Part shown: positions 1 through 18,842 of the stretch, in pieces | Numbering within the stretch: position 1 is the stretch's first letter | How the letters are laid out: each line of letters starts with the position of its first letter | UHGV virus genome: UHGV-0125022 | Direction: 5' to 3' (one strand) | Source: a virus | Length of the DNA: 18,842 bases | Program-made: the position numbers and the translations under genes | Notes under the pieces: generated by a model | Told to the model about the DNA's origin: nothing | What the model saw: only the letters and a program-made list of their open reading frames with translations | The model's database searches: none

Positions 1-16
1 CGAGCGACATTGCTCC

Positions 17-44
17 GTGTATTCACTCGTTGGAATGAATACAC
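17..44. repeat. Perfect 9-bp inverted repeat (GTGTATTCA ... TGAATACAC, 10-nt spacer) just beyond the 3' end of the leftward 67-aa ORF
   Basis: Arms are exact reverse complements, read directly from the sequence. No flanking T-tract, so terminator function is unproven. Confidence 0.5.
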
Positions 45-49
45 AGTGC

Positions 50-250
50 TTATTCGCGAGCTTTGAGCATTGCGTCTGCAAACTTATATGCAGCGCTTGC
101 TGCATAATTAACAGCTCCATCAGAATCATTATCGATAATCGATGGATTGCTAATCATTGCTTGCATAGCCTTTGCCGCGAAGTAATCACGTAATGTCGCA
201 TCACTTGCCATTTCTGGGCGTTTGATATCTGCTTCATAAAACTCGCACAT
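50..250 (-). CDS. Hypothetical small protein (about 66 aa), distal gene of the leftward early (pL) operon
   Basis: ORF track 50..253 minus. ATG at 250-248 overlaps the upstream stop as TGATG. GGAGGT Shine-Dalgarno a few nt upstream. No recognisable motif. Confidence 0.5.
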   Translation of the reverse strand: MCEFYEADIKRPEMASDATLRDYFAAKAMQAMISNPSIIDNDSDGAVNYAASAAYKFADAMLKARE

Positions 251-501
251 CACTCACCTCCAAGAGCTTTGCTGATTGCTGACAGTGCTTTCGATACTTC
301 ATCAGGATAATGGTCATTCAATTTTTGCTTGTATGCCTTGTTTAGCATCGCTTGCAGAGCTTCGAGCAAATCAGGAGCTGCCTCCATCAATCTCACATCA
401 TCTCGATGGATGGTTGTATCGTCAAACGTGAAATAAACCCCATCATCGTTAAATCCAGCGCCAACAACATTCCATGGCCTTTTCATTCTTCCTACTGTCA
501 T
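250..501 (-). CDS. Hypothetical small protein (83 aa), leftward early operon
   Basis: ORF track. GAGGTG Shine-Dalgarno 5 nt upstream of the ATG. Stop overlaps the next start. Confidence 0.5.
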   Translation of the reverse strand: MTVGRMKRPWNVVGAGFNDDGVYFTFDDTTIHRDDVRLMEAAPDLLEALQAMLNKAYKQKLNDHYPDEVSKALSAISKALGGE

Positions 502-540
502 TATTCACCTCTGTGTATTTATGCCAAAAATAAAGGCCGA

Positions 541-855
541 CTATGTGGCTTTATATCTGCGCACTGAAATAATTGGGCAGTGTGTAATTCCAGCAGTCTT
601 TTCCCATCTCAACAATGGGATGCGGAATACTTCGAACTCCACCTTCCCGATATGGTCGTTTTGGAAATCCTTTTTCCCCACCAACCAAACCTTTTCAAAT
701 CTACGCTCTATAAGGAAAGCTGATGACCATCCATATTTAGAACCAGCTTTTAACGCTTCCTTTTTTGTCGGAAAGGTTGTAACAATGGAAATTATCTCAT
801 CAACTCGGAGACTTAAAAGATTATTGTCTTTAAAGCTAATTCCGTTCGACGCCAT
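541..855 (-). CDS. Hypothetical protein (104 aa), leftward early operon
   Basis: ORF track. GAGGGA Shine-Dalgarno about 7 nt upstream of the ATG. Same strand as the operon, which is why it is preferred over the overlapping plus-strand ORF 521..895. Confidence 0.45.
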   Translation of the reverse strand: MASNGISFKDNNLLSLRVDEIISIVTTFPTKKEALKAGSKYGWSSAFLIERRFEKVWLVGKKDFQNDHIGKVEFEVFRIPLLRWEKTAGITHCPIISVRRYKAT

Positions 856-918
856 AATTCATCCCTCATACAGTGGTTTGCTGCCAAAACAATGAACCAT
901 CCGGAAATTCCAGATAGT

Positions 919-1143
919 TCATAATTCACTCTTCAATACTTCCAACTTACTAATCGCCGATAGATATCCGCGCTGATAGGGCATCATCATTCCTTCGAGC
1001 TTGCCACTTCTTAACTCATCCCTGAGCAATTGTATTGCTTGATCAATAACCTCTGCCTTAGCGTCCTTTATGGCTTGCTTGCGGGGCTTTGCTTTCTGCT
1101 TTGGCAGATTTCTCAAGCATGATGGTATGTATGTCTGATTCAT
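919..1143 (-). CDS. Hypothetical small protein (about 74 aa) immediately downstream of N
   Basis: ORF track 919..1146. ATG at 1143-1141 sits directly after the N stop (TAA GTG ATG) with GAGGT upstream. Confidence 0.5.
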   Translation of the reverse strand: MNQTYIPSCLRNLPKQKAKPRKQAIKDAKAEVIDQAIQLLRDELRSGKLEGMMMPYQRGYLSAISKLEVLKSEL

Positions 1144-1146
1144 CAC

Positions 1147-1530
1147 TTACCTCGCTGTCAGTTGTTTTGATTTCCTGTAGCCTGCCGCGTAAATGGCTAC
1201 GTTTGGAAGACATACACCAGTTTCTGGTTGCTTATGTCCAAACTCATTCGCGTACACAATGGCCGCTCGCTCCAGATTGCGTCTGTATTCTTTCTGTTGC
1301 CAGATCACGTCCTGTGCCATGAACTTAATTGGCTTAGCGTCTTCTATGCGCTCAGGCGTTTCGTGAGTACCTTTAGCCTGAATCTGCGATCTGCTTAGAG
1401 TAGGGCGGTGTAATACTTCTGAACTTATTGCTTCTTCGCGGGCCAGTACGCCGTTAGCTAATGCCTTTGCCTTTAAACGCTCACGACGACGAGAACGTGA
1501 ATTGCCTTTGAACTGAGTTCTGCGTGTCAT
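1147..1530 (-). CDS. N: Transcription antitermination protein N (P22 gp24-like)
   Basis: N-terminal arginine-rich motif (RSRRRERLKAKA). C-terminus CLPNVAIYAAGYRKSKQLTAR resembles the P22 N C-terminus as I recall it. AGGAGG Shine-Dalgarno 6 nt upstream. Sits downstream of a boxB hairpin on the same strand. Confidence 0.8.
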   Translation of the reverse strand: MTRRTQFKGNSRSRRRERLKAKALANGVLAREEAISSEVLHRPTLSRSQIQAKGTHETPERIEDAKPIKFMAQDVIWQQKEYRRNLERAAIVYANEFGHKQPETGVCLPNVAIYAAGYRKSKQLTAR

Positions 1531-1791
1531 ATAGACCTCCTGATGAACTTTGGTGGTGTGGTGGCTGGTAGTCTAGCTCCAGCTTGTTGAGTCTCATTCG
1601 GAGGGGTATAACCGGCACCCCAGTGATTTTTCCATGCGACAACGTGCGCGTTATGGCGGCCTTATCGCCCGCGGCTCCCCATCTCGTCCACGCTATTGCT
1701 AGCGTTGGGAGCGCTTCACCGCTCAACAGTAGGTAAGCACTTGCCAGTGACTAGCTGGCTTCACCACACCCCAAAGTTCACTTTGGTTATT

Positions 1792-1806
1792 GCGCTTTGT
1801 CAGCGC
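1792..1806 (-). promoter_or_regulatory. nutL boxB hairpin (GCGCUGACAAAGCGC on the leftward transcript)
   Basis: 5-bp stem GCGCU/AGCGC with GACAA loop, the same loop as the nutR boxB at 4828-4842. No canonical boxA (CGCTCTT) found upstream of it. Confidence 0.6.
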
Positions 1807-1859
1807 CGTAGATTCATATTCGAATCGTTGTATATTCACCGCCCTGGTGAGTAGTGCGT

Positions 1860-1935
1860 CCTGCTGATGGGCAAACTTTATCGGAATGATAAATTAATGG
1901 CAATAGCAAAATGATAAATTCTTTTGATTTTCAAA
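1860..1935 (-). promoter_or_regulatory. Putative OL/pL region: repeated TGATAAAT operator-like motifs with a candidate leftward promoter (-35 TTGCCA, -10 TAAAGT)
   Basis: TGATAAAT at 1887-1894 and 1912-1919; the same motif recurs in the cI-cro intergenic region. Promoter hexamers are a by-eye assignment. Confidence 0.35.
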
Positions 1936-2104
1936 TATCGTATTGATTCTTATGGTGTTTTATTTTGTTGTAGGAATTCGACAGGATAAATAAAGAGATT
2001 TGAGGGAGATCTGGATTGCGTGGTTTAGCAAGTTGTATCAATCAGTTTTTCAATAAATACAATGAGTTATGTTTTTTAGGTGGGGGATCGAGAGGCAAAG
2101 AAAA

Positions 2105-2128
2105 CCCGGCGCTGAGGCCGGGTGAGAT
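2105..2128 (-). terminator. Rho-independent terminator closing the minus-strand cI cargo operon
   Basis: Minus strand reads CCCGGCCUCAGCGCCGGG (6-bp GC stem) followed by UUUUCUUUG, immediately after the stop of the 310-aa ORF. Confidence 0.6.
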
Positions 2129-2129
2129 A

Positions 2130-3062
2130 TTAAAGAACCGATTTAACAAGATGGTTTTTACGGTACAGACCTATGCGATCATTGTGAATCTCAGTAGTCT
2201 CCACTAAAAGAGAAACAATCTGTCCGACCTTGTGTTTTTTTTGTATTAAATCTAGCATTTCAATCGGATAGGAAGCCTTTAAATGTTCACCACCAACATC
2301 AAGCTCCAGCTTCCCATATTTGGATAGAACGACCAGTTCGCCTGTAACCGTTTCAGTAATGGGAGGTGATGAAATGGTTGATGTAAGTCTACTCACCAAG
2401 TACTTAATTTTATTGGAGTCAATAGTTACCACCTTGGTGCCATTACTAAATGGACCGGTCCAACTTGCATCAAATGTTAAGTTGTGTTTATCGCATTCCT
2501 CTACGATTCTCTTAAGGCTTACAGTGGAATTGTATCCAATTTCAGCGACGTGATTCATGAAGTTGTTGTCGTCATCGCTTAACAACAAATCGAATATGCC
2601 TTTTACAGCCTTGCTGGGTACTGTTTCTACTAATTCTGCTATTCCTGTAGAGAAGGTGACGCCCAATTTTGTAGACCCAGGGGATAAATCAGCCAGCCTG
2701 AGGTTTAAGGAGCTTTTCACGTCGTAGGGAACTTTTTTTGAGTCCTTGCCTGAGGCAATTTTGTGTGTTGCTCTTTGTATTAGCGCTGCAAGATTTGTTG
2801 AAATAGCCCCAAGCAGCTCTAAAGGAATAGAGCCAAAGTCAACCTCAGAGCCTTTCAGCCGCAGCTCAAAAAAATCGATAAGTGGGTGCCGACTATCTTG
2901 CTTTAATTTTTCGGCCTTCAAATCGCTCAGATGAGAATCCATGGAGCGATAAAGAAGCATGTCAGCAAAGGACCTGGTTTTGTTTTGCTTCATTGCATCG
3001 ACTTCTTTTTGAATGAAATCAATGCGTTTATCGCAATTTTTAAACATTGATTTATCATTCAT
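2130..3062 (-). CDS. Hypothetical 310-aa protein, distal gene of the two-gene module downstream of cI; candidate superinfection-exclusion or defence effector
   Basis: Long ORF with GAGGA Shine-Dalgarno 8 nt upstream. Start overlaps the upstream stop as ATGA. AT-rich. No motif I can assign. Confidence 0.7.
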   Translation of the reverse strand: MNDKSMFKNCDKRIDFIQKEVDAMKQNKTRSFADMLLYRSMDSHLSDLKAEKLKQDSRHPLIDFFELRLKGSEVDFGSIPLELLGAISTNLAALIQRATHKIASGKDSKKVPYDVKSSLNLRLADLSPGSTKLGVTFSTGIAELVETVPSKAVKGIFDLLLSDDDNNFMNHVAEIGYNSTVSLKRIVEECDKHNLTFDASWTGPFSNGTKVVTIDSNKIKYLVSRLTSTISSPPITETVTGELVVLSKYGKLELDVGGEHLKASYPIEMLDLIQKKHKVGQIVSLLVETTEIHNDRIGLYRKNHLVKSVL

Positions 3063-3538
3063 AAAAAAATCCTCACTAACCCTTTCGGGTTTTCACTGCG
3101 ATCAAAACCAAACCAACCGCGCCAGTAGCTACGCCAGTACTCATAATCATAGTTAGGGTCATCTAAATTCTTCATGAGTAGTAGGACATCAATTTTGTAG
3201 TTTTGTTTGATGTAGTTTCGGTCAAGCAAATTATCGACGCGGCCCCGAAGCATGACAGGTATTGAGTTTATATTGCTATAGTCACATACCAACAAAATAT
3301 CAATATCATCAGGCTCTGGTTTAGACGTGGTGTATGAACCATCAACCCATATTTCTGTAAAACAGCCATATTGAGCAGATAATTCTCGAATAGATTCGAG
3401 TAGCTGTATAAAATTACAGTATAGCATGCCTCGCCTGGATGATGAAGGAAAGCAATCGACACAATACGATTTTAATCCAGCTTCATCCATGTCATGGAAC
3501 CCTGGCTCAAACAGGGGTGGGTAATTAATTTTATCCAT
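3059..3538 (-). CDS. Minimal nucleotidyltransferase (Pol-beta superfamily, MNT-like) fold protein, 159 aa
   Basis: WVDGSYTTSKPEPDDIDILLV matches the hG[GS]-x9-13-Dh[DE]h nucleotidyltransferase signature. A further Asp-bearing strand KIDVLLL lies downstream. AAGG Shine-Dalgarno upstream. Confidence 0.65.
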   Translation of the reverse strand: MDKINYPPLFEPGFHDMDEAGLKSYCVDCFPSSSRRGMLYCNFIQLLESIRELSAQYGCFTEIWVDGSYTTSKPEPDDIDILLVCDYSNINSIPVMLRGRVDNLLDRNYIKQNYKIDVLLLMKNLDDPNYDYEYWRSYWRGWFGFDRSENPKGLVRIFL

Positions 3539-3737
3539 AAAAAACCTTGCTATACATTTGTTTTTTTATTAAAAATCTAACCACCGAAATGGTGACGGCA
3601 AGATGTTACATGGGGTTACAATCAGCCAATACACCGCATTAAATAATTTTTTCACCAGCTATGCGCCGACCAGAACACCTTGCCCATCACCCAAACGTCT
3701 CTTCAGGCCACTGGCTATCAGCTATGGGACGATGAAG

Positions 3738-4442
3738 TCACGAACTTTTCAGCCACTCCCTTGCCTCGATGTCATCCAGATGGCGAGATTGCTTCAGAAT
3801 ACCAGCCACATACTCCACCTTTGCTACTTGATGATAAGGCAACGTTATTGGCCTGTGGTCTTGGTTGATGCTTGTAAATTGGTATTCTCCATCTCTGTCA
3901 TAGCCAAGAACCTTAATCATGTTGTGTCCTTCAACGGTTCTGACAAACACCTCATCACCCGGGAATACTTTGGTGTTAGGCTCAATGAGTACATATTCTC
4001 CTGATTTTATTCTAGGCCACATGCTGTCTCCTTTCACACGAAGGCCAAAGGCATCTGGATCATCGCTATAAATTTTGAGCCACCCATCGCGCTCTTCGGT
4101 CATCTCGATGGCACCATCAACACCAAGAATTGCCTCACCAACCACGCGCACTAACCCTTTTCTTACCTGACCGACAAAAGTTAAAGAATCTGAGCATGAT
4201 GCAATTGGTGTTACATCATGTACCAAATCAAGCCACCCATTAGGTAACCCAAGTGCGGCTTCAAATTTTCTTGCTAGTTTATCCCCTATGTTTCGAGTGC
4301 TTTTTTCACCGGAGACTTGCGTGAGTTGAGAAGGGCTAACCCCAAGCTTATCGGCAAAGCTTGCATTAGTGTTACCCGCGATTTTTTTATGCTCATCTAG
4401 CAAAAACGCCAGATTCGATTTGCGAATATCTTTGTTTTCCAT
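3738..4442 (-). CDS. cI: CI-type prophage repressor (N-terminal HTH plus C-terminal S24/LexA-like autopeptidase domain)
   Basis: 234-aa protein with an HTH-like N-terminus and C-terminal S24-type domain (GDSMWPRIKSGEYVLIE, then a downstream Lys). Divergent from cro across an operator-rich intergenic region. Confidence 0.9.
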   Translation of the reverse strand: MENKDIRKSNLAFLLDEHKKIAGNTNASFADKLGVSPSQLTQVSGEKSTRNIGDKLARKFEAALGLPNGWLDLVHDVTPIASCSDSLTFVGQVRKGLVRVVGEAILGVDGAIEMTEERDGWLKIYSDDPDAFGLRVKGDSMWPRIKSGEYVLIEPNTKVFPGDEVFVRTVEGHNMIKVLGYDRDGEYQFTSINQDHRPITLPYHQVAKVEYVAGILKQSRHLDDIEAREWLKSS

Positions 4443-4555
4443 CTCACAATTTTCCCTCTATTTAGCAAATGGATAAATACGCAATATGATAAATTTACAT
4501 TGCGGTTGATTTATCAAAATGGTAAAGTTATTCTGTATGATAAACGGAGGCACTA
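4443..4555. promoter_or_regulatory. OR region with divergent pRM/pR promoters; repeated GATAAA(T) operator-like motifs
   Basis: GATAAAT at 4472, TGATAAAT at 4487-4494, its inverse ATTTATCA at 4509-4516, and TGATAAAC at 4538. Lies between the divergent cI and cro starts. Confidence 0.6.
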
Positions 4556-4789
4556 ATGAGTAATGAACTACTACGCTGGCGAAAAGAGGCTTCTAGTGAG
4601 GAATGGAAGCGACTCGCCGCATTAGCGAAAACTTCAGTTGGCTATCTTGACCAGATTGCATATGGATTTCGAAGAGCTTCCCCTGATAAAGCGAATGCAA
4701 TCGAAGAAGCTACTCGTAATTTCACGGCCTATAAACCCGTGAAAAAGGAAAACCTGGTGTTCGTATCGCGTAGAGCATCAGCAGCATAA
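4556..4789 (+). CDS. cro: Cro-like transcriptional regulator
   Basis: 77-aa protein divergent from cI. ACGGAGG Shine-Dalgarno. Position and size are typical of cro. Confidence 0.75.
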   Translation: MSNELLRWRKEASSEEWKRLAALAKTSVGYLDQIAYGFRRASPDKANAIEEATRNFTAYKPVKKENLVFVSRRASAA

Positions 4790-4796
4790 GTAACAC

Positions 4797-4842
4797 CGCT
4801 CTTTTCACAATGGACATTCGTCCTACGTCGCTGACAAAGCGA
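4797..4842 (+). promoter_or_regulatory. nutR: boxA (CGCTCTTTT, 4797-4805) and boxB hairpin (UCGCUGACAAAGCGA, 4828-4842)
   Basis: boxA matches the CGCTCTT consensus. boxB is a 5-bp stem with GACAA loop, paralogous to the nutL hairpin. Located just after the cro stop. Confidence 0.7.
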
Positions 4843-4927
4843 GCCCCAAGATATCTGACCAACTAAGGTCATATGAGTTTCCACGCATACCTTTCAACTA
4901 ACTATTCACTATTGGAAATATTAAGAA

Positions 4928-5224
4928 ATGACACAAGCAAGTTACAGCAAGCCAACACAGCGAGAAATTGATCGCGCTGAAACTGATTTACTCATCAACC
5001 TGTCAACGCTTACCCAGCGCGGTTTGGCAAAGATGATTGGCTGTCATGAATCGAAGATAAGCAGAACGGACTGGAGGTTTATTGCTTCGGTCTTGTGTGC
5101 TTTCGGAATGGCATCAGACATCAGTCCGATTAGTAGGGCTTTTAAGTATGCGCTTGATGAAATCACAAAGAAAAAATCCCCGGCCGCCACCGAGGATTTT
5201 AAGCAAATTGATATGCAATTCTGA
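4928..5224 (+). CDS. cII: CII-like transcriptional activator
   Basis: C-terminal KKKSPAATEDFKQIDMQF resembles the lambda CII C-terminus as recalled (KKRPAATERSEQIQMEF). Position between cro and O. Confidence 0.8.
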   Translation: MTQASYSKPTQREIDRAETDLLINLSTLTQRGLAKMIGCHESKISRTDWRFIASVLCAFGMASDISPISRAFKYALDEITKKKSPAATEDFKQIDMQF

Positions 5225-5256
5225 GGTAATTACTGGATCAATCCACAGGAGTCATT

Positions 5257-6102
5257 ATGACAAATACAGCAAAAATACTCAACTTCGGCAGAGGTAACTT
5301 TGCCGAACAGGAGCTAAGAGTGGCTGATATCGATGATGGTTACACCAGATTCGCTAACGAGCTGCTGGAAGCTATCGCAAGTGCCGATTTAACCGCTCGC
5401 CAGTTGAAAGTTATGCTGGCCTACGTCCGGAAAACATATGGATTCAATAAGAAAACAGATCGAATAGCCGATGAGCAAATTGCTCAGTTAACAGGACTAT
5501 CAAGGCAGAATGTTAACAAGGCTAAAAAAGAACTGATTTCAATGAATTGCCTGTTTATGGATGGAAATCAAATCGGTGTAGACAGGGAGGTATCTGCGTG
5601 GCAATTCAGCAAGTGTCTCCAAGTTAGCAACTTTGTCTCGAAGTTAGAGACAAAAAATGTCTCCAAATTAGAGACACTCAATGTCTCGAAGTTAGAGACA
5701 CACAAAAGACATTCTTTAAAGACAAAAGAAAATATTAATAAACCCCCTATATCCCCCAAAAAAATTTCTCAGAAGTTCGACCCGCTAGAAACAGAGTTGC
5801 CTGATTGGTTATCGGCAGAAACATGGTTGTCGTGGGTTACCTATCGCAAGGAGATAGGTAAGTCGATCAAGTCTAAGCAAAGCGTCACTCAGGCTATCAA
5901 CGTTCTAAGCAGAAGTCTGGAGAAGGGATATACACCTGAAGAAATTATAAACCAGAGCATCGCCAGTGGTTGGCAGGGGATTTTTGAACCCAAGACTCCA
6001 AAGGGGAAATCTCAACCGAGGCCGCAGCAGCGAGCTATGCAGGAAAACTTTGCCGCCAAAGATTACGGGCAAACTGAAATGCCTTCATGGGCGCAGGAGT
6101 GA
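5257..6102 (+). CDS. O: Replication initiator O (lambda O-like N-terminal domain)
   Basis: N-terminus MTNTAKILNFGRGNFA...DDGY matches lambda O as recalled. Internal repeat peptide VSKLET x3 is encoded by the origin iterons. Confidence 0.9.
   Translation: MTNTAKILNFGRGNFAEQELRVADIDDGYTRFANELLEAIASADLTARQLKVMLAYVRKTYGFNKKTDRIADEQIAQLTGLSRQNVNKAKKELISMNCLFMDGNQIGVDREVSAWQFSKCLQVSNFVSKLETKNVSKLETLNVSKLETHKRHSLKTKENINKPPISPKKISQKFDPLETELPDWLSAETWLSWVTYRKEIGKSIKSKQSVTQAINVLSRSLEKGYTPEEIINQSIASGWQGIFEPKTPKGKSQPRPQQRAMQENFAAKDYGQTEMPSWAQE
5614..5745. repeat. Origin of replication inside O: four about 19-bp palindromic iterons (TGTCTCnAAnTTAGAGACA; one degenerate) at 24-bp period, then an AT-rich tract
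   Basis: Iterons at 5614-5632 (degenerate), 5634-5652, 5658-5676 and 5682-5700. AT-rich ACAAAAGACATTCTTTAAAGACAAAAGAAAATATTAATAAA follows. Same architecture as lambda ori. Confidence 0.8.
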
Positions 6103-6104
6103 AT

Positions 6105-6998
6105 ATGAATACGACAAATGGTTACAATCTGGCACTGCAAAGGCAACTTGTAGACTCAAAAATCAATGACATTTCTGATCTGAAACAGAAACTTGAGTTT
6201 AGCAAAATTGGATCAGTATCAGATGGAATGTCAGTTACCAGCACAGTGGAAGAGTGCGAGAAACACGGTAAATATACTTCCTATGAGAAATATCTGACCA
6301 TCTCAGGAAAAAGAATTACTTCAAGTAAATCTGAGTGCCCACAGTGCCTTGAGGAGAAAATTCGTAAGAAAGAGATTGAACGTGAGCAGGCAGAACAAAG
6401 AGCAAGACAATCAAAAATTGAATATTTGTTGAATTCTCTCAATATTCCAGAGAGGTTCAAAAATTGCACTCTTCAGAATTATGAGCCTGTTAACGATGAT
6501 GCAAAGCGAGTTCTTAAGGTATGCCAGGCATATGCCAGTAAGTGGCCTGAACGCCTTCAAAAAGGTGGCGGACTGGTCATGTGTGGTAAGCCTGGAACTG
6601 GAAAGAACCACCTTGCACTGGCTATCGCTAGGCACGCCATTATCGAGCATCAAAGCTCTGTGATATTTACCACTGCGTTGAAAATTGCCAGAGAGTACAA
6701 ATCAACATGGTCTAAGGCCGCAACCAGAACTGAAGAAGAAGTCATTAGGCAATTTACGCATCCTGACTTGTTAATAATCGATGAGGTTGGCGTGCAGTTC
6801 GGCAGTGATGCTGAAAAGCTAATCATGTTCGAAATTATCAACACCAGATATGAATACATGAAGCCAACAATCCTGATTAGTAATCAGAGCAAAGATGAAC
6901 TTTCGGCATTCATTGGTGAGCGTGTTATTGACAGGATGAATGATGGCGGAGGGTGCACTCTTGCGTTTACATGGGATAGTTACAGGAGCAGATCGTGA
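6105..6998 (+). CDS. DnaC/IstB-type AAA+ helicase loader (functional counterpart of lambda P)
   Basis: Walker A GKPGTGKNHLA and Walker B LLIIDEVG. AGGAGTGA Shine-Dalgarno before the ATG at 6105. The ORF track extends to 6087, but 6105 is preferred. Confidence 0.85.
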   Translation: MNTTNGYNLALQRQLVDSKINDISDLKQKLEFSKIGSVSDGMSVTSTVEECEKHGKYTSYEKYLTISGKRITSSKSECPQCLEEKIRKKEIEREQAEQRARQSKIEYLLNSLNIPERFKNCTLQNYEPVNDDAKRVLKVCQAYASKWPERLQKGGGLVMCGKPGTGKNHLALAIARHAIIEHQSSVIFTTALKIAREYKSTWSKAATRTEEEVIRQFTHPDLLIIDEVGVQFGSDAEKLIMFEIINTRYEYMKPTILISNQSKDELSAFIGERVIDRMNDGGGCTLAFTWDSYRSRS

Positions 6999-7285
6999 CT
7001 GGAAAAGAAATCATCCTGGAATATCTGAAAACTCATGAACAATTCTCCCCACATGAATTAGCTCTGATCACCGGAATACCAAATAACAGAATCGCTCAAG
7101 CAGCAAGGCATATGGTGAAACAAGGGCATTTGAGTGTTGTTGAGCGTAAGTGGAAGATGGTTATTTATGCAAAGCGCAAAGTGAAGAAGGAGCCAATTAA
7201 AAGAAATCCAGATGGTACGGGGTGGGGATGTGCAAATCCAATGACGGCGTTTATTAATAGGGCGCTTATGGAGGTAAGGCAATGA
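6995..7285 (+). CDS. ren: Ren-like protein
   Basis: N-terminus MTGKEIILEYLKTHEQF resembles lambda Ren (MTGKEAIIHYLGTH...) as recalled. GTG start overlapping the upstream stop. Confidence 0.65.
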   Translation: MTGKEIILEYLKTHEQFSPHELALITGIPNNRIAQAARHMVKQGHLSVVERKWKMVIYAKRKVKKEPIKRNPDGTGWGCANPMTAFINRALMEVRQ

Positions 7286-7310
7286 CCATCTACATCACTG
7301 AGCTAATAAC

Positions 7311-7342
7311 AGGCCTGCTGGTAATCGCAGGCCTTTTTATTT
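7311..7342 (+). terminator. Rho-independent terminator (tR2-like) between the replication genes and the nin region
   Basis: Perfect 8-bp stem AGGCCTGC/GCAGGCCT with an 8-nt loop, followed by TTTTTATTT. Confidence 0.65.
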
Positions 7343-7597
7343 GGGGGAGAGGGAATTGGAGGCTTTAAGAAATGAGTACGATAGCTTAGCTTGTCAGGGC
7401 TAATTTTCGTGAAGAGTTGGTGCGTTGGTATCGGTATCGTTCATCGTCCAGTTTGCCGATTGATGAGTTGTATGAGCATTCACCTGCTGCACTACGCTAT
7501 CCGCGTGACCGTGTTCTTCGACGGTTGTCCAAACTCAACAATGAGTTTCAGCGCAACAGAATTATTCGGAGTCTGGATTTAAAGTAAAGGAGTGAGC

Positions 7598-7804
7598 ATG
7601 ACAAATCAGCAGCAAATAGAGTTCATCCTTGAGCAGATTCGAAAAATGCGAGAAAAGAACCAGCCAGACATGATGGAAATATGGAGACGCCAGCAGGAAG
7701 AATACCGCAAGCATATTTTTGGTGAGAGAAAACAGGATGACTGGAGCCTATATGGCTATGGCACCAGGACAAATAAAAACGGATATAGCCTTTACACATA
7801 TTGA
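7598..7804 (+). CDS. Hypothetical protein (about 68 aa), first gene of the nin region
   Basis: ORF track 7592..7804. AAGGAG Shine-Dalgarno 5 nt upstream of the ATG at 7598. Confidence 0.5.
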   Translation: MTNQQQIEFILEQIRKMREKNQPDMMEIWRRQQEEYRKHIFGERKQDDWSLYGYGTRTNKNGYSLYTY

Positions 7805-7812
7805 GGAATTCC

Positions 7813-8223
7813 ATGAAACAGACAATTTTCCTCAGGAGTAAGCAACAACAGCAAGCCGCAATCACCGCCATCCTCGCAACACCACTCGATAAAGACAAGC
7901 CAGTTACCATCCGCATTACTGACTACAAGCGCAACCTTGACCAGAACGCAAAATTTCACGCGATGCTGGCGGATATCGCAAGTCAGGTTCAATGGTGCGG
8001 CAAATGGTTAAAACCAGAACAATGGAAGGTTTTGTTGATAAGCGGTCATGCAGTGGCAACAAAGCAGGAAGCTGATGTTTTGCCCGGGCTTGAAGGTGAA
8101 TACGTCAACATTCGCGAAAGTAGCGCGCAGATGAGCGTGAAGCGCATGGCAAGCCTGATTGAGTACACGACAGCATGGGCTATTGGTCAGGGTGTCAGAT
8201 TTACCGACAGGAGGTACGAATGA
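7813..8223 (+). CDS. ninB: NinB (Orf-family recombination mediator)
   Basis: Resembles lambda NinB as recalled ([32 protein letters not shown] versus IQERNRSLDQNRKLWACLGDVSRQVEWHGRWL). GAGG Shine-Dalgarno before the ATG at 7813. Confidence 0.85.
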
Positions 8224-8396
8224 GACGACAGCGACGAAGTATCACCGACATAATCTGCGAAAACTGCAAATACCTTCCAACGAAACGCTCCAGAAATAAA
8301 CGCAAGCCAATCCCAAAAGAATCTGACGTAAAAACCTTCAACTACACGGCTCACCTGTGGGATATCCGGTGGCTAAGACATCGTGCGAGGAAATGA
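8220..8396 (+). CDS. ninE: NinE-like protein
   Basis: [27 protein letters not shown] matches lambda NinE as recalled. ATGA overlap with the ninB stop. GGAGG Shine-Dalgarno. Confidence 0.75.
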
Positions 8397-8758
8397 CAAT
8401 GGATTATTCACAGTTAAGTGATTTTGAAATTAACGTGGCGGTATTCGAAGCCATTCATAACGGATCACCGGATTACAAAGAAGGTGAGAATGGCGATATG
8501 GTGTTTGTCTCATTTGAGGGAGACATTGTAAACGGAGACGCAGTTGAAGTAGAAGTTGAGCGCGGATCCTTTAACCCATGCGCAAACCCAGCAGACTCAT
8601 GGCCGATTATTGAAAAATACAGGATTAGCATTATCAATCTCGATGAAGACGAGTGGGGTGCACGTGGTGTGGCCTACTGTAAATCTAAGCGAGCTATACA
8701 TAAAAATCCCCTTCGCGCCGCCATGATTGTCTTTCTCATGATGCAGAGAATCCAATAA
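8393..8758 (+). CDS. Hypothetical acidic protein (about 121 aa), nin region
   Basis: ORF track 8357..8758. ATG at 8393 overlaps the ninE stop (ATGA); alternative ATG at 8399. Confidence 0.55.
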
Positions 8759-8934
8759 TGCTTAGCCCATCCCAATCCCTTCAATACCAGAAAGAAAGCG
8801 TCGAGCGGGCTTTAACGTGCGCTAACTGCGGTCAGAAGCTGCATGTGCTGGAAGTTCACGTGTGTGAGCACTGCTGCGCAGAACTGATGAGCGATCCGAA
8901 TAGCTCAATGTACGAGGAAGAAGACGATGAATGA
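8758..8934 (+). CDS. ninF: NinF-like small Cys-rich protein (58 aa)
   Basis: Hand-translated: [58 protein letters not shown]. Too short for the ORF track. TAATG overlap with the upstream stop. Matches lambda NinF as recalled. Confidence 0.7.
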   Translation: MLSPSQSLQYQKESVERALTCANCGQKLHVLEVHVCEHCCAELMSDPNSSMYEEEDDE

Positions 8935-9649
8935 GTTAATAAATGGCAATGCCATCAAAATGACAAGCATTGAAATCGCTGAGTTGGTGGGTAAGCGTCA
9001 TGACAATGTGAAACGTACCATCGAAACGCTGGCTAAAAATGGTGTTATCCGGCTTCCTCAAATTGAGGTTTCCGAAAGAATCAATAACTTAGGGTTCAAT
9101 GTTCAGTACGAGCATTACGTCTTCGAAGGCGAACAAGGTAAGCGAGATAGTATTGTTGTTGTTGCCCAGTTGTCGCCAGAGTTCACCGCTCGCCTTGTTG
9201 ACCGCTGGCGAGAGCTTGAAGAAACTGCGGTTAATATCCCCAAAACGCTACCAGAAGCGTTGCGCCTTGCTGCTGATCTTGCTGAGCAGAAAATGCAACT
9301 GGAAAACCAGCTCGCAATTGCCGCACCTAAAGTTGAGTTTGCCGATCGCGTTGGCGAGGCCAGCGGAATTTTGATTGGAAACTTTGCAAAGGTTGTTGGA
9401 ATTGGTCCAAACAAACTGTTTGCGTGGATGCGCGATCACAAAATCCTTATTGCTTCAGGTTCCCGGCGCAATGTGCCAATGCAGGAATATATGGAGCGCG
9501 GCTATTTCACAGTGAAAGAAACAGCGGTCAACACAAATCACGGAATACAGATATCGTTCACCACAAAAATCACCGGGCGTGGTCAACAGTGGCTGACCAG
9601 AAAGCTGCTCGATAACGGAATGCTGAAAGTAACAGGGGAGGCTGCTTAA
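8927..9649 (+). CDS. Phage antirepressor (N-terminal Rha-type domain plus C-terminal KilA-C/AntB-type domain)
   Basis: N-terminal SIEIAELVGKRHDNVKRTIE is the Rha-family hallmark. 240 aa with the C-terminal region typical of KilA-C antirepressors. Confidence 0.75.
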   Translation: MNELINGNAIKMTSIEIAELVGKRHDNVKRTIETLAKNGVIRLPQIEVSERINNLGFNVQYEHYVFEGEQGKRDSIVVVAQLSPEFTARLVDRWRELEETAVNIPKTLPEALRLAADLAEQKMQLENQLAIAAPKVEFADRVGEASGILIGNFAKVVGIGPNKLFAWMRDHKILIASGSRRNVPMQEYMERGYFTVKETAVNTNHGIQISFTTKITGRGQQWLTRKLLDNGMLKVTGEAA

Positions 9650-9939
9650 TGGCCAATCTACGCAAAGAAGCACGCGGCAGAGAATGTCAGGTACGTATTT
9701 ACGGCGTATGCAATGGCAATCCTGAAACTACAGTTCTGGCACATTACCGGATGGCTGGAATTTGCGGAACGGGAATGAAACCTGACGACCTGATCGGCGC
9801 ATGGGCTTGTAGCGACTGCCACGCGGAGATCGACCGACGCACCCATAACCTCGACAACAAAGACGCCAGACTTTACCACCTCGAAGGCGTGATCAGGACG
9901 CAGGCGATACTGCTGAAGGAGGGGAAGATTAAACCATGA
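9649..9939 (+). CDS. YbcO-like protein (DUF1364; Cys/His-rich putative nuclease)
   Basis: RGRECQVRIYGVCNGNPETTVLAH...CSDCHAEIDRRTH resembles E. coli DLP12 YbcO as recalled. TAATG coupling with the upstream gene. Confidence 0.75.
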   Translation: MANLRKEARGRECQVRIYGVCNGNPETTVLAHYRMAGICGTGMKPDDLIGAWACSDCHAEIDRRTHNLDNKDARLYHLEGVIRTQAILLKEGKIKP

Positions 9940-10298
9940 ACGAATATCAGTTTGTGCTTCCATACCCGCCGTCGCTGAATACCTACTGGAGAAGACGGGG
10001 AAGCCAATACTACATCAGCGATAAAGGCCAGAAATACCGAAAAGACGTTCAGAAAATCATCCGCCAACTTAAGTTAGACATTTTCACTAAATCACGACTC
10101 CGCATCAAAGTCATCGCAGACGCTCCAGACTCCCGCCGCCGCGACCTCGATAACATCCTGAAAGGTTTACTCGACTCACTTATCCATGCCGGATTTGCGG
10201 AAGACGACGAGCAATTCGATGACATTCGCGTAATTCGTGGTGTGAAAGTACCAGGTGGAAGGCTTGGAATAAAAATCACCGAACTGGAGAACGCATGA
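9936..10298 (+). CDS. rusA: RusA Holliday-junction resolvase
   Basis: 120 aa with RusA hallmarks (LPYPPSLN, DSRRRDLDN, GGRLGIKITELE). ATGA overlap upstream. Confidence 0.9.
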   Translation: MNEYQFVLPYPPSLNTYWRRRGSQYYISDKGQKYRKDVQKIIRQLKLDIFTKSRLRIKVIADAPDSRRRDLDNILKGLLDSLIHAGFAEDDEQFDDIRVIRGVKVPGGRLGIKITELENA

Positions 10299-10483
10299 AC
10301 GCCACAATTCAAACGATACCAGAGCTTCTTATCCAGACACGAGGCAATCAGACCGAAGTGGCGAGGATGCTTTCCTGCGCAAGAGGAACAGTGCTCAAGT
10401 ACAACCGAGACAGAAAAGGCGAGCGTCACGTAATAGTTAACGGCGTCCTGATGGTCAAACAGGGCAAGAGGGGTAGACCATGA
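10295..10483 (+). CDS. ninH: NinH-like protein
   Basis: TIPELLIQTRGNQTEVARMLSCARGTVLKY resembles lambda NinH as recalled. Located just before Q. Confidence 0.75.
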   Translation: MNATIQTIPELLIQTRGNQTEVARMLSCARGTVLKYNRDRKGERHVIVNGVLMVKQGKRGRP

Positions 10484-11103
10484 GACTCGAAAGCGTAGCT
10501 AAATTTCATTCGCCAAAAAGCCCGATGATGAGCGACTCACCACGGGCTACGGCTTCTGACTCTCTTTCCGGTACTGATGTGATGGCTGCTATGGGGATGG
10601 CGCAATCACAAGCCGGATTTGGAATGGCTGCGTTCTGTGGTAAGCACGAACTCAGCCAGAATGACAAACAAAAAGCCATCAACTATCTGATGCAATTTGC
10701 ACACAAGGTATCGGGGAAATACCGTGGCGTTGCAAAGCTTGAAGGAAATACTAAGGCAAAGGTACTGCAAGTGCTCGCAACATTCGCTTATGCGGATTAT
10801 TGCCGTAGTGCCGCGACGCCGGGAGCAAGGTGCAGAGATTGCCACGGTACAGGCCGTGCGGTTGATATATCAAAAACAGAGCTGTGGGGGAGAGTTGTTG
10901 AGAAAGAATGCGGAAGATGCAAAGGTGTCGGCTATTCAAGAATGCCAGCAAGCGCCGCATATCGCGCTGTGACGATGCTAATACCCAACCTTACCCAACC
11001 AACCTGGTCACGCACTGTTAAGCCGCTGTATGACGCTCTGGTGGTGCAATGCCACAAGGAAGAGTCAATCGCAGACAACATTTTGAATGCGGTCACACGT
11101 TAG
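10480..11103 (+). CDS. Q: Late-gene antiterminator Q (lambda Q type)
   Basis: 207 aa. Sequence matches lambda Q over essentially the full length as I recall it, including the zinc-binding CRDCHGTGR...CGRCKG. A lambda-like pR' follows. Confidence 0.9.
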   Translation: MRLESVAKFHSPKSPMMSDSPRATASDSLSGTDVMAAMGMAQSQAGFGMAAFCGKHELSQNDKQKAINYLMQFAHKVSGKYRGVAKLEGNTKAKVLQVLATFAYADYCRSAATPGARCRDCHGTGRAVDISKTELWGRVVEKECGRCKGVGYSRMPASAAYRAVTMLIPNLTQPTWSRTVKPLYDALVVQCHKEESIADNILNAVTR

Positions 11104-11145
11104 CAGCATGATTGCCACGGATGGCAACATATTAACGGCATGATA

Positions 11146-11183
11146 TTGACTTTTTGAATAAAGTTGGGTAAATTTGACCCAAC
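11146..11183 (+). promoter_or_regulatory. Late promoter pR' with qut region (-35 TTGACT 11146-11151, -10 TAAATT 11169-11174, 17-bp spacer)
   Basis: TTGACTTTTTGAATAAAGTTGGGTAAATTTGACCCAACGATGGGTTAAT is near-identical to the lambda pR'/qut sequence as recalled. Confidence 0.75.
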
Positions 11184-11206
11184 GATGGGTTAATGCCTTC
11201 GTTTAA

Positions 11207-11241
11207 AGCCCCGCGGATAACACCGTGGGGCTTTTGCGTTT
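11207..11241 (+). terminator. tR'-like terminator about 25-60 nt downstream of the pR' start
   Basis: AGCCCCGCGG / CCGUGGGGCU 10-bp stem with one G-U pair and an AUAACA loop, followed by UUUGCGUUUC. Confidence 0.6.
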
Positions 11242-11253
11242 CTGGAGGTAACG

Positions 11254-11272
11254 GCGAGGCGCTACCCTCGCC
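11254..11272. terminator. Second hairpin (GGCGAGG / CCTCGCC, 5-nt loop) between tR' and the 3' end of the convergent minus-strand gene; possible bidirectional terminator
   Basis: 7-bp perfect stem read from the sequence. Weak T-tracts on both sides. Confidence 0.4.
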
Positions 11273-11278
11273 TTAACA

Positions 11279-11695
11279 TTAAGGGAGGGTTTTCATTACG
11301 CTATCAATCTCCCTTCCTTCAAATCTTGAAGTCCAGCCGCAGGAGCCGCAATGGTAAGGAAAGTCATCGAACCCGCTACCGACCTGTTTAAGACAGTTGG
11401 GGCAATAAACCGCGCTGATATACCCACCCGCGGGATTTTTTCTAAAGGCCGCACCCATGTGCTCGACAAACTCATCCTTTGCCCGATAAGCCGCTATTTC
11501 CTTCTCAAGTTCTACGTTCTTGGCTTTCGCCTCGGCAAGTTCTGCTATGGTGGCAGCATGGGCTTTTTGAAGTACGTCGATCTGCTCTCCAATGAAAGCG
11601 ATGCGCTCGCGCAGGACCTCGTTACTTTGCACAGCAGAAAGCGCGCCGATCCCGTTTTTAAGGGACGCGATAAGTAATCCTACATCCATGGTCAT
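11279..11695 (-). CDS. Hypothetical cargo protein: N-terminal coiled-coil-like region plus C-terminal CxxC...CxxC zinc ribbon, convergent to late transcription
   Basis: 138-aa ORF. C-terminal CPNC-x14-CGSC. N-terminal heptad-like, Ala/Glu/Lys-rich segment. AGGGA Shine-Dalgarno. Start may be M1 (11695) or M3 (11689). Confidence 0.6.
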   Translation of the reverse strand: MTMDVGLLIASLKNGIGALSAVQSNEVLRERIAFIGEQIDVLQKAHAATIAELAEAKAKNVELEKEIAAYRAKDEFVEHMGAAFRKNPAGGYISAVYCPNCLKQVGSGFDDFPYHCGSCGWTSRFEGREIDSVMKTLP

Positions 11696-11944
11696 TCCCT
11701 AATTGTCTGTGGAATGACCAATTTAGCAATTTCCTTTATCTGTGGAAAGCAGGGAAACCACGCGCCGGGCGTGGATAAATATCCCGGTATTGAATCGACT
11801 GTTGGCTGCCGCTTGGCGGCCTTTTTCATTTCAGGCTCACGGGAATCATCCGCTACGTGCTTTGTTGATAAATCCATCCCGTGAAGCCTGACCCTTTTCA
11901 AACACACACACACAGCGCCATCCGAAAAATCGGAGGTGAGGCCT

Positions 11945-12268
11945 ATGAAAATGCCATACAAACAAGATTTCATCGCTGCGCTACTTGCCGCCAAGGAGCA
12001 GGGTATTGGTGCAATGCTGGCTTTTATCATGGCGTATCTGCGTGGTCGCTATAACGGCGGCGCGGTAACAAAAACGCTAATTGATGCGCTGATGTGCGCG
12101 ATGATTGCCTGGTTCGTTCGTGACCTTCTGGACTTTATCGGCCTGAGCAGCAACCTCGCCTACATAGCCAGCGTCTTTATTGGATACATCGGCACCGATT
12201 CGATCGGCAATCTTATTAAAAAACTTGCAGCAAAAAAGGCGGGAGTTGACGATGCAAACCAGTCCTGA
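11945..12268 (+). CDS. S: Class I holin S (lambda S type) with dual-start motif
   Basis: [27 protein letters not shown] resembles lambda S105/S107 as recalled. GGAGGTGA Shine-Dalgarno. ORF track begins at an in-frame GTG at 11936. Confidence 0.9.
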
Positions 12269-12701
12269 CGGAATTGCTCTGATAAAAAAATTTGAAGGTT
12301 GTCGGCTGACTGCTTACCCCGACCCCGGAACGGGAGATGCGCCGTGGACCATCGGCTATGGCTGGACCCATCCGGTTGACGGAAAGCCAGTAAAGCGCGG
12401 TATGACTATCGACCAGCAAACCGCTGACAGGCTTCTGAAAACAGGGCTTGTTGGTTATGAGAATGACGTGCTGAAAGTTGTCAGGGTGAAGCTGACACAA
12501 GGCCAGTTCGACGCACTGGTGTCGTTCGCTTACAACGTTGGGTCGCGTGCTCTTTCCACATCTACACTGCTGAAAAAGCTGAATGCTGGCGATATAAAAG
12601 GCGCGGCAGATGAATTTCTGCGCTGGAATAAATCAGGCGGAAAGGTGATGCCGGGGCTCACGAATCGCCGCAAGGCAGAGCGAGCTCTGTTCCTGTCATG
12701 A
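12252..12701 (+). CDS. R: Endolysin, GH24 phage lysozyme (P22 gp19 type; not the lambda R transglycosylase)
   Basis: C-terminal [11 protein letters not shown] and the overall sequence resemble P22 lysozyme as recalled. No SAR-like N-terminal hydrophobic segment. GGAG Shine-Dalgarno before the ATG at 12252. Confidence 0.85.
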
Positions 12702-13165
12702 TTAGCGCACTGGTTAAGCGTTACTGGCTGCAGTTGCTGGTGCTGGCGTTAATCGGCGCACTGGCTTTCTTCGTGAACCACTACCGCGACAACGCCATCA
12801 CTTACAGAGACCAGCGCGATAAGGCCACTGAGAAACTCCTCCTGGCGACCGCCACCATTAAAGACATGCAGACCCGCCAGCGTGATGTCGCTGCACTGGA
12901 TGCCAAATACACCGGAGAACTGGCTGATGCGAAAGAAACCATTGAGCGTCTGCATAGCGATGTCATTGCTGGCCGTAAGCGGCTGCAAGTCGCCGCCACC
13001 TGTGCAAAGTCAACGACCGGAGCCAGCAGCATGGGCGATGGAGAAAGCCCAAGACTTACAGCAGATGCTGAACTCAATTATTACCGTCTACGAAGTGGAA
13101 TCGACAAGATAACCGCGCAGGTTAACTACCTGCAGGAATACATCAGGACGCAATGCCTGAAATAA
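12698..13165 (+). CDS. Rz: Spanin inner-membrane subunit Rz (i-spanin)
   Basis: N-terminal TM segment then [17 protein letters not shown] and [13 protein letters not shown], close to lambda Rz as recalled. ATGA overlap with the lysozyme stop. Confidence 0.85.
12927..13112 (+). CDS. Rz1: Spanin outer-membrane lipoprotein Rz1 (o-spanin), embedded in the +1 frame of Rz
   Basis: Hand-translated 61-aa protein [25 protein letters not shown]... with lipobox LAVSGC and a Pro-rich mature part, wholly inside Rz. Confidence 0.7.
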
Positions 13166-13196
13166 TTTTTTTTGCAAATCACAAAGTCAATTTAAT

Positions 13197-13222
13197 GAGC
13201 CTCGCGATGCGGGGTTTTTTTT
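13197..13222 (+). terminator. Rho-independent terminator after the lysis cassette
   Basis: CCUCGC/GCGGGG stem (one G-U pair, short loop) followed by eight T residues. Confidence 0.5.
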
Positions 13223-13371
13223 ACATCTGAATTTCACAGCGCATCTCACGCGCATATTACATCACCCGAGCCTTTCAGAAAGTTGAGCCTGAGAACTGCC
13301 GTATATGGTGGCGACCATCTCGGGGCGGCTTTTCTGTGAGACAGGCTCACTTTCTAAAAGGTAAAGACGCT

Positions 13372-13890
13372 ATGAATAATCCGTCAGTTATTCCGGCCTT
13401 CGACTTCCGCGAAATGGTCACGACCCTCGACAACAAGATAATCACCACATCACTCAAGGTGGCGGATTACTTTGGCAAGCGACACAAAGACGTTTTGCGT
13501 GCCATACGTAACCTGAAATGCTCCGATGACTTCACCCAGCGCAATTTTGCGCCCATTGATTTCATTGATAAAAATGGCGATGTTCAGCCTATGTATAACA
13601 TCACCCGCGACGGATGCATGATGCTAGTGATGGGATTCACTGGCAAAACAGCTGCCGCAGTGAAGGAGTGTTACATCAATGCCTTCAACTGGATGGCCGA
13701 GCAGCTAAACCGGCGCATGGCGATGGGTGAAGAATTGCAGCATCGCTACGCCATCAAAGAAACGCGCTCAAAGCTGAAAGGCACGATCGGAAGCCGTTTG
13801 ATGAACGAGCGGAAGAAAGAGAAGCGCGTCCTGGAGCTCGAACATGAGCACATCATGCAGGTAACGCAGCCGGAATTACTTATTGGCTGA
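13372..13890 (+). CDS. rha: Rha-family phage regulatory protein
   Basis: N-terminal TSLKVADYFGKRHKDVLRAIRNL is the Rha-domain hallmark. ORF track 13336..13890; ATG at 13372 preferred. Confidence 0.7.
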   Translation: MNNPSVIPAFDFREMVTTLDNKIITTSLKVADYFGKRHKDVLRAIRNLKCSDDFTQRNFAPIDFIDKNGDVQPMYNITRDGCMMLVMGFTGKTAAAVKECYINAFNWMAEQLNRRMAMGEELQHRYAIKETRSKLKGTIGSRLMNERKKEKRVLELEHEHIMQVTQPELLIG

Positions 13891-13950
13891 ACGCGGCATT
13901 ACAGAAGCCCTTCATTGAGGGGCTTCGATAATGGAGCACTGGAATTATTC

Positions 13951-14571
13951 ATGAACAGACCACACCCACCAGCGCATTTTACGATGCCACCTGACCCGAA
14001 GCCGTACATCAGCATTATGCCCGCTAATGACGTTGGCGAGTGGCTGAATCAGCACATCCTGAGCGATGAGGGTGACCTCTACAACCATGACCACCAGCAT
14101 TTGCTTGAAGCGGATCTGTGCTTTCTCTGGGCATCGAACGCTTTCGAGAAGAAAGGGCGTTCCGTGCTGGGGCAGGCGGAAGAAGTGGCAATGCGGGCCG
14201 GAGGCTGGCAGAAAGCGCGGATGGAGCAGCAGATGTATGAATGGTTCGGCAGGGTGCCGCAGTTCATCATCACGCTGGCCGCCGATTACTGCTCGCAATG
14301 TTCCGATCTGGAATTCTGCGCGCTGATAGAGCACGAGCTTTATCACATCTGCCAAGCGACAGATGAATTTGGTGCGCCGAAGTTCACGCAGGAAGGGCAG
14401 CCAAAGCTGAAGCTGCGCGGCCATGACGTGGAAGAGTTTGTGGGCGTGGTTCGCCGTTACGGTGCAAGCCGGGACGTGCAGGAAATGATTGATGCGGCGA
14501 ATCAGCCAGCGGAGGTTGCTCATCTCGATATTGCCAGAGCGTGCGGGACGTGCATGTTAAAGCTGGCGTGA
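13951..14571 (+). CDS. Hypothetical protein with HExxH motif (putative zinc metallopeptidase-like)
   Basis: IEHELYHICQ contains HExxH. ORF track starts at a TTG at 13915; first ATG is 13951 with a weak Shine-Dalgarno. Confidence 0.55.
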   Translation: MNRPHPPAHFTMPPDPKPYISIMPANDVGEWLNQHILSDEGDLYNHDHQHLLEADLCFLWASNAFEKKGRSVLGQAEEVAMRAGGWQKARMEQQMYEWFGRVPQFIITLAADYCSQCSDLEFCALIEHELYHICQATDEFGAPKFTQEGQPKLKLRGHDVEEFVGVVRRYGASRDVQEMIDAANQPAEVAHLDIARACGTCMLKLA

Positions 14572-14602
14572 ATTCTAGACTGGTATGGACGGATGGTGAA
14601 AT

Positions 14603-15076
14603 ATGGCTGCTTTAAAACCGGAAGTAAAAGCCTTCATCATTCAATCGCTTGCGTGCTTTGATACTCCTTCTCAAGTTGTCGAATCCGTCAAGAAAGAGTT
14701 TGGGTTAACTATTTCTCGCCAGCAAGCCGAAGCACACGACCCAACCAAGGCTAGTAGCAAAGGTTTAGCCAAAAAGTGGATCGAGATGTTCCACGCGACG
14801 CGCAAACGGTTCCTGACCGAAACCAGCGACATTCCGATCGCGAACAAATCCTATCGCCTCCGCGTGCTTGACCGTATGGCAACCAAAACCGAGGGGATGA
14901 AAAACTTCTCCCTGACGGCGCAGCTCATTGAGCAGGCCGCGAAAGAGGTTGGCGATGCATACACCAATAAGCTGAAGGTTGAGAGCACTGGCAAGGATGG
15001 CGGCCCGATCAAGACCGAGACGACCAACCTCACCGCAGATCAGGCCGCAGAGATTTACCGCAAGATGATGGGGTGA
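14603..15076 (+). CDS. Putative terminase small subunit (DUF2280-like)
   Basis: 157-aa protein immediately upstream of, and overlapping, the large terminase. Basic N-terminal region. Assignment is mainly positional. Confidence 0.6.
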
Positions 15077-16701
15077 TCATGCCTCTTCCGTTTGAATTCG
15101 ATTTCAGAAACCCTGATTACCAGATGGTTTTTGAATGGCGGATGGAGCGCTTACAGCGCATTCGCCAGAACCCTGAAATGCTGCCAGCGCTAAAGCAGTT
15201 TTACCGCACCAACCCGGCACAGTTCATCATCGACTGGGGGATGACTACTGACCCGCGTAACATCGATTATGGCCTGCCGGTCACCATCCCTTTTCTGCTG
15301 TTCCCGAAACAGGAAGAGTGGATTCACTGGATCATGGAGCGGCGCGAACGACTGGAGAACGGCATCACCGAAAAGAGCCGCGAAATGGGGCTCAGCTGGA
15401 CGGCGATCGGGCTGGCCTGTTCGCTCTGCCTCTTCAACAAAGAAATGGTCATCGGCTTCGGCTCCCGTAAAGAGGAATACGTCGACAGCACCGGAGACCC
15501 GAAGGCGCTGTTCTGGAAGGCGCGCAAGTTCGTGGAAACGCTGCCCATCGAGTTTCGTGGTTCGTGGGACGAGAAGAAGCATGCGCCGTATATGCGCGTT
15601 GAGTTTCCCGATACTGGCGCGGTTATCAAAGGCGAGGCTGGCGACAATATCGGACGTGGTGACCGTACCACGCTCTACCTGGTGGATGAAGCTGCATTCC
15701 TCCAGCGTCCTCTGTTGATTGATGCGGCGCTGTCGCAAACCACCCGTTGCCGTATTGACCTGAGCTCGGTTAATGGCATGGCGAACCCGTTCGCGCAGAA
15801 GCGCCACGGCGGAAAAATACCAGTATTCACGTTCCACTGGCGGGATGATCCTCGCAAGGATGAAGAGTGGTATCGCAGGGAGTGCGAGAAAATCGACAAT
15901 CCGGTGGTGGTGGCGCAGGAACTTGACCTGAACTACAGCGCATCTGCGGAAGGCGTCCTGATCCCGTCCGACTGGGTACAGGCTGCCGTCGACGCGCATA
16001 TCAAACTTGGTATTCAGCCAACGGGCAAGCGACTGGGCGCGATGGACGTCGCCGACGAAGGCCGGGACAAAAACGCCTTTTCGACCCGTCACGGCTTCCT
16101 TCTGGAGAACGTGCGTGAATGGTCCGGCGTTGGCAGCGACATTTACCAGTCCGTTGAGAAGGTCTTCGGCTTTTGCGAACAGGACAACCTCGAAGAATTT
16201 CGCTTCGACGAGGACGGCCTGGGCGCTGGCGTTCGCGGCGATGCACGCGCCATCAACGAACTGCGTAACGCTGCGCGCCGACCGTCAATACTCGCCACAC
16301 CGTTTCGCGGTAGCGGCGCGGTGTTTGATCCGGACGACGAAGCGGTGCGCGGCGACAACGGACAGGCCGCCCGCCTGAATAAGGACTTCTTCGCTAACGC
16401 CAAGGCCCAGAGCTGGTGGCATTTACGCAAGCTTTTCCAGAACACCTATCGCGCCGTGGTTGAGGGCATGGCCTACAACCCGGACGAAATCATCTCAATC
16501 AGCAGCGCCATGGCGAGCAAAGACAAACTCATCATCGAGCTGTCGCAGCCGACCTACTCCATTAATGGCGTGGGGAAAATCGTTGTTGATAAACAGCCTG
16601 ATGGCACCAAGTCGCCGAACCTCGCCGACTCGGTGATGATCAGCTACGCGCCAATGAATTCAGCCCTGAACATCTGGGAGCTGCTAGGGAGACAGGCCTG
16701 A
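15073..16701 (+). CDS. Terminase large subunit
   Basis: 542 aa. ATPase-like segment then LYLVDEAAF (Walker B-like). Size and position before the portal. Start is GTG 15073 or ATG 15079. Confidence 0.85.
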
Positions 16702-18170
16702 TGGCACGAAACAAGCAATCCTCTCAGCGAACGGCACAGCCCACCGCTGACGGCTACGAGAACTTCGTCGCCCGCGTTGGGATGCAGACGCCTAACCAGC
16801 ATTCAGCATCGACCTACCGGGCGAACTCCACCAGCCGCAACCGCATGCTGGTGGAATGGTCATATCGCGGTTCGTGGGTTATCGGTGAAGCGGTCGACGC
16901 TATCCCGGACGATATGACCCGAAAGGGCATTCGCATCACTTCGGAGATTGACGCCAAAGACCGTGGCACCCTCGAAGCGCAACTGGATGAGTTGCAGATC
17001 TGGGATGCGCTGAACGACGTGCTGAAATGGTCGCGCCTCTACGGCGGCGCGGTCGGCTTCATCATGATCGAGGGGCAAGCACCAATGACCCCGCTGCGAC
17101 TCGAAACCATTGGCGAGGGCAAGTTTAAGGGCATTCTCCCGCTCGACCGCTGGATGATTAACCCGGTGCTGACACGCCGCATTAAAGAGATGGGGCCGGA
17201 CCTCGGCAAGCCTGAGTTTTACGACGTGGTGACCACCGCAACGGGCATTCCGGCCTGGCGCATCCATCACAGCCGCCTGATCCGCTTTGATGGCGTCACG
17301 CTGCCATTCCAGCAGAAGATGACCGAAAACGAATGGGGAATGTCGGTTGTAGAGCGTATCTGGGATCGGCTTACTGCGTTCGATAGCGCTACTGTCGGCG
17401 CGGCGCAGCTGGTCTATAAAGCGCATCTGCGTACCTATAGCGTGGAGAAGTTGCGCGAGCTTATCGCGCTTGGAGGCCCGGCGTTCGAAGCGTTGCTGAA
17501 GAACATCGACCTGATCCGCCAGTTCCAGAGCAATGAAGGTATGACGCTCATGGACTCGCGGGATAAGTTCGAAACCCACCAGTACAGCTTTAGTGGTCTG
17601 GATGACATTCTTTCGCAGTTTGCTGAGCAGATCAGCGGTGCCGTTGGTATCCCGCTGGTACGCCTGTTCGGTCAATCCCCGAAAGGCTTCTCTACTGGTG
17701 ATGCAGACCTCGCCAACTATTACGACCGGGTGAGCTCATTGCAGGAGCGCCGCTTACGGCTGCCGATGCGCCGGATACTGGACATTATGCACCGCTCGGA
17801 ACTCGGAAAGCCGCTGCCGGAAGATTTCACGTTTGAGTTTAACCCGCTATGGCAAATGTCAGACGTTGACCGATCAACGGTGGCCGTAAACACCACCAAC
17901 GCGATCAGTACCGCGCTGGGCGACGGATTGATGACGCGTAAGGCGGCGATGACCGACCTGCGCGAAAACTCTGACGTCACCGGCATCGGGGCATCCATTA
18001 CCGACGAGGATATCGAGAATGCCGAAGACGAAGCGCCGCCAGGCATCGGCGAACTTGGCGACAAACCGCCAGAGTCGCCAGGCGGAGATCCGATATCGAA
18101 CGAGCCTACGGCAGATAGCGCGGGCGGTCGGGGATATCGTAAATGGGCGCTACGATGGTTCAAACGATAG
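16701..18170 (+). CDS. Portal protein
   Basis: 489-aa protein directly after terL (ATGA overlap), with an acidic C-terminal tail. Position and size typical of portal. Confidence 0.8.
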   Translation: MARNKQSSQRTAQPTADGYENFVARVGMQTPNQHSASTYRANSTSRNRMLVEWSYRGSWVIGEAVDAIPDDMTRKGIRITSEIDAKDRGTLEAQLDELQIWDALNDVLKWSRLYGGAVGFIMIEGQAPMTPLRLETIGEGKFKGILPLDRWMINPVLTRRIKEMGPDLGKPEFYDVVTTATGIPAWRIHHSRLIRFDGVTLPFQQKMTENEWGMSVVERIWDRLTAFDSATVGAAQLVYKAHLRTYSVEKLRELIALGGPAFEALLKNIDLIRQFQSNEGMTLMDSRDKFETHQYSFSGLDDILSQFAEQISGAVGIPLVRLFGQSPKGFSTGDADLANYYDRVSSLQERRLRLPMRRILDIMHRSELGKPLPEDFTFEFNPLWQMSDVDRSTVAVNTTNAISTALGDGLMTRKAAMTDLRENSDVTGIGASITDEDIENAEDEAPPGIGELGDKPPESPGGDPISNEPTADSAGGRGYRKWALRWFKR

Positions 18171-18183
18171 CGTCACCGAAATA

Positions 18184-18792
18184 ATGGATGCGCTGGAGCG
18201 CTACAGCGAAATCATCACCCCCTGGGCGACGAAGGTTGCTGAGAACTTCACCGCAGACATAGCGCGCCAGAATGAAAAGCAGTGGCGTCAGCACAGCCGG
18301 AACATCAGCGCAGAGCTGCGCAACATGGTTGACCGCGCCCCGGTAGGCCAGGTGATGAAATCCATCGTCGCCGAGCAAATTAAGTACATCAAATCTCTGC
18401 CTCTTGAGGCCGCCGATCGGGTGTATGACATTCAGAACAAGGCCATCGAGGCTGTAGTAACTGGTGGCCGCGCTGAGCCATTCGCGAAAGAGATAGCTGC
18501 TTCCGGTGACGTGTCACGCTCACGAGCGAACCTTATCGCCCGGACTGAGCTTGGGCGCGCAACCGGCGCGCTGGATCAGGCGCGTGCGCTGTCAATCGGC
18601 TCGAATGGTTATATCTGGCGTACAGCCGAAGATGGCGACGTCCGGCATTCTCATCGAGAGATGGAAGGGAAGTTTGTCGAATGGGGCCGACCTCCAACGC
18701 TTGACGGCATGACCGGTCACGCTGGCGAGCTCCCGAACTGCCGCTGTTACAAAGAAATCGTCTTCCCCAACCCTCATTCTTATCTCGCCTGA
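18184..18792 (+). CDS. Head morphogenesis protein (Mu gpF / SPP1 gp7 family)
   Basis: C-terminal motifs IARTELGRA ... HSHREMEG ... LPNCRC are typical of the Mu F family. First ATG after the portal stop is 18184; the ORF track extends in frame back to 18019. Confidence 0.7.
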   Translation: MDALERYSEIITPWATKVAENFTADIARQNEKQWRQHSRNISAELRNMVDRAPVGQVMKSIVAEQIKYIKSLPLEAADRVYDIQNKAIEAVVTGGRAEPFAKEIAASGDVSRSRANLIARTELGRATGALDQARALSIGSNGYIWRTAEDGDVRHSHREMEGKFVEWGRPPTLDGMTGHAGELPNCRCYKEIVFPNPHSYLA

Positions 18793-18806
18793 ATCGCAGG
18801 TAAACC

Positions 18807-18842
18807 ATGAAATATTTTTTCAATACCCGGCTGGGGGAAACC
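18807..18842 (+). CDS. Start of a further head-region ORF (MKYFFNTRLGET...), truncated by the window end
   Basis: ATG at 18807 with an AGG-rich stretch upstream. Only 12 codons visible. Confidence 0.3.
   Translation, partial: MKYFFNTRLGET

Follow-up and report, generated by a model that had tools for sequence, protein, structure and literature searches.

A lambda-type helix closes the N leader of a lambdoid phage around an exchangeable structured RNA domain

The immunity and early left region

The window analysed here, a stretch of 18,842 nucleotides from the virus genome UHGV-0125022, comes from a lambdoid phage and covers its immunity and early region, the leftward genes being on the minus strand. 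The closest relative of its immunity region is that of phage mEpX1. A gene for a cI-like repressor (4442-3738; Peptidase_S24 match) is followed by two genes (3538-2130), an intrinsic terminator (2123-2104) and a predicted pL promoter on the minus strand (1903-1875; -35 TTGCCA, 17-nt spacer, -10 TAAAGT), which is the sole promoter-like site within 1100-2200. The 15 nt running downstream from 1868, ATCAGCAGGACGCAC, are those with which the lambda pL transcript begins, and the transcript start can therefore be placed at A1868, which would leave an untranslated leader of about 338 nt ahead of the N AUG at 1530. Within this leader, a nutL site of the 933W/H-19B type (1858-1792, minus strand) is almost the same as the nutL annotated in phage 933W (AF125520). 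Its boxB hairpin, GCGCTGACAAAGCGC (1806-1792, minus strand), is identical to the boxB of the annotated 933W site, and the boxB stem has a pairing probability of 0.99-1.0 in the ensemble fold. The N antitermination gene (1530-1147, minus strand; 127 aa), also of the 933W/H-19B type, matches the Pfam family N_peptide (PF25694, E 2.8e-15) and is preceded by a Shine-Dalgarno motif AGGAGG, read from the sequence at 1541-1536 on the same strand.

In a lambda-like phage, N is expressed before any other gene, and the decision between lysis and lysogeny is influenced by its level. A preliminary description of this DNA had pointed to about 260 nt between boxB and N, conspicuously GC-rich, lacking a convincing open reading frame (ORF) and flanked by two complementary 9-mers, and had proposed either an element analogous to the lambda N leader or an independent small RNA. 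Its placement of boxB and of the N start codon is correct, all the elements lie on the minus strand, and the distance from boxB to the ATG is 262 nt. The GC fraction is 0.55-0.61 over 1550-1750, whereas the pL/oL region has 0.26-0.44 and N has 0.43-0.51. RNA folding bears out the suspected structure: the 311-nt leader is predicted to fold at -117 kcal/mol (z = -4.7 relative to shuffled sequences), and a closing helix (P1), two hairpins (P2 and P3) and boxB all reach pairing probabilities of 0.86-1.0 in the ensemble. Searches of Rfam gave no match for the whole window at gathering thresholds, none for 1400-2200 at E <= 10 and none over the N leader of 13 related loci. A search for promoters and terminators found neither within 1540-1790, which argues against a small RNA encoded there as a separate gene; a small RNA freed by processing of the leader is possible. 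The small RNAs of EHEC prophages (AsxR/AgvB and the Pas sRNAs) were also considered and set aside, as they are located at the PR' moron site or elsewhere and not in the N leader.

A long-range helix closes the leader

The window of 18.8 kb contains exactly two copies of the 9-nt sequence GGTGTGGTG, one at 1555-1563 on the plus strand and one at 1762-1770 on the minus strand, where 0.12 copies would be expected by chance. The complementarity extends further than had been seen at first, since a second perfect inverted repeat of 10 nt (1544-1553 and 1771-1780) adjoins it. Altogether, P1 comprises 20 pairs, including one G-U wobble, and a single bulged A1554, with 1781-1762 paired to 1563-1543. 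Its 5' strand (1781-1762, minus strand) is made of a lower part, GUGAACUUUGG (1781-1771), and an upper part, GGUGUGGUG (1770-1762); its 3' strand (1563-1543, minus strand) reads CACCACACC (1563-1555), then the bulged A1554, then CCAAAGUUCAU (1553-1543). Both strands were defined from the inverted repeats, from identity with lambda and from covariation. The helix encloses a GC-rich domain of 198 nt (1761-1564, minus strand), and the whole P1-closed domain (1548-1776) has a GC content of 57%. With a length of about two helical turns of double-stranded RNA and a pairing probability of 0.86-1.0, P1 would be a fitting substrate for E. coli RNase III. Its 3' end sits 1 nt ahead of the N Shine-Dalgarno motif, and the 3' strand contains a C-A-CCA sequence resembling the 3' end of a tRNA.

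An alternative pairing is available to the 5' strand. A second copy of CCAAAG, located at 1786-1781, can form with the CUUUGG of P1 a local hairpin, CCAAAG-UGAA-CUUUGG (1786-1771, minus strand; predicted -6.4 kcal/mol). The local hairpin and P1 are mutually exclusive because both use the same CUUUGG. In the fold of the nascent transcript the local hairpin forms, and it is displaced once the 3' arm exists; in the equilibrium ensemble its probability is 0.0 and the long-range helix wins fully. A CCAAAG or CAAAG just upstream of CUUUGG, separated from it by variable loops, was found in nearly all leaders examined, and in one locus (L254) the upstream copy has changed along with the 5' arm. On the predicted folds, the upstream copy may act as a co-transcriptional guide or as a switch.

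Homology to the lambda N leader

Both arms of P1 have the same sequence as in the lambda N leader, CUUUGGGGUGUG and CACACCACCAAAG, as found by exact pattern match in lambda (NC_001416) and in HK544. In lambda, the arms CUUUGGGGUGUGUG and CACACACCACCAAAG span +83 to +201 of the pL transcript, and the AUG of N is at +223. Phage HK544, which has a lambda-type pL, nutL and N, carries the same arms around the interior found in the window, while 933W, which has the nutL and N of the window, carries the same arms around a different interior. The same comparison holds for the group formed by 933W, H-19B and HK97: nutL is identical or nearly so to that of the window, and the helix arms, ribosome-binding site and N gene are identical, whereas their interior, called type 0 here, is 100 nt long, giving a helix span of 133 nt, and the window has the interior of Sf6 and HK544. 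As in lambda, the element of the window lies on the pL transcript between the boxB of nutL and the ribosome-binding site of N, and the bulged A and the upstream CAAAG copy are also common to both. P1 is thus homologous to the helix of the lambda N leader, which goes beyond the analogy first proposed.

The lambda N leader is a textbook case of regulation through RNA structure and RNase III, and the helix that corresponds to P1 there is known as the RNase III site of lambda. A passage of PMC5725501, which cites Wilson 1997 and Wilson 2002, relates that N of lambda is located about 200 nt downstream of nutL, that N together with Nus factors at NutL represses N translation, and that highly structured RNA separates nutL from N, the repression being modulated by RNase III. 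The window nevertheless departs from lambda in several ways. Its interior, which is unrelated in sequence and twice as long (198 nt versus about 88 nt), is predicted to form a multi-branch domain with P2 and P3 as terminal hairpins, in place of the irregular hairpin of lambda. Its nutL and N belong to the 933W/H-19B type, and the Shine-Dalgarno motif follows the helix after 1 nt instead of about 7 nt. Cleavage and autoregulation were demonstrated for lambda only.

The GU-rich 5' strand of P1 presumably corresponds to the "boxC" of nutL. In general, nut sites are described as composed of boxA, boxB and boxC (PMC2724277, PMC10250234). The boxC of rrn operons forms the 5' strand of the helix between leader and trailer that is recognized by RNase III, and it is thought to reach its distant partner by way of the antitermination complex (PMC10250234, PMC8632103). 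The resemblance is close: in both cases a GU-rich boxC just downstream of a nut or nut-like site provides the 5' strand of a long-range helix, and the rrn helix, an RNase III site, encloses a structured RNA as does P1. However, the RNA enclosed in rrn is the 1.5-kb 16S rRNA, a known product, whereas in the window it is a 198-nt domain followed by an mRNA, and the two systems share no sequence homology beyond their GU-rich character. The results give a handle on the question of what the boxC of nut sites does, as the 5' strand of such a helix.

Conservation and covariation of the closing helix

Scans of IMG/VR with arm patterns returned 247 loci with both arms and a variable gap between them. 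A further scan fixed only the lower 3' arm and the ribosome-binding site and required a base other than C at the second upper pair; 47 of the 53 loci that it found carry a complementary 5' arm. Upper stems that have changed and still pair include GAUGCGAUG/CAUCGCAUC, GAAAGCGU/GCGCUUUC, GAUUGGAUG/CAUCCAAUC and GGUGACGUG/CGCGUCACC. Among 50 distinct arm pairs, 12 of the 20 pairs of P1 are changed on both sides and 94.6% of the cells are paired; the covariation score of P1 in this set was reached by none of 500 shuffles. The five lowest pairs, unconstrained by any search pattern, also covary. Little or no variation is seen in the CUUUGG/CCAAAG core, in the first G-C pair and in the bulged purine, which is in part a result of the search design. 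In a protein-anchored genome scan, which gave 8 loci only, the bulged purine and CCAAAG are present in all 7 loci that kept a leader, and in all leaders examined the helix ends in the bulged purine followed by CCA.

Thus, the flanking complement is kept in relatives, as an arm pattern in 247 loci and with compensatory changes in more distant ones. The preliminary description had reserved the possibility that structure would not be conserved and that the complement would be absent from related phages; since the helix is homologous, widespread and covarying, this reservation no longer applies, and its proposal of a lambda-like N leader element is supported by the presence of the same arms at the corresponding position, downstream of nutL and ahead of the N ribosome-binding site.

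Structure of the enclosed domain

The interior of the window, designated type 1 (1761-1564, minus strand; 198 nt), is a multi-hairpin domain according to its predicted fold. The P2 hairpin, GCCAG-CUAGUCA-CUGGC (1759-1743, minus strand; pairing probability 0.93-0.94), begins 2 nt (AA) after P1, in the position of the D-arm of a tRNA. The P3 hairpin, GCUGG-AGCUAGACUA-CCAGC (1583-1564, minus strand; 0.99-1.0), abuts the 3' strand of P1, in the position of a T-arm. The loop of P3 contains GACUA (1573-1569), complementary over 5 bp to UAGUC in the loop of P2 (1753-1749), and we infer a loop-loop contact between the two. Among 13 natural variants, the stems of P1, P2 and P3 show no variation, and the five complementary bases of each terminal loop are invariant, while neighbouring loop bases vary, as at position 1754 of P2. 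A further internal hairpin, CCA-CGCUA-GCAA-UAGCG-UGG (1708-1688, minus strand), is capped by a GCAA tetraloop of the GNRA class and shows two compensatory double changes in the same variants, from G-C to A-U and from C-G to U-A. Since type 1 is nearly clonal, with 13 close variants, there is little covariation support for the internal fold beyond this hairpin. Searches of phage, E. coli and metagenome sequences for divergent relatives of type 1 returned only copies of at least 95% identity, and deep covariation of this interior is therefore not obtainable.

Exchange of interiors among lambdoid phages

When the 247 loci were clustered, at least 19 interiors of about 45-200 nt, unrelated to one another, were distinguished within the same helix. 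In the full set of leaders, the enclosed span is between 71 and 229 nt, arms included. Type 1 is found about 99-99.5% identical in Sf6, Sf101, HK544, HK446, HK633, mEp043, mEp213 and Bas106, and 60 of 5426 complete E. coli genomes contain it. It is absent from 933W and HK97, which share the nutL and N of the window, and it occurs with lambda-type N in more than 30 loci, with 933W-type N in 10 loci and with other arginine-rich N types. The interior is therefore an exchangeable cassette that reassorts freely with the types of N and nut. The window itself is a three-way mosaic, since its immunity region is like that of mEpX1, its interior like that of Sf6 and HK544 and its nutL and N like those of 933W, and the junctions of this mosaic are located at the helix arms. 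Interiors would be swapped between phages through recombination in the near-invariant arms, and the arms also account for a recurrent mosaic junction between immunity regions and early-left operons. One contig (L105) is a recombinant carrying two cassettes in tandem. An origin of the interior from a mobile element or gene fragment was also considered; the partial BLAST hit behind it, to a "packaged DNA stabilization protein" pseudogene, was traced to a deletion end-point in a decayed prophage, and this origin was rejected.

Several cassettes that are unrelated to one another follow a common plan: the helix, an A-rich linker of 2-3 nt, a hairpin, a variable middle and a hairpin abutting the helix. 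In the related types 3, 7, 13, 14 and 15, the first loop contains GCUGA and the last loop UCAGC. Type 8 has the same first hairpin and UCAGU in its last loop, where a G-U wobble would preserve the pairing. In type 10, the loops GACUA and UAGUC are those of the window swapped. Altogether, a loop-loop complement of at least 5 nt is present in 3 of 14 independent lineages, where the cross-pair null is 0.5% and none of 5000 shuffles reaches three; of the three, type 10 was parsed manually once the idea had come up.

From these observations, the lambda leader seems to belong to a large family, in which a conserved and covarying helix surrounds a hot spot for exchangeable structured RNAs, and this offers a handle on the question of why the N leader is so long. 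Unexpected in this family are the cassette site, the tRNA-derived members, described below, and the lack of an Rfam family.

tRNA-derived cassettes in the same helix

Some of the exchangeable interiors are tRNA-derived and absent from Rfam. This tRNA-like family consists of type 4 (143-145 nt) and of the rarer L268 and L336, all enclosed in the same helix. Its members have a D-arm with GG in the loop and a T-arm, GCUGG-UUCGA(C/A)U-CCAGC, placed immediately before the helix strand, which is followed by A-CCA. L268 scores 39.6 bits with the Rfam tRNA model RF00005 (gathering score 29; E 2e-7) and has a 70-nt insert in place of the anticodon arm. For type 4, 13 of the 39 pairs of the consensus cloverleaf show compensatory changes among 22 sequences, and the match in Rfam is only a partial one to tmRNA (13 bits). 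The type 4 family is present, unannotated, in 92 phage GenBank records. ARAGORN found no tRNA or tmRNA gene in the window and none at the leader of 23 related loci, tRNA-like loci included.

This raises the question of whether the cassette of the window belongs to the same family. P3 has the same stem, GCUGG/CCAGC, as the T-arm of the tRNA-like cassettes. More generally, the window resembles tRNAs and tRNA-like domains (RF00005, tmRNA) in outline: its helix is followed by a purine and CCA, 2 nt separate the helix from a first hairpin, and a last hairpin of 5 bp would stack on the helix. In sequence, G1770-C1555, A1554, C1553, C1552 and A1551, with P3 abutting, fit the acceptor end of a tRNA, but the helix is 9 bp long and the stable fold pairs the CCA, which is sequestered in a further 11 bp; an anticodon arm is also lacking. 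The loops of P2 and P3, CUAGUCA and AGCUAGACUA, do not match the D-loop (GG) or T-loop (UUCRANY) consensus and have instead their 5-bp Watson-Crick complement. A covariance model built from type 4 (R1) scores the window at 39.2 bits; leaders with unrelated interiors obtain 25-32 bits from the shared helix alone, and the 8-10 or so extra bits, contributed by P3 in the place of the T-arm and by two short motifs, are not discriminating, so that the score was not accepted as proof of membership. Because its loops are not D- and T-loops and no tRNA model detects it, the cassette of the window was not filed as a tRNA-like RNA. It shares the tRNA-like outline, yet it is not a tRNA by any model.

Function of the leader

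To the observed anatomy, lambda homology, covariation and cassette exchange of a leader that has no promoter or terminator of its own, a function can be added by inference from lambda. We consider it probable that the element is a cis-acting N leader working by analogy with that of lambda, in the control of N translation and of its own processing. The helix would bring nutL, with the bound complex of N, Nus factors and RNA polymerase, beside the ribosome-binding site of N, and this juxtaposition would let N repress its own translation. The helix would also serve as a substrate for RNase III; a cut would sever nutL from the N message and relieve the repression, and N synthesis would thereby be tied to the level of RNase III in the host. 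In addition, folding of the long untranslated leader would deny Rho a loading site. The interior would be an exchangeable compact domain within this leader. For compaction and cleavage alone a short interior would suffice, as in leaders of the epsilon34 type, whose interiors have about 40 nt. A cassette of 198 nt with a conserved architecture, together with the selection acting on the tRNA-like cassettes, suggests that interiors may do more.

One way in which they could do more, which we hold to be rather unlikely in the window, is that the helix acts mainly as a signal for excision, with the interior as a stable, tRNA-shaped product of about 215 nt acting in trans. RNase III would free such an RNA from the pL transcript, after which RNase P and the CCA-adding enzyme might trim and complete it, respectively. 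It might serve for instance as a tRNA mimic or decoy; this would be compatible with a role in cis. The canonical D- and T-arm features and the compensatory changes in the cloverleaf of the 143-145-nt family argue for such products, as does the score of L268, well above the gathering score of the tRNA model. The purine-CCA at the end of the helix of every leader, the T-stem shared by P3, the complementary loops of P2 and P3 and their counterparts in other lineages point the same way, as does the parallel with rrn operons, where an RNase III helix excises a functional RNA. We take the RNase III cuts in lambda to lie at +88/89 and +197/198. On lambda coordinates, these positions would fall between CUUUGG and G1 and between C72-A73-C74-C75 and AAAG, and the cuts would leave a tRNA-like end lacking only A76. 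However, neither ARAGORN nor Rfam at E <= 10 recognizes the cassette of the window, its loops are not those of a tRNA, its CCA is base-paired in the stable fold, the interiors of lambda and 933W have no tRNA-like arms, and the loop-loop argument includes the hand-parsed type 10.

In its widest form, which we likewise hold to be rather unlikely, the near-universal helix of lambdoid N leaders would be a mimic of the tRNA acceptor stem, and the leader a launch pad for tRNA-shaped RNAs. If so, cuts after CUUUGG and after C-A-CC, just ahead of AAAG, would release RNAs with a tRNA-like end lacking A76. Type 4, L268 and L336 are plainly of tRNA origin, and other cassettes, that of the window among them, would have exchanged the elbow formed by D-loop and T-loop for a loop-loop helix of 5-6 bp. 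The released RNAs would act in trans as tRNA mimics, decoys or enzyme ligands, the same cut would license N translation, and the second CCAAAG would be a switch between an RNase III-type and a pre-tRNA-type fold. The cassettes provide a handle on the question of whether phages make small tRNA-like RNAs from the pL leader.

Conversely, the closing helix alone might matter, and the interior would then be a neutral spacer or a recombination scar whose hairpins reflect its richness in GC. That interiors are unrelated in sequence and so variable in enclosed span would agree with this, as would the tandem cassettes of L105, which show that gross rearrangement is tolerated, and the near absence of divergence in type 1, which leaves no sign of long-term selection on this cassette. 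We nevertheless find a mere filler doubtful. The fold of the leader is far more stable than that of shuffled sequences of the same composition, and the same architecture, with a hairpin right after the helix, another abutting it and complementary loops, recurs in unrelated cassettes. Moreover, compensatory evolution is strong in the tRNA-like family, and two compensatory pairs are found in type 1 itself.

It is improbable that tRNA-shaped cassettes are processed by RNase P in place of RNase III. In that case, the upstream CCAAAG would capture CUUUGG and free the 3' A-CCA, and the domain would resemble a pre-tRNA. The conservation of the second CCAAAG, with its mutually exclusive pairings, and the local hairpin seen in the nascent RNA agree with such a mechanism, and the stack of helix and P3 followed by a purine and CCA resembles the established determinants of RNase P. 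Against it, the long-range helix dominates completely at equilibrium, the acceptor-like stem has 9 bp and not 7, and processing of the lambda N leader depends on rnc.

That the leader encodes a small protein is so improbable that it was discarded: an 81-aa ORF is present (1726-1481), but it starts with TTG without a Shine-Dalgarno motif, overlaps the N start in another frame, has no Pfam match, is interrupted by 1-nt indels in natural 228- and 230-nt variants of the cassette, varies at its C-terminus with the type of N downstream and is unannotated in most records. The interior is annotated in a single record, that of phage Bas106, where a CDS for a 60-aa "hypothetical protein" is given.

tRNA-derived cassettes in the N-leader helix

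In phages of Salmonella, Escherichia, Pantoea and other bacteria, the long-range helix of the N leader houses a family of tRNA-derived RNAs of 143-145 nt. Among the related loci compared with the window, such cassettes lie at L201 3712-3856, L250 ~655-800, L253 1340-1483, L268 1544-1686 and L336 465-607, among others. The family, which has no Rfam family, is present but unannotated in 92 GenBank phage records, and 13 compensatory pairs support its cloverleaf. The L268 member passes the Rfam tRNA threshold; in this RNA, a 70-nt insert replaces the anticodon arm.

In five further loci (L317, L325, L352, L359, and L408), UUUUGG forms the lower arm of the tRNA-like cassette. Because the cassette is followed there by CAUUUCUCCCGCAUCAGCGGGUAAC, a boxB-like hairpin, instead of the N ribosome-binding site, the sequences suggest that the nut elements and the cassette are ordered differently in these phages.

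Rearrangement and alternative pairing within the leader

In the window, a second copy of CCAAAG lies upstream of the CUUUGG arm and forms a local hairpin (1771-1786); almost every related locus has such a copy at the corresponding site. This copy is conserved, with variable loops, in lambda-type, 933W-type and other leaders. The predicted local hairpin and the lower section of the long-range helix compete for pairing.

Two N-leader cassettes stand in tandem in contig L105 (6730-7140; IMG/VR 3300045988_069239), the window's type coming first and the 933W type second. At their junction, SD-ATGACACGCAGA is fused onto the tail of a second boxB. The double cassette is a recombinant that arose within the leader.

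Enterobacterial lambdoid N genes with their leaders also occur on short contigs filed under non-enterobacterial names, namely a Xanthomonas pisi contig (L251), whose N is 98% identical to that of the window, and Segatella copri MAG contigs (L254/L255). These host labels probably result from contamination or mis-binning.

The immunity region and its closest relative

Between cI and pL, at the position of lambda rexA/rexB, the minus strand of the window carries two genes (2130-3538) followed by an intrinsic terminator (2123-2104). One matches PDC-M63A (159 aa; Pfam DUF6932; E 1.8e-41) and the other PDC-M63B (310 aa; E 6.9e-45), which together constitute a candidate defence pair in PADLOC. The same pair is found in phage mEpX1, as gp42/gp41. 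In mEpX1, which has the closest immunity region, a short leader precedes both an N-like and a Nun-like gene (L424 613-1289), whereas the window has acquired a nutL-N module of the 933W type, with its long cassette.

Follow-up and report, generated by a model that had tools for sequence, protein, structure and literature searches.

A mobile PDC-M63-type cassette with a DUF6932 nucleotidyltransferase gene adjoins the repressor gene of an Escherichia coli lambda-like prophage

The closest described relative of the locus analyzed here is PDC-M63, a candidate defense system in PADLOC that was catalogued computationally and described as never verified by experiment before. Deletion of PDC-M63AB in a native host, E. 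coli NILS69, changed neither the EOP nor the liquid-culture lysis by 10 virulent phages; Thoeris, PD-T7-1, PsyrTA, and SoFIC were likewise silent in the same assay. Our literature search returned no paper on DUF6932, PF22014, or the PHROGs that match the two proteins, and nothing functional on the copy of the cassette in phage mEpX1. Several described systems combine a nucleotidyltransferase (NTase) with a partner: in AbiE and MenAT, known from phage-defense and toxin-antitoxin (TA) contexts, a Pol-beta-fold NTase toxin (DUF1814) is neutralized by its cognate partner; MNT antitoxins AMPylate HEPN toxins; and in Hailong and Clover the NTases HalB and CloB hold an effector off, so that inactivation of the NTase is toxic. 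In toxin-antitoxin-chaperone (TAC) systems the genes follow one another in that order, and the chaperone serves the antitoxin (PMC5105189, PMC6377645, bioRxiv 10.1101/2024.02.24.581848). In lambdoid phages, rexAB, the oldest known phage-exclusion system, lies between the repressor gene and pL, and the locus described below shows that unrelated cargo is exchanged in this slot.

The window (the whole stretch of DNA analyzed, 18,842 nucleotides of virus genome UHGV-0125022) is an E. coli lambda-like prophage with a two-gene cassette adjoining its repressor gene. The genes are called A and B below; the features of the region are as follows.

1147-1530: N-like gene
1875..1903, minus strand: pL-like promoter, with the OL operator at 1877-1893, downstream of the cassette and upstream of the N-like gene
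2094..3713, minus strand: whole mobile cassette (spacer, A, B, and terminator), delimited by recurrent homology breakpoints
2097..2123, minus strand: intrinsic terminator closing the cassette (stem 2104-2123, T-tract 2097-2103)
2130..3062, minus strand: gene B, an ORF of 310 aa (PADLOC PDC-M63B, PHROG 6603)
3059..3062, minus strand: 4-nt ATGA stop/start overlap of A and B (translational coupling)
3059..3538, minus strand: gene A, an ORF of 159 aa (DUF6932 minimal nucleotidyltransferase; PADLOC PDC-M63A, PHROG 9194)
3539..3713, minus strand: spacer upstream of A, included in the cassette homology elsewhere
3738..4442, minus strand: cI repressor gene (234 aa, Peptidase_S24 and HTH), co-oriented and directly upstream of the cassette
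4461..4544, no strand assigned: OR operator cluster of three sites, between cI and cro

An earlier note, made from the letters alone, had described two translationally coupled ORFs in the position of rexAB, and both points hold on the sequence: the ORFs and their overlap lie on the minus strand with the lengths it gave, and the slot is framed by OL and pL below the cassette and by the OR sites on the far side of cI. The terminator it placed at 2105-2128 is real, with the corrected position listed above (a 7-bp GC-rich stem with a dG of -13.7 kcal/mol and a z of -2.67 vs shuffles). Its description of the unit as visibly AT-rich proved overstated; the cassette is slightly poorer in GC (40.7%) than positions 1-7000 without the cassette (43.4%) and cI (44.7%), a marginal difference. 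The window cI shares 98% identity with that of H-19B and mEp506-type phages. In position and orientation A and B correspond exactly to lambda rexAB (between cI and OL/pL, with a terminator at the end), which implies expression together with the repressor, so they are probably expressed in the lysogen. The 199-bp stretch between cI and A holds no significant RNA structure, and a promoter scan of it gave nothing above threshold; an Rfam scan of 1500-4600 gave one sub-threshold match, within cI, and none in this stretch. The part of it that belongs to the cassette may nevertheless serve as a promoter or regulatory region. The likeness to RexAB ends with position and orientation. RexB is a membrane protein, whereas neither A nor B has a membrane segment (maximum 19-residue hydropathy 1.25 and 1.38); the two pairs are alike in neither sequence nor architecture, and PADLOC gave no Rex match.

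The cassette is a discrete, horizontally mobile cargo unit in the slot downstream of cI, as the earlier note had supposed. The window copy is 99% identical to that of phage mEpX1, with the same limits in mEpX1 and in E. coli genomes, and 15 near-identical viral copies of the 1.6-kb unit adjoin different repressors; homology breaks off recurrently at 2094 and at about 3711-3717, and the repressor alleles next to near-identical copies number at least eight. In sister phages the slot is filled by different cargo, for example HicABC in mEp506. The two genes travel as a pair: all 79 viral loci with room for B have a B-family ORF after A, mostly with the 4-nt overlap. The same pairing is seen in each of the B-type loci sampled among bacteria. 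Among 58 distinct upstream same-strand neighbors on viral contigs, 31 contain Peptidase_S24 and 35 contain HTH_3. The pair is also found on integrative elements and islands. Non-phage copies adjoin a type I RM system together with YoeB/YefM, a Type ISP RM system on an integrative element, or a giant DUF4011/DUF3320 helicase, and two very distant hosts have the pair immediately downstream of imuB-dnaE2. At both dnaE2 loci it is a low-GC insert, and is thus better read as acquired DNA than as a member of the operon. The family is widespread (268 B protein clusters at 50% identity) and is listed as a defense candidate; within E. coli its occurrence is patchy, with the pair in 18 of 5426 complete genomes. 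A scan of genome contigs yielded seven close relatives. In KL53, a natural IS insertion disrupts A, leaves B intact, and is tolerated, which is minor support at most; the insertion is probably polar on B, so KL53 carries little information.

Protein A matches the Pfam family DUF6932 (PF22014) with 87.3 bits, above the gathering threshold of 27, and the PADLOC model PDC-M63A with an E-value of 1.8e-41 over residues 1-158 of 159. Its signature residues are listed here.

3299..3340, minus strand: catalytic motif of A, G67-S68 (3335-3340) and D78-I-D80 (3299-3307)
3188-3190, minus strand: third carboxylate of A, D117
3104..3133, minus strand: RSYWRGWFGF (aa 136-145 of A), family signature, invariant or nearly so across the DUF6932 alignment

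The coordinates of both motifs were verified. Across 38 homologs, the most distant at 35% identity, G67, S68, D78, and D80 never vary, and at least 90% of these homologs keep D117; with nine residues between G67-S68 and D78-I-D80, A carries the Pol-beta superfamily signature hG[GS]-x9-13-Dh[DE]h plus the third carboxylate. The AF2 model (pLDDT 95.8) has the NTase core fold; among solved structures it most resembles MNT antitoxins, CdnC, AadA, and Pol beta, in each case weakly (E-values of 2.5e-3 or higher). Members of the A family also match NTP_transf_2, Polbeta, and DNA_pol_B_palm weakly; NTP_transf_2 is matched by 22 of the 38, with a best E-value of 8.8e-6. Judged by its sequence and predicted model, A is a minimal nucleotidyltransferase of the Pol-beta type whose GS...DxD...D catalytic signature is intact, which bears out the earlier assignment, and it would be catalytically competent.

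Protein B matches PDC-M63B with an E-value of 6.9e-45 over residues 23-304 of 310; all 70 of its deep homologs match this model too. The cassette is therefore a member of PDC-M63, its adjacent, co-oriented, and overlapping genes matching both sets of HMMs over nearly their full length. B matches no Pfam family, a Pfam census of the 70 homologs gave no recurrent family, an NCBIfam search found no match for A or B, and profiles built from A, from B, and from the deep B family retrieved no significant match among PDB sequences. The earlier description of B as a protein with no recognizable domain thus stands for Pfam and NCBIfam, but gives way to the PADLOC and PHROG matches and to an OB-fold in the AF2 model (pLDDT 82, pTM 0.70), which divides B as follows.

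2883..3062, minus strand: residues 1-60 of B, basic helical hairpin (AF2 helices 10-25 and 32-57)
2367..2882, minus strand: residues 61-232 of B, central alpha/beta region, with the invariant G129-S130 loop at 2673-2678
2133..2366, minus strand: residues 233-310 of B, predicted OB-fold domain

The predicted C-terminal domain, a beta-barrel of five strands whose third and fourth are joined through a helix, matches known OB-folds in structure. In the central region, S130 is conserved in 100% and G129 in 99% of 140 B homologs (median identity 23%); their loop has low pLDDT, and the region matches the N-terminus of PDC-M32A weakly. The N-terminal two-thirds of B gave no significant match in a Foldseek search against the PDB; weak cyclase- or Cas10-palm-like matches (E-values of 0.04-0.3) were judged insufficient, and a CARF- or SAVED-like reading of the Gly-Ser loop was rejected, with the motif out of register and the fold different. 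Domain, fold, and hydropathy checks found no HEPN domain, nuclease, or TM segment in B. We propose the hairpin as the module that binds or neutralizes A; the charges of the two are complementary (pI 4.7 for A and 9.2 for the hairpin), a minor point in favor of pairing.

Two variant loci (L022 and L024) bear on which of the two proteins is the toxin. In both, the DUF6932 gene is followed by a gene for a 114-aa protein and then by a gene for a SecB-like chaperone. The 114-aa partner is homologous solely to residues 1-60 of B, that is, to the hairpin, and contains neither the Ser loop nor the OB-fold; it scores 32.7 bits against the B hairpin, where the maximum of 4000 shuffles was 12.1, and the BLAST matches are in register. 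These A relatives thus have the layout of TAC systems (HigBAC, CmdTAC, HicABC), and mEp506 has HicABC in the very slot occupied by the cassette; the window itself differs from a TAC system, having no SecB gene, a cassette that ends at the terminator after B, and a 310-aa multidomain protein as the partner. The TAC-like order suggests that A is the toxin and B its neutralizer and sensor: a partner that is a hairpin only, yet pairs with A and would need SecB, bears the hallmark of an antitoxin and not of a toxin. The support for this polarity comes from two loci of a single partner/chaperone lineage (98-99% identity), and our search for further DUF6932 loci of the TAC type gave none beyond these two; the sequence of another locus, L029, ends just past A. 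The TAC papers that we consulted name no NTase toxin.

We tentatively read the cassette as a mobile, probably lysogen-expressed conflict module of the PDC-M63 type, most likely a TA-like abortive-infection or exclusion system, and put this reading a little short of an even chance. It builds on the match of both proteins to the two components of one candidate defense system, and on the obligate pairing of A and B, the mobility of the cassette, and its enrichment beside phage repressors and defense or TA genes. In this scheme, in which the toxicity and target of A, its neutralization by the hairpin, sensing by the OB-fold, and the anti-phage phenotype are what we infer, A would be the enzymatic effector, nucleotidylylating a cellular target, plausibly the 3′ end of an RNA or tRNA, or a protein. 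The N-terminal hairpin of B would restrain A, the central domain with its invariant Gly-Ser loop and the OB-fold would form the sensing or regulatory part, and a phage cue (single-stranded nucleic acid or a phage protein) perceived by B would release A. The logic so proposed is that of AbiE and MenAT; A is half the size of those toxins, however, and the likeness is at the superfamily level only, with PF08843 (AbiEii) absent from A and its 38 homologs, no PADLOC AbiE match, and no HTH or AbiEi-type winged-helix domain found in B. Several observations count against the favored reading. The NILS69 deletion had no phenotype, so that the suggestion of a defense or TA-like pair in the earlier note, while backed by the PDC-M63 match, the RM, TA, and mobile-element neighbors of distant homologs, and the TAC-type variant, met a negative result with those virulent phages. 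Against A as the toxin in particular, its nearest solved folds are MNT antitoxins and not NTase toxins, A has no AbiEii/MenT family match, and A is more acidic than one would expect of an enzyme binding RNA unaided.

A bolder version, which we consider somewhat unlikely, would make DUF6932 systems a mechanistically new class of prophage immunity, in which an MNT-like minimal NTase, of a family whose known members are otherwise antitoxins, acts as the toxin, a modular partner checks it, the OB-fold of the partner detects single-stranded nucleic acid or replication intermediates of the phage, and toxin and hairpin have been re-wired to SecB as a new NTase-based TAC family. If the cassette is a true immunity or TA system, it would represent an effector class of NTases unlike those of AbiE/MenT, HEPN-MNT, and CBASS, with an OB-fold sensor added, and the SecB-chaperone variants would offer a direct and cheap way to tell whether A or B is the toxin. 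Should the cassette prove inactive, as the sole native-host test suggests for virulent phages, it would caution against equating PADLOC candidates with defense systems. The locus is in any case less novel than the earlier note implied, given the mEpX1 copy and the pair's place in the catalogue.

The same components could work with the opposite polarity, as in HEPN-MNT, Hailong, or Clover: B would be the effector and A its negative regulator, either nucleotidylylating B (e.g., at Ser130) or making a nucleotide or oligonucleotide bound by the B OB-fold, and B would be set free once a phage interfered with A or its product. We regard this as unlikely, in spite of several attractions. The small minimal NTase comes first and its partner is translationally coupled, as in HEPN-MNT modules such as MntA-HepT; the best structural neighbors of A, weak as they are, include MNT antitoxins that AMPylate HEPN toxins (7ae2, 7ae9, 7bxo, 8xeh); the fully conserved Ser of B sits in a low-confidence loop, and its OB-fold is of a type typical for the binding of ssDNA or oligonucleotides; and the two-gene NTase systems Hailong (HalA/HalB) and Clover (CloA/CloB) provide the precedents. 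An oligonucleotide made by an NTase is a ligand that the B OB-fold might in principle accept. On the other hand, B offers no recognizable toxic or effector domain (HEPN, nuclease, or TM). It has no Rx4-6H all-helical domain, its predicted parts being the hairpin, the alpha/beta region, and the OB-fold; one of the 70 deep homologs has a weak HEPN_AbiU2 match (E-value 0.005), and the window B has none. B also lacks the TM channel of HalA and the dNTPase domain of CloA. The TAC-type variant weighs in the same direction, for its hairpin-only partner, with neither the Ser loop nor the OB-fold, pairs with A and would need SecB, which suggests that the NTase is the toxin, the reverse of HEPN-MNT.

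Distinctly unlikely, in our judgment, is a plain addiction or stabilization TA module, or some other lysogenic-conversion cargo, that serves the prophage or island and leaves other phages unhindered. The TA-like architecture, the TAC variant, the negative defense test in the native host, and the presence of the pair on integrative elements and islands would all fit. The slot downstream of cI, however, is the classic site of exclusion genes (rexAB), filled by HicABC in mEp506; distant copies adjoin RM systems; PADLOC lists the pair as a defense candidate; TAC systems and many TA systems have proved to be antiphage (bioRxiv 10.1101/2024.02.24.581848; PMC11618068); and the negative test covered virulent phages only.

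An OB-fold in B, a Pol-beta-type NTase in A, and a position directly downstream of imuB-dnaE2 in two very distant hosts and of LexA-like S24 repressors in phages might also point to DNA-damage-linked nucleic-acid processing, in which B would bind ssDNA or RNA ends and recruit the NTase for tailing or modification, in the service of repair, mutagenesis, or control of prophage induction, and not of immunity. This is very unlikely, considering that both dnaE2 loci hold the pair as a low-GC acquired insert, that the other neighborhoods are RM, TA, or mobile elements and not repair genes, that the TAC-type variant has no OB-fold, and that the patchy, cassette-like spread among E. coli genomes is typical of conflict genes. 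Finally, a minimal second-messenger system of the CBASS type, in which A would make a nucleotide signal on infection and B would sense it and execute the response, is hardly credible, for against the two-gene layout of an NTase with a partner and the weak structural likeness between A and CdnC (6u7b, 6p80) stand the 159 aa of A (CD-NTases have about 300 aa or more) with no CD-NTase C-terminal domain, the lack of any CBASS match to either protein in PADLOC or Pfam, and a B with no known sensor (SAVED, STING, CARF) or effector domain (phospholipase, TM).

A last observation concerns the operators of the region. An operator-like site at 3051-3067 was considered as a regulatory element and rejected as probably due to chance, because it has two mismatches and the cassette accompanies many unrelated repressors. 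The candidate operator consensus itself, TTTATC-N5-GATAAA, by which OL and the three OR sites were marked, has seven sites where 0.9 would be expected.

The window represents a lambdoid E. coli prophage of mosaic structure; complete E. coli genomes each cover at most 69% of it. It contains seven sites (0.9 expected) for a candidate operator consensus, TTTATC-N5-GATAAA. The features around the gene pair are listed from cI in minus-strand order, with the operators last:

3738-4442, minus strand: cI (S24 peptidase plus HTH), first in this order
199 bp, minus strand: spacer between cI and gene A
3059-3538, minus strand: gene A (159 aa)
2130-3062, minus strand: gene B (310 aa), with an ATGA overlap with A
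2104-2123 (stem) and 2097-2103 (T-tract), minus strand: intrinsic terminator 3' of B (dG -13.7, z -2.7)
1147-1530: N-like gene, following OL/pL past the terminator
1877-1893: OL, marked by the candidate consensus
4461-4544: three OR sites, marked by the same consensus

The gene order and the OL and OR sites therefore place the A-B pair in the position of lambda rexA-rexB. The earlier note had described the locus correctly (the ORFs, the ATGA overlap, and the rexAB position) but for two details: the terminator exists, slightly displaced from where the note had put it, and the cassette is more AT-rich than its surroundings, but only marginally (40.7% GC versus 43.4% for the local backbone). An operator-like sequence, TTTATCATTCATAAAAA, with two mismatches to the OL/OR consensus, lies at the A/B junction (3051-3067); it is probably there by chance, since many unrelated repressors are found beside copies of the cassette.

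That the pair is horizontally acquired cargo, as the same note proposed, is borne out by 15 viral contigs whose A proteins are 98-100% identical to that of the window: homology begins immediately beyond the terminator, at 2094, and stops at ~3689-3732, at most 50 bp from the cI stop, and the near-identical copies adjoin at least eight different repressor alleles. The slot is filled differently in two phages that share the window's cI: mEp506 has the toxin-antitoxin-chaperone set HicA-HicB-HicC (L002 2632-3762), and Stx2a_WGPS9 has three unrelated genes (L027 1635-2976). This makes the interval between cI and pL a cargo hotspot; the cassette itself forms a discrete 1.62-kb module. Some Providencia prophages (L004, L006; 5125-5466) have a DUF3024 gene between the repressor and the pair, so the slot can stack cargo. 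Such cargo at this slot is no surprise and not a new discovery.

A B-family ORF lies 3' of A in all 79 viral loci with room for it, most of them with the 4-nt overlap, and B follows A in every B-type bacterial locus sampled. Among 58 distinct upstream same-strand neighbours, 31 contain Peptidase_S24 and 35 HTH_3, a pattern that extends to distant phages (L020) and Providencia prophages. In non-phage loci, the pair adjoins a type I RM system and YoeB/YefM (L016), a Type ISP RM system in an integrative element (L023), a 1723-aa DUF4011/DUF3320 helicase (L017), or, within a mobile element (L018), an anti-restriction region.

The pair belongs to a candidate phage-defence family already catalogued by PADLOC, PDC-M63 (A, 1.8e-41; B, 6.9e-45). 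Both proteins also match PHROGs of unknown function, and both genes are annotated as hypothetical in phage mEpX1, whose cassette is 99% identical to that of the window; the cassette is found in 18 of 5426 complete E. coli genomes. Our literature search found no paper mentioning DUF6932, PF22014, or the two PHROGs.

Protein A falls in Pfam DUF6932 (87 bits). Among 38 homologs (identity down to 35%), every one has G67-S68 and D78-x-D80, at least 90% keep D117, and the RSYWRGWFGF motif shows little or no variation. AlphaFold gave a model of very high confidence (pLDDT 95.8), far from every solved structure; the best, weak matches are MNT antitoxins of HEPN-MNT pairs, followed by CdnC, AadA, and Pol beta. 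Sub-threshold matches to NTP_transf_2, Polbeta, and DNA_pol_B_palm are consistent across the family; AbiEii and CD-NTase families gave no match. The minimal nucleotidyltransferase fold proposed earlier for this protein is thus upheld, and from its invariant catalytic residues, its model, and these profile matches A is probably an active Pol-beta-type enzyme in a family of its own. A is an acidic protein (pI 4.7); like B, it lacks membrane segments.

For B, no sequence relatives were found in Pfam, NCBIfam, or PDB. To that extent it has no recognisable domain, as first noted, but it matches PDC-M63B, and its model (pLDDT 82, pTM 0.70) has three parts, including a predicted OB-fold:

residues ~10-57: helical hairpin, basic (pI 9.2)
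between hairpin and barrel: central alpha/beta region, with no significant match in structure searches
C-terminus: barrel (beta1-3/helix/beta4-5), an OB-fold

Clustered at 50% identity, the hits of an exhaustive profile search form 268 groups, almost all of them stand-alone proteins 300-325 aa long. Among 140 homologs (median 23% identity), S130 is conserved in 100% and G129 in 99%, both in a low-confidence hairpin loop of the model; conservation is strong at E63, R68, R122, and W201 as well. Residues 62-146 (window 2625-2879) weakly match the N-terminus of PDC-M32A, another PADLOC candidate protein, which 9-15 of 70 deep B-family members also match weakly; the conserved core of the central domain may be a module shared with it.

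In two loci (L022, 1838-3134; L024, 3222-4524), genes for a 114-aa protein and then a SecB-like chaperone come after the DUF6932 gene; searches gave no loci beyond these. Homology of the 114-aa protein to the B family is in register and confined to residues 1-60 (32.7 bits, whereas 4000 shuffles gave 12.1 at most; pairwise BLAST E down to 3e-8); the C-terminal half of this protein is acidic and aromatic-rich. The two loci have a single partner/chaperone lineage in common (98-99% identical), whereas their nucleotidyltransferases share 66%, which suggests that the latter were swapped or are diversifying. This is the layout of toxin-antitoxin-chaperone (TAC) systems, whose genes run T-A-C, in which the chaperone stabilises the antitoxin via a C-terminal addiction element (PMC5105189; PMC6377645; bioRxiv 10.1101/2024.02.24.581848) and which can have antiphage activity (PMC11618068); the set is possibly a new TAC family. 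By analogy, A would be the toxin, partnered and neutralised by the hairpin, and in full-length B the other two parts, central domain and OB-fold, would be extras, with sensing as their simplest role.

Our leading reading, held tentatively at somewhat below even chances, makes the pair a TA-like module for abortive infection or exclusion: expressed in the lysogen along with or beside cI, A would act as the nucleotidyltransferase effector and B as its hairpin-tethered neutraliser, with the OB-fold as sensor. The PDC-M63 match and comparative evidence lend partial support, short of proof, to the defence or TA role first suggested for the pair; one deletion test gave no phenotype. In the main rival the polarity is reversed, and the nucleotidyltransferase would hold its partner off, the arrangement of HEPN-MNT, Hailong, and Clover; B's OB-fold and its loop with the invariant Ser130 fit it, but B lacks any effector domain and the TAC-type partner, a hairpin alone, is hard to square with it, and we consider it unlikely. 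Somewhat less likely again is an addiction module with no defence role. A single functional report was found: in E. coli NILS69, removing PDC-M63AB left EOP and liquid-culture lysis unchanged for 10 virulent phages, and its authors state that PDC-M63 had never been verified experimentally; this negative has limited weight, since Thoeris, PD-T7-1, PsyrTA, and SoFIC were also silent there. A nucleic-acid processing pair tied to DNA damage seems improbable. One association does recur: two hosts very far apart (45% and 71.5% GC; L007, 2399-7372; L021, 1286-6143) have the pair inserted, as low-GC DNA, immediately 3' of the imuB-dnaE2 SOS mutagenesis genes. A CBASS-like signalling pair is very improbable. 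For the widespread PDC-M63/DUF6932 family, the proposed assignment of A as toxin and B as neutraliser can now be tested directly; compared with characterised systems, the pair is a variant of the nucleotidyltransferase-based TA/defence theme in which the partner resembles no protein studied so far.

Natural variants say little on mechanism. In E. coli KL53 (L110, 4430-5970), an IS4-family ISVsa5 interrupts the 5' part of A and leaves B intact, but it probably has a polar effect on B and so says little; a viral copy with A intact and B truncated to 221 aa (L047, 5471-6136) may be decaying.

Elsewhere in the window, the late region (13000-18842, with TerL at 15073-16701 and the portal at 16701-18170) has 55.5% GC versus ~43% in the early region, a strong compositional mosaic inside one prophage. 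The O-like replication protein (5257-6102) contains tandem NVSKLET peptide repeats, probably origin iterons inside the gene, in lambda fashion.

Follow-up and report, generated by a model that had tools for sequence, protein, structure and literature searches.

A predicted minimal nucleotidyltransferase and a modular OB-fold partner form a phage-defence candidate in the rexAB slot of an mEpX1-like phage

What does a very small nucleotidyltransferase (NTase) do next to the repressor gene of a lambdoid phage? The question arose from the viral genome UHGV-0125022, which was analyzed as one stretch of 18,842 nucleotides (the window). The original prediction had singled out a 159-aa protein of the window as an enzyme of the Pol-beta superfamily. 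The protein it quoted was an exact match to the translation of one minus-strand open reading frame, named gene A here; the adjacent gene was named B. Coordinates are collected in Table 1. Our answer is that A and B form an autonomous, mobile two-gene unit, a phage-defence candidate that is probably antiviral.

Table 1. Features of the A–B cassette and its surroundings in the window
Feature	Positions	Strand	Basis
Gene A, predicted minimal nucleotidyltransferase, 159 aa	3059..3538	-	ORF; Pfam DUF6932 / PADLOC PDC-M63A / PHROG 9194
GS loop (nucleotide-binding) and two metal-binding Asp, G67-S68...D78-I-D80-I81, predicted	3296..3340	-	conservation, motif match
Strand beta3, K115-L121 (KIDVLLL), with D117 as candidate third carboxylate	3176..3196	-	conservation, model strand
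Family-specific C-terminal helix motif R136-F145 (RSYWRGWFGF)	3104..3133	-	alignment; helix 132-143
ATGA overlap of A stop codon and B start codon (translational coupling)	3059..3062	-	read from sequence
Gene B, 310-aa partner, PADLOC PDC-M63B / PHROG 6603, no Pfam family	2130..3062	-	ORF, profile matches
B N-terminal helical module, residues about 10-58	2889..3035	-	helices 10-25 and 32-58 (AF2)
B C-terminal OB fold, residues about 233-310, beta1-3/helix/beta4-5	2133..2366	-	
cI-type repressor, HTH and S24 peptidase, directly upstream of A	3738..4442	-	Peptidase_S24, E=3.8e-16
Leader between cI and A	3539..3737	-	sequence
Weak hairpin and T-run inside the cI–A leader	3580..3599	-	
Intrinsic terminator (strong), end of the cassette transcript, 7 nt past the B stop	2104..2123	-	sequence (strong)

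Gene A matched Pfam DUF6932 (PF22014) with 87.3 bits against a cut-off of 27, and residues 8–157 covered profile positions 7–141 of 142. It also matched PADLOC PDC-M63A (E=1.8e-41) and phrog_9194 (E=2.3e-64), and gave a sub-threshold match to the Pfam Pol-beta palm. Gene B matched PADLOC PDC-M63B (E=6.9e-45) and phrog_6603 (E=2e-147). The function of both PHROGs is listed as unknown, and NCBIfam had no match for A or B. Both PDC-M63 gene models were matched strongly by adjacent genes overlapping by 4 nt, with A above the gathering score, which makes the locus a member of PDC-M63/DUF6932. Since the family and the gene pair were already catalogued, as a Pfam DUF and a PADLOC candidate, finding this locus is nothing new in itself.

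A list of 145 'phage defence candidates' includes PDC-M63, which was selected for its occurrence inside BREX, DISARM or type I RM loci (10.1101/2024.01.29.577857). This is a bioinformatic guilt-by-embedding nomination, which assigned neither a function nor a fold or mechanism. The only published test that we found is a PDC-M63AB deletion in the natural host, E. coli NILS69. It left the plating efficiency of 10 virulent phages unchanged, in a panel that included neither temperate nor ssDNA phages (PMC12409345). Literature searches with 'DUF6932' and 'PF22014' returned no papers, and searches with the accession or phage name and for NTase plus OB-fold pairs returned nothing relevant. What the present analysis adds to PDC-M63 is its fold assignments, an OB partner, the modularity of the partners and a location after a repressor.

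The catalytic signature had been read in WVDGSYTTSKPEPDDIDILLV, residues 64–84 of A, where S68 and D78 are spaced by nine residues. The relaxed form of the Pol-beta pattern, G[GS]-x9-13-Dh[DE]h, was indeed present. The strict form with hG[GS] gave 0 matches in A in a pattern search, since G67 is preceded by Asp66, a residue that is not hydrophobic and is at least 90% conserved. The relaxed motif had one match, at the A site, among the 37,680 six-frame residues of the whole window. It arose in 1.5% of shuffles of protein A, so the motif alone is weak evidence. Conservation of the active-site residues among homologues indicated that it is not a chance match.

The homologues were taken from 80 genomic loci of many phyla and were 27–62% identical overall. 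W64, G67, S68, T71, P76, D78 and D80 were unchanged in all of them, and K73 was kept in 77. A separate 48-sequence alignment had G67, S68, T71, K73, P76, D78 and D80 invariant. KIDVLLL, residues 115–121, had been proposed as a strand that could supply a third carboxylate. Its D117 was kept in 67 of the 80 loci and reached at least 90% conservation in the 48-sequence alignment, and it remains a candidate for this role.

The AF2 model of A (pLDDT 95.9, pTM 0.89) contained an alpha-beta-alpha-beta-alpha-beta NTase core that superposed on solved NTases. In the model, GS follows strand 60–66, DxD opens strand 79–86 and D117 lies inside strand 116–123. A Foldseek comparison found the nucleotidyltransferase core, and the top matches were all NTases. 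MNT proteins (2rff, 7ae2_B), CdnC and Pol beta ranked first against the PDB, the best match being no better than E=4e-3; CdnB, CdnC and CdnG were among the weak structural matches. When PDB sequences were searched with a profile, the motif aligned weakly (E 0.2) to the GS/DMD region of Pol beta, and PDB sequence searches with A gave only weak Pol beta and CdnE alignments. Judged by the model, the fold of A is distant from any solved structure, with MNT-type enzymes as its nearest relatives. The predicted Pol-beta-superfamily active site was upheld by strict purifying selection on GS...DxD...D and by its placement in the AF2 core. By its alignments and its model, A is a strongly conserved minimal nucleotidyltransferase of this superfamily, with predicted activity.

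The ends of A were less well described at first. The N-terminal cysteines (CVDCF, residues 26–30; YC, 40–41; YGC, 57–59) are present and are not conserved, the family consensus being FVxxF. A zinc/Cys site was considered and rejected: conservation of C26, C29, C41 and C59 does not extend beyond Enterobacterales, which makes a metal site unlikely. Of the supposed N-terminal extension of about 70 residues, roughly half is the canonical helix alpha1 (residues 34–57). The Trp/Tyr-rich C-terminus, YDYEYWRSYWRGWFGF (residues 130–145), is made up of an enterobacterial insertion, YDYEYW, and a family signature, RSYWRGWFGF. Most positions of the signature were invariant in the 48-sequence alignment and the others at least 90% conserved; in the 80 loci, Y138 was kept in 70, W139 in 75, F/Y143 in 78 and G144 in 73. 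Residues 1–33 are specific to the family, and so is the C-terminal helix.

The AF2 model of B (pLDDT 83) had N-terminal helices (10–58), an alpha/beta region and a C-terminal OB unit. A PDB sequence search with B gave coiled-coil noise only. The alignment of B lacked any conserved stretch. The invariant positions were glycines, leucines, W201 and S130; polar residues that look catalytic were not among them, and no conserved Arg or His was present in the alignments. On this evidence, B looks non-enzymatic.

Gene B was the immediate downstream neighbor of A in 79 of 80 viral contigs; in 74 of the 80 genomic loci, an iterated HMM detected a B-like ORF right after A on the same strand. The pair is also carried by the Streptococcus satellite Javan304. 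The linkage of A to B is therefore close to obligate. The partner evolves faster than the enzyme: median identity to the window proteins was 26% for B versus 37% for A, and A was the more conserved of the two in 46 of 48 loci.

Loci without a canonical B were informative about its architecture. Their downstream gene kept only the N-terminal helical module of B, about 55 residues, joined to other sequence. In L017 and L071 the module was followed by TPR repeats. In L054 and L060 the partner had 133–135 aa, and the module was followed by a short C-terminal beta-domain, which the B HMM matched as a second stretch and which is probably an OB domain. L044 had another, truncated partner of 165 aa. 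An HMM of the module alone retrieved the TPR partner of L017 with E=2e-5 among 5,678 ORFs. The full-length B HMM matched the L071 TPR partner and the L044 partner weakly, with 19–22 bits, which is too little for a whole-protein match; the alignment placed the part common to the variant partners and B at the N-terminus. These sequence comparisons point to a conserved handle with a swappable binding domain, enzyme A being constant. The downstream gene of L080 encoded an HsdR-like protein (ResIII and EcoEI_R_C). It was tried as another carrier of the module and rejected, the similarity not being significant.

The 1.4-kb cassette was 99.7% identical to lambdoid phage mEpX1 and to prophages in 18 of 5,426 complete E. 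coli genomes. Of the isolated phages, temperate ones were the only carriers of the pair. The minus-strand order was N (1147..1530), B, A and cI, with cro, cII, O and P rightwards. Its place, between cI and N in an mEpX1-like phage, is thus that of rexAB; in mEpX1 the cI-type gene is annotated as 'prophage repressor'. The terminator after B has a 7-bp stem with 6 G-C pairs, followed by TTTCTTT. Because A and B follow cI and precede the terminator before N, they are probably transcribed with the repressor in lysogens. About 190 nt of the leader accompany the cassette in prophages whose repressors differ (L086, L092), and the DNA upstream of A is conserved only among very close relatives. No promoter was found in the leader at the scan threshold. 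An Rfam search of the leader gave no credible match, the one match at E 0.5 lying outside it.

The slot after the repressor is known to house defence cargo such as rexAB and BstA (PMC8585504). The A–B cassette shares its slot and strand with lambda RexAB and BstA, being placed after cI and before N and closed by a terminator. By analogy with RexAB, expression of A and B in the lysogen would be expected. The resemblance is confined to genomic position: A–B has no sequence relationship with RexAB and the PADLOC models of RexA, RexB and BstA had no match in the window cassette. RexAB consists of a sensor and a membrane protein, whereas A–B consists of a predicted soluble enzyme and an OB-fold protein.

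We favor the following explanation, with a probability of about one half: A–B is a lysogen-expressed two-subunit system in which an active NTase works with a docking and recognition partner, most likely against superinfecting phages. It starts from the observed fold, conserved active site, obligate A-to-B linkage, partner modularity and post-repressor placement. The two genes would be transcribed with cI in lysogens. A is predicted to be a catalytically competent, Mg2+-dependent minimal nucleotidyltransferase. B would be a non-enzymatic partner, whose conserved N-terminal helical module docks A in an A–B complex. The variable C-terminal part of B, here an alpha/beta domain with the OB fold and elsewhere TPR repeats or a short beta-domain, would recognize the trigger or the substrate; the OB form would most likely bind single-stranded nucleic acid. 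On recognition, A would transfer a nucleotide to the bound target or to a cellular RNA, and the transfer would block the superinfecting phage. Nucleic-acid 3' ends and a captured protein are both possible substrates. The unchanged plating on the NILS69 deletion and the lack of clear defence-gene enrichment count against the defence part. The leader, in which a weak hairpin but neither a promoter nor a structured RNA was found, also counts against this explanation.

A broader version is possible, and we put it forward only tentatively. DUF6932 cassettes may share a modular immune architecture not recognized before, in which one invariant NTase docks on interchangeable recognition proteins (OB fold, TPR, possibly helicase–nuclease) through their conserved N-terminal helical handle and tags the captured invader target. 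The nucleotidylylated target would be, for example, a phage protein or the 3' end of phage ssDNA or RNA. If true, this would be enzymatic tagging of the invader, neither a toxin–antitoxin nor a second-messenger mechanism.

MNT proteins are the closest solved folds to A, and they suggest a type VII-like toxin–antitoxin or abortive-infection pair modeled on MntA–HepT. A would continuously nucleotidylylate B and keep it inert, for example at Ser130, which is at the tip of a flexible hairpin and is invariant in two independent alignments of B. Infection would stop the modification, and unmodified B would bind nucleic acid through its OB fold and arrest growth. The enzyme-then-partner gene order with overlapping codons is that of MNT–HEPN pairs. 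B was split or missing with A intact in L015, L024, L046, L075 and L017, as expected if B were a dispensable toxin. The partner itself fits poorly: HepT–MntA has a HEPN RNase, whereas B is an alpha/beta protein with an OB fold. No HEPN fold, Rx4-6H motif or Pfam HEPN match was found in B, which also lacks a conserved catalytic or Tyr acceptor residue. We know of no precedent for a non-enzymatic OB-fold toxin. In some loci TPR repeats take the place of the C-terminal domain of the partner, and this is difficult to square with a single conserved toxic activity. We consider such a pair unlikely. A was also rejected as an MNT antitoxin of a HEPN–MNT system (type VII TA), having no HEPN partner and no own PF01909 match. 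PF01909 (NTP_transf_2) did not match A at E<=1, and only 3 of 95 A homologues had a precomputed match. Only about 85–100 of the 159 residues of A superpose on MNT folds; two parts, an N-terminal beta/alpha element and the helix with RSYWRGWFGF, are specific to DUF6932.

The position of the cassette can also be read without defence. A–B could be an accessory of the lysogeny module and adjust the regulation of the prophage or mobile element, for example by nucleotide signaling or modification feeding repressor or ImmA/IrrE switches, or it could be a plain addiction module. The cassette directly follows repressors in phages and in a satellite. The gene preceding A was surveyed in 53 non-redundant viral loci: it had HTH_3 in 28, Peptidase_S24 in 25 and a CI-repressor domain in 9; an HTH or S24 repressor stood there in about half. 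Two metagenomic proteins are independent M78/IrrE peptidase–DUF6932 fusions. In Streptococcus phage MissE1, a DUF6932-like gene sits between an HTH repressor and ImmA/IrrE, and a B-like gene was neither annotated nor found there by tblastn. These fusions and this adjacency could mean that A is a sensor or regulator and not an effector. The NILS69 deletion, which had no defence phenotype, agrees with this (PMC12409345).

Several observations argue the other way. The repressors upstream of A are unrelated in sequence, with mutual identities of only about 20%, and this speaks against a specific regulatory partnership with A–B. Genomic A–B loci span very diverse phyla (Proteobacteria, Bacteroidota, Firmicutes, Acidobacteria, Verrucomicrobia, Nitrospirae and CPR), and for most of them the immediate flanks that were sampled contained no recognizable genes of a prophage. 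The cassette was first detected within RM, BREX or DISARM loci, and the post-repressor slot is a known location of defence cargo (PMC8585504). Flanking genes differed from locus to locus; many had mobile-element functions, and RM or HEC-01 genes appeared now and then. No recurrent third gene emerged from Pfam and PADLOC searches of 122 flanking proteins, in which defence genes were scattered. Against defence, known defence genes were not clearly enriched among the immediate neighbors in 49 genomic loci. A role outside defence is, in our judgment, improbable.

NTase-fold toxins that act on tRNA are established (MenT, AbiEii). If A were one of them, it would add nucleotides to tRNA 3' ends, and B would be the antitoxin that sequesters it until infection. 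A conserved enzyme with a fast-evolving partner would suit this arrangement, and AsnRS-type anticodon-binding OB domains were among the structural matches of B. A has no Pfam AbiEii (DUF1814) match and no PADLOC AbiE match. At 159 aa it has no second domain and is short of the about 250–300 aa of AbiEii; its upstream gene is a cI repressor, and the gene order is opposite to that of AbiEi–AbiEii. The active site of A is intact in loci where B is broken or absent, which speaks against a toxin, as an unneutralized one should not persist. We regard this explanation as quite unlikely.

The comparison extends to the CD-NTases of CBASS, which, like MenT/AbiEii, have the Pol-beta-type catalytic core in common with A and occur in mobile defence contexts. 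A is half the size of these enzymes or less, and neither an AbiEi/MenA partner nor Cap effector genes were found beside it; neither PADLOC nor Pfam matched it to MenT/AbiEii or CD-NTase families. A CD-NTase domain takes about 300–400 aa and comes with effector/Cap genes. PADLOC models for HEPN, AbiE, CBASS, Rex, SanaTA and PD-T7 had no matches. The fold, OB partner, modular handle and post-repressor placement define an NTase cassette distinct from MNT–HEPN, AbiE/MenT and CBASS. A chance motif match or an inactive pseudo-enzyme is hardly credible, given catalytic residues unchanged across the 80 loci despite their overall divergence, top structural matches that are all NTases and A homologues of which some also reach PF01909.

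Returning to the two-subunit defence system that we favor, its arrangement has an architectural analog in the trypanosome editosome, where a TUTase works with KREPA proteins as an NTase plus OB-fold adaptor pair; the two are not proposed to be homologous, and their biology is unrelated. If A is active, the cassette would be a widespread NTase cargo of mobile elements with a partner unlike HEPN, AbiEi or Cap effectors, and a function would be given to a DUF and a PADLOC candidate. Genetics, active-site mutants and biochemistry are straightforward with the mEpX1 copy, since this phage, which carries it in the classical rexAB slot, grows on E. coli K-12. The family reaches from CPR bacteria to Enterobacterales, temperate phages and satellites, with 3,693 DUF6932 clusters at 50% identity (E<=1e-3). 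Among the best 150 of the 3,693 clusters, almost all members were stand-alone proteins of about 150 aa.

The leader between the cI repressor gene and gene A, which encodes the 159-aa minimal nucleotidyltransferase (DUF6932), contains a weak hairpin with a T-run. Some 190 nt of it were kept with the cassette, consisting of A and its 310-aa partner gene B, in two prophages (L086 and L092) whose repressors differ. The recombination boundary is thereby set where the repressor gene ends.

B was present as two ORFs in L015, L024, L046, and L075 (B region about 5400-6400), and A was full length in all of them. The catalytic GS, DxD, and third Asp residues of A were unbroken in L015, L024, and L046; in L075, the third Asp was substituted (D117A). 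The C-terminal motif of A was degenerate in L046. The split could be a genuine pseudogenisation of B or could come from assembly frameshifts.

In L080 (5001-8026), a Bacteroidota MAG, B was replaced by a gene for an 856-aa HsdR-like protein, located directly after the DUF6932 gene. This protein contains ResIII, Helicase_C, and EcoEI_R_C domains. Its N-terminal ~50 residues resemble the N-terminal module of B, with a statistically non-significant match. The A family also occurs in a second published cassette. It is FAM_00167 in supplementary table 8 of 10.1101/2024.01.29.577857, where the other, more frequent two-gene cassette with this family is FAM_00167>>FAM_01519 (n=269 instances); the authors of that source turned this cassette down as a candidate.

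An M78/IrrE (ImmA-like) peptidase was fused to DUF6932 in two metagenomic proteins, P0314 (L082) and P0327 (L083). No B-like gene was called beside P0327 in L083, the one of the two contigs long enough to judge. In Streptococcus phage MissE1 (L164, 2929-3960), the gene order is an HTH repressor with a RelE-like gene, a DUF6932-like gene, and ImmA/IrrE. Together, the fusions and this gene order suggested that DUF6932 is connected with ImmR/ImmA or CapH/CapP-type switches.

Features located in the window
Feature	Position	Strand	Remark
Part of the leader between cI and A	about 3539..3715	-	
Weak hairpin with T-run	3580..3599	-	between cI and A
Rha-family regulator gene	8927..9649	+	additional KilAC/ANT antirepressor domain
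Q antiterminator gene	10480..11103	+	
ORF pair (138 and 112 aa)	11279..11695 and 11692..12030	both -	4-nt overlap
Second Rha-family regulator gene	13336..13890	+	

The two reverse-strand ORFs lie directly downstream of the Q antiterminator gene and are oriented against the late operon. Pfam and PADLOC scans returned no match for either ORF. They may represent a second cargo or a TA-like pair.

What the first reader, a model, noticed from the sequence alone, without database searches (positions are those of the whole stretch)
2130..3062. 310-aa orphan partner protein, in the position where BstA-type abortive-infection genes sit
The distal gene encodes a soluble-looking 310-aa protein with no transmembrane segment and no catalytic motif I can assign. 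Its translational coupling to the nucleotidyltransferase suggests stoichiometric co-function (effector or sensor). BstA-family abortive-infection proteins of about 300 aa are known to be encoded directly downstream of the repressor in some Salmonella prophages, so homology to BstA should be tested explicitly. I cannot confirm or exclude it from memory.
Basis: inference. Interest (0 to 1): 0.65.

Follow-up and report, generated by a model that had tools for sequence, protein, structure and literature searches.

The report
Prophage nucleotidyltransferase partner protein, not BstA
The 310-aa gene is real but is not an orphan and not a BstA relative: it is the larger half of a widespread, already catalogued but functionally untested two-gene candidate anti-phage module (PADLOC PDC-M63), and it carries a C-terminal OB fold next to a small nucleotidyltransferase.

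Summary
The ORF at 2130-3062 (-) is confirmed. It overlaps the upstream 159-aa gene by ATGA and lies between the cI repressor and a strong terminator, OL/PL and N. This is the slot that rexAB and bstA occupy in other phages.

BstA homology was tested and rejected (BLASTP E=24, hhalign probability 0.1%, no KilA-N domain).

The protein is not an orphan. It matches PADLOC PDC-M63B (E 7e-45) and PHROG 6603, and 265 clusters match at 50% identity. Its neighbour matches PDC-M63A, which is Pfam DUF6932, a minimal Pol-beta-type nucleotidyltransferase with an intact GS...DxD motif.

The gene pair was found together in every context examined, from Enterobacterales prophages to distant metagenomic bacteria. 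It sits repeatedly just after an S24 repressor, or beside RM, TA, NACHT or helicase genes.

A remote relative, PDC-M02B, pairs with a DUF4365 nuclease instead. This suggests the 310-aa protein is a nucleic-acid-sensing or regulatory subunit and the small enzyme is the effector.

Defence activity is unproven. The one published deletion gave no phenotype.

The parts
2130..3062 (-). Gene B: 310-aa PDC-M63B-family protein. It has an N-terminal helical hairpin (about residues 10-57), an alpha/beta middle region (about 62-227) with the invariant G129-S130 loop, and a C-terminal OB fold (about 229-310).
3059..3538 (-). Gene A: 159-aa DUF6932 / PDC-M63A minimal Pol-beta-superfamily nucleotidyltransferase. 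Catalytic residues G67-S68, D78-x-D80 and D117 are present, and the C-terminal motif RSYWRGWFGF is invariant.
   Evidence: Pfam DUF6932 E 1.7e-24. PADLOC PDC-M63A E 1.8e-41. Alignment invariants. A weak Pol-beta palm match aligns GS/DxD.
3059..3062 (-). ATGA start/stop overlap of A and B, consistent with translational coupling.
   Evidence: The overlap is conserved in L003-L007, L009 and L010. The 14-nt overlaps in distant L013/L015/L018/L019 are read from the gene coordinates.
2104..2123 (-). Rho-independent terminator closing the cassette: a 7-bp GC-rich stem followed by a U tract, 7 nt after the B stop codon.
   Evidence: Fold energy -13.7 kcal/mol, z = -2.67 against shuffles.
3539..3737 (-). 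199-nt spacer between the cI stop codon and the A start codon. It travels with the cassette up to position 3713. No convincing promoter or stable structure was found, so transcription by read-through from the cI promoters is inferred.
   Evidence: The promoter scan found nothing on the minus strand here. Fold z = -0.09. Cassette boundary.
2086..3713 (.). Mobile mosaic cassette (spacer + A + B + terminator). It is 99.1% identical to phage mEpX1, although the adjacent cI-cro segment (3714-4895) is unrelated to that of mEpX1.
   Evidence: blastn of the window against L001.
3738..4442 (-). cI-type repressor (HTH + Peptidase_S24), immediately upstream of the cassette on the same strand.
   Evidence: Pfam Peptidase_S24 E 3.8e-16.
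1875..1925 (-). OL/PL-like region downstream of the cassette. It holds two exact copies of the operator-like 11-mer AATTTATCATT and a promoter-like site. The N gene follows at 1147-1530.
   Evidence: N_peptide Pfam E 2.8e-15.

Best explanation
The 310-aa protein (B) is the larger, apparently non-catalytic subunit of a conserved two-gene module, catalogued as PADLOC candidate PDC-M63. Its obligate partner is the 159-aa DUF6932 minimal nucleotidyltransferase (A) encoded just upstream.

Shown: the module is a self-contained cassette (spacer, A, B, terminator) inserted between cI and OL/PL of a lambdoid prophage. Inferred: it is co-transcribed with the repressor in the lysogen, as rexAB and bstA are.

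Inferred mechanism: B uses its C-terminal OB fold, and its conserved middle domain with the invariant G-S loop, to recognise a nucleic-acid or nucleoprotein cue produced by a superinfecting phage. B thereby controls or targets the A nucleotidyltransferase, which is the effector. A would nucleotidylate a macromolecular 3' end or a protein and abort the infection.

Confidence by step:
- About 0.95 that B is a PDC-M63B family member paired with a DUF6932 NTase.
- About 0.85 that it has a C-terminal OB fold.
- About 0.5 that the module is anti-phage or anti-MGE.
- About 0.3 for the specific division of labour 'B senses, A executes'.
For: Family identity: PADLOC PDC-M63B and PDC-M63A hits, DUF6932, PHROG 6603 and 9194.

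Strict pairing: A lies next to B in 6 of 6 genome loci and in E. coli and Providencia prophages. All seven distant DUF6932 genes examined are followed by a 309-321-aa gene. Three of these were checked against the B profile and hit it at E 1e-26 to 1e-105.

Lysogen-cargo position: the order is cI, A, B, terminator, OL/PL, N. The order S24 repressor-A-B recurs in the E. coli, Providencia and distant L020 prophages. GC content is 0.40 against 0.44-0.48 for the early-region neighbours, and the cassette is shared at 99% with the heteroimmune phage mEpX1.

Defence-type neighbourhoods: type I RM plus YoeB/YefM, NACHT/SNaCT5, a large helicase-nuclease, and a mobile element with RadC/Lar. PDC systems were themselves defined by being embedded in BREX, DISARM or type I RM loci.

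B as sensor rather than enzyme: G129 and S130 are the only (near-)invariant residues across 70 diverse members. B is less conserved than A (34% against 43% mean column identity). B is a probable remote homologue of PDC-M02B (Foldseek E 7e-8; hhalign probability 85%, E 6e-6 over B 54-286; unrelated control 0.7%). PDC-M02B is preceded in the same order by a DUF4365 protein. DUF4365 is a nuclease domain found in the effector proteins associated with short Argonautes (abstract of PMC10810196). So the small upstream enzyme is the swappable part.
Against: - No experiment shows defence. Deleting PDC-M63AB in E. coli NILS69 changed neither EOP nor liquid-culture infection for 10 virulent dsDNA phages (bioRxiv 10.1101/2024.12.20.629700).
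- OB folds also bind proteins and sugars. The OB segment is not basic (pI 6.8), so nucleic-acid binding is inferred only.
- The M63B-M02B link depends on the diverse profile. With the narrow profile A1 the probability is 0.65%.
- Two of the seven distant contexts are not defence-like: one is next to imuB-dnaE2 and one is in ordinary chromosomal genes.
- No A-B complex model could be computed.
- Expression from the cI promoters is inferred from position, not shown.
Confidence: 0.45

Rival explanations
1. Type VII toxin-antitoxin-like module. A is an MNT-type antitoxin that keeps B, a toxic nucleic-acid-binding protein, inactive by nucleotidylating it, for example on the invariant Ser130. Infection interrupts the modification and frees B.
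For: The gene order (small NTase first, overlapping the larger partner) is the same as in MntA/HepT, by established knowledge of type VII TA. A has the GSx9DxD motif. S130 is the only invariant residue of B. By the model's secondary structure it lies at the turn between two strands, 119-127 and 130-138. A is acidic (pI 4.7) and B is basic (pI 8.3).
Against: B has no HEPN fold and no Rx4-6H motif. The relative PDC-M02B pairs with a DUF4365 nuclease, which is not a modifying antitoxin. The delta-M63AB strain says nothing about toxicity of B alone.
Confidence: 0.2
2. The pair has no defence role. It is an accessory DNA-metabolism function, such as ssDNA end or gap processing or a terminal-transferase-like repair activity, carried by prophages and other elements for their own or the host's benefit.
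For: It combines a Pol-beta-type NTase with an SSB/RuvA-like OB fold. One homologue lies directly after an imuB-dnaE2 mutagenesis cassette. No defence phenotype was seen in NILS69.
Against: It is located in the immunity region rather than in the recombination or replication modules. It is shared as a cassette between heteroimmune phages. It is patchy and rare: 18 of 5426 complete E. coli genomes and 3 isolated phages. It repeatedly neighbours RM, TA, NACHT and helicase genes. A lacks any polymerase thumb or fingers domain at 159 aa.
Confidence: 0.2
3. B is a BstA-type single-protein abortive-infection factor with a cognate aba self-immunity element.
For: It has the same position downstream of cI and a similar length, 310 against 307 aa.
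Confidence: 0.01
4. A RexAB-like exclusion system, with a sensor plus a membrane ion channel that depolarises the cell.
For: It occupies the same slot between cI and OL and has the same two-gene layout with its own terminator.
Against: Neither protein has a hydrophobic segment (maximum KD19 of 1.38 and 1.25), whereas RexB is a polytopic membrane protein by established knowledge. The PADLOC scan returned no Rex hit.
Confidence: 0.01

Closest known systems
PADLOC phage-defence candidate PDC-M63 (A = DUF6932, B = this family)
   Same: Both genes hit the PDC-M63A and PDC-M63B profiles nearly end to end and are adjacent in the expected order. The system has also been reported in an E. coli prophage.
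   Different: Nothing structural differs. PDC-M63 is only a computational candidate (guilt by embedding), and it gave one negative test in its native host.
Phage mEpX1 hypothetical proteins XSB41149 and XSB41150 (PHROG 6603 / 9194)
   Same: 99.7% protein identity and 99.1% DNA identity over the whole cassette. The position after cI is the same.
   Different: The window's cI-cro and N regions differ from those of mEpX1. The cassette is therefore shared between heteroimmune mosaics.
PDC-M02 (DUF4365 protein + PDC-M02B, e.g. Leptospira phage LE1 genes 0038/0037)
   Same: The layout is the same: a small enzyme of about 175 aa upstream, then a 380-aa partner. The partner is a probable remote homologue of B over B residues 54-286, including the G-S motif.
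   Different: The enzyme is a DUF4365 domain protein (a nuclease domain of short-Argonaute-associated effectors), not a nucleotidyltransferase. The N-terminal regions differ, and the homology is only moderately supported.
HepT/MntA (HEPN-MNT) type VII toxin-antitoxin
   Same: A minimal Pol-beta-type NTase is encoded first and overlaps the partner gene. The catalytic motif is GSx9-10DxD.
   Different: The partner is 310 aa, has an OB fold and has no HEPN Rx4-6H motif. A belongs to DUF6932, with a unique RSYWRGWFGF C-terminal motif.
BstA (BTP1) and RexAB (lambda): cI-proximal prophage defences
   Same: The genomic slot between the repressor gene and OL/PL is the same, and a dedicated terminator is present.
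   Different: There is no sequence or fold relationship. No KilA-N domain, no membrane protein and no identified aba-like element were found.
Bacterial SSB / RuvA domain I / RPA OB folds
   Different: Identity is 8-20%, and there is no match to the Pfam SSB family. The OB fold is fused to a 230-residue region with no solved relative.

Membership tests
BstA | Detectable sequence homology to BstA proteins | tested here: not met
   BLASTP E=24. hhalign of the family profile against BTP1 BstA gives probability 0.1%. The PADLOC scan returned no BstA hit.
BstA | N-terminal KilA-N-like DNA-binding domain (PMC8585504) | tested here: not met
BstA | Encoded directly downstream of the prophage repressor and acts as a single gene | tested here: inconclusive
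   The position is met. However, the gene is always paired with, and overlaps, an NTase gene.
BstA | Cognate aba DNA self-immunity element within the locus | not testable with these tools
   No repeats were found in the flanks. Demonstrating aba function needs genetics.
PADLOC PDC-M63 | Protein matches the PDC-M63B profile | tested here: met
   E 6.9e-45, residues 23-304 against profile positions 20-300 of 309.
PADLOC PDC-M63 | Adjacent gene matches PDC-M63A (DUF6932) | tested here: met
   E 1.8e-41. Pfam DUF6932 E 1.7e-24, above the gathering score.
PADLOC PDC-M63 | Anti-phage activity | not testable with these tools
   The only published test (NILS69 deletion, 10 virulent phages) was negative.
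HEPN-MNT (type VII TA) | MNT with hG[GS]x9-13Dh[DE]h catalytic motif | tested here: met
   G67-S68...D78-I-D80 is invariant in 43 homologues, and D117 is nearly invariant.
HEPN-MNT (type VII TA) | Partner is a HEPN protein with an Rx4-6H motif | tested here: not met
   No conserved R...H pair. A single member out of 70 gave a weak HEPN Pfam hit. The fold is an OB fold plus an unmatched region.
RexAB | Membrane-channel component (RexB) and RexA homology | tested here: not met
   No hydrophobic segment. The PADLOC scan returned no Rex hit.
OB-fold nucleic-acid-binding proteins | Five-stranded beta-barrel with a helix between strands 3 and 4 | tested here: met
OB-fold nucleic-acid-binding proteins | Binds ssDNA or RNA | not testable with these tools
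   Inferred from the top structural neighbours only. The OB segment has pI 6.8.

The most novel reading that the evidence does not exclude
M63B, M02B and probably M32A/DUF6575-type proteins form one superfamily of OB-fold 'sensor' subunits. They plug into interchangeable small effector enzymes: a DUF6932 nucleotidyltransferase here, a DUF4365 nuclease elsewhere. This would be an unrecognised modular class of prophage- and island-borne abortive-infection systems. In the PDC-M63 branch the effector would act by nucleotidylating a cellular or phage macromolecule when B detects phage nucleic acid.
Probability: 0.25. Interest if true: 0.7.

Novelty: already known. Interest (0 to 1): 0.42.

Why it matters
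The cI-proximal slot of lambdoid prophages is a classic home of superinfection-exclusion genes such as rexAB and bstA. This cassette is a third, mechanistically unexplored occupant, and it is available in a tractable K-12 phage (mEpX1).

If PDC-M63 is active, it would add a defence system whose only enzyme is a 159-aa nucleotidyltransferase guided by an OB-fold partner. The link to PDC-M02 would show that this partner family is a reusable sensor scaffold.

If it is inactive in defence, it is a useful warning about 'guilt-by-position' calls.

Tried and rejected
- BstA homology: rejected.
- Pfam and NCBIfam assignment of B: none for the window protein, and nothing consistent across 70 homologues.
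- Sequence search of PDB with the single protein and with the profile: only coiled-coil noise.
- Foldseek against afdb50: library unavailable.
The close alignment A1 was used instead.
- Own promoter or structured RNA in the cI-A spacer: none found.
- Rfam, tRNA and repeat scans: empty.
- Identifying which Vassallo PD system carries DUF6575: not possible from the text or held supplements. The DUF6575 link therefore stays a lead based on one Foldseek hit.
- Literature: no paper mentions DUF6932, and only one work mentions PDC-M63.

Full report
**Observation**

The window holds an ATG-initiated ORF of 310 codons at 2130..3062 on the minus strand, exactly as reported. Its start overlaps the stop of a 159-codon ORF (3059..3538) in the sequence ATGA.

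On the same strand, upstream, lies an HTH/Peptidase_S24 repressor (3738-4442; Pfam E 3.8e-16). It is followed divergently by cro, cII and an O-type replication gene.

Seven bases after the stop of the 310-aa gene there is a GC-rich hairpin with a U tract (2123-2104). Its folding energy is -13.7 kcal/mol, z = -2.67 against shuffles. Next comes an OL/PL-like region with two exact copies of AATTTATCATT. A one-mismatch copy of this motif recurs in the OR region. The N antiterminator follows at 1147-1530 (Pfam N_peptide).

The gene pair therefore occupies the slot between cI and OL. This is where lambda carries rexAB and where BTP1 carries bstA (PMC8585504).

Neither protein has a hydrophobic segment: the maximum 19-residue hydropathy is 1.38 and 1.25.

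**BstA test**

I fetched BTP1 BstA (L002:28112-29035) and compared it directly. BLASTP gives E = 24. A profile of 29 homologues against BstA gives hhalign probability 0.1%.

BstA is defined by an N-terminal KilA-N-like domain and a cognate aba DNA element. No KilA-N signal appears in Pfam for the window protein. None appears among the families listed for 70 homologues, and none in the fold searches. The PADLOC scan returned no BstA hit. The BstA lead is rejected.

**What the protein is**

- It is not an orphan. It matches PADLOC PDC-M63B nearly end to end (E 6.9e-45), and its neighbour matches PDC-M63A (E 1.8e-41). In PHROGs they are families 6603 and 9194, both of unknown function.
- The neighbour is Pfam DUF6932, E 1.7e-24.
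- The DNA is 99% identical to phage mEpX1, where both genes are annotated as hypothetical.
- The indexed search found 72 clusters at 90% identity. All named sources are Enterobacterales, and the full-length hits are 309-315 aa.
- An exhaustive profile search of 1.84 billion representatives found 265 clusters with E <= 1e-3. Most of those listed are 300-330 aa, which indicates one architecture.
- Neither Pfam nor NCBIfam covers the family.

**Pairing**

A-then-B adjacency holds in all six species genomes recovered. It also holds in an E. coli lambdoid prophage next to icd and in Providencia prophages, where the order cI-A-B-N/kil is the same.

Seven distant DUF6932 proteins (35-45% identity to A) were traced to contigs. 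Every one is followed by a 309-321-aa gene, usually overlapping. The three I checked hit the B profile at E 1e-26 to 1e-105.

Their neighbourhoods were:
- a type I RM system plus YoeB/YefM;
- a NACHT/SNaCT5 gene;
- a large DUF4011/AAA_11/AAA_12/MTES_1575 helicase;
- a mobile element with RadC and Lar;
- another prophage with S24 repressor-A-B order;
- two uninformative contexts, one of them next to imuB-dnaE2.

This agrees with how PADLOC's PDC candidates were derived, namely from genes embedded in BREX, DISARM or type I RM loci.

**Cassette behaviour**

Window 2086-3713 is 99.1% identical to mEpX1, and 4896-7351 is 98.7% identical. The intervening cI-OR-cro segment has no match. So two heteroimmune phages share the spacer-A-B-terminator unit. 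The joints lie just past the terminator and 25 nt past the cI stop.

The two genes have 40% GC, against 44-48% for their early-region neighbours.

This allele is rare. It occurs in 18 of 5426 complete E. coli genomes and in three isolated phages out of 50,697 records.

**Structure of B**

An AlphaFold2 model built from 29 homologues has mean pLDDT 81. It shows three parts:
- a helical hairpin (about residues 10-57);
- an alpha/beta middle region (62-227);
- a C-terminal five-stranded barrel with a helix between strands 3 and 4 (229-310).

Across 70 diverse members, S130 is the only invariant residue and G129 is nearly invariant. By the model's secondary structure these lie at the turn between strands 119-127 and 130-138. 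Other well-kept positions are mostly glycine, proline, tryptophan and hydrophobic residues. No nuclease, HEPN, PLD or other catalytic signature is present.

**Structure of A**

In 43 homologues the motif W-x-D-G-S...P-x-D-h-D and a later aspartate (D117) are invariant or nearly so. A C-terminal RSYWRGWFGF-x-R-x-E motif is also invariant. A profile search of PDB gives only weak hits (E 0.15), but they are to the DNA polymerase beta palm, and GS and DxD are aligned on the catalytic residues. A is therefore a minimal Pol-beta-superfamily nucleotidyltransferase that looks catalytically competent.

**A wider family**

Foldseek of the B model against viral predicted structures gave two significant hits:
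- a 'DUF6575 domain-containing protein', E 2e-13;
- a 381-aa protein of Leptospira phage LE1, E 7e-8.

The LE1 protein is PADLOC PDC-M02B (E 1e-64). The 176-aa gene immediately upstream of it is PDC-M02A, which is Pfam DUF4365.

A profile of LE1-0037 homologues aligns with the diverse B profile at hhalign probability 85%, E 6e-6, over B residues 54-286. The G-S motif and the G-x-IPL motif are in register. An unrelated control gives 0.7%. The narrow B profile also gives only 0.65%, so I rate this link as probable, not certain.

B also weakly matches PDC-M32A (E 3.6e-5). DUF4365 is a nuclease domain found in the effector proteins associated with short Argonautes (abstract of PMC10810196). DUF6575 is listed among the domains of the experimentally validated PD systems of Vassallo et al., but I could not establish which system.

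**Mechanism**

Shown: the family identity, the obligatory pairing, the cassette layout in the immunity region, the OB fold, and the intact NTase motif.

Inferred:
1. The cassette is transcribed with cI in the lysogen. No separate promoter or structured element was found in the spacer.
2. It serves against superinfecting phages or other mobile DNA.
3. B is the sensing or regulatory subunit and A is the effector. The reasons are that B lacks catalytic residues, that B varies more than A, and that its relatives pair with a different small enzyme.

The main rival is a type VII TA-like arrangement in which A nucleotidylates B, with Ser130 as the obvious candidate site. A non-defence DNA-metabolism role cannot be excluded.

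The only experiment in the literature argues for caution. Deleting PDC-M63AB from E. coli NILS69 had no effect on ten virulent dsDNA phages. The authors themselves note the narrow phage panel.

**Verdict**

The specific BstA hypothesis is wrong, and the 'orphan' label is wrong. The gene is a bona fide member of an already catalogued but uncharacterised candidate defence family.

What I add:
- the OB fold;
- the cassette boundaries;
- the breadth and strictness of the pairing;
- the probable kinship with PDC-M02B, which gives a testable sensor/effector model.

Interest is moderate.

Noticed in passing
window 2086-3713 versus 3714-4895 and 4896-7351: Mosaic joints. The A-B cassette and the cII-O-P region are 99% identical to phage mEpX1, but the cI-OR-cro segment between them has no match. 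Heteroimmune phages therefore share the cassette.
   Followed up: partly
window 1885-1895, 1910-1920 (-), 4485-4495 (-), 3049-3059 (+): The operator-like 11-mer AATTTATCATT occurs twice exactly at OL and once with one mismatch at OR. A one-mismatch copy sits on the A/B start-stop overlap. There are 4 hits against 0.58 expected. The last copy is probably coincidental, because the cassette also sits in a phage with a different repressor.
   Followed up: partly
window 1-2094: The N/nutL side of the window resembles H-19B and Stx-converting phages (94-96% over about 225 nt), not mEpX1. The N protein is 127 aa (Pfam N_peptide).
   Followed up: no
window 541-855 (-) and 919-1146 (-): Two small genes downstream of N belong to PHROGs of unknown function: phrog_16670 (104 aa) and phrog_5305 (75 aa).
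   Followed up: no
L022 38735-40413 (Leptospira phage LE1, genes LE1-0037 and LE1-0038): A DUF4365 protein followed by a 381-aa PDC-M02B protein has the same layout as A-B. The larger protein is a probable remote homologue of the 310-aa protein.
   Followed up: partly
L011 6969-7466 (Providencia chromosome): In one Providencia prophage, a 44-aa ORF and a DUF3024 gene are inserted between cI and the A-B pair. The slot can therefore stack further cargo.
   Followed up: no
L018 2894-7626: One distant A-B pair lies directly after an imuB (IMS) and dnaE2-type polymerase cassette. This is the only context hinting at a DNA-damage-tolerance link.
   Followed up: no
window 1-18842: GC content rises from about 0.40-0.46 in the early/immunity region to 0.55-0.60 beyond about 14 kb. 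This fits a mosaic phage with late genes of different origin. No tRNA genes or Rfam families were found anywhere in the window.
   Followed up: no

Follow-up and report, generated by a model that had tools for sequence, protein, structure and literature searches.

A probable in-gene replication origin of a separate iteron specificity class in the O gene of an mEpX1-like lambdoid prophage

The virus genome UHGV-0125022, analysed here as one stretch of 18,842 nucleotides (the window), carries an O-family replication initiator gene that begins like gene O of lambda and yet contains palindromic repeats unlike those of lambda, which raises the question of how origin specificity is set at this locus. 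Our analysis suggests, with a probability of about 0.85, that an mEpX1-like lambdoid prophage has its replication origin at positions 5614-5742 and that the site would be recognised by the prophage's own O protein through its N-terminal domain. Judged from the sequence data, the apparent specificity puzzle dissolves, and the locus is best read as an ordinary lambda-style in-gene origin that belongs to another specificity class. The basis of this model is the anatomy of the site, its positional homology to ori-lambda, the constraint on the iteron arms, the covariation between a predicted helix of O and the iterons, and the shuffling of modules among related phages.

The gene lies in a canonical lambdoid early-right operon (Table 1). 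Its product matches Pfam Phage_rep_O (PF04492) over residues 21-115 (E 8e-35, 119.7 bits) and TIGR01610 phage_O_Nterm with 107 bits against a cut-off of 45.5, and at the DNA level the gene is 99.1% identical to gene O of phage mEpX1, with N7 and CurroJimenez_Bas106 also close. The C-terminal domain of O matched no Pfam family, even at E <= 10, and showed no similarity to lambda O past residue 115; likewise, tblastn searches of the window with the lambda O C-domain and with lambda P gave no match. The gene that follows O matches Pfam IstB_IS21 (E 1e-18), PHROG 50 'DnaC-like helicase loader' (E 9e-86) and the NCBIfam DnaC model, the last with an E-value of 3e-48 that lies under the curated cut-off of that model. 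An initiator-loader pairing of the lambda O-P type is absent here, the downstream partner being DnaC-like.

Table 1. Positions of the putative origin, the initiator gene and the surrounding early-region features in the window
Feature	Position	Strand	Remarks
cI-like repressor	3738-4442	minus	234 aa
cro-position ORF			between cI-like repressor and cII; early-right operon
cII	4928-5224		early-right operon, before O
oop-like antisense unit	promoter 5282..5254, terminator 5200..5173	minus	at the conserved 5' end of O
O-family replication initiator gene	5257..6102	+	281 aa; contains the putative origin; Phage_rep_O and TIGR01610 matches
Predicted winged helix-turn-helix core	5395..5580	+	codons 47-108; AlphaFold2
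Codons 82-88 (S-R-Q-N-V-N-K)	5500..5520	+	N-cap and first turns of the predicted recognition helix; candidate specificity determinant
Iteron 1 (ITN1)	5614..5632	.	TGTCTCCAAGTTAGCAACT; left arm intact and conserved, right arm degenerate (GCAAC)
Iteron 2 (ITN2)	5634..5652	.	TGTCTCGAAGTTAGAGACA; perfect 6+6 dyad arms
Iteron 3 (ITN3)	5658..5676	.	TGTCTCCAAATTAGAGACA
Iteron 4 (ITN4)	5682..5700	.	TGTCTCGAAGTTAGAGACA; adjoins the AT-rich tract
AT-rich, A-skewed tract	5701..5742	.	42 bp; presumed DNA unwinding element and module junction
CCCCCTATATCCCCC motif, right flank	5743..5757	.	CCCCC-N5-CCCCC, encodes PPISP; read directly
DnaC/IstB-like AAA+ helicase loader gene	6087..6998	+	overlaps the end of O; presumed partner of the O C-terminal domain
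Ren-like gene, then NinB			downstream of the loader gene
Q	10480-11103		downstream of the Ren-like gene and NinB

Between 5614 and 5700 we find four iterons of the type TGTCTC-N7-GAGACA, three of them perfect and one degenerate, with start-to-start distances of 20, 24 and 24 bp; the initial annotation had placed and counted these copies correctly, but its uniform 24-bp spacing does not extend to the first interval. Tandem Repeats Finder reports the array as 3.0 copies of period 24 (score 109). The exact pattern occurs three times in the window, all within 67 bp, against no occurrence in 200 dinucleotide-preserving shuffles, and repeat searches of the whole window found no second iteron cluster. 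Half-degenerate sites of the ITN1 type are also kept in related origins. As had been proposed, the iterons lie inside O and encode its VSKLET linker: they run in frame through codons 120-148, just beyond the end of the Pfam domain at residue 115, and yield an exact 8-residue peptide repeat (...NFVSKLETKNVSKLETLNVSKLETHKRH...; NFVSKLETKNVSKLETLNVSKLET). As in lambda, the putative origin thereby falls into the linker that joins the N-terminal DNA-binding domain of the initiator to its C-terminal domain, and the earlier proposal of an in-gene replication origin holds on this comparative evidence, since both position and architecture match ori-lambda. No Rfam family matched the window at gathering thresholds.

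The iterons are followed by an AT-rich tract with a GC content of 0.20 in the 40-bp window 5700-5739 and an AT skew of +0.44. Its start, (A)CACAAAAGACA, is common to the lambda, P22 and HK97 origins, while Pm34 has ACACAAAAGAAA; a tract beginning with ACACAAAAGA was seen in all O classes read other than phi80 (ACACCCAATACA), the Gifsy-2 excerpt ending before the tract. The phase of iteron 4 relative to ACACAAAAGA was fixed in 16/16 relatives selected by their protein sequence. On the right flank, the CCCCCTATATCCCCC motif is common to origins whose O protein has a C-domain that is not of the P type, whereas lambda-type C-domains carry a GAGAATTCTGGCGAATCCTCTGAC repeat there.

How lambda-like is this locus? 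The annotated lambda iterons are of the ATCCCTCAAAACGAGGGA type, spaced 20/24/23 bp and followed by ACACAAAAGACACTATTACAAAAGAAAAAAGAAAAG, so that the TCCCTC...GAGGGA arms given for lambda in the initial annotation were correct, and the GTCTC/GAGAC palindromes are, as claimed there, unlike those of lambda. In blastn comparisons, DNA similarity to lambda was limited to 5163-5450 (78%) and to the AT-rich tract at 5700-5737, whose close resemblance to its lambda counterpart is borne out by 82.5% identity over 40 columns (E 1e-5); the intervening 5450-5700, which encodes the helix-turn-helix region and contains the iterons, showed no detectable DNA similarity to lambda. Over residues 1-115 the two O proteins are 57% identical, and this identity is strongly uneven: it amounts to 84% over residues 1-31, 65% over 32-62 and 47% over 63-79, drops to one of seven positions at 82-88 (SRQNVNK, as compared with PVKRCNE in lambda) and is 26% over 97-115, with 38% for residues 63-115 taken together. 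Over its first 93 nt, the O gene is 93.6% identical to a 933W-type O, and the segment leading from cII to the start of O is 96.9% identical to HK97 as far as 5264. In lambda, the oop promoter pO overlaps the start of the O coding sequence (PMC6022878), and the oop-like unit of the window occupies the same conserved 5' end. Together, the uneven identity and the oop overlap suggest that the 'lambda-like N-terminus' is a mosaic 5' segment and not a lambda-like DNA-reading surface. The description of O as lambda-like at its N-terminus is therefore apt for residues 1-31 and for the domain family, but not for the DNA-reading heptad, and the paradox it implied falls away: near-identity ends at residue 31, and the heptad at 82-88 differs at six of seven positions. 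Put differently, the repeats would be unlike those of lambda because the predicted DNA-reading helix of O differs along with them, and no puzzle of specificity is left. That O proteins vary together with origin-binding specificity belongs to the established modular picture of these phages (PMC8022706). By its helix, GLSRQNVNKAKKEL, the locus stands apart from the lambda specificity class (lambda, 933W, 21 and ev017), in which TCCCTC...GAGGGA iterons go with an O protein reading ...KLPVKRCNEAKLEL...; it combines GTCTC-N7-GAGAC iterons in 24-bp phase, ending at ACACAAAAGA, with the heptad SRQNVN[KR] in O, the combination that characterises what we call the GTCTC class.

Constraint on the iterons was assessed in 16 GTCTC-class origins that were selected by protein sequence, with N-domain identities down to 59%, and placed in a gap-free alignment anchored on the ACACAAAAGA junction. 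Nine of the arm positions were kept in 46-47 of the 48 iterons and the opening base of the right arm in 44, while the iteron spacers and the inter-iteron bases drift. Two synonymous sites within the arms, the fourfold-degenerate third position of GTC (Val) and the twofold-degenerate one of GAG (Glu), were fixed in 47/48 iterons, as compared with an information content of 0.15-0.7 at the other third positions, and the residues encoded by the middle of the iteron vary (K/N/R/S/G and L/P/V). In a larger collection, with 186 iterons in 62 distinct blocks, the same Val and Glu synonymous sites were kept in 185/186, a figure that is partly circular because many of these loci had been selected for exact arms. 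Since synonymous sites within the arms are frozen, this pattern points to selection acting on the DNA of the iteron arms; arms fixed at synonymous sites around variable middle residues also argue against a repeat maintained purely at the protein level.

AlphaFold2, run on O with a 65-sequence alignment, predicts helices at residues 47-60, 72-79 and 83-95, followed by a beta hairpin with strands at 99-102 and 105-108. The diversity of the O alignment came from a profile-based second search, the first having returned, among the matches listed, E. coli proteins that were 88-100% identical. Block pLDDT values were 79-91 over residues 31-110, with the exception of 61-70 (69), and reached approximately 88-91 over 71-100; confidence in the model as a whole was moderate (mean pLDDT 65.5, pTM 0.50). 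The folded core extends to about residue 110, and the iteron-encoded linker (residues 120-170) had pLDDT values below 50 and is predicted to be disordered. In a Foldseek search of the PDB, the best matches of the model were winged helices of the CRP/FNR and MarR types with E-values of about 2e-3, none reaching 1e-3, and a weak phmmer alignment placed LSRQNVNKA of O on recognition helix F of M. tuberculosis CRP. Sequence and profile searches of the PDB found no solved O-protein structure and only weak winged-helix matches (E 0.04-0.4). Because the structural and sequence matches are weak and no solved O structure was found, we regard a winged helix-turn-helix fold for the N-domain as a reasonable but not a strong prediction.

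Each O class that we read carries palindromic iterons of its own at the corresponding place and its own heptad at alignment positions 82-88. SRQNVNK goes with GTCTC/GAGAC (the window, mEpX1, Pocitis76, Pm34 and many IMG/VR contigs), PRQKVNK with GTCAC/GTGAC (L071, SEN22), SRSKANI with TGT(A/T)TCC/GGAACA (Omnitron), PVKRCNE with TCCCTC (lambda), SDTHVSD with TTCCCG (phi80), KVKHVSE with ATCCCCG (Gifsy-2), (A/L)P(T/H)KCS(T/A) with TTACC (P22, Turner, GZ7) and HHTHVC(A/K) with TTAGC (HK97, RCIP0114, PSTCR7lys), a one-to-one relation over eight iteron classes. When 19 sequences were aligned, the mutual information between alignment column and iteron class was highest at residues 82-88, which are invariant within classes, and N85 is the sole column diagnostic for the GTCTC class. 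As an independent test of this covariation, viral contigs were picked on DNA alone, by two phased iterons each. All 119 of the 119 contigs with two phased GTCTC-N7-GAGAC sites were O-type origins, and wherever the upstream ORF was readable (113/113) it encoded SRQNVN[KR]. Pairs of GTCAC-N7-GTGAC sites marked O-type origins in 111/120 contigs, and 110/110 readable heptads were PRQKVN[KA], the heptad of one further O-type contig (L292) being cut off by the end of the locus. The other nine GTCAC-pattern contigs were rejected as origins, their repeats being chance matches in unrelated coding repeats of the G-x-V-T-G type. Among these DNA-selected contigs there was no cross-over between GTCTC or GTCAC iterons and the two heptads.

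GTCTC and GTCAC iterons have a common geometry and are told apart by one symmetric arm base, and the heptads of the two classes differ consistently only in S82/N85 as compared with P82/K85. The most interesting point left over from this comparison is a candidate two-residue, one-base-pair specificity switch between the two classes. Going by the covariation, residues 82-88 of O are probably the main specificity determinant. Since only about 100 bp separate the helix codons from the iterons and the two are passed on together, covariation by itself is no proof of direct contact and may in part stem from the common descent of one linked module. A broader idea, that residues 82-88 in helix 3 of O-family initiators make up a compact and readable recognition code, is one that we put forward tentatively and hold to be somewhat doubtful; if it were true, origin specificity would be switched by N85K, with or without S82P, when combined with the matching T-to-A change in the arms, orthogonal origin-initiator pairs could be designed, and the rise of new incompatibility or replication classes in lambdoid phages would be accounted for.

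The GTCTC N-module occurs with three combinations of C-domain and partner: the window-type C-domain with a DnaC-like loader (the window, mEpX1, Pocitis76 and contigs L012, L015, L017, L025 and L026), a lambda-type C-domain with a P-like protein (Pm34, L019 and L023) and a P22-type C-domain with a DnaB-like helicase (L028). The window-type C-domain and its DnaC-like loader are also found with TTACC iterons in GZ7 and with ATCCCCG iterons in Gifsy-2. These combinations show that N-domain and iterons travel as one recombination module and C-domain and loader as a second, and that the conserved AT-rich tract starting with ACACAAAAGA is the junction between them. Hybrid phages studied by Furth and Yates in 1978 reportedly assigned origin specificity to the N-terminal part of O and P specificity to its C-terminal part; the shuffling seen here agrees with this classical result. 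Iteron number varies as well: near-identical O proteins of 281, 289, 297 and 313 aa, found among the listed E. coli matches of 88-100% identity, differ only in having 3, 4, 5 and 7 VSKLET units. Among distinct GTCTC origins, the usual number of phased full iterons is three, with four in a few cases. There is a parallel in lambda, with four iterons, and the Stx phages, with six, the extra iterons of the latter being important for replication (PMC7466680).

Could the puzzle nevertheless be real, with an N-domain that is functionally lambda-like and a specificity that comes from the linker, the C-domain, a host factor or a relaxed or dual specificity? Shared domain family and the 84% identity of residues 1-31 speak for such a reading, which we consider extremely unlikely given the single match at residues 82-88, the 38% identity over 63-115 and the end of DNA similarity to lambda at 5450, ahead of the helix-turn-helix coding region; moreover, the conserved 5' end of O coincides with the position of the oop promoter (PMC6022878). 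The C-domain is excluded as the source of specificity, because one and the same N-domain/iteron pair is found alongside three C-domains and partners that are unrelated to each other. Least probable of all in our estimate is that the repeats are nothing but a protein-level VSKLET linker without a role as DNA sites. In-frame repeats do give an exact peptide repeat, and the number of units is not constant among near-identical O proteins, a variation that a flexible linker tolerates, but every unit is also a DNA palindrome, for which a peptide repeat has no need. The frozen synonymous arm positions (47/48) beside variable middle residues, the predicted disorder of the linker and an arm sequence that tracks the recognition helix rather than the linker all count against it.

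We further considered that the palindromes might chiefly serve pausing or termination within O, another regulator, or incompatibility and exclusion, the true origin lying elsewhere. A terminator-like hairpin with a T-run was indeed called on the minus strand at 5679..5655, and ectopic iterons are known to titrate O in lambda (PMC4488673). We rejected the hairpin as a terminator, because a palindrome beside an A-run produces such a call trivially. The exact homology in position and phase to ori-lambda and to the annotated P22 rep_origin, together with the lack of a second iteron cluster in the window, makes this explanation very improbable.

Under the preferred reading of 5614-5742 as an origin read by its own O protein, dimers of O would bind the dyad GTCTC-N7-GAGAC iterons through the N-terminal winged helix-turn-helix, and the resulting multi-O complex would destabilise and open the adjacent AT-rich tract; both steps are modelled on lambda by homology. 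The C-terminal domain of O would then recruit the DnaC-like loader carrying host DnaB, in place of lambda P. What would determine specificity is the beginning of the recognition helix, its first turns (SRQNVNK at 82-88, PVKRCNE in lambda), with residue-base contacts that we infer from the comparison. O binding, unwinding, loader recruitment and initiation at this site are thus proposed by analogy with the O-iteron-DnaB steps described for lambda (PMC6022878, PMC7466680).

The 201-bp origin segment is present in 47/5426 complete E. coli genomes (about 1%), always on the chromosome and annotated just as 'replication protein', and 372 contigs are on record with an O protein (P0003) that is 100% identical to that of the window. 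For mEpX1, the stretch 25950-38795 of the record has O and the DnaC-like gene annotated but no origin or iterons. We found no earlier description of GTCTC iterons in the literature searched, which is weak evidence, since coverage was thin for subscription journals and for the origin papers of 1978-79. We therefore describe a new, unannotated specificity class of a well-known element, already contained in the sequenced phages mEpX1, N7 and Pocitis76 and present in many Enterobacterales phage contigs, that adds to the lambda paradigm and leaves the accepted mechanism unchanged. The sequence data show how specificity is partitioned between an N-domain/iteron module and a C-domain/loader module. 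The uses are modest: prophage origins can be annotated, the compatibility of replication modules in co-resident prophages may be predicted, and a residue pair is offered for specificity switching.

Among known systems, the locus shares with ori-lambda its place inside the gene, four dyad iterons of about 19 bp (20/24/24 bp here, 20/24/23-24 bp in lambda), the Phage_rep_O N-domain and, after the iterons, an AT-rich tract that begins with ACACAAAAGACA. It differs from ori-lambda in its arms (GTCTC/GAGAC instead of TCCCTC/GAGGGA), in its heptad (SRQNVNK instead of PVKRCNE), in an unrelated C-domain whose partner is a DnaC-like AAA+ loader instead of P, and in the absence of the right-flank GAGAATTCTGGCGAATCCTCTGAC repeat. 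In the Stx phages 933W and P27 (six iterons), iteron number likewise varies within one specificity class (PMC7466680), but this is the lambda class and not GTCTC. The closest relative is mEpX1 (JQ182727 31950-32795), with a 99.1% identical O, identical iterons and AT-rich tract and a DnaC-like neighbour; N7 and CurroJimenez_Bas106 can be named with it as essentially the same element. The difference from mEpX1 lies in the flanking immunity genes, and mEpX1 covers only 40% of the whole window. The Proteus phage Pm34 and the Hafnia phage Pocitis76 belong to the same specificity class, with GTCTC/GAGAC arms, a SRQNVNKAKKEL helix and an array of three phased iterons that ends at ACACAAAAGA; unlike the window, however, Pm34 joins a lambda-type C-domain and a P-like partner to the GTCTC N-module, and has an inverted half-site as its fourth, upstream site in place of a degenerate iteron at 20-bp spacing. 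Gene 18 of P22, O of HK97 and gene 15 of phi80 also contain class-specific palindromic iterons inside the initiator gene, and P22 and HK97 share the CCCCC...CCCCC right flank, but their arms are TTACC, TTAGC and TTCCCG, respectively, their heptads are others, and the partner is a DnaB-like helicase in P22 and HK97 and a P-like protein in phi80. In iteron plasmids (RepA, RepE, pi), a winged-helix initiator acts on phased iterons beside an AT-rich unwinding element, and the iterons are direct repeats bound by monomers. The initiator logic predicted here, with phased iterons next to an AT-rich element, resembles that of these plasmids, whereas the iterons of the window are dyads that are presumably bound by dimers, and the predicted fold of O matches winged helices of the CRP/MarR type.

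Alongside the window's GTCTC/SRQNVN[KR] specificity class there are origins in which TGTCAC-N7-GTGACA iterons are paired with an O protein carrying the heptad PRQKVN[KA], as found in the viral-contig loci L071, L092 (SEN22) and L215-L334. These origins form a sister specificity class: compared with the window class, a single symmetric arm base differs in the iterons, and the heptads differ consistently at two residues (S82P and N85K). Nine viral-contig loci (L222, L230, L232, L255, L256, L264, L311, L319 and L320) were rejected as origins, as their GTCAC-N7-GTGAC pairs are chance matches lying in unrelated coding repeats of the G-x-V-T-G type.

O genes that are nearly identical to one another vary in how many iterons they hold, with 3, 4, 5 or 7 full 24-bp units, and O protein length follows accordingly (281, 289, 297 or 313 aa, respectively); the copy-number variants comprise the O proteins P0042, P0106 and P0001 and the loci L015, L102, L121 and L144. 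In IMGVR_UViG_2751185775_000002 (L024/L110), a one-base indel within the first iteron cuts O to 127 aa, which points to a prophage origin that is defective or else to a mistake in the assembly.

A CCCCC-N5-CCCCC motif, often followed by GGGGG, adjoins the AT-rich tract of the window and recurs at equivalent sites in six loci (L006, L007, L071, L089, L091 and L093). The motif is common to origins whose O has a non-P-type C-domain, whereas lambda-type modules have a GAGAATTCTGGCGAATCCTCTGAC repeat in its place. It could represent a second origin element, or merely a conserved PPxxP coding motif. The usual pairing of C-domain and partner is apparently broken in IMGVR_UViG_2757320934_000001 (L020), where a GTCTC-class O with a C-domain 40% like the window's DnaC-partner type is adjoined by a lambda-P-like gene (40%).

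Features flanking the origin in the window
Feature	Position	Strand	Context
N	1147-1530	-	one border of the ORF pair's interval
Overlapping larger/smaller ORF pair	2130-3062 and 3059-3538	-	between N and cI
oop-like antisense unit	5173-5282	-	promoter-like site and terminator
Promoter-like site	5282..5254	-	overlaps first codons of O
GC-rich terminator	5200..5173	-	within end of cII
CCCCC-N5-CCCCC motif	5743-5757		directly right of AT-rich tract

To the left of the iterons, the promoter-like site of the oop-like unit reads TTGAGT-17-CATAAT with a TG, and it is because this antisense unit overlaps the start of O that the 5' end of the gene is highly conserved at the DNA level (PMC6022878). No Rfam family matched the unit at the gathering score. 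Further left, the ORF pair occupies a rexAB-like moron slot and its members match, in the order tabulated, PDC-M63B (E 7e-45) and PDC-M63A (E 1e-40), a PADLOC candidate defence pair; the smaller ORF corresponds to Pfam DUF6932. Phage mEpX1, whose O gene is 99.1% identical, carries the same ORF pair, labelled as hypothetical proteins.

On the right-hand side, 7 kb of the window (11902-18842), including the portal gene, are 96.9% identical to Citrobacter phage Omnitron. In Omnitron itself, O and the origin fall into another class again, with arms TGT(A/T)TCC...GGAACA and the heptad SRSKANI. The window, with its Omnitron-like right arm and different origin class, illustrates cross-genus mosaicism.

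Follow-up and report, generated by a model that had tools for sequence, protein, structure and literature searches.

The nin-region KilAC-domain gene of a lambdoid prophage is roi and carries a candidate operator within its own coding sequence

Results

Position of roi in the prophage

The DNA analysed here (the window, a whole stretch of 18,842 nt) is a mosaic lambdoid prophage. It carries N, a two-gene cassette, cI, cro, cII, O, a gene for a DnaC-like loader, and the nin genes together with Q; its other genes are two leftward ORFs, S, R, Rz, rha, a metallopeptidase gene, terminase, portal and a MuF-like gene. Neither Rfam families nor tRNAs were found in the window.

An ORF of the nin region with an ATG start (8927-9649, plus strand) encodes a protein of 240 aa, and by sequence comparison the gene is roi, an already known nin-region regulator of lambda-like phages. 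The protein shows 100% amino acid identity with Roi of HK620, where the identical protein is annotated as 'DNA-binding protein Roi', and 88% identity over its full length (240 aa) with Roi of HK022, the phage in which roi was first described. As in HK022 and HK620, roi lies between P and Q, flanked by ninF and by ybcO/hkbD-rusA; in the window it is followed by a YbcO-family gene, a RusA gene, a 62-aa ninH-like ORF and then Q, and the order in the two phages is tR2, ninB, ninE, ninF, roi, hkbD, rus, ninH, Q. The Roi proteins of HK022, HK97 and HK620 are orthologues of the one in the window, with the same two domains and the same ninF-roi-ybcO/hkbD-rusA-ninH-Q order, and that of HK620 has zero differences from it at the protein level.

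The gene is tightly packed between its neighbours. The ninF stop codon (8932-8934) and the roi ATG (8927) overlap by 8 nt in ATGAATGA, a GAGG is placed 9 nt 5' of this ATG, and at the other end the TAA of roi and the ATG of the ybcO-like gene at 9649 share 1 nt (TAATG). The original prediction, made from the letters alone, had placed the gene between ninF and a ybcO-like gene with coupling on both sides, and the two overlaps agree with it; what it had missed is that this gene is roi, which has been named and experimentally studied.

Upstream of the nin genes there is a tR2-like intrinsic terminator (Table 1), which is the strongest terminator-like site in our scan (8 pairs, 6 of them GC) and whose position is equivalent to that of tR2 in the HK620 annotation. 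The site scan gave no promoter-like sites for roi above background; LexA boxes near roi or rha occurred at chance level only, with none within several kb of roi. Because roi lies behind the tR2-like terminator, its expression should need antitermination by N and should be delayed-early, in line with the timing proposed at first; and because it belongs to the pR operon, inactivation of CI and the action of N should both precede any synthesis of Roi. Transcription of roi would therefore start from pR in an N-dependent, delayed-early operon, and its translation is coupled to that of ninF and of the ybcO-like gene.

Table 1. Coordinates of the features of the window
Feature	Position	Strand	Remarks
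CI repressor (S24 peptidase type)	3738..4442	-	100% identical to H-19B CI; unlinked to the Roi allele
tR2-like intrinsic terminator, 5' of the nin genes	7311..7334	+	AGGCCTGC...GCAGGCCT followed by a T run
ninF	8758..8934	+	Pfam NinF PF05810, E = 2e-12; stop overlaps roi start by 8 nt
roi, two-domain regulator, 240 aa	8927..9649	+	100% HK620 Roi, 88% HK022 Roi
Rha-type winged-helix domain, Roi residues 12-99	8960..9223	+	PF09669, above cut-off
Variable mosaic patch of roi, residues ~22-65	8990..9121	+	Nearly invariant flanks; HK022 alignment, eight alleles
Intragenic dyad, candidate Roi operator	9050..9074		CGG-ctt-CCTCAA-a-TTGAGG-ttt-CCG; centre nt 136 of roi
IHF consensus core	9079..9091	+	AATCAATAACTTA; 10 nt 3' of the dyad core
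ANT/KilAC domain, Roi residues 126-228	9302..9610	+	PF03374; near-invariant across alleles (low entropy)
YbcO/DUF1364 putative nuclease (= HK620 hkbD)	9649..9939	+	Pfam YbcO PF07102, E = 1e-43
rusA, Holliday-junction resolvase	9936..10298	+	Pfam RusA, E = 5e-16
Late antiterminator Q	10480..11103	+	Pfam Antiterm, E = 1e-57; final gene of the operon containing roi
rha, 172-aa Rha-family regulator	13372..13890	+	Between lysis genes and terminase, late operon

Domains and variability of the Roi protein

Profile searches recognised two domains in Roi: Phage_pRha (PF09669) at residues 12-99 (E = 6e-9, 36.7 bits) and ANT/KilAC (PF03374) at residues 126-228 (E = 1e-32, 113.2 bits). Both matches exceed the Pfam gathering thresholds (29.9 and 25.3 bits, respectively), so that the reading of the 240-aa product as a Rha-N plus KilA-C protein is confirmed. 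Roi also matches PHROG 63, 'anti-repressor Ant', with E = 9e-99, and the C-terminal part of P1 KilA (X15638) is 67% identical to residues 104-233 of Roi. Searches of solved structures with the Roi sequence and profile gave no match, even at E = 10, and PADLOC gave none for Roi or Rha.

Window and HK022 roi are near-identical outside a patch at residues ~22-65. Per-position entropy calculated from 115 homologues is highest at residues 41-60, and by the same measure the KilAC half of the protein is near-invariant. An AlphaFold2 model was built on an alignment of 24 sequences; the KilAC half has a pLDDT below 50 and the N-terminal domain alone is usable, with residues 11-80 (pLDDT 67-83) folded as strand, helix, helix and beta hairpin. 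In this model the variable patch corresponds to the second helix and the beta hairpin (wing) of the N-terminal domain.

Distribution of roi and its linkage to neighbouring genes

The ninF-roi-ybcO stretch matches 390 phage records, and among the matching phages 'roi' is annotated in HK022, HK97, HK620, CUS-3, mEpX1/2, HK629 and others; Gally and many Stx phages carry the gene as well. DNA similar to this stretch is present in about a third of the complete E. coli genomes (1919 of 5426), in which PGAP calls the product 'phage antirepressor KilAC domain-containing protein'. A relative of Roi is encoded on 557 viral contigs, and the best 80 of the 557 are 98-100% identical. At the 80 loci with this Roi allele the flanking genes recur: ybcO is found in 72 and rusA in 68 (each with at least 90% identity), and a ninF homologue is present in all 80, with at least 90% identity in 46. 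Homologues with the Rha-KilAC architecture are also encoded by ICP1 (gp112, 'putative DNA-binding protein Roi') and by Jerseyvirus FSL SP-101; ICP1 and this Jerseyvirus are virulent phages. In some Stx2a prophages roi is interrupted by IS629 (PMC4587872), which indicates that roi is dispensable for lysogeny.

The immunity region does not follow this pattern of linkage. Fifty-eight loci combine a Roi 98-100% identical to that of the window with an upstream sequence of 5.3 kb or more; of these 58, only three encode a CI at least 90% identical to that of the window, and seven encode any detectable relative of this CI. HK620 combines the identical Roi with an unrelated cI of the 434/L type, and the CI of the window is found again in Stx2a_WGPS9, there with a Roi allele of 81% identity. 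The Roi allele is thus linked to ninF, ybcO and rusA rather than to the immunity type.

A dyad at a fixed position within roi

Inside the variable patch roi contains an extended dyad, whose core CCTCAAATTGAGG (CCTCAA-A-TTGAGG, 9056-9068) is perfect, and close to it a core for IHF (Table 1); the IHF consensus WATCAANNNNTTR has a single exact match in the 18.8-kb window, and this match is inside the patch. HK022 and HK620 roi, like that of the window, have both an intragenic dyad and an IHF core. In HK022, where residues ~22-65 belong to a different mosaic allele, the arms differ (CTGCA-T-TGCAG as against CCTCAA-A-TTGAGG); the palindrome CTGCATTGCAG occupies nt 131-141 of the gene and the IHF core AATCAATGATTTA nt 153-165. 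The centre, nt 136, is the same in HK022 and the window, and it is also the centre of the palindromes of Stx2a_WGPS6 (CCTGCA-T-TGCAGG), of Cronobacter ENT47670 (TCCTCAA-A-TTGAGGA), whose identity is 52%, and of Stx1_699, which has a perfect palindrome of 12+1+12 (CAATTTCCACAG-A-CTGTGGAAATTG).

An anchored pattern search yielded 42 distinct DNA alleles of the patch. All alleles with the peptide 'KRHDNVKRTIETL' have CCTCAA-N-TTGAGG; two variants of this type were seen, one altered in the central base and one in the adjacent base, the latter with perfect arms of 5 instead of 6. All alleles of the type 'NVK(I/V)SI(E/D)RL...PALQ' have C(C)TGCA-T-TGCAG(G), and two other allele classes have imperfect dyads (8/10 and 7/10) with the centre unchanged. 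Within nt 116-160 this centre is the best or joint best in 7 of 7 allele classes, and over the whole gene it ranks at or beside the top among ~700 centres.

The two arms change together. In a covariation test on 13 distinct 31-mers, symmetric cells of the dyad are complementary in 78% of cases, compared with 62% in shuffles (none of 500 reached 78%) and 20-47% with slid partners. In this test 9 of the 12 dyad pairs vary on both sides, and the covariation score of the dyad is 0.41, while no control exceeds 0.14. Random synonymous recodings of the gene match the observed dyad score with P between 0.0002 and 0.07 in all ten alleles considered (10/10); the dyad exceeds what coding constraint produces. 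The position is conserved in distant homologues too, since the highest-scoring dyad within the 5' 300 nt of the gene falls at homologous codons in Pseudomonas USP_18 (9/10), Vibrio D339 (8/10) and ICP1 gp112 (9/10), and the Pseudomonas and Vibrio phage homologues that keep it are 34-44% identical. The dyad spans 13-25 bp and is centred on codon 46.

Taken singly, the dyad of one gene is unexceptional: the window scores 7/10, which is not significant, as shuffles reach 7-8 of 10, and the case for the dyad is for this reason a comparative one. Elsewhere in the window no copies of the palindrome were found beyond chance, and within rha there is no dyad comparable to that of roi. The dyad was also considered as an intrinsic terminator, and this was rejected because no T run follows it.

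In six other enterobacterial homologues the IHF core recurs at nt 153-159 with 0 or 1 mismatch, where ~0.1 matches are expected in each; by allele, it follows the dyad in classes A to E as well as in Salmonella SP-101. ENT47670 lacks the core, as do the Pseudomonas and Vibrio homologues. The core coincides with a conserved peptide, I-N-N-L-G (I-N-x-L-G). As stand-alone evidence it was rejected, because this peptide underlies it and some alleles lack it, and it counts only jointly with the dyad and its positional conservation.

Which protein could recognise such a site is suggested by its company. An identical dyad is found beside unrelated CI and Cro proteins, which argues that the binder is not the immunity repressor. 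A binder whose specificity varies with the dyad would most simply be Roi itself, and the palindrome within roi probably serves as the binding site of its own product. In Stx1_699 the second helix is almost identical to that of the window and the palindrome is different, so that a given helix does not always go with the same dyad.

Discussion

A probable self-binding regulator assisted by IHF

In the HK022 study of 1996 Roi was reportedly characterised as a helix-turn-helix DNA-binding protein whose site is intragenic and has an IHF site close by. The binding of Roi is said to be stabilised by IHF, and single-residue roi mutants with altered binding reportedly grow on IHF-deficient hosts. The dyad at 9050-9074 and the exact IHF core at 9079-9091 appear to fit this description of the intragenic site of HK022. 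According to the title of the paper (Clerget & Boccard 1996, J Bacteriol 178:4077; cited in PMC3430580 and PMC4587872), Roi blocks growth in IHF mutants.

In our view Roi is likely to be a delayed-early regulator that binds its own gene with the help of IHF and exerts its effect on the host through the KilAC domain. The variable Rha winged helix would bind, as a dimer, the 25-bp dyad in roi (9050-9074), and IHF on the adjacent core (9079-9091) would stabilise the complex between Roi and the dyad in enterobacteria. The outcome would be an IHF-assisted self-control of roi, possibly combined with a roadblock or brake on transcription towards Q. The near-invariant KilAC domain would be the effector on a host target, for which RecA/SOS or cell division are candidates by analogy. 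Unchecked Roi, for example in an IHF-deficient host, would harm lytic growth, and such a mechanism would account for the damage done by uncontrolled Roi when IHF is missing. The comparisons made here establish the identity of the gene, its synteny, its domains, its coupling, the co-varying dyad and the IHF core. We infer that the dyad corresponds to the Roi site of HK022, that its logic would be autoregulation or possibly a roadblock, and that the KilAC domain would have a host target, the candidates for which are extrapolated from Gram-positive phages.

Alternative readings of the dyad and of the protein

Compensatory changes in the two arms would be expected equally for an RNA stem, and instead of a DNA site for a protein the conserved dyad could be an mRNA hairpin with a role in pausing, in translation or in the stability of the RNA. 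The window sequence folds with -9.8 kcal/mol (z = -3.3) and that of Stx1_699 with -13.8 (z = -5.1), and the dyads of Pseudomonas, Vibrio and ICP1 are G+C-rich. However, the dyad of HK022 folds with -2.9 kcal/mol, no better than shuffles, and the symmetry is strongest innermost, around one central base, where pairing in a hairpin is impossible; moreover G-T pairs are rare, the T run is missing and there is no Rfam match. A hairpin is possible but less likely than a protein-binding site, and we hold it to be improbable. A further reading overlaps our preferred one and differs in emphasis: by analogy with the AriS proteins of Listeria phages, the main job of Roi would be the inhibition of RecA/SOS or of another host function (e.g. 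cell division) by KilAC, which would damp the SOS-dependent induction of co-resident prophages, with the Rha domain tuning the phage's own genes. In AriS-type proteins (Azulay et al. 2022, PMC9043618) KilAC inhibits the SOS response, probably through RecA, an activity that maps to this domain in three Listeria proteins, and control of the phage's own genes falls to an exchangeable N-terminal domain (AntA/B, Bro-N or pRha); pRha joined to KilAC is listed among these architectures, and Roi has a pRha N-terminus joined to a conserved ANT/KilAC C-terminus. In E. coli the C-terminal KilAC domain of Gp07 of Staphylococcus phage phi11 inhibits growth as well as cell division and causes filamentation (PMC5944126), and the KilAC half of Roi is near-invariant and 67% identical to P1 KilA. 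On the other hand, the functional data on KilAC were all obtained with proteins of Firmicute phages, whose KilAC domains are distant from that of Roi, and AriS at its native expression gave no measurable inhibition of SOS (PMC9043618). AriS itself differs from Roi by its AntA/B N-terminus, its Firmicute phage and the fact that no intragenic operator has been reported for it; Gp07 differs by a Bro-N N-terminus, a Gram-positive phage and a different gene neighbourhood. On balance, that this is what Roi mainly does seems to us rather unlikely.

The name antirepressor leads to a further reading, in which Roi would be a true antirepressor: by binding CI-type repressors it would induce its own prophage or heteroimmune prophages resident in the same cell. 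The KilAC domain is common to Roi and to Ant1/Ant2 of P1, the family is widely annotated 'anti-repressor', and in Stx phages roi adjoins a gene annotated ant. The ANT/KilAC domain is indeed named after P1 KilA and P1/P7 Ant1/Ant2, but the N-terminal domains differ (Rha in Roi, KilA-N in KilA, AntA/B in Ant), as does the setting (the lambdoid nin region as against the P1 lytic replicon or immI), and P1 Ant, unlike Roi, is under its own immunity circuit. Functional antirepressors of the type of P22 Ant, P1 Ant, Gifsy GfoA/GfhA and N15 AntC have separate control, that is, an own promoter held off by LexA or by a dedicated secondary repressor, with expression while CI is still active; roi has neither LexA box nor promoter of its own, and from the pR operon behind tR2 Roi would be produced only once CI is off. 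Association with a particular repressor type, also tested as a trait of such antirepressors, was not found for the Roi allele, which meets the CI of the window in 3 of 58 loci. Roi homologues exist in ICP1 and a Jerseyvirus, both virulent. Variation in the protein is concentrated in a winged-helix DNA-binding domain, which co-varies with the DNA dyad and not with CI, and in the HK022 work Roi was described as a DNA-binding protein. We consider a true antirepressor very improbable. The original prediction had seen in the gene an antirepressor that could mediate cross-induction of, or interference with, heteroimmune prophages: its architecture, position, coupling and delayed-early timing are upheld, and cross-induction is not supported, given that neither immunity linkage nor separate control was found. 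These tests remove the positive case for an action of Roi on heteroimmune repressors, and the term is an inherited annotation that comes from the KilAC domain shared with P1 Ant. Interference with co-resident prophages is possible; since the best-documented activity of KilAC, that of Listeria AriS, is to suppress SOS, it would dampen and not trigger the induction of a neighbouring prophage. The AriS authors themselves call the exact function of 'antirepressor' domains unclear (PMC9043618).

Significance

It was already known that roi and rha are very common accessory regulators of lambdoid phages, and their co-occurrence has been described; what is new here is modest, namely a comparative case for a self-encoded, co-varying operator in roi. 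The palindrome gives a regulator described in 1996 a concrete candidate site of action, and its covariation suggests how phage mosaicism could move a DNA-binding specificity along with the sequence that it targets. The label 'antirepressor' is probably misleading for Roi-type proteins and should not be used to predict cross-induction of prophages, including the Stx prophages that carry roi.

Extending our preferred reading of Roi as a self-binding regulator, we tentatively propose, as a possibility that we rate somewhat below an even chance, that Roi-family genes are recombination cassettes, each with its own operator in the DNA coding for the specificity-determining wing and helix. The arms would shift with the protein patch, the two being inherited and exchanged together, and this arrangement would be conserved from the lambdoid phages of E. 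coli to Pseudomonas phages and ICP1. Bound Roi, with IHF in enterobacteria, would form a self-limiting roadblock towards Q, and KilAC would modulate RecA/SOS and in this way affect co-resident prophages.

The second Rha-family gene

The window contains a second gene with a Rha domain, rha, which had also been noticed at the outset and is borne out by profile searches: Phage_pRha is matched with E = 8e-31 and 107 bits (cut-off 29.9) and PHROG 518 with E = 6e-77. A GTG at 13336 would give a longer ORF, but the start originally given, the ATG at 13372, is the better one, as it is here that the PHROG 518 profile begins. Within the late operon the gene comes behind those for lysis, a position which is presumably that of rha in P22. 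We classify it as a distantly related second Rha-family regulator of the P22/phi80 type. Like it, the Rha of phi80 and P22 (orf201) belongs to the Rha family, and the phi80 and P22 proteins block growth in IHF-defective hosts (PMC4936722). Rha and Roi share the Rha domain and a reported block of growth in IHF-deficient hosts. Their Rha domains show 46% identity over 28 residues, and a recent duplication as the source of the two was rejected on this ground.

Of 63 loci that carry this Roi allele, 13 have a Rha homologue next after the genes for lysis. The prophage Gally of LF82, 97% identical to the window in the ninF-roi-ybcO stretch, has been described with roi and rha among five regulators (PMC9928086); the pairing of the two genes is already described there and is not special. 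The rha product of the window has neither KilAC nor a comparable internal dyad; it is ~40% identical to annotated Rha proteins of Salmonella phages and 100% identical to the product of a gene of Citrobacter phage Omnitron. A terminator-like hairpin lies between Rz and rha, at 13197-13217.

Mosaic organization of the prophage

Mosaicism is strong across the whole window. Positions 11902-18842, comprising the lysis genes, the second Rha-domain gene (rha), the terminase and the portal, share 97% identity with Citrobacter phage Omnitron; mEpX1/HK97-like phages give piecewise matches to the early region, and the CI protein is identical to that of the Stx1 phage H-19B. The slot following Rz is occupied by hkbK (described as "similar to P1 KilA"; 11130-11627) in HK620, whereas in the window the same slot carries rha (13372-13890); thus the post-lysis position holds interchangeable members of one regulator superfamily.

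Features located in the window
Feature	Position	Strand	Location
Two overlapping genes	2130-3538	-	Between N and cI (lambda rexAB position)
Perfect LexA-box-like palindrome CTGTATAAAATTACAG	3404-3419		Within the DUF6932 gene (5' portion)
Three tandem NVSKLET copies in the O protein	5650-5720		Within O (5257-6102)
Pair of leftward ORFs (138 and 112 aa)	11279-12030	-	Between Q and the holin gene
Terminator-like hairpin	11804-11821		Region of the leftward ORFs

Accessory genes and sequence elements

The two genes lying between N and cI look like a candidate anti-phage defence pair borne by the prophage. One product, of 159 aa, belongs to DUF6932 (Pfam, E 2e-24; PADLOC PDC-M63A, E 2e-41); the other, of 310 aa, matches PADLOC PDC-M63B (E 7e-45) and nothing in Pfam. 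The pair was found in none of the 80 related Roi loci (the best 80 of 557 viral contigs encoding a relative), which were covered with 6-kb flanks; its distance from roi, however, about 5.4-6.8 kb on the upstream side, puts it at or beyond the edge of such flanks. The LexA-box-like palindrome is the sole exact CTGT-N8-ACAG in the window, a single match being not far from chance expectation.

The NVSKLET repeats are the origin iterons within O seen in translation, as in other lambdoid phages. The leftward ORFs occupy the position of stx in Stx phages; neither matched anything in Pfam or PADLOC, and the second overlaps the start of the annotated holin ORF.

Variation in roi and its homologues

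Two viral contigs, carrying roi alleles of sequence classes B and C, have a frameshifted roi, with premature stops as a result. The frameshifts fall at about nt 143-160 of the gene, in the A run after TTTTCG (GAAAAAAAAATC in Stx2a_WGPS6), and reflect either a slippage-prone sequence or assembly error.

In the homologue of the Salmonella phage FSL SP-101 (32% identical), the best dyad (TGAGTTTTTCGAAGAAATCA, in the region of gene nt 144-171) is shifted some 15 nt downstream relative to the usual centre (nt 136 of roi, the middle of the conserved dyad that is the candidate Roi operator). It abuts AATCAATAACTTA, an exact copy of the IHF core found just downstream of the roi dyad. A related palindrome, TTTTCGAAAA, is present at nt 143-152 of the class B and C alleles of E. 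coli.

Follow-up and report, generated by a model that had tools for sequence, protein, structure and literature searches.

A probable lambda-type late-gene switch with a P22-type short terminated leader in virus genome UHGV-0125022

Overview of the probable late-gene switch

The region that follows the Q gene of virus genome UHGV-0125022 is, at a probability of about 0.88, a lambda-type (type 1) Q-dependent late-gene switch in the 'short leader' form of phages P22 and HK97, as judged from homology. The feature corresponds to the P22-type late leader and terminator that have already been annotated, and it is both known and ordinary. The window (the whole stretch of 18,842 nucleotides that was analysed) belongs to a mosaic lambdoid phage, with an early region resembling those of mEpX1, HK97 and Louie and a late region resembling that of a Citrobacter phage. 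Homology of every element of the switch, the strength and covariation of its terminator hairpin and the boundaries of the modules around it were obtained here.

Cassettes of this type are defined by a Q gene, the late promoter pR', a pause element, a terminator and late genes (PMC9388147). Following the model of pausing, Q loading and read-through described for such phages (PMC9388147, PMC8022706), RNA polymerase would initiate at the constitutive pR' (A11181) and would pause early, as sigma-70 re-binds the -10-like AACGAT at +1 to +6. Without Q, transcription would terminate at a hairpin and U-tract at +25 to +61, giving an RNA of approximately 58-61 nt. Q protein from the early-right operon would bind between the -35 and -10 elements and load onto the paused polymerase, which could then pass the terminator (tR'), a gene lying antisense to the late transcript (the 'cargo' gene) together with its own hairpin, and a further terminator at 11804-11831, to reach S (11945), R, Rz and the head genes. 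For the phage of the window, pausing, termination and Q-dependent read-through are inferred from the biology of lambda and P22.

The Q gene, late promoter and predicted pause element

The Q antiterminator gene (10480-11103, plus strand) encodes a lambda-type protein of 207 aa (Pfam PF03589, E 1e-57). Protein comparison showed that it is identical to lambda Q at 206 of 207 positions (99%) and to gp23 of P22, the Q protein of that phage, at 200 of 207 (97%). Lambda Q and P22 Q are both of type 1 and are mutually interchangeable (PMC8022706). The gene lies directly upstream of the promoter, with a gap of 42 nt between its end at 11103 and the -35 hexamer. Late lysis and morphogenesis genes are located downstream on the same strand, the first being the holin gene S (11945-12268, plus strand, dual starts at 11945 and 11951; Pfam PF05106, E 9e-30). 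Endolysin and Rz genes follow by homology to Louie, in which the corresponding genes are annotated as holin, endolysin and Rz.

The late promoter pR' (11146-11174, plus strand) consists of a -35 hexamer TTGACT (11146-11151), a spacer of 17 nt and a -10 hexamer TAAATT (11169-11174). A promoter scan taken by itself was not significant for this site (one site versus 2.8 expected by chance); the call is significant because of the homology to lambda and the location just 3' of a Q gene whose product is 99% identical to lambda Q. Alignment showed that the promoter matches the pR' of lambda, P22, HK97 and HK620 column for column, and the stretch aligned with it is annotated as P late or pR' in P22 and HK620. 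Between lambda and the window, identity over 11140-11203 is 90.6% (E 2e-16).

A predicted Q-binding element, the 'qut' string TTTTGAATAAAGTTGGGTAAA of 21 nt, occupies 11152-11172 (plus strand) and so would place Q binding between the -35 and -10 elements of a sigma-70 promoter. It carries two mismatches to the lambda string TATTGAATAAAATTGGGTAAA. The annotations of HK phages quote this lambda string and call the versions in these phages 'similar to lambda Qut site with 2bp mismatch', and the string of the window is identical to the form in HK97, HK620 and Emek. An earlier reading of the letters alone (hereafter the sequence-only reading) had described a lambda-like pR' and qut here with Q loading preserved. 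The presence and position of both elements, with these two mismatches and this degree of identity to lambda, bear out the description.

The predicted transcription start is A11181, the first A of AACGAT on the plus strand, which aligns with the 'P late RNA 5' nt' of P22 and with the start of lambda. The same AACGAT, from 11181 (+1 to +6), is the putative sigma-dependent, -10-like pause element. In lambda the polymerase pauses at +16/+17, which would place the predicted pause of the window at 11196-97. Start site, pause and efficiency of termination are assignments by homology. The sequence AACGATGG is invariant across all seven aligned phages, consistent with a pause element at this place, and no gaps are needed to align promoter, Q site and AACGATGG with lambda, P22, HK97 and HK620. 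Pause elements of the AACGAT type, resembling a -10 element, cause the sigma-dependent pause needed for loading of Q (PMC9388147).

Two further features of this part of the region were observed. An inverted repeat (GTTGGGT-AAATTTG-ACCCAAC, 11163-11183) extends across the -10 element and the predicted start, with perfectly matching arms in the window, HK620 and Emek but not in lambda. TTTATTC follows it on the minus strand, where it was flagged as terminator-like in the scan. It could be a stop for transcripts of the cargo strand before they enter Q, or it could be incidental. Secondly, the first 23 nt of the leader (11181-11203) are predicted to form a small hairpin (AACGA...UCGUU). Lambda, P22-type and window-type leaders all have TCGTT at +19 to +23 despite differing bases between the two arms, and this conservation may reflect the sequence needs of the pause site rather than RNA structure.

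The predicted tR' terminator and terminated RNA

The predicted tR' (t late) intrinsic terminator, hairpin 1, lies at 11205-11241 on the plus strand and was recognised by folding and homology. Its stem of 12 bp pairs 11205-16 with 11223-34 around the loop ATAACA (AAAGCCCCGCGG-ATAACA-CCGTGGGGCTTT, 11205-11234, equivalent to +25 to +54), with the G-C part of the stem beginning at +28. TGCGTTT is found directly 3' of the stem, the tail TTTTGCGTTT ends at 11241 (+61), and the U-tract is interrupted (UUUUGCGUUU). With position 11205 corresponding to +25, the distance of about 25 nt between predicted start and first hairpin given by the sequence-only reading is correct. The hairpin folds at -22 kcal/mol (z = -5.6; none of 200 shuffles was as good). 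The entire RNA from +1 to +61 is predicted to fold into the small 5' hairpin and the terminator at -30 kcal/mol (z = -4.2). The RNA terminated without antitermination is expected to be approximately 58-61 nt, and a product of about 60 nt would, as that reading also held, be far shorter than the 194 nt of lambda.

Hairpin 1 was missing from the output of a simple built-in terminator scan, probably because that scan extended the stem through the AAA/TTT pairs and was left with too few T residues in the tail. A purpose-written scan did detect it. This second scan misses the long-looped tR' of lambda, and long-leader loci were therefore classed by sequence. Hairpins homologous to hairpin 1 carry a terminator annotation in P22, Emek and HK225 (rho-independent in the latter two). 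Hairpin 1 and its tail would supply the intrinsic terminator that such a cassette has 3' of its pause site and ahead of its late genes.

Covariation was assessed with 14 distinct hairpin alleles aligned in register. Standard pairs occupy 95.7% of cells over these alleles, compared with 24-68% in controls with the 3' partners shifted by 1-3 columns. All alleles share the stem base (GCCC/GGGC), one stem pair occurs as three standard types (U-G, C-G and U-A), and two pairs of the upper stem are changed on both sides between the P22/HK97 and the window/HK225 alleles (A-U to C-G and U-G to G-C). Two such double-sided changes were also reached by 232 of 500 shuffles. The covariation evidence is modest, because there are essentially two groups of alleles. 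The allele of the window is the HK225/mEp237 form; it differs by one base from those of Louie and HK225 (A versus C at 11205) and by one further base from that of mEp237. Compared with the P22 form, which has been studied by experiment, it has another upper stem and loop and begins 3 nt nearer to the transcription start.

We also considered whether the predicted RNA of about 60 nt might be a small RNA with a regulatory role in trans in lysogens. StxS of Stx phages and IsrK of Gifsy-1 have the same kind of origin, arising in the lysogen from a constitutive late promoter by termination a short distance 3' of it; pR' is constitutive in lambdoid lysogens, and the terminated product works as a small RNA in Stx phages and in Gifsy-1 (PMC7547250, PMC4825925). 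A stable 3' hairpin with a U-tail and the predicted 5' hairpin would suit such a role. However, the pause element already accounts for the first 23 nt, and the remainder is the terminator, the upper stem and loop of which are free to vary among alleles, leaving little sequence beyond pause element and stem base for a conserved seed. Searches of Rfam returned nothing anywhere in the window at gathering scores and no family match in the leader (11181-11241) at E up to 1, and the leader has no sequence match to StxS or IsrK. Unlike the product of the window, StxS is processed from a pR'-tR' transcript of 258 nt and is tied to a different Q of 144 aa (PMC7547250). A trans-acting role is unlikely on this evidence, and the leader is better read as part of a Q-dependent late-gene switch of the P22/HK97 form.

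Distribution of the short leader

The sequence-only reading had judged the leader unusually short by the standard of lambda, and on this point comparison with other phages did not support it. In the region of P22, HK97, HK022, HK620 and Emek, as in the window, the AACGAT start and pause element is followed immediately by an intrinsic terminator. A blastn search with 11140-11245 against a phage collection gave 121 matching records, 82 of which cover at least 80% of this query, itself spanning promoter and terminator, including P22, HK97, HK022, HK620, Emek and g341c. Lambda and its derivatives match this query only to 11203. The homologous terminator is found at +28 to +31 in the same six phages and in many others, and alignment of HK97, HK620 and Emek places the hairpin in the same register as in the window.

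An exact-pattern scan of IMG/VR for the -10 region and pause element gave at least 120 loci (not de-replicated), 114 of them with enough flanking sequence. Among the matches listed, the short leader is present in 55 of these 114 loci, and the remainder have a lambda-type leader. The 55 short-leader loci among the matches listed have a G-C stem beginning at +30 to +32 and a T-tract beginning at +53 to +56. The lambda leader of 194 nt is the other common variant.

P22 offers a close annotated comparison. Its RefSeq record places P late/PR' at 37852-80, qut at 37871-900 and the 5' nucleotide of the RNA at 37887 ('similar to phage lambda P late RNA 5' nt'), and labels 37917-45, which is +31 to +59, as 't late or tR'; antiterminated by gene 23 protein'. 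The stem begins at +31 in P22 as against +28 in the window, and the T-tract ends near +60 in both. Over 11140-11241 the window is 83-84% identical to P22 and HK97, in register. Unlike P22, the window has the upper stem and loop of the HK225, mEp237 and Louie allele, and its leader differs at +8 to +18. In P22 and HK97 approximately 300 nt of non-coding leader separate tR' from the holin gene, where the window has the convergent cargo gene and a second terminator. A passage in Sy et al. (PMC7547250), citing Roberts, Roberts, Hilliker and Botstein (1976), mentions that phages 21, phi80, 82 and P22 make short antiterminated RNAs from their late promoters. Among the RNAs listed in a 2026 survey of P22 small RNAs none fits the leader of about 59 nt; the P22E RNA of that survey starts just 3' of t late.

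Module boundaries around the terminator

The shortness of the leader had been attributed to an insertion of cargo in place of most of its length; a lambda-like ancestral leader, about 194 nt long, would have been truncated and left abnormally short, still able to load Q. Lambda resembles the window in its -35, -10, spacing, start and pause element, in a Q site that differs by two mismatches and in a Q identical at 206 of 207 residues, and differs from it in a tR' with a T-tract at +188 to +193, giving the RNA of 194 nt. Homology to lambda stops at +23 (11203), and a homology search found lambda leader positions +24 to +194 nowhere in the window, so that the leader is not of the 6S RNA type. 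In favour of truncation are this limit of homology, positions +8 to +14 of the window (GGGTTAAT), which are lambda-like rather than P22-like, and the usual co-occurrence of the hairpin allele of the window with cargo.

The ends of homology, placed by local blastn of 11100-12300 against all fetched loci, nevertheless argue strongly against it. Lambda-type loci match 11100-11203 only, and then again from approximately 11945. In cargo-free short-leader loci the match extends to the end of the T-tract at 11240-11244 and resumes at approximately 11945, the start of holin gene S. P22, HK97, HK022, HK620 and Emek have the same architecture and the homologous terminator with no gene between terminator and holin, so that cargo-free phages have leaders of equal length. 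Phage mEp237 has the hairpin allele of the window without cargo; it diverges after CTGGAGG (approximately 11248), where a different, forward-oriented gene is found. Homology through the T-tract together with this divergence therefore places the insertion point downstream of a complete terminator: the left boundary of the cargo lies past the T-tract (approximately 11245), and nothing has been lost from the leader as compared by sequence. Truncation is for these reasons very improbable, and the preferred reading remains a P22/HK97-type leader that is short in its own right.

From about -1 onwards the leader of the window is the HK225/mEp237 form. The Q protein of HK225 and mEp237 has 271 aa and is 50% identical to that of the window over the N-terminal 125 aa only, and the -35/Q-site region of these phages also differs from that of the window. 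As they share the leader but differ in Q, the leader-terminator module is common to different Q specificities. HK225 shares 11165-11948 with the window, and its hairpin 1 is annotated 'rho-independent terminator'. Louie is 98% identical over 11100-12300, including Q, pR', both hairpins and cargo. No complete E. coli genome was found to contain the exact arrangement, the best match being ECONIH4 (98.2% identity over 94% of 11100-12000).

The junction formed by the 3' arm of hairpin 1, CTGGAGG and a second hairpin (hairpin 2) was found as an exact match in 16 IMG/VR loci. Across these loci and E. coli prophages the junction block stands behind four upstream contexts, namely lambda-type pR' (the window, Louie, ECONIH4 and three IMG/VR loci), HK225-type, EC17CM13-type and EH09-18-41-type, the last of which has a different 5' arm (GCCCTGGCG-GAAA-CGTCGGGGC). 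Hairpin 1 is itself the mosaic junction (11208-11245): its 3' arm, T-tract and CTGGAGG are constant, and its 5' arms vary yet stay complementary. With the same block behind four contexts, the terminator is therefore a recurrent recombination boundary.

Hairpin 2 and the convergent cargo gene

A second hairpin following the first had been counted as part of the leader. It is indeed present at 11253-11272 (GGCGAGG-CGCTAC-CCTCGCC; -13.6 kcal/mol, z = -3.6), but it belongs to the convergent minus-strand gene as its 3' hairpin, 6 nt past the stop codon at 11279-81. It has no U-tract on either strand, the plus strand continuing with TTAACATT. In Citrobacter prophages a GGCGAGG...CCTCGCC stem also lies directly after the stop codon of the homologous gene, there in the early-left operon, and in mEp237, which has hairpin 1 without cargo, hairpin 2 is absent. 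Because the stem travels with the gene into other operons, hairpin 2 is the 3' end of the cargo and lies outside the pR' leader.

The cargo ('moron') gene (11279-11689, minus strand) encodes 136 aa from a conserved ATG at 11689, or 138 aa from 11695, with a coiled coil and a C-terminal CPNC...CxxC zinc ribbon. Its protein has 66 homologues in Enterobacterales and Vibrio, which are 58-96% identical and share the start MDVGL... (at 11689), the long coiled coil and the invariant CPNC...C..C zinc ribbon. These homologues and conserved features, together with an AlphaFold model of pLDDT 90, indicate that the gene is real. No match was found in Pfam, NCBIfam or PADLOC, PHROGs returned a family of unknown function (phrog_1244), and a Foldseek search of the model against PDB gave nothing with E below 0.4.

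The cargo is absent from P22, HK97 and mEp237 and occurs elsewhere at varied sites with its own flanking signals, as is typical of a moron. It is found behind four late-promoter types and also in prophages of Morganella, Vibrio and Citrobacter, where it occupies the early-left region, with the repressor gene on one side and kil/gam/recT on the other, and again runs antisense to its neighbours. In Citrobacter the copies have retained the 3' stem and approximately 100 nt of upstream sequence. Compared in this way, the cargo is a separate mobile unit with its own putative promoter, gene and 3' hairpin, inserted in opposite orientation just 3' of the terminator.

The 5' region of the cargo (11690-11748, minus strand) was read from the sequence and is conserved upstream of the Citrobacter and Morganella homologues. 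Directly before the start codon, a perfect inverted repeat of 9 bp (GGTCATTCC-N12-GGAATGACC, 11690-98 and 11711-19) lies over the ribosome-binding site. A putative promoter (TTTCCA-17-TAAATT, 11748 down to 11720, minus strand) agrees with the consensus at 8 of 12 positions and did not appear in the scan output. Two copies of the motif TTCCACAGA, approximately 30 nt apart, are present on the minus strand (in the region of 11690-11719 and 11740-11748), and the motif is also retained by the homologues in Morganella and Citrobacter. The repeat and motif could serve translational control or be an operator.

The convergent orientation raises the question of which strand hairpin 1 serves, as it could be a bidirectional terminator that mainly ends transcription of the cargo gene, its place after pR' being secondary. 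On the minus strand it folds at -19.3 kcal/mol with an upstream A-run and a downstream UUU; hairpin 2 has no U-tract, so a further stop would be needed before antisense transcripts enter pR' and Q; and the 3' arm of hairpin 1, hairpin 2 and cargo form one block behind four promoter types. Against this, the minus-strand tail is only UUUAAACG, a G-U pair of the plus strand becomes a C-A mismatch on the minus strand and weakens the stem, and the hairpin is kept in many phages that have no convergent gene. A primary role in ending cargo transcription is accordingly improbable, and hairpin 1 is best regarded as the tR' of the late-gene switch.

In every context examined the cargo is antisense inside an antiterminated operon, whether the late leader (the window, HK225 and E. 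coli prophages) or the early-left region (Morganella, Vibrio and Citrobacter prophages). One tentative and rather doubtful suggestion, made by analogy, is that this convergent layout is functional: the cargo would be on in the lysogen from its own promoter, shielded by tR' from the constitutive pR', and would be silenced by the antisense, Q-antiterminated late transcript during lytic growth. The tR' hairpin might under such an arrangement also stop cargo transcripts from entering pR' and Q. In P22, the sas antisense RNA is processed from the PL transcript and acts on sieB expressed from the prophage. This pair, sieB and its antisense RNA sas, is mentioned in PMC13397905 and provides the analogy for silencing of the cargo.

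The remainder of the late leader

A second plus-strand intrinsic terminator is predicted in the late leader at 11804-11831 (GGCTGCC-GCTT-GGCGGCC followed by TTTTTCATTT; terminator scan, -14 kcal/mol). Its hairpin (11804-11821) lies between cargo and holin. Phage mEp237 has another hairpin allele at this site before the same holin leader, which makes 11804-11831 a second example of a mosaic junction at a hairpin. The 3' arm and the next 120 nt constitute a conserved holin leader, which is common to mEp237, Gifsy-2 and many Klebsiella phages.

Two other candidates in this stretch were considered and set aside. A minus-strand ORF of 112 aa (11692-12030) overlaps the holin start and the plus-strand terminator and is probably not coding. 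It is not called in HK225 or in RefSeq (PGAP) E. coli prophages, a shorter version is annotated in Louie, and its sole match is a small PHROG of unknown function. A weak isrK-like Rfam match was also seen at 11749-11826 (plus strand; 21.2 bits versus a cut-off of 50, E 0.015-0.035, when 11100-11960 was searched with E up to 1). Two of its three helices fit, including the terminator at 11804-11821. With a score below the cut-off, a span across a module junction and nothing comparable when HK225 and Gifsy-2 loci were searched with E up to 0.1 (where the larger search space would raise the E-value), this match is probably due to chance.

Implications for lambdoid phages

These comparisons correct a lambda-centred expectation: in phages that have a lambda-type Q and pR', the 6S RNA of 194 nt is no more common than a leader of about 60 nt that ends shortly after the pause site. 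For annotation, it is useful that the terminator hairpin is a recurrent mosaic junction found behind four Q/promoter types, and that a hairpin after pR' need not be part of the leader, hairpin 2 being the 3' end of a convergent moron. If the doubtful suggestion of a functional convergent layout were true, the antisense position of the cargo would fit a lysogen-only function, for example superinfection exclusion, that is switched off in lytic growth.

Follow-up and report, generated by a model that had tools for sequence, protein, structure and literature searches.

A mobile zinc-ribbon gene cassette in the Q-S interval of a temperate phage, with an antisense open reading frame that appears to be maintained by selection

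The window analyzed here, an 18,842-nt stretch of UHGV virus genome UHGV-0125022, carries between the late promoter pR' and the holin gene S a gene that is read from the minus strand and faces Q-dependent late transcription. The questions raised by this arrangement are what kind of gene it is, in which state of the phage it is expressed, and whether the strand opposite to it is merely antisense. The original prediction described a 138-aa gene at 11279-11695 (-) with a C-terminal CPNC-x14-CGSC motif. A minus-strand open reading frame (ORF) with a 138-aa translation is present at this position, and its cysteines are arranged as described (C98-P-N-C101, 14 residues, then C116-G-S-C119 in 138-aa numbering). 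The start, however, had been placed too far upstream: all homologues begin at the third codon of the ORF (MD[VI]G...), here an ATG at 11689, so that the gene occupies 11279-11689 and encodes 136 aa plus a stop codon. A Shine-Dalgarno motif, AGGGA (11700-11696, minus strand), has the right spacing for this ATG.

The gene is real and conserved. Homologues of its product form 66 clusters at 90% identity and, at E<=0.001, 464 clusters at 50% identity, and they are recognizable down to about 30% identity. The synonymous/nonsynonymous comparison found the ORF conserved as coding in relatives, with a dN/dS of 0.21 that is the lowest of the six frames and indicative of purifying selection; this value and the number of homologue clusters exclude a chance ORF. 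The four cysteines are invariant in 28 aligned close homologues as well as across 39/39 distinct nucleotide versions of the gene, CPNC-x14-CxxC being the invariant zinc-ribbon pattern of the family. This family is PHROG 1244, a phage protein family of unknown function, the HMM of which matched residues 3-135 over positions 2-155 of 157 (E 5.8e-26). Searches against Pfam, NCBIfam and PADLOC assigned the protein to no family and yielded weak coiled-coil matches at most, no defence-protein model of PADLOC-DB 2.0 was matched either by it or by the plus-strand product described below, and a literature search found no paper on the protein or on HK225 gp67.

The AlphaFold2 model of the zinc-ribbon protein (mean pLDDT 89) consists of helices at residues 5-21 and 26-74, a beta-rich zinc-ribbon domain at residues 76-126 and a short helix at the C-terminus, which agrees with the coiled-coil-like N-terminus and C-terminal C4 ribbon anticipated from the translation. 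The ~50-residue helix probably forms a coiled-coil oligomer. The ribbon is preceded by a conserved basic strand, AAFRK, which reads FKRK in distant relatives. The possibility that residues 3-21 anchor the protein in the membrane was rejected, as this segment has a conserved Lys and Asn in its middle and is absent from distant relatives; the best 19-residue hydropathy of the protein is 1.28, with no convincing membrane segment. The product would be a cytoplasmic protein made of a short N-terminal helix, a ~50-residue helix and a C-terminal C4 ribbon. Matches from sequence and profile searches of the PDB were limited to zinc ribbons of ribosomal or TiaS type and to generic coiled coils, Foldseek found nothing at E<=0.001 in the PDB or BFVD, and no fusion to a Pfam domain was detected among the longer homologues. 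Two distant homologues have a C-terminal extension that resembles a winged helix.

The limits of the inserted DNA were defined against an HK97-type backbone on the left and a Klebsiella-phage-type backbone on the right. Blastn boundaries at 11241 and 11816 delimit a cassette of 11242-11815. HK97 has Q, pR' and tR' in common with the window up to 11241 and no gene between Q and S; the interval is empty there, as would be expected had the zinc-ribbon gene been inserted into it. In HK225 the cassette is found at 98% identity, flanked by a different Q and a different holin, so the gene moves independently of its neighbours and the term cargo was well chosen. By these comparisons, 11242-11815 is shown to be both inserted and mobile. 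The gene is carried by 10 of 5426 complete E. coli genomes, and the G+C content of the cassette (0.509, against 0.487 for the window and 0.49-0.53 for neighbouring genes) reveals no compositional difference. An upstream region of its own had been proposed at 11696-11944; of this, approximately 95 nt (11690 to about 11785) belong to the gene, while 11816-11944 is native holin-upstream DNA, common to a Klebsiella phage. A 75-aa ORF at 11692-11919 (-), annotated in phage Louie, was rejected as an operon partner because cassette homology elsewhere ends ~95 nt upstream of the gene, with no similar ORF. Across lineages, at least three unrelated upstream regions precede the zinc-ribbon ORF, and leaders and 3' ends have clearly been swapped between cassette lineages.

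On the late strand, the promoter scan places pR' (TTGACT-17-TAAATT) at 11146-11174 (+), outside the cassette and at a position where a promoter and a qut site are annotated in related phages. It is followed by tR' (11205-11241, +; -25 kcal/mol, z -5.9), the intrinsic terminator of the short pR' transcript, in which a hairpin at 11208-11231 precedes UUUUGCGUUU on the plus strand. This hairpin is common to HK97-like phages and is annotated as a terminator in HK225; its minus-strand fold has -20 kcal/mol. The two hairpins noted at the 3' side of the gene (11207-11272) therefore have different owners: that at 11208-11231, with its T-run, is tR', and only the one at 11253-11272 (-) belongs to the gene. 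The latter (-15.6 kcal/mol, z -2.7) lies right after the stop codon and is a candidate terminator of the zinc-ribbon gene. It has no U-tract, and the reversed tR' hairpin, located 12 nt beyond, may back up termination when read on the minus strand. Most of the 38 related loci listed likewise have a hairpin right behind the stop codon, though one of another sequence. On the late strand, a terminator-like hairpin with a T-run (11804-11831, +) lies between the cassette and S and is present only in copies occupying the Q-S slot; a match of plus-strand 11749-11826 to the isrK sRNA (RF01394) scored 21.2 bits, below the gathering threshold of 50.

The short leader of the zinc-ribbon gene contains several candidate control elements. 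A candidate extended -10 element, TGcTAAATT (11720-11728, -), is conserved in position across lineages, where TGTGTATAAT, TGATATATT, TGATAAATT or TATAGT is found instead; it was below threshold in the consensus promoter scan. This element is bracketed by two direct repeats of TTCCACAGA (11747-11739 and 11714-11706, together spanning 11706-11747, -), 33 nt apart. Leader repeats differ between proteins that are 97% identical, which weakens the case for autoregulation through them. A predicted 5' leader hairpin, GGUCAUUCC...GGAAUGACC (11690-11719, -; -14.8 kcal/mol, z -3.55), would sequester the Shine-Dalgarno motif. Single-sequence folds of relatives gave hairpins of the same kind with other stem sequences in some cases and weak or absent ones in several, and no single consensus structure could be drawn on the alignment because the stems sit in different registers. 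The hairpin CCACGC-CCGGC-GCGTGG (11758-11774, -) lies at the conserved leader's upstream edge, and its fold is not significant on its own (z -1.4); changes in its stem between lineages preserve pairing (CCAC/GTGG, CCTC/GAGG). The palindrome of the second leader type was discarded as a LexA box because its spacing is CTG-N9-CAG rather than N10.

To place the cassette in context, about 90 related loci were surveyed, with orientation judged on the listed loci that have informative flanks. The zinc-ribbon gene occupies the Q-S interval, where Q is of two types, the position behind Rz, the sieB slot between kilR and the repressor gene, and the interval from cII to O; other copies lie within operons for tail or baseplate genes, or follow a gene resembling mnt. 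Genes of the arc-ant, Bro-N or Rha-ANT types adjoin it in several phages. In the window the gene does face Q-dependent late transcription, as had been stated, and it is likewise opposed to the flanking lytic genes in every informative listed locus except L032, a short metagenome contig and the sole locus with same-strand neighbours. In Rac-like prophages (L015-L018) the order is kilR(-), zinc-ribbon gene(+), repressor(-) and ydaS/ydaT(+), so that slot and orientation are those of sieB in Rac; in ES2 and in Salmonella prophages the gene follows an Arc/Mnt-type RHH gene at a distance of 2-3 nt. Since it is opposed to lytic operons in all loci but one, the gene most likely has a promoter of its own that is active when these operons are silent. 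The opposed orientation, the sieB slot and the Arc/Mnt-adjacent position all point to expression in the lysogen, and we infer from them that the zinc-ribbon gene is a lysogen-expressed moron.

The late transcript reading through the cassette is antisense to this gene, as predicted from the orientation; it is probably not merely antisense, since it contains an ORF of 108 codons that appears, from the comparisons described here, to be maintained by selection. This plus-strand ORF (11351-11677) is co-directional with late transcription, shares the codon register of the zinc-ribbon gene and encodes a basic product. A Shine-Dalgarno-like motif, AGGAG (11341-11345, +), lies 5 nt upstream of its start. 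Among 17 lineages the antisense start is ATG in 15, with one additional TTG, and CAGGA(G) or CAGGT is present 6-7 nt upstream of it in 16. The latter motif is kept because sense codon 116 is TCC in 12/12 cases of Ser and ACC in 4/5 cases of Thr; similarly, the use of CAT for H113 in 15/15 creates the antisense ATG, and that of TTA or CTA for L5 in 15/16 the antisense stop. Sense codons that would generate a stop in the antisense frame (TTA, CTA and TCA) make up only 4 of the 199 Leu/Ser codons in codons 6-119 of the 17 lineages. The corresponding figures are 24 of 71 for codons 120-136 and 28% for flanking genes, a difference with p about 4e-12. Homologues with as little as 29-42% identity still have an open antisense frame: such codons number 17/151 in distant homologues versus 385/1786, the central region being clear of them in 8 of 9, and an AT-rich Pasteurella copy has none before codon 103 against a flanking-gene background of 50%.

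Constraint on this frame was also seen at sites that do not affect stop codons. Synonymous third-position divergence is 0.18-0.29 in windows across codons 25-112 of the sense gene and 0.5-0.6 at both ends, and tree-based parsimony agrees in giving the centre the lower value. For conserved residues, the share encoded by identical codons is 0.59-0.82 in the centre, whereas values at the ends are mostly 0.3-0.5; every pair shows this central excess, even those at 57% protein identity. Changes that are silent in both frames have reached saturation throughout, which means that the centre is not just a younger stretch. Rare codons are fixed at R83 (AGA, 16/16) and I65 (ATA, 14/14), and the synonymous changes that are tolerated are conservative in the antisense protein (mean BLOSUM +0.63 versus -0.48 expected). 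A comparison of conservative and radical two-fold sites gave no more than a trend (p 0.09), and an OLGenie-like NN/NS ratio did not separate centre from ends and is uninformative because position 2 dominates the NN class. RNAalifold found no conserved RNA structure as a cause of the constraint (covariation term +0.22). By these alignments, the antisense frame is shown to be under constraint at the sequence level. The last 20 or so residues of the plus-strand product are unconstrained; searches returned no family match for it, and its AlphaFold2 model, built with database homologues, is of low confidence (pLDDT 59) and consists of one long helix.

These data can be read in several ways. The plus-strand ORF could be the sole genuine gene and belong to the late operon as a normal member, with the zinc-ribbon ORF as its shadow, and the co-orientation of the plus-strand ORF with neighbours in nearly all loci and its good Shine-Dalgarno motif and ATG would fit such a view; it is effectively refuted by the lowest dN/dS and the four invariant Cys being those of the minus frame, by the confident fold of the minus-frame protein and its homologues at about 30% identity, and by codons 114-136, which lie outside the overlap and evolve as ordinary coding sequence in the minus frame. 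Conversely, the cassette could be a one-gene moron bearing a meaningless shadow ORF, with the synonymous conservation due to an RNA element, a DNA site or uneven recombination. Codon bias is known to yield same-register antisense ORFs as a by-product, and long ones in the directly complementary register are common; divergence rises somewhat towards the gene ends at every codon position, and the exchange of leaders and 3' ends among lineages is clear. We nevertheless regard this reading as unlikely: central codon identity is raised even in pairs differing at a third of the centre residues, doubly synonymous sites in the centre are saturated, and a conserved structure is not what RNAalifold detects. 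Moreover, conserved silent sites coincide precisely with the Shine-Dalgarno motif and ATG of the antisense frame, which lie beyond the low-divergence core, and the Pasteurella copy avoids the three codons despite its background.

A somewhat less improbable alternative, although still one we doubt, is that of a one-gene moron whose antisense frame serves solely as a translated spacer and is kept open for that reason, the sequence of its product being functionless. The cassette interrupts a lytic operon, and 400-600 nt left untranslated could therefore provoke Rho-dependent polarity downstream, whereas a start codon and an open frame would let ribosomes cover the lytic transcript. This would explain why the zinc-ribbon gene is opposed to lytic neighbours in nearly all loci, tail operons included, why start codon, Shine-Dalgarno motif and open frame are conserved, the last in very distant homologues too, and why the plus-strand product has no confident fold or family and tolerates change in its last ~20 residues. 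Avoidance of stops concerns Leu and Ser codons only, however, so it can neither halve synonymous divergence at all types of residue nor fix rare codons like AGA and ATA; the changes that are tolerated are, besides, conservative in the antisense protein. In addition, the polymerase that makes the transcript in the Q-S slot has been modified by Q and, as known for lambda Q, resists termination, so polarity should matter little in this slot. Another explanation, which we consider about as unlikely as a shadow ORF, is that the zinc-ribbon gene is a regulated phage function, e.g., a regulator of induction or of an antirepressor, rather than lysogen cargo, and is switched by a factor bound at the two direct repeats around the -10. 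The repeats bracket this element with the second copy at about +1, a typical operator geometry, and both copies change together between lineages; arc-ant, Bro-N or Rha-ANT neighbours and the winged-helix-like extensions would also be in line with such a role. On the other hand, antirepressor genes are associated with the gene in a minority of contexts, the repeats do not track the protein, as the 97% identical pairs show, and the same ORF occurs behind at least three unrelated upstream regions.

We lean, with modest confidence, towards the reading that 11242-11815 is a mobile accessory cassette (moron) that codes on both strands. Its minus-strand unit would be self-contained, the 136-aa gene being preceded by a short conserved leader and followed, behind its stop codon, by a hairpin; the leader would comprise an extended -10 promoter flanked by the two direct repeats and, in the window, the hairpin sequestering the Shine-Dalgarno motif. 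This unit would be transcribed from its own promoter in the lysogen, when lytic operons are silent, and the plus-strand ORF, with its own Shine-Dalgarno motif and ATG, would be read from the lytic transcript, in the window the Q-antiterminated late transcript upstream of S. Upon induction, late transcription would silence the minus-strand gene by promoter occlusion and antisense pairing, and would at the same time express the plus-strand ORF. The zinc-ribbon protein may exclude or abort other phages by way of a nucleic acid or protein target, a tentative suggestion that draws on position (the sieB slot, the bor slot and the site downstream of mnt), and our guess for the plus-strand ORF is that its product, or the act of translating it, benefits lytic growth of the resident phage. 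A more speculative extension, to which we attach a low probability, is a family of two-protein cassettes in temperate phages and integrative elements, each strand wired to one life-style programme, that act as a self-immunity toggle: the zinc-ribbon protein would be made in the lysogen from its own promoter and, for example, exclude or abort other phages, and the antisense protein, made from the lytic operon surrounding the cassette, would switch it off or counteract it once the resident phage enters lytic growth.

In PMC3594210 a moron is described as extra DNA between genes that are adjacent in relatives, an independent transcription unit that is horizontally spread. Similarly to the lambda morons bor and lom and to HK97 gp15, the cassette lies between genes adjacent in related phages; some copies sit in the post-Rz slot, the position of bor in lambda. 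It differs from characterized morons in that its product is unrelated in sequence to theirs, its composition does not set it apart from the host phage, its sites include early, late and structural operons, and a second, antisense coding frame appears to be present. The gene sieB of Rac, lambda and P22 provides superinfection exclusion. With sieB of Rac, the copies in Rac-like prophages share slot and reversed orientation, whereas the window copy is in the Q-S slot, and SieB itself is not homologous to the zinc-ribbon protein, which has no Pfam family at threshold and no convincing membrane segment. The DNA of P22 sieB also encodes a self-protection product, Esc, and an antisense RNA, sas, to which sieB is coupled. 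This is the nearest functional analogy for a two-product locus, although Esc is an in-frame, same-strand product and the second ORF of the cassette is antisense. A conceptual analogue is the abortive-infection protein BstA of the Salmonella prophage BTP1, the product of a repressor-adjacent defence gene in which an embedded self-immunity element, aba, protects the resident phage: there too a second function lies inside the coding DNA of a gene, but aba is a DNA element and not an ORF, BstA has no sequence similarity to the product, and defence by the cassette is putative.

Possible counterparts in protein architecture are HP0958 (FlgZ) and CT398 (CdsZ), in which a coiled-coil hairpin is combined with a C-terminal C4 zinc ribbon; they belong to PF02591, a family absent from both the Pfam scan (E<=0.1) and the PDB-sequence profile search with the zinc-ribbon protein. 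DksA/TraR and YabA are likewise small proteins of similar size and plan, with a coiled coil and a zinc-binding domain. DksA, however, has a cysteine spacing of x17 rather than x14 and a different helix topology, and the Pfam scan gave no match to PF01258 (DksA/TraR) or to the YabA family. Lambdoid nin regions often carry TraR-like genes, and one was seen in one of the Rac-like loci (L018).

Ambigrammatic narnaviruses and antisense overlapping genes of EHEC and Pseudomonas are the subject of PMC9927249, PMC8850804 and PMC6884476. In these systems, as in the cassette, a long ORF runs opposite to a genuine gene. As in the narnaviruses, the frames of the cassette are in directly complementary register and TTA, CTA and TCA are avoided; unlike them, the cassette is small and mobile and resides in temperate DNA phages, and its strands would belong to opposite programmes, those of the prophage and of lytic growth. 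Its antisense property is conserved across a family diverging to about 30% identity.

What is new here are the signs of selection that appear, in these alignments, on the plus-strand ORF 11351-11677. Were the cargo part alone true, the locus would be one more uncharacterized moron, unusually mobile across early, late and structural operons. Were the second frame real too, the pair would be among the few antisense overlapping pairs in bacteria and phages with comparative support from a deep family, and a function would be suggested, the two strands being read in mutually exclusive states of the life cycle. The debated functionality of long prokaryotic antisense ORFs would then be testable in the E. 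coli phages HK225 and Louie, and a possible new exclusion or self-immunity module may be present in classic prophage hot spots.

The window is a lambdoid phage or prophage carrying an S24-type repressor, CII, O, a DnaC-like loader, a candidate ORF in the cro position (4556-4789, no family match found), a Rha/KilAC antirepressor, RusA, a lambda-type Q (10480-11103), pR' (11146-11174) and the holin gene S, which begins at 11945 and is followed by lysozyme and Rz. The original prediction placed a minus-strand gene as an insertion between pR'/tR' and S, and comparison with HK97 bears this out: similarity to HK97 extends to 11241 and resumes at the start of S, and the 428 bp that HK97 has between these matches contain no gene. 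As the match of a Klebsiella phage begins at 11816 and runs onward, the inserted segment is delimited to approximately 11242-11815. Phage Louie is 99% identical to the window throughout; in HK225 the segment is 98% identical, yet the flanking Q is of the 82/Qin type and the holin differs as well. The segment does not differ from its surroundings in G+C content, is found in only 10 of the 5426 complete genomes of E. coli, and adds a new member to a known class, the morons. The two hairpins said to bracket the gene on its 3' side have to be separated. That at 11208-11231 (plus strand, with a T-run, -25 kcal/mol, z -5.9) is annotated as a terminator in HK225 and lies within a stretch common to HK97, HK544, mEpX1 and others; it is therefore tR' and belongs to the late operon. 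The hairpin at 11253-11272 does lie directly 3' of the gene's stop codon and has no U-tract.

Elsewhere in the window, two minus-strand genes (2130-3538) directly 3' of the cI-like repressor, the position of lambda rexAB, match PDC-M63, a candidate defence system in PADLOC. The gene at 3059-3538 matches PDC-M63A (E 1.8e-41) and also Pfam DUF6932; the gene at 2130-3062 matches PDC-M63B (E 6.9e-45). The phage has two plus-strand Rha-family genes (8927-9649 and 13336-13890), one is a fusion with a KilAC antirepressor domain and lies in the nin region, the other lies just 3' of Rz; a gene of the post-Rz region is labeled as an anti-CRISPR protein in the Louie annotation.

The minus-strand ORF at 11279-11695 is present, and its translation contains both the helical N-terminal half and the CPNC-x14-CGSC motif ascribed to it. 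The reported length of 138 aa requires correction: all 27 close homologues in the alignment start at the third codon of this ORF (MD[VI]G...), so the gene is 11279-11689 and encodes 136 aa, with a Shine-Dalgarno sequence (AGGGA) at 11700-11696 on the minus strand. The dN/dS ratio (Nei-Gojobori, 39 distinct nucleotide versions) was 0.21, the minimum among the six frames, indicating purifying selection on a coding sequence, and the four cysteines did not vary in the homologue alignment or in the nucleotide versions. AlphaFold2, run on the homologue alignment, gave a confident model (mean pLDDT 89) with a helix at 5-21, a single long helix at 26-74, a beta-rich zinc ribbon at residues 76-126 and a short C-terminal helix. 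Two surfaces are conserved: (V/I)LRER(I/L), where the long helix begins, and a basic strand together with the zinc ribbon, which reads AAFRK...YCPNC, with FKRK in distant relatives. In its middle part the long helix is variable and looks like a spacer. These features fit an oligomeric adaptor for nucleic acid or for another protein. The top structural neighbour, CT398, also combines a coiled coil with a zinc ribbon, but scored only marginally above background, and neither a Pfam scan nor a profile search of PDB sequences found a sequence link to it.

The family is already catalogued and uncharacterised. The protein matches PHROG 1244, annotated as function unknown, and none of the Pfam, NCBIfam or PADLOC models; RefSeq names it "hypothetical" or "coiled-coil domain-containing protein", and a literature search found no paper on the family. 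A profile search returned 464 clusters at 50% identity, nearly all of 125-145 aa, with homologues in Enterobacterales, Vibrio and Pasteurella. The distant homologues P0119 and P0194 (loci L025-L031) have a C-terminal extension of ~90 aa which looks like a winged-helix DNA-binding domain, for which no Pfam or PDB sequence match was found.

When ~90 loci were sorted by the position of the gene, it was found between Q (two unrelated types) and the holin (several types), directly 3' of Rz, between kilR and the repressor, between cII and O, within tail and baseplate operons, and 2-3 nt 3' of an Arc/Mnt-type RHH gene that is itself divergent from arc-ant or Bro-N. In loci with informative flanks the gene is opposed to the flanking lytic genes, with one exception on a short metagenome contig (L032). 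Homologues of ~35% identity in unrelated integrative elements are likewise lone and reversed within early operons; in one small element (L025) no gene other than the homologue is reversed between xis-int and the replication genes. This opposed orientation is the strongest support at hand for the view that the gene would be expressed while the lytic operons are silent.

An ORF of 108 aa (11351-11677) occupies the plus strand; its codons are in the directly complementary register, and it points the same way as late transcription. Since "shadow" ORFs are common, this frame was tested against internal controls in 17 lineages with mutual nucleotide identity below 88%. Sense codons that create an antisense stop (TTA, CTA, TCA) made up 4 of 199 Leu/Ser codons at codons 6-119 of the zinc-ribbon gene, the rare exceptions all falling within codons 9-26; the share was 24 of 71 at codons 120-136, and flanking genes had 28% (p about 4e-12). 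Synonymous third-position divergence was 0.18-0.22 in windows over codons 33-88 and 0.27-0.29 over 81-112, compared to 0.5-0.6 at both ends, although the protein is no better conserved in the centre; tree parsimony gave the same two- to three-fold drop. Conserved residues had an identical codon in 59-82% of cases in the centre and mostly 30-50% at the ends, an excess seen in every pair down to 57% protein identity. At 30 of the 65 central columns that are conserved and degenerate, essentially one codon was used (0 of 14 and 2 of 13 at the ends), including rare codons such as AGA at R83 and ATA at I65. The boundaries of the frame are also marked: the antisense ATG comes from H113, which is CAT in 15/15; the antisense stop comes from L5, which is TTA or CTA in 15/16; and codon 116 (TCC in 12/12 Ser lineages, ACC in 4/5 Thr lineages) yields CAGGA(G) or CAGGT 6-7 nt 5' of that ATG. 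In homologues of 29-42% identity the frame is open as well, with 17 stop-creating codons of 151 versus 385 of 1786 in flanking genes (p 0.002), and no such codon occurs before codon 103 of the AT-rich copy from Pasteurella, where the background is 50%.

Doubly synonymous sites show saturation in the centre as they do elsewhere, which speaks against a centre that is merely younger. A search for conserved RNA structure with RNAalifold found none. Where silent changes are tolerated, they alter the antisense protein conservatively (mean BLOSUM +0.63 vs -0.48 expected), and full polymorphism is seen, beside invariant neighbours, at the two Gln codons whose alternatives change neither protein. We are thus rather confident that selection keeps the plus-strand frame open and constrains its sequence. 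That the ORF is translated into a functional product is somewhat favoured, with several points on the other side: family scans found no match, the AlphaFold2 model is poor (pLDDT 59), the NN/NS ratio is uninformative, conservative versus radical sites gave only a trend (p 0.09), and its database relatives are only 30 clusters (roughly 80-145 aa, most 108 aa), presumably calls on the same loci.

At least three upstream arrangements are combined with the same zinc-ribbon ORF. The leader of the window, "type 1" (~95 nt), is predicted to fold into a 10-bp hairpin that would bury the Shine-Dalgarno sequence (-14.8 kcal/mol, z -3.55); some relatives show this architecture with other stems, and in others nothing convincing was seen. 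In another hairpin of the type 1 leader the two sides of the stem change together from one lineage to the next (CCAC/GTGG to CCTC/GAGG). A candidate extended -10 is conserved in position, reading TGcTAAATT in the window and TGTGTATAAT, TGATATATT or TATAGT elsewhere, and is surrounded by two direct repeats 33-34 nt apart (11706-11747, minus strand). In the window and loci L003, L004, L014, L084 and L085 the repeat differs by lineage (TTCCACAGAcAA, CCCCAACaTAA, ACCACAACG), and the two copies agree in every case. Because the repeats differ between L084 and L085, whose proteins are 97% identical, the cassette's own products are unlikely to be their specific readers. A second leader type, unrelated to type 1, occurs in loci L063-L078, L005 and L088, with a 15-bp palindrome CTGAT-N5-ATCAG followed by CCAGGTTAGGCTG, so one and the same ORF has been paired with different control regions. 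The palindrome was rejected as a LexA box, being one base too short. A 75-aa minus-strand ORF (11692-11919) is a CDS in the Louie annotation, has a weak PHROG 37047 match and overlaps the start of the zinc-ribbon ORF as ATGA; it is probably not a gene, as it is not conserved with the cassette in other contexts and also covers the leader and the plus-strand terminator.

That terminator, a hairpin and intrinsic terminator with GGCTGCCGCTTGGCGGCC followed by TTTTT, separates the cassette from S on the late strand (11749-11831, plus strand) and is found only in cassette copies in the Q-S slot; its match to the Salmonella prophage sRNA isrK, at 21.2 bits, is below the threshold of 50. An (AC)n tract at 11902-11914, ~30 nt 5' of the holin start, varies in 2-nt steps in phages that are almost identical otherwise: Louie has 11 nt, the window 13 nt and L042 15 nt.

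In the lysogen, transcripts from pR' would end at tR', and the minus-strand unit would be driven toward tR' by its own promoter. Upon induction, Q-modified polymerase would pass tR' and the cassette; this read-through would occlude the minus-strand promoter and produce an RNA fully complementary to the zinc-ribbon mRNA, in which the plus-strand ORF, with its own Shine-Dalgarno sequence, would be the first late ORF, ahead of S. One possible, tentative explanation is that the zinc-ribbon protein is an exclusion or abortive function expressed by the prophage, and that translation of the plus-strand ORF, or the resulting product, aids lytic growth of the resident phage. We lean to this model because of the positions that the gene occupies: the sieB slot, the bor slot (lambda bor sits just after Rz) and downstream of mnt. 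Copies between kilR and the repressor share both slot and orientation with sieB in the Rac prophage of K-12, and sieB/esc/sas of P22 and BstA/aba are analogous in logic. Morons and antisense overlapping genes are two known kinds, here varied; what would be novel is a conserved antisense frame, tied with its partner to opposite transcription programmes and travelling with it as one cassette.

What the first reader, a model, noticed from the sequence alone, without database searches (positions are those of the whole stretch)
11689..11720. 10-bp inverted repeat spanning the start codon and Shine-Dalgarno of the convergent cargo gene
TGGTCATTCC and GGAATGACCA are exact reverse complements separated by 12 nt. 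On the minus-strand mRNA the downstream arm contains the AGGGA Shine-Dalgarno and the first ATG, so hairpin formation would occlude translation initiation. As DNA it is a good candidate operator for a dimeric regulator.
Basis: seen in the sequence. Interest (0 to 1): 0.45.

Follow-up and report, generated by a model that had tools for sequence, protein, structure and literature searches.

The report
Antisense-RNA stem-loop beside a prophage promoter
The inverted repeat is real, but it most likely is not a hairpin on the cargo gene's own mRNA or a repressor site: it sits in a copy of the promoter-plus-antisense-RNA unit known from the sieB gene of phages P22 and lambda, here attached to a different gene, where it probably forms the first stem-loop of an antisense RNA made when the phage turns lytic.

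Summary
The 10-bp inverted repeat (11689-11698 / 11711-11720, 12-nt gap) is exact. On its own it is not rare: 0.35 are expected per window.

It lies in a roughly 100-bp module at about 11685-11790. This module is homologous to the region upstream of sieB in lambda and P22. There, RefSeq annotates the sieB promoter and RNA start, and published reads place the sas antisense RNA on the opposite strand.

By homology, the cargo mRNA starts at about 11713. That is inside the upstream arm, so the cargo's own mRNA cannot form the hairpin. The arm sequences are not conserved among related modules, which argues against a protein operator.

A covariance model built only from lambda/P22-type sequences finds the window's + strand at 11685-11780 (22 bits, E 0.001). 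Two downstream hairpins covary strongly, and their G·U pairs favour the strand opposite the cargo gene.

The repeat is therefore best read as the 5' stem-loop of a sas-like RNA. That RNA would be produced when Q-antiterminated late transcription reads through, and it would pair with the ribosome-binding site and AUG of the cargo mRNA.

The module is portable. It precedes many different prophage accessory genes, almost always antisense to the surrounding operon. No RNA was measured here, so expression and mechanism are inferred.

The parts
11689..11720 (+). The finding's inverted repeat (arms 11689-11698 and 11711-11720, loop 11699-11710). Read here as SL2', the 5'-proximal stem-loop of a sas-like antisense RNA. 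Its loop, CUAAUUGUCUGU, is complementary to the first nucleotides of the cargo mRNA.
   Evidence: The + strand RNA folds at -15.3 kcal/mol, z -3.5. The equivalent helix is enriched in related modules.
11685..11780 (+). sas-like antisense RNA region: SL2', linker, SL1', hairpin A'.
   Evidence: Model R1, built only from lambda/P22-class sequences, gives 22 bits, E 0.0011, full length, and is the top hit in the window. P22 sas reads map to the equivalent stretch of P22.
11730..11756 (+). SL1': TTTCCT (11730-11735) pairs with AGGGAA (11751-11756), including one U·G pair. The loop carries the complement of direct repeat DR1. An alternative 5-bp helix pairs 11730-11734 with 11744-11748.
   Evidence: Model alignment. 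Covariation of this helix across 44 distinct sequences.
11759..11775 (+). Hairpin A': CCACGC / GCGTGG with a 5-nt loop. It is the 3'-terminal hairpin of the sas-like RNA.
   Evidence: The stem covaries, e.g. CCTCA/TGAGG in Providencia.
11720..11728 (-). Cargo promoter -10 with a TG extension: TGcTAAATT. The hexamer is 11725..11720.
   Evidence: A TAnnnT hexamer sits at the same place in 36 of 36 distinct modules. It is homologous to the annotated P22 sieB promoter.
11743..11748 (-). Weak -35-like TTTCCA, 17 bp from the -10. It lies inside direct repeat DR1.
   Evidence: Read from the sequence. Same position as in the P22 sieB promoter annotation.
11736..11747 (-). Direct repeat DR1, TTCCACAGATAA.
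   Evidence: D3. A pair of 6-12-nt (nearly all 8-12) repeats 32-35 bp apart (32-34 in all but one) was found in about 40 parsed modules, identical within a module but differing between modules.
11703..11714 (-). Direct repeat DR2, TTCCACAGACAA, which is the 5' end of the cargo mRNA.
   Evidence: In P22 the annotated RNA start is the first base of DR2.
11712..11715 (-). Inferred transcription start of the cargo mRNA. The 7th nt after the -10 is 11713.
   Evidence: By homology with the 'sieB RNA start site' in NC_002371. Not measured here.
11687..11700 (-). Shine-Dalgarno AGGGA (11700..11696) and the true start codon ATG (11689..11687).
   Evidence: All homologues start MD[IV].
11279..11689 (-). 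Cargo gene, 136 aa: a long N-terminal helix plus a C-terminal CxxC...CxxC zinc ribbon. Function unknown; not a SieB homologue.
   Evidence: (phrog_1244, unknown function).
11146..11234 (+). Lambda-type late promoter pR' (TTGACT-17-TAAATT, 11146-11174) and a tR'-like hairpin (11205-11234). This is the likely source of + strand read-through once Q (10480-11103) is made.
11804..11830 (+). Intrinsic terminator. It belongs to a widespread segment upstream of holin genes, not to the module.
   Evidence: Other phages share window positions from about 11802 to 11940 only.

Best explanation
The repeat is part of a portable regulatory module of the kind that precedes sieB in phages P22 and lambda. The module does two jobs on two strands.

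On the minus strand it is the cargo gene's own sigma-70 promoter. It has -10 TAAATT at 11725..11720 and a weak -35 inside DR1. The mRNA starts at about 11713, at DR2.

On the + strand the same DNA encodes a structured antisense RNA like P22 sas, at about 11685-11780. This RNA overlaps only the first 25-30 nt of the cargo mRNA: the 5' end, Shine-Dalgarno sequence and AUG. It then continues upstream of the promoter as two hairpins, SL1' and hairpin A'. The finding's repeat is the first stem-loop of that RNA, SL2'. The loops of SL2' and SL1' both display the complement of the mRNA's 5' end (DR2), which explains why DR1 and DR2 stay identical within each module.

In the prophage, pR' transcripts stop at tR', so little + strand RNA should cross the module and the cargo protein is made. 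When Q appears, late transcription runs through the cargo gene in antisense and produces the sas-like sequence. This pairs with the cargo mRNA and blocks its ribosome-binding site.

Shown: homology, promoter conservation, RNA-structure covariation and its strand, and the genomic orientation rule.

Inferred: the start site in this window, expression of the antisense RNA from late read-through, loop-first pairing, and the translational block.
For: (1) Lambda 34,384-34,481 and P22 29,640-29,757 carry the same ordered elements upstream of sieB: TGCCTG, hairpin A, SL1/DR1, the -10, DR2, then SD-ATG.

(2) NC_002371 annotates the sieB promoter at 29690-29720 and the 'sieB RNA start site' at 29727. 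That start is the first base of DR2 and the 7th nt after the -10.

(3) The P22A-sas reads published in PMC13397905 are the exact reverse complement of P22 29636-29762. Their 5' end lies 5 nt inside sieB, they overlap the mRNA by 36 nt, and the rest covers the promoter, SL1 and hairpin A.

(4) Model R1, built without any window-type sequence, hits window + 11685-11780 at 22 bits, E 0.0011. The next best hit scores 9.2 bits.

(5) On the model alignment, 91.8% of cells are paired against 76.9% in shuffles (0 of 500 shuffles reach it). There are 94 double-change cells against 30 expected. Slid controls give 31-55%.

(6) There are 62 G·U cells on the strand opposite the cargo gene, against 13 A·C cells that would be G·U on the cargo strand.

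(7) A TAnnnT hexamer is present in 36 of 36 modules at a fixed offset from DR2.

(8) RNA starting at the inferred start site does not form the hairpin. RNA carrying both arms does, on either strand.

(9) Flanking ORFs lie on the antisense-RNA strand: 23.1 versus 3.4 kb on one side and 24.1 versus 4.9 kb on the other, across 30 loci.

(10) The module precedes SieB-family genes (PF14163) and many unrelated cargo genes.
Against: No transcript data exist for this window. The start site and the antisense RNA are inferred by homology.

The model score for the window is modest (22 bits), and the calibration is rough.

The SL2' helix is strong in only about 40% of modules, and is only about 5 bp in P22. 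It may therefore be dispensable.

For SL2 itself, G·U and A·C counts show no strand preference (15 versus 11). Its strand is assigned by context, not directly.

The G·U asymmetry was counted on an alignment fitted to a model of that strand.

I could not read the original P22 sas papers. How sas is made (its own promoter, or processing of the PL transcript) is from memory and uncertain. I found no convincing + strand promoter just upstream of 11685.

The cargo is not sieB. Whether a sas-type switch makes sense for this gene is unknown.
Confidence: 0.6

Rival explanations
1. The repeat has no function of its own. The module is a sieB-promoter/sas-type unit, but the extension of the 5' helix to 10 bp in this lineage is drift or hitch-hiking.
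For: A perfect 10-bp repeat is expected 0.35 times per window. P22 and lambda have only about 5 bp or less here. 21 of 35 modules have fewer than 7 bp. Close relatives carry mismatches: L019, L034, L055.
Against: Helices of at least 7 or 8 bp occur in 40% and 31% of modules, against 7-10% and 2-4% in controls (Mann-Whitney p 2e-5 and 3e-7). Unrelated arm sequences keep complementarity, and there is at least one C:G to T:A compensatory change within the window's own lineage (L019/L059).
Confidence: 0.15
2. Fold-back inhibition of read-through transcripts. Minus-strand RNAs that start upstream of the module's own promoter carry both arms and sequester the SD and AUG. Only mRNA from the module's promoter, which lacks the 5' arm, is translated. 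This is the arrangement described for IS10 and IS50 transposase genes.
For: The 5' arm lies at or upstream of the inferred start site in all strong cases. RNA with both arms folds at -14.8 kcal/mol, z -2.85, and the SD is in the stem. Hairpin A is followed by a pyrimidine/U-rich tract on the cargo strand and could act as an upstream terminator.
Against: Flanking genes are almost always on the other strand, so there is no obvious source of sense read-through. The neighbouring helices carry G·U pairs on the opposite strand, 62 versus 13. A known RNA, P22 sas, already accounts for structure on that strand.
Confidence: 0.1
3. One reading: a hairpin in cis on the cargo gene's own mRNA occludes the SD and AUG.
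For: The 3' arm covers part of the SD and the region up to the AUG. The hairpin is stable if both arms are transcribed.
Against: The conserved -10 abuts or overlaps the 5' arm. The annotated P22 start site is at DR2, downstream of the arm's position. RNA from 11713 or 11715 folds differently (-7.5 kcal/mol, z -1.1).
Confidence: 0.07
4. One reading: the repeat is a DNA operator for a dimeric repressor that overlaps +1 of the cargo promoter.
For: It spans about -7 to +25 of the promoter, a classical operator position.
Against: Arm sequences, lengths and spacings are not conserved among homologous modules, even within a single phage: the Providencia phage carries two different modules. No regulator gene travels with the module. 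What is conserved is the centre (DR2), which is asymmetric, not the arms.
Confidence: 0.05

Closest known systems
P22 sieB promoter with the sas antisense RNA (Ranade & Poteete 1993; sas reads in PMC13397905), and the homologous stretch upstream of lambda sieB
   Same: Same order and spacing of elements: TGCCTG/CCCGG, a GC hairpin, a covarying hairpin around DR1, a TAnnnT -10, DR2 at the RNA start, then SD-ATG. The unit is antisense to the surrounding lytic operon. The model built from this class hits the window.
   Different: The cargo is not SieB (Pfam finds no SieB domain). It is a 136-aa helix plus zinc-ribbon protein, and no Esc-like internal product is evident. The unit sits in the late operon between pR'/tR' and the holin gene, not in the PL operon. 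The repeat motif is TTCCACAG instead of ACCCCTACAG. The 5' helix is 10 bp instead of about 5. The hairpin A loop differs.
IS10 RNA-OUT / RNA-IN antisense control (from my own knowledge)
   Same: A stem-loop antisense RNA whose loop is complementary to the extreme 5' end of the target mRNA. Pairing covers the ribosome-binding site. The promoters face each other.
   Different: RNA-OUT has its own promoter and is a single hairpin. Here there are three hairpins, two loops carry the same anti-5'-end motif, and the RNA probably comes from operon read-through. There is no sequence relationship.
Fold-back inhibition of read-through transcripts in IS10 and IS50 (from my own knowledge)
   Same: The 5' arm lies upstream of the native start site, so only foreign transcripts could sequester the SD and AUG.
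   Different: This is the rival reading. Here the flanking transcription runs on the other strand.
Gifsy-1 IsrK (Rfam RF01394; PMC4825925)
   Same: A short terminated RNA between a Q-type antiterminator gene and downstream genes. There is a weak full-length Rfam match at 11749-11826 on the + strand.
   Different: The score is 21 bits against a gathering score of 50. The match rests mostly on the terminator at 11804-11826, which belongs to a different, widespread segment. IsrK acts on the co-directional orf45-anrP mRNA. The window element is not a member of this family.

Membership tests
sieB-promoter / sas-type module (P22, lambda) | Ordered sequence elements upstream of the target gene: GC hairpin, hairpin around DR1, -10, DR2, SD-ATG. 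| tested here: met
   Direct comparison of the window with lambda and P22. Alignment A3.
sieB-promoter / sas-type module (P22, lambda) | Match to a sequence-plus-structure model of the antisense RNA, built without window-type sequences. | tested here: met
   R1 hits window + 11685-11780 at 22 bits, E 0.0011, full length. The next hit scores 9.2 bits. The score is modest and the E-value rough.
sieB-promoter / sas-type module (P22, lambda) | Conserved RNA helices on the strand opposite the target gene. | tested here: met
   Covariation exceeds shuffled and slid controls. G·U cells number 62 against 13 in favour of that strand. The window forms 6 of 6 pairs in SL1' (one U·G) and 6 of 6 in hairpin A'.
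sieB-promoter / sas-type module (P22, lambda) | Target mRNA starts at the first base of DR2, about 7 nt after the -10. | not testable with these tools
   Annotated for P22. Only inferred for the window, at 11713.
sieB-promoter / sas-type module (P22, lambda) | An antisense RNA is actually made and switches translation of the target. | not testable with these tools
   Reported for P22. No expression data exist for this window.
sieB-promoter / sas-type module (P22, lambda) | The target gene is sieB, with an internal esc start. | tested here: not met
   Pfam finds no SieB domain in the cargo, whereas other modules carry PF14163 genes. The window is therefore a member of the regulatory module family, not of the sieB/esc system.
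sieB-promoter / sas-type module (P22, lambda) | Embedded antisense in a lytic operon of a temperate phage. | tested here: met
   The window's unit lies between Q/pR' and the holin gene, on the opposite strand. This is general across 30 loci.
Rfam isrK (RF01394) | Score at or above the gathering threshold of 50 bits. | tested here: not met
   21.2 bits.
Palindromic operator of a dimeric repressor | Half-site sequence and spacing conserved among homologous promoters. | tested here: not met
   Arms and spacing vary while complementarity is kept.
Cis-acting SD-sequestering 5'-UTR hairpin | Both arms lie downstream of the transcription start. | tested here: not met
   The 5' arm abuts or overlaps the conserved -10. 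The start site is inferred from the P22 annotation, so this result rests on homology.

The most novel reading that the evidence does not exclude
The sieB-promoter/sas unit is not peculiar to sieB. It would be a widespread, portable 'expressed in lysogeny, silenced in lytic growth' cassette of enterobacterial temperate phages. In one roughly 100-bp piece it combines a promoter for many unrelated accessory or defence genes with a three-hairpin antisense RNA. Two loops of that RNA mirror the 5' end of the target mRNA, and it is switched on simply by read-through of the surrounding lytic operon. As far as I could find, this general module, its covariation and its tandem arrays have not been described. 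There is no Rfam family even for P22 sas, and no paper contains the conserved hairpin sequence.
Probability: 0.5. Interest if true: 0.6.

Novelty: new member of a known kind. Interest (0 to 1): 0.5.

Why it matters
The result re-assigns a plausible-looking 'operator or hairpin' to the opposite strand. It links an unannotated intergenic stretch of E. coli phages (HK225, Louie and relatives) to the one experimentally studied case, P22 sas.

If the generalisation holds, one compact module explains how many prophage accessory genes are expressed in the lysogen yet shut off when the phage itself goes lytic. These include SieB-type exclusion proteins, small membrane proteins and this helix plus zinc-ribbon family.

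It also gives annotators a searchable RNA and promoter signature, and it flags the attached genes as candidates for functions that would harm the phage's own lytic growth.

Tried and rejected
- **Window-wide significance of the repeat alone.** Not significant.
- **Rfam.** Only sub-threshold isrK, isrJ and isrD matches in the window. Nothing was found for ten related loci or for P22's own sas region.
- **A trans-acting protein that binds DR1 and DR2.** Rejected for three reasons. Repeat types do not follow cargo type. One phage (Providencia PSTCR7lys) carries two modules with different repeats. No regulator gene is linked.
- **A third or inverted copy of the repeat nearby.** None found.
- **Conserved divergent regulator gene upstream.** The neighbouring genes differ from locus to locus.
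- **Minus-strand ORF 11692-12030** (annotated in part in phage Louie, ending ATGA on the first ATG). Judged spurious: there is no Pfam hit, only a weak PHROG hit, and it overlaps the module and a terminator.
- **RNAalifold on a plain MAFFT alignment.** It found no structure because the helices shift register. This was solved with a covariance-model alignment.
- **G·U strand test on SL2 itself.** Inconclusive, 15 versus 11.
- **Other readings considered from sequence and memory only.** Type III toxin-antitoxin repeats, integron attC, single-stranded-DNA promoters, nut/boxA-boxB, ops, DnaA boxes and alternative sigma factors. The patterns did not fit and were not pursued.
- **Cargo function.** PADLOC gave nothing, PHROG returned a family of unknown function, and there was no significant PDB fold match.
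- **The original P22 papers.** Not held in the library.

Full report
**Observation**

TGGTCATTCC (11689-11698) and GGAATGACCA (11711-11720) are exact reverse complements separated by 12 nt. This is the only perfect 10-bp repeat with a 3-20-nt loop in the window. However, 0.35 are expected by chance, and 25% of random windows contain one. The repeat is real but not remarkable by itself.

On the minus strand, the downstream arm holds three of the five bases of AGGGA, the first ATG (11695) and the A of the second ATG (11689). All homologues of the encoded protein start MD[IV], i.e. at the second ATG. AGGGA lies 6 nt from that codon, so the gene is 11279-11689 (136 aa).

**Context**

The window is a lambdoid phage. 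A lambda-type Q gene (10480-11103, Pfam Antiterm) is followed by pR' (TTGACT-17-TAAATT, 11146-11174) and a tR'-like hairpin (11205-11234). Next comes the minus-strand cargo gene, then a + strand terminator (11804-11821), then the holin gene at 11936.

The stretch 11165-11940 is 98-99% identical in phages Louie and HK225. HK225 has a different Q gene. Other phages share only positions from about 11802 onward. The cargo gene and its upstream region therefore form an inserted unit, antisense to the late operon.

The protein is a long helix plus a C-terminal CxxC...CxxC zinc ribbon (AlphaFold pLDDT 88.7). It belongs to phrog_1244 (unknown function), has no PADLOC hit and has no significant PDB fold match.

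**Related loci**

Eighty-two loci encoding homologues were fetched. Their upstream regions fall into several unrelated types, so the promoter has been swapped during evolution.

One type includes the window and loci from Hafnia, Xenorhabdus, Providencia and many viral contigs. It shares a fixed architecture:
- a GC hairpin ('A');
- a second hairpin ('SL1') around a C-rich motif (DR1);
- a TAnnnT hexamer;
- 5-8 nt later, a second copy of the motif (DR2);
- then SD-ATG.

Searching for hairpin A alone recovered 40 more contigs. In these the same architecture precedes many different genes. They include two SieB-family proteins (PF14163), small membrane proteins and distant helix plus zinc-ribbon proteins.

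DR1 and DR2 are usually identical over 8-12 nt within a module and lie 32-34 bp apart. The motif differs between modules: TTCCACAG, CCCCAACAG, ACCCCTACAG, CACCACAAC and others. The TAnnnT hexamer is present at the same offset in 36 of 36 distinct modules.

**Identification**

The SieB cargo genes pointed to lambda and P22. The region upstream of lambda sieB (34,384-34,481) and of P22 sieB (29,640-29,757) is this same module.

RefSeq NC_002371 annotates the sieB promoter at 29690-29720, ending in the TAAACT hexamer. It annotates the 'sieB RNA start site' at 29727. That start is the first base of DR2 and the 7th nt after the hexamer.

A 2026 small-RNA survey of P22 lists the reads of the known sas antisense RNA (PMC13397905). 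They are the exact reverse complement of P22 29636-29762. The RNA starts 5 nt inside sieB and overlaps the sieB mRNA by 36 nt. It then runs on through the promoter, SL1 and hairpin A.

According to the reviews I could read, sas pairs with sieB mRNA and switches translation from SieB to the internal product Esc. The original papers were not available.

**Is the window a member?**

A covariance model was built from 13 lambda/P22-class sequences only, with SL1' and hairpin A' as its structure. It finds window + 11685-11780 at 22 bits, E 0.0011, full length. The next hit scores 9.2 bits.

Across 54 loci the model finds 45 copies, several of them second copies within one locus. On that alignment:
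- 91.8% of cells pair, against 76.9% in shuffles (0 of 500 shuffles reach it);
- 94 cells carry double changes, against 30 expected;
- slid controls give 31-55%.

G·U pairs on the strand opposite the cargo gene outnumber A·C pairs 62 to 13. An independent count on SL1 gave 19 to 8. This fits an RNA on that strand. One caveat applies: the alignment was fitted to a model of that strand.

Rfam has no family for this RNA, not even for P22's own sas. The weak isrK match in the window rests on the neighbouring terminator.

**What the repeat is**

By homology with P22, the cargo mRNA starts at about 11713, inside the upstream arm (11720..11711). RNA from 11713 or 11715 does not form the hairpin (-7.5 kcal/mol, z -1.1). 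RNA carrying both arms does (-14.8, z -2.85), and so does the + strand (-15.3, z -3.5).

In related modules the equivalent 5' arm often overlaps the -10 itself. The arms differ completely in sequence, length and spacing, yet remain complementary. A helix of at least 7 bp occurs in 14 of 35 modules, against 7-10% in controls, and there is a C:G to T:A compensatory change in the window's own lineage.

This excludes a conserved protein operator. It makes a cis hairpin on the native mRNA unlikely.

The simplest reading is that the repeat is the 5' stem-loop (SL2') of the sas-like + strand RNA. Its loop (11699-11710) and the loop of SL1' both carry the complement of the mRNA's 5' end. That would explain why DR1 and DR2 evolve in concert. 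The predicted duplexes of the mRNA 5' end with the two regions are -34 and -18 kcal/mol. This loop-first pairing idea is my inference, by analogy with IS10 RNA-OUT/RNA-IN.

**How it probably works here**

Flanking genes lie on the antisense-RNA strand in almost all loci (23.1 versus 3.4 kb and 24.1 versus 4.9 kb). The module is built to be read through by the surrounding lytic operon.

In this window that operon is the late operon. In the lysogen, pR' transcripts should stop at tR', and the cargo gene is expressed from its own promoter. After induction, Q-modified polymerase crosses the cargo gene and the module and makes the antisense sequence. This occludes the SD and AUG of the cargo mRNA.

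I found no separate + strand promoter. None of this expression logic was measured.

**Rivals**

- The 10-bp helix is a lineage-specific extension without function. It is short in P22 and lambda and absent from most modules.
- Fold-back inhibition of sense read-through transcripts, as in IS10 and IS50. The arm positions fit, but there is no source of sense read-through and the G·U strand bias points the other way.

**Verdict**

The element is a new member of a known kind: the sieB-promoter/sas module with a non-sieB cargo in the late region. The wider finding is that this module is portable, structured, arrayed and attached to many accessory genes. I could not find this described, and it is the more interesting result.

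Noticed in passing
L095 965-1065, L121 4239-4338, L086 1153-1250, L123 9105-9202, L097 2085-2185, L108 4881-4990, L112 168-263 and 1042-1116, L088 3415-3484: Model R1 finds second, more diverged copies of the module within the same loci. Modules with their cargo genes therefore seem to occur in tandem arrays in some prophages.
   Followed up: no
L004 1040-1110 (Providencia phage PSTCR7lys): A truncated module sits upstream of a SieB-like gene. About 38 nt are missing (the 3' half of hairpin A, SL1 and DR1), leaving TATAAT, DR2 and SD-ATG. The same phage carries a complete module with a different repeat motif 900 bp away.
   Followed up: partly
L008, L010, L037-L051, L046, L062 (120 nt upstream of the cargo homologue): The same 136-aa gene family is also found behind an unrelated upstream region. 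That region has a palindrome, CTGATC(TTTT/AAAC)ATCAGGAT, and a conserved CCAGGTTAGGCT. It may be a different regulatory module, and the palindrome is one base short of a LexA box.
   Followed up: no
L003 1765-1998 (Cronobacter phage ES2) and L057: Here the cargo homologue is preceded, 2 nt away, by a small Arc/CopG-like ribbon-helix-helix gene annotated 'regulatory protein'. This is a third way of controlling the same gene.
   Followed up: no
window 11749-11826 (+) and 11167-11234 (+): Sub-threshold Rfam matches to the Gifsy-1 small RNAs isrK (21 bits, gathering score 50) and isrJ (15.7 bits, gathering score 37). The isrJ-like stretch is the pR'-to-tR' short transcript. The isrK-like match is mostly the terminator at 11804-11826.
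   Followed up: partly
window 11692-12030 (-): A 112-codon ORF ends in ATGA overlapping the first ATG of the cargo gene. Part of it is annotated as a CDS in phage Louie. It overlaps the module, a terminator and the holin start. It has no Pfam hit and only a weak PHROG hit, so it is probably not a gene.
   Followed up: partly
window 11279-11695 (-): Start-codon annotation differs between records: 138 aa in Louie (first ATG) and 136 aa in HK225 (second ATG). Homologues and SD spacing support the second ATG. The protein family has no assigned function, and the AlphaFold model (helix 24-72 plus zinc ribbon) has no significant PDB match.
   Followed up: yes
window 11903-11917 (+): A short (CA)n run, ACACACACACACA, lies in the leader upstream of the holin gene.
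   Followed up: no
window 11165-11940 compared with HK225 (L001) and E. coli chromosomes (H81-H84): HK225 carries the same cassette behind a different, Qin/82-like Q gene, and homology begins inside the lambda pR' -10. Some E. coli prophages match only the two ends of this stretch, which looks like sites without the cargo unit.
   Followed up: no
window 11248-11277: An inverted repeat, GTAACGGCGAGG / CCTCGCCTTAAC, lies immediately after the cargo stop codon. It is probably the cargo terminator, but it has no clear U-run on either strand.
   Followed up: no

Follow-up and report, generated by a model that had tools for sequence, protein, structure and literature searches.

The HExxH gene that lies between the lysis genes and the large terminase subunit (TerL) gene of the virus genome UHGV-0125022 appears, judging from its neighborhood in related phages, to be the fixed first gene of a DNA-packaging module. 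It encodes a predicted zinc metallopeptidase of Pfam family PF18894 (PhageMetallopep), and in nearly all of the loci sampled it adjoins a gene for a DUF2280 protein, the presumed small terminase subunit (TerS), whereas the genes on either side of this pair are exchanged. The results obtained here for this gene are its family membership, the invariance of its motif, a predicted fold, and its linkage to a neighboring gene across mosaic genomes. We tentatively read its product as a late-expressed, active mono-zinc metalloprotease that is functionally tied to packaging initiation of the DUF2280 type, a reading to which we give somewhat less than an even chance.

Organization of the Locus

The window, i.e., the whole 18,842-nt stretch of UHGV-0125022 that was analyzed, represents a lambdoid temperate phage or prophage. 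The gene order after CI is CII, O, a DnaC-like P protein, a Rha+ANT protein, RusA, and Q, and the lysis, packaging, and portal genes follow. The main features are:

3738-4442, minus strand: CI, with a Peptidase_S24 domain (domain search)
11146-11174: pR'-like promoter, after Q (promoter-like sequence)
11936, 12252, and 12698-13165: holin gene, lysozyme gene, and Rz, respectively
13197-13217, plus strand: terminator-like hairpin with a 9-bp stem and a T-run, 3' of Rz
13372-13890, plus strand: Rha-family regulatory protein, 172 aa (PF09669, phrog_518, TIGR02681)
13951-14571, plus strand: PF18894 PhageMetallopep, predicted zinc metallopeptidase, 206 aa (Pfam match)
14332-14346, plus strand: HELYH motif, H128 E129 L Y H132 (invariant in alignment)
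14419-14439, plus strand: GHDVEEF motif, residues 157-163 (alignment conservation)
14603-15076, plus strand: DUF2280 protein, 157 aa, presumed small terminase subunit (PF10045, E 6e-49)
15073-16701, plus strand: TerL, 542 aa (phrog_2, E 2e-32)
16701-18170, plus strand: portal protein, HI1409 family (TIGR01555, E 3e-72)

As a preliminary description of this DNA had stated, two plus-strand ORFs are located after the post-lysis terminator and before the presumed small terminase gene. Over the 1.5 kb around these two genes, the nearest phage record is Citrobacter phage Omnitron (96.4%). An Rfam search gave no match within their coordinates, and an antisense ORF at 13945-14523 was discarded as unsupported.

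Several other features of the window were recorded. Directly downstream of the CI gene, in a rexAB-like position, two overlapping minus-strand genes (2130-3062 and 3059-3538) match the PADLOC candidate defense system PDC-M63 (B subunit, E 7e-45; A subunit, E 2e-41), and the A-subunit protein also matches Pfam DUF6932; they are likely a prophage-encoded candidate defense pair that is expressed in the lysogen. Between Q/pR' and the holin gene, a 138-aa antisense-oriented ORF (11279-11695, minus strand) encodes a C-terminal CxxC...CxxC motif; it had no match in Pfam and PADLOC searches and may be a moron of the late leader region. A weak, sub-threshold match to the Hfq-binding sRNA isrK (11749-11826, plus strand; 21 bits vs. 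a gathering score of 50, E 0.17) overlaps a terminator-like hairpin (11804-11821) downstream of the pR'-like promoter, and may represent no more than the short leader RNA that is transcribed from pR' for the late operon.

The Rha Gene and the Variable Slot

The Rha and HExxH genes are two unrelated things that belong to two modules. The assignment of the first to the Rha family, already made in the preliminary description, holds with scores above the curated thresholds of both PF09669 (E 6e-31, 107 bits vs. a cut-off of 29.9) and TIGR02681 (E 7e-30, 103 bits vs. a cut-off of 45.95), along with a match to phrog_518 (E 1e-76). The ORF was read from the ATG at 13372; an alternative GTG start at 13336 would give a 184-aa protein, the form annotated in phi80, in whose record rha is described as 'DNA synthesis inhibition in IHF- hosts.' A second Rha-domain protein, which combines Phage_pRha with an ANT/KilAC antirepressor domain, is encoded in the nin region (8927-9649, plus strand), so the phage carries two Rha-family genes.

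Similarity to other phages changes sharply between the two genes. At 13150-13933, where the end of Rz is located together with the terminator and rha, the DNA is 95% identical to that of phi80, and this identity stops at 13933, within the 60-nt spacer that separates rha from the HExxH gene. Homology to Klebsiella phage DNA, by contrast, begins within the HExxH gene and extends into the DUF2280 gene (14191-14646). The terminator-like hairpin at 13197-13217, whose homologous site in the phi80 record is annotated as a putative rightward terminator, is flanked by approximately 180 nt that match many lambdoid and P22-like phages at 86-99% identity, with different genes following, and this hairpin opens a variable accessory slot.

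We examined 80 viral loci from IMG/VR that encode HExxH homologues 72-100% identical to the window protein, and a Rha homologue was detectable in only nine of them. Among 89 loci, the longest ORFs directly upstream of the HExxH gene fell into 57 unrelated clusters. Because of this turnover upstream, the scarcity of Rha, and the presence of DUF2280 in all 80 loci, we regard Rha, and not the HExxH gene, as the occupant of a hypervariable accessory slot. The view that both genes had been inserted into such a slot is thus retained for Rha only, and the suggested pairing of Rha with the protease is not supported. Rha itself would be an accessory regulatory gene that arrived with the phi80-like DNA on the lysis side.

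A Predicted Metallopeptidase Family with an Invariant Motif

The HExxH ORF ends at 14571 and may start at a TTG (13915; 218 aa) or an ATG (13951; 206 aa). The HELYH motif of the 218-aa protein described earlier was confirmed, whereas the shorter form, from the ATG, is favored by homologues and by the 206-aa gene calls P0001 and P0002 in databases. The protein matches PF18894 over profile positions 2-134 of 134 (147.3 bits vs. a cut-off of 23.7, E 3.6e-43), a COG4900-like family described as 'putative phage metallopeptidase' that comprises 3466 clusters at 90% identity (E ≤ 1e-5) and 905 clusters at 50% identity (E ≤ 1e-3). Proteins 99% identical to it in Enterobacter and Citrobacter are already annotated as 'putative metallopeptidase,' and 45-75% identity is kept across phages of Alpha-, Beta-, and Gammaproteobacteria. 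Its HExxH and GHDxE motifs are those of the family, and nothing sets the gene apart from other members of this catalogued group.

Residue conservation was tallied across 129 aligned full-length representatives (33-80% identity). H128, E129, H132, and G171 are conserved in all 129 sequences, H158 and C198 in 128 each, H48 in 125, E161 in 124, H50 in 122, D159 in 120, and C201 in 111. The HELYH motif is not a chance occurrence, since its two histidines and its glutamate are present in every representative. It likely provides two zinc ligands (H128 and H132) and the catalytic glutamate (E129) of a putative catalytic site, for which H158 or E161 is a candidate third zinc ligand. Further near-invariant potential metal ligands are found close to the N-terminus, in a DHxH motif (H48/H50, nt 14092-14100), and in the low-confidence C-terminal tail, in a CGxC motif (C198/C201, nt 14542-14553). 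These four residues may bind a second zinc with a structural role or belong to an autoinhibitory, cysteine-switch-like tail.

The earlier suggestion that the protein is of the ImmA/IrrE (DUF955) type was not borne out by family searches, as neither the window protein nor the other 128 members of the alignment matched Peptidase_M78 (PF06114) at E ≤ 1. Secondary peptidase signals among the 129 sequences were limited to DUF5700 and weak SprT-like matches (six members, best E 0.012), and the window protein matched neither PF10263 (SprT-like) nor the WLM domain. NCBIfam and PADLOC searches gave no match for the metallopeptidase or for DUF2280.

With a pI of 5.2 the protein is acidic, and it lacks a DNA-binding domain of its own. 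Of the 129 representatives, 33 are extended at the N-terminus by 46-115 aa; in two of these extended proteins, whose metagenomic contigs were read, a DUF2280 gene still follows. The ten longest relatives matched solely PF18894 at E ≤ 0.01, with no fused domain. In a separate search of the family, weak matches (E ≤ 1) to HTH families (HTH_Tnp_1, HTH_8/Fis, and MerR) were obtained for a few members, and these may hint at a connection with DNA.

The window protein also belongs to PHROG 513, which is labeled 'transposase,' and a 'transposase' (integration/excision) label is common on PF18894 proteins, including JBD44 gp16, ZF40 gp39, and those of TRS1 and phiPSA1. This label seems to be an annotation mistake: transposase-type Pfam signals in the family are limited to weak HTH_Tnp_1 matches in 5 of 129 members, the core has a predicted zincin fold, and the genes adjoin terminase genes. 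The HTH_Tnp_1 matches may be where the label originated.

Predicted Fold

AlphaFold2, run with the 129-sequence alignment, returned a confident model (pLDDT 93.7, pTM 0.89). In this model the protein has a zincin metallopeptidase fold, composed of a mixed beta-sheet and an active-site helix with HExxH, and the HELYH motif is located at the end of a predicted helix (residues 119-131). The preliminary description had made the metallopeptidase proposal depend on such a fold and on conservation of the motif in homologues, and both were found, the fold as a prediction. The best structural matches of the model are peptidases, at the level of the fold only: Foldseek gave no match at E ≤ 0.001 against the PDB and retrieved only other PF18894 proteins from BFVD, and PDB searches with the sequence and with the 129-sequence profile gave no match. 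The M78 proteins are not its closest structural relatives. The product is acidic and soluble, has a mass of about 23 kDa, and is predicted to adopt the minimal zincin fold of PF18894.

Linkage to DUF2280

The DUF2280 protein is basic (pI 9.4), and the stop codon of its gene overlaps the TerL start by 4 nt, a position that is the same in all related loci. It thus fits the criterion of a small basic protein encoded directly upstream of, and coupled to, TerL, and from this position it is presumed to be the small terminase. It is labeled 'terminase small subunit' in phage Magia and 'unknown function' in PHROG (phrog_546), and comparison with solved TerS structures gave no PDB match by sequence or profile.

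In all 80 IMG/VR loci, the DUF2280 gene is immediately downstream of the HExxH gene, mostly after 30-39 nt. In a second sample, which was seeded on a Rhizobium homologue and comprised one prophage from each of 80 alpha-, beta-, and gammaproteobacterial species, it is downstream on the same strand in 78 prophages, with a gap of less than 40 nt in 56 of these and of 140-711 nt in the other 22. The prophages with the longer segment are mostly from Alphaproteobacteria.

The order PF18894, DUF2280, TerL was also found in Pseudomonas phage JBD44 (gp16-17-18), Acinetobacter phage Acba_14, Vibrio phage Athena1, Burkholderia phage BgManors32, Pectobacterium phage ZF40, and Erwinia phage Gungnir39, and it is kept in Rhizobium phage TM3_3_3 with one inserted gene that is annotated on the reverse strand (3061-3459). 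In the phage collection, the numbers of records with PF18894 and with DUF2280 are equal for Acinetobacter (62 each), Pseudomonas (44 each), Vibrio (8 each), and Burkholderia (7 each), and are 8 and 9, respectively, for Klebsiella.

The genes beyond this pair are exchanged. TerL proteins encoded downstream belong to at least three unrelated families, including Terminase_3, Terminase_6N, and the GpA type, as well as to the window's own type, and even in pairs of loci with metallopeptidases more than 90% identical, the TerLs are BLAST-related in only 52%. Distances among the metallopeptidases co-vary with those among the DUF2280 proteins (r 0.79, Mantel 0/300). The two genes are nevertheless not an unbreakable unit, because the DUF2280 alleles that accompany near-identical metallopeptidases diverge by 23% on average. 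The two genes do recombine, yet what results always includes a DUF2280 gene.

Each gene is also found without the other. DUF2280 is matched at 33% identity by 181 phage records from Salinibacter (Salinibacter ruber), none of which are among the records that match the metallopeptidase; in the one record examined, Salinibacter phage 5_15 (3432-4480), the DUF2280 gene is upstream of the next large gene, and the gene upstream of it encodes a hydrophobic 172-aa protein with no Pfam match. A DUF2280-type small terminase can therefore probably work without the protease, and the Salinibacter phages might be used as a natural 'minus protease' group for comparison. Conversely, some distant PF18894 relatives (32-38% identity) lack DUF2280, and two of these are encoded just upstream of another small HTH-like (TerS-like) protein and TerL, or adjoining an HNH gene. 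A locus scan returned no loci with the query P0268 and only four with P0236.

Possible Function of the Metallopeptidase

Our tentative reading of a protease tied to packaging initiation can be laid out as follows. Given an operon layout with a pR'-like promoter after Q and genes all on one strand, transcription of the HExxH gene would probably start at pR' late in infection, depend on antitermination by Q, and include the DUF2280, TerL, and portal genes. The putative catalytic site (H128/E129/H132 plus H158 or E161) would then act either on the adjacent basic HTH protein, DUF2280/TerS, which might be processed or turned over, or on proteins bound to the DNA that TerS recognizes. Late expression, zinc binding, proteolysis, and a packaging-related substrate are all steps that we infer, and the adjacency of genes is no proof of a physical or functional interaction. 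To our knowledge, no protease takes part in terminase-driven DNA packaging. That a putative protease whose active site is strictly conserved almost never parts from one TerS family, while the flanks on both sides are exchanged, suggests an unrecognized step of packaging initiation or a conserved late function. A head-maturation protease was considered and discarded, because the linked head and TerL modules vary.

We found no functional study of the PF18894 family in the literature, where PF18894 and DUF2280 are mentioned as genome annotations only, and one genome paper lists the PF18894/DUF2280 annotation among 'accessory genes' of unknown role. Neither the near-obligate coupling of PF18894 with DUF2280 irrespective of TerL type nor the N-terminally extended variants were found there. 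The treatment of the gene as a 'moron' or accessory gene in published genome papers is probably a misreading. A conserved late function would concern temperate phages of Pseudomonas aeruginosa, Acinetobacter baumannii, Klebsiella, Vibrio, and Burkholderia, and the linkage provides a concrete lead that can be tested in tractable phages such as JBD44 (gp16-gp17).

A more general proposal, that PF18894 zincins are catalytically active, integral accessory parts of DUF2280-type packaging initiation, acting for example in TerS processing or turnover or in pac/cos clearing, is more doubtful than the reading given above for the window protein. If true, PF18894 would be the protease counterpart of the HNH proteins in HK97-like phages, and this would extend to thousands of temperate phages of Proteobacteria.

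It is conceivable, though rather unlikely, that the protein is instead a late counter-defense or host-takeover protease that cleaves a host protein, such as a late-acting immune sensor or effector, and that its adjacency to TerS is only historical. Phage morons and anti-defense genes are often located at module boundaries, and the slot directly upstream of the HExxH gene is a moron hotspot; the small size and solubility of the zincin, to which no targeting domain is fused, would suit such a role, as would the recombination between the HExxH gene and DUF2280 alleles and the existence of at least one Salinibacter DUF2280 phage with no HExxH gene. Anti-defense genes, however, are typically patchy and fast-evolving, whereas the HExxH gene is beside DUF2280 in 158 of the 160 sampled loci and its product is well conserved among phages of three proteobacterial classes; the PADLOC search gave no match, and no report of anti-defense activity was found in the literature.

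Less probable again is a function other than proteolysis, in which the zincin-like scaffold would be that of a metal-dependent nuclease such as YbeY, or would have no catalytic activity and take part in packaging initiation as an assembly or regulatory partner. Such a role would have a parallel in HK97-like phages, whose terminase is assisted by HNH proteins, but the motif is a peptidase-type HExxH with an invariant glutamate and not of the YbeY type (HxxxHxxxxxH), and peptidases are the best structural matches of the model.

The proposal in the preliminary description, that an ImmA/IrrE-like metallopeptidase and Rha together affect control by the repressor or antirepressor, for instance through cleavage of CI, has been largely refuted and retains very little probability: the HExxH motif and zincin fold, an adjoining HTH-like neighbor in DUF2280 (the targets of ImmA-type proteases are adjacent HTH proteins), and the N-terminal extensions and weak HTH-family matches of some relatives would agree with it, but it is contradicted by the family tests, by the lack of association with Rha, by the location of the gene between Rha and DUF2280/TerL in the late operon and not beside an XRE-type repressor, and by a CI that is encoded 9.5 kb away and has a Peptidase_S24 domain, as in self-cleaving LexA-like repressors. 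The remaining probability falls to some other explanation.

Comparison with Known Systems

The Rha gene of the window has its closest known counterparts in phages phi80 and P22 (PF09669/TIGR02681). Its DNA is 95% identical to phi80 rha, which has the same location after Rz and the terminator, and there is no notable difference between the two.

Minigluzincins (projannalysin 4jix, selecase 4qhf, and proabylysin 4jiu) and the M48/M56 catalytic cores (BepA, HtpX, and BlaR1) share only 10-15% identity with the HExxH protein over about 90 aligned residues, with no relationship at the sequence level, and compared with these it has an extra N-terminal subdomain with the conserved DHxH and a C-terminal tail with the conserved CGxC. 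Unlike the DNA-dependent metalloproteases SprT, Spartan, and Wss1, it lacks PF10263, is acidic, and has no DNA-binding module, and the spacing of the third ligand also differs.

ImmA/IrrE/CapP proteases (Peptidase_M78, COG2856, formerly DUF955) share with the HExxH gene the arrangement of an HExxH zincin gene that adjoins a gene for a small HTH-type protein, and they would be conceptually similar to it if DUF2280 proves to be the substrate. A parallel in gene arrangement is provided by the HNH endonucleases of HK97-like phages, which, like the HExxH gene, represent a small metal-dependent enzyme gene kept beside the terminase genes in mosaic phages. The HNH proteins, too, were linked to terminase by gene adjacency, a logic comparable to that of the PF18894-DUF2280 lead, although they differ from the HExxH protein in fold and chemistry, and a packaging role has been demonstrated for HNH, whereas it is purely hypothetical for PF18894.
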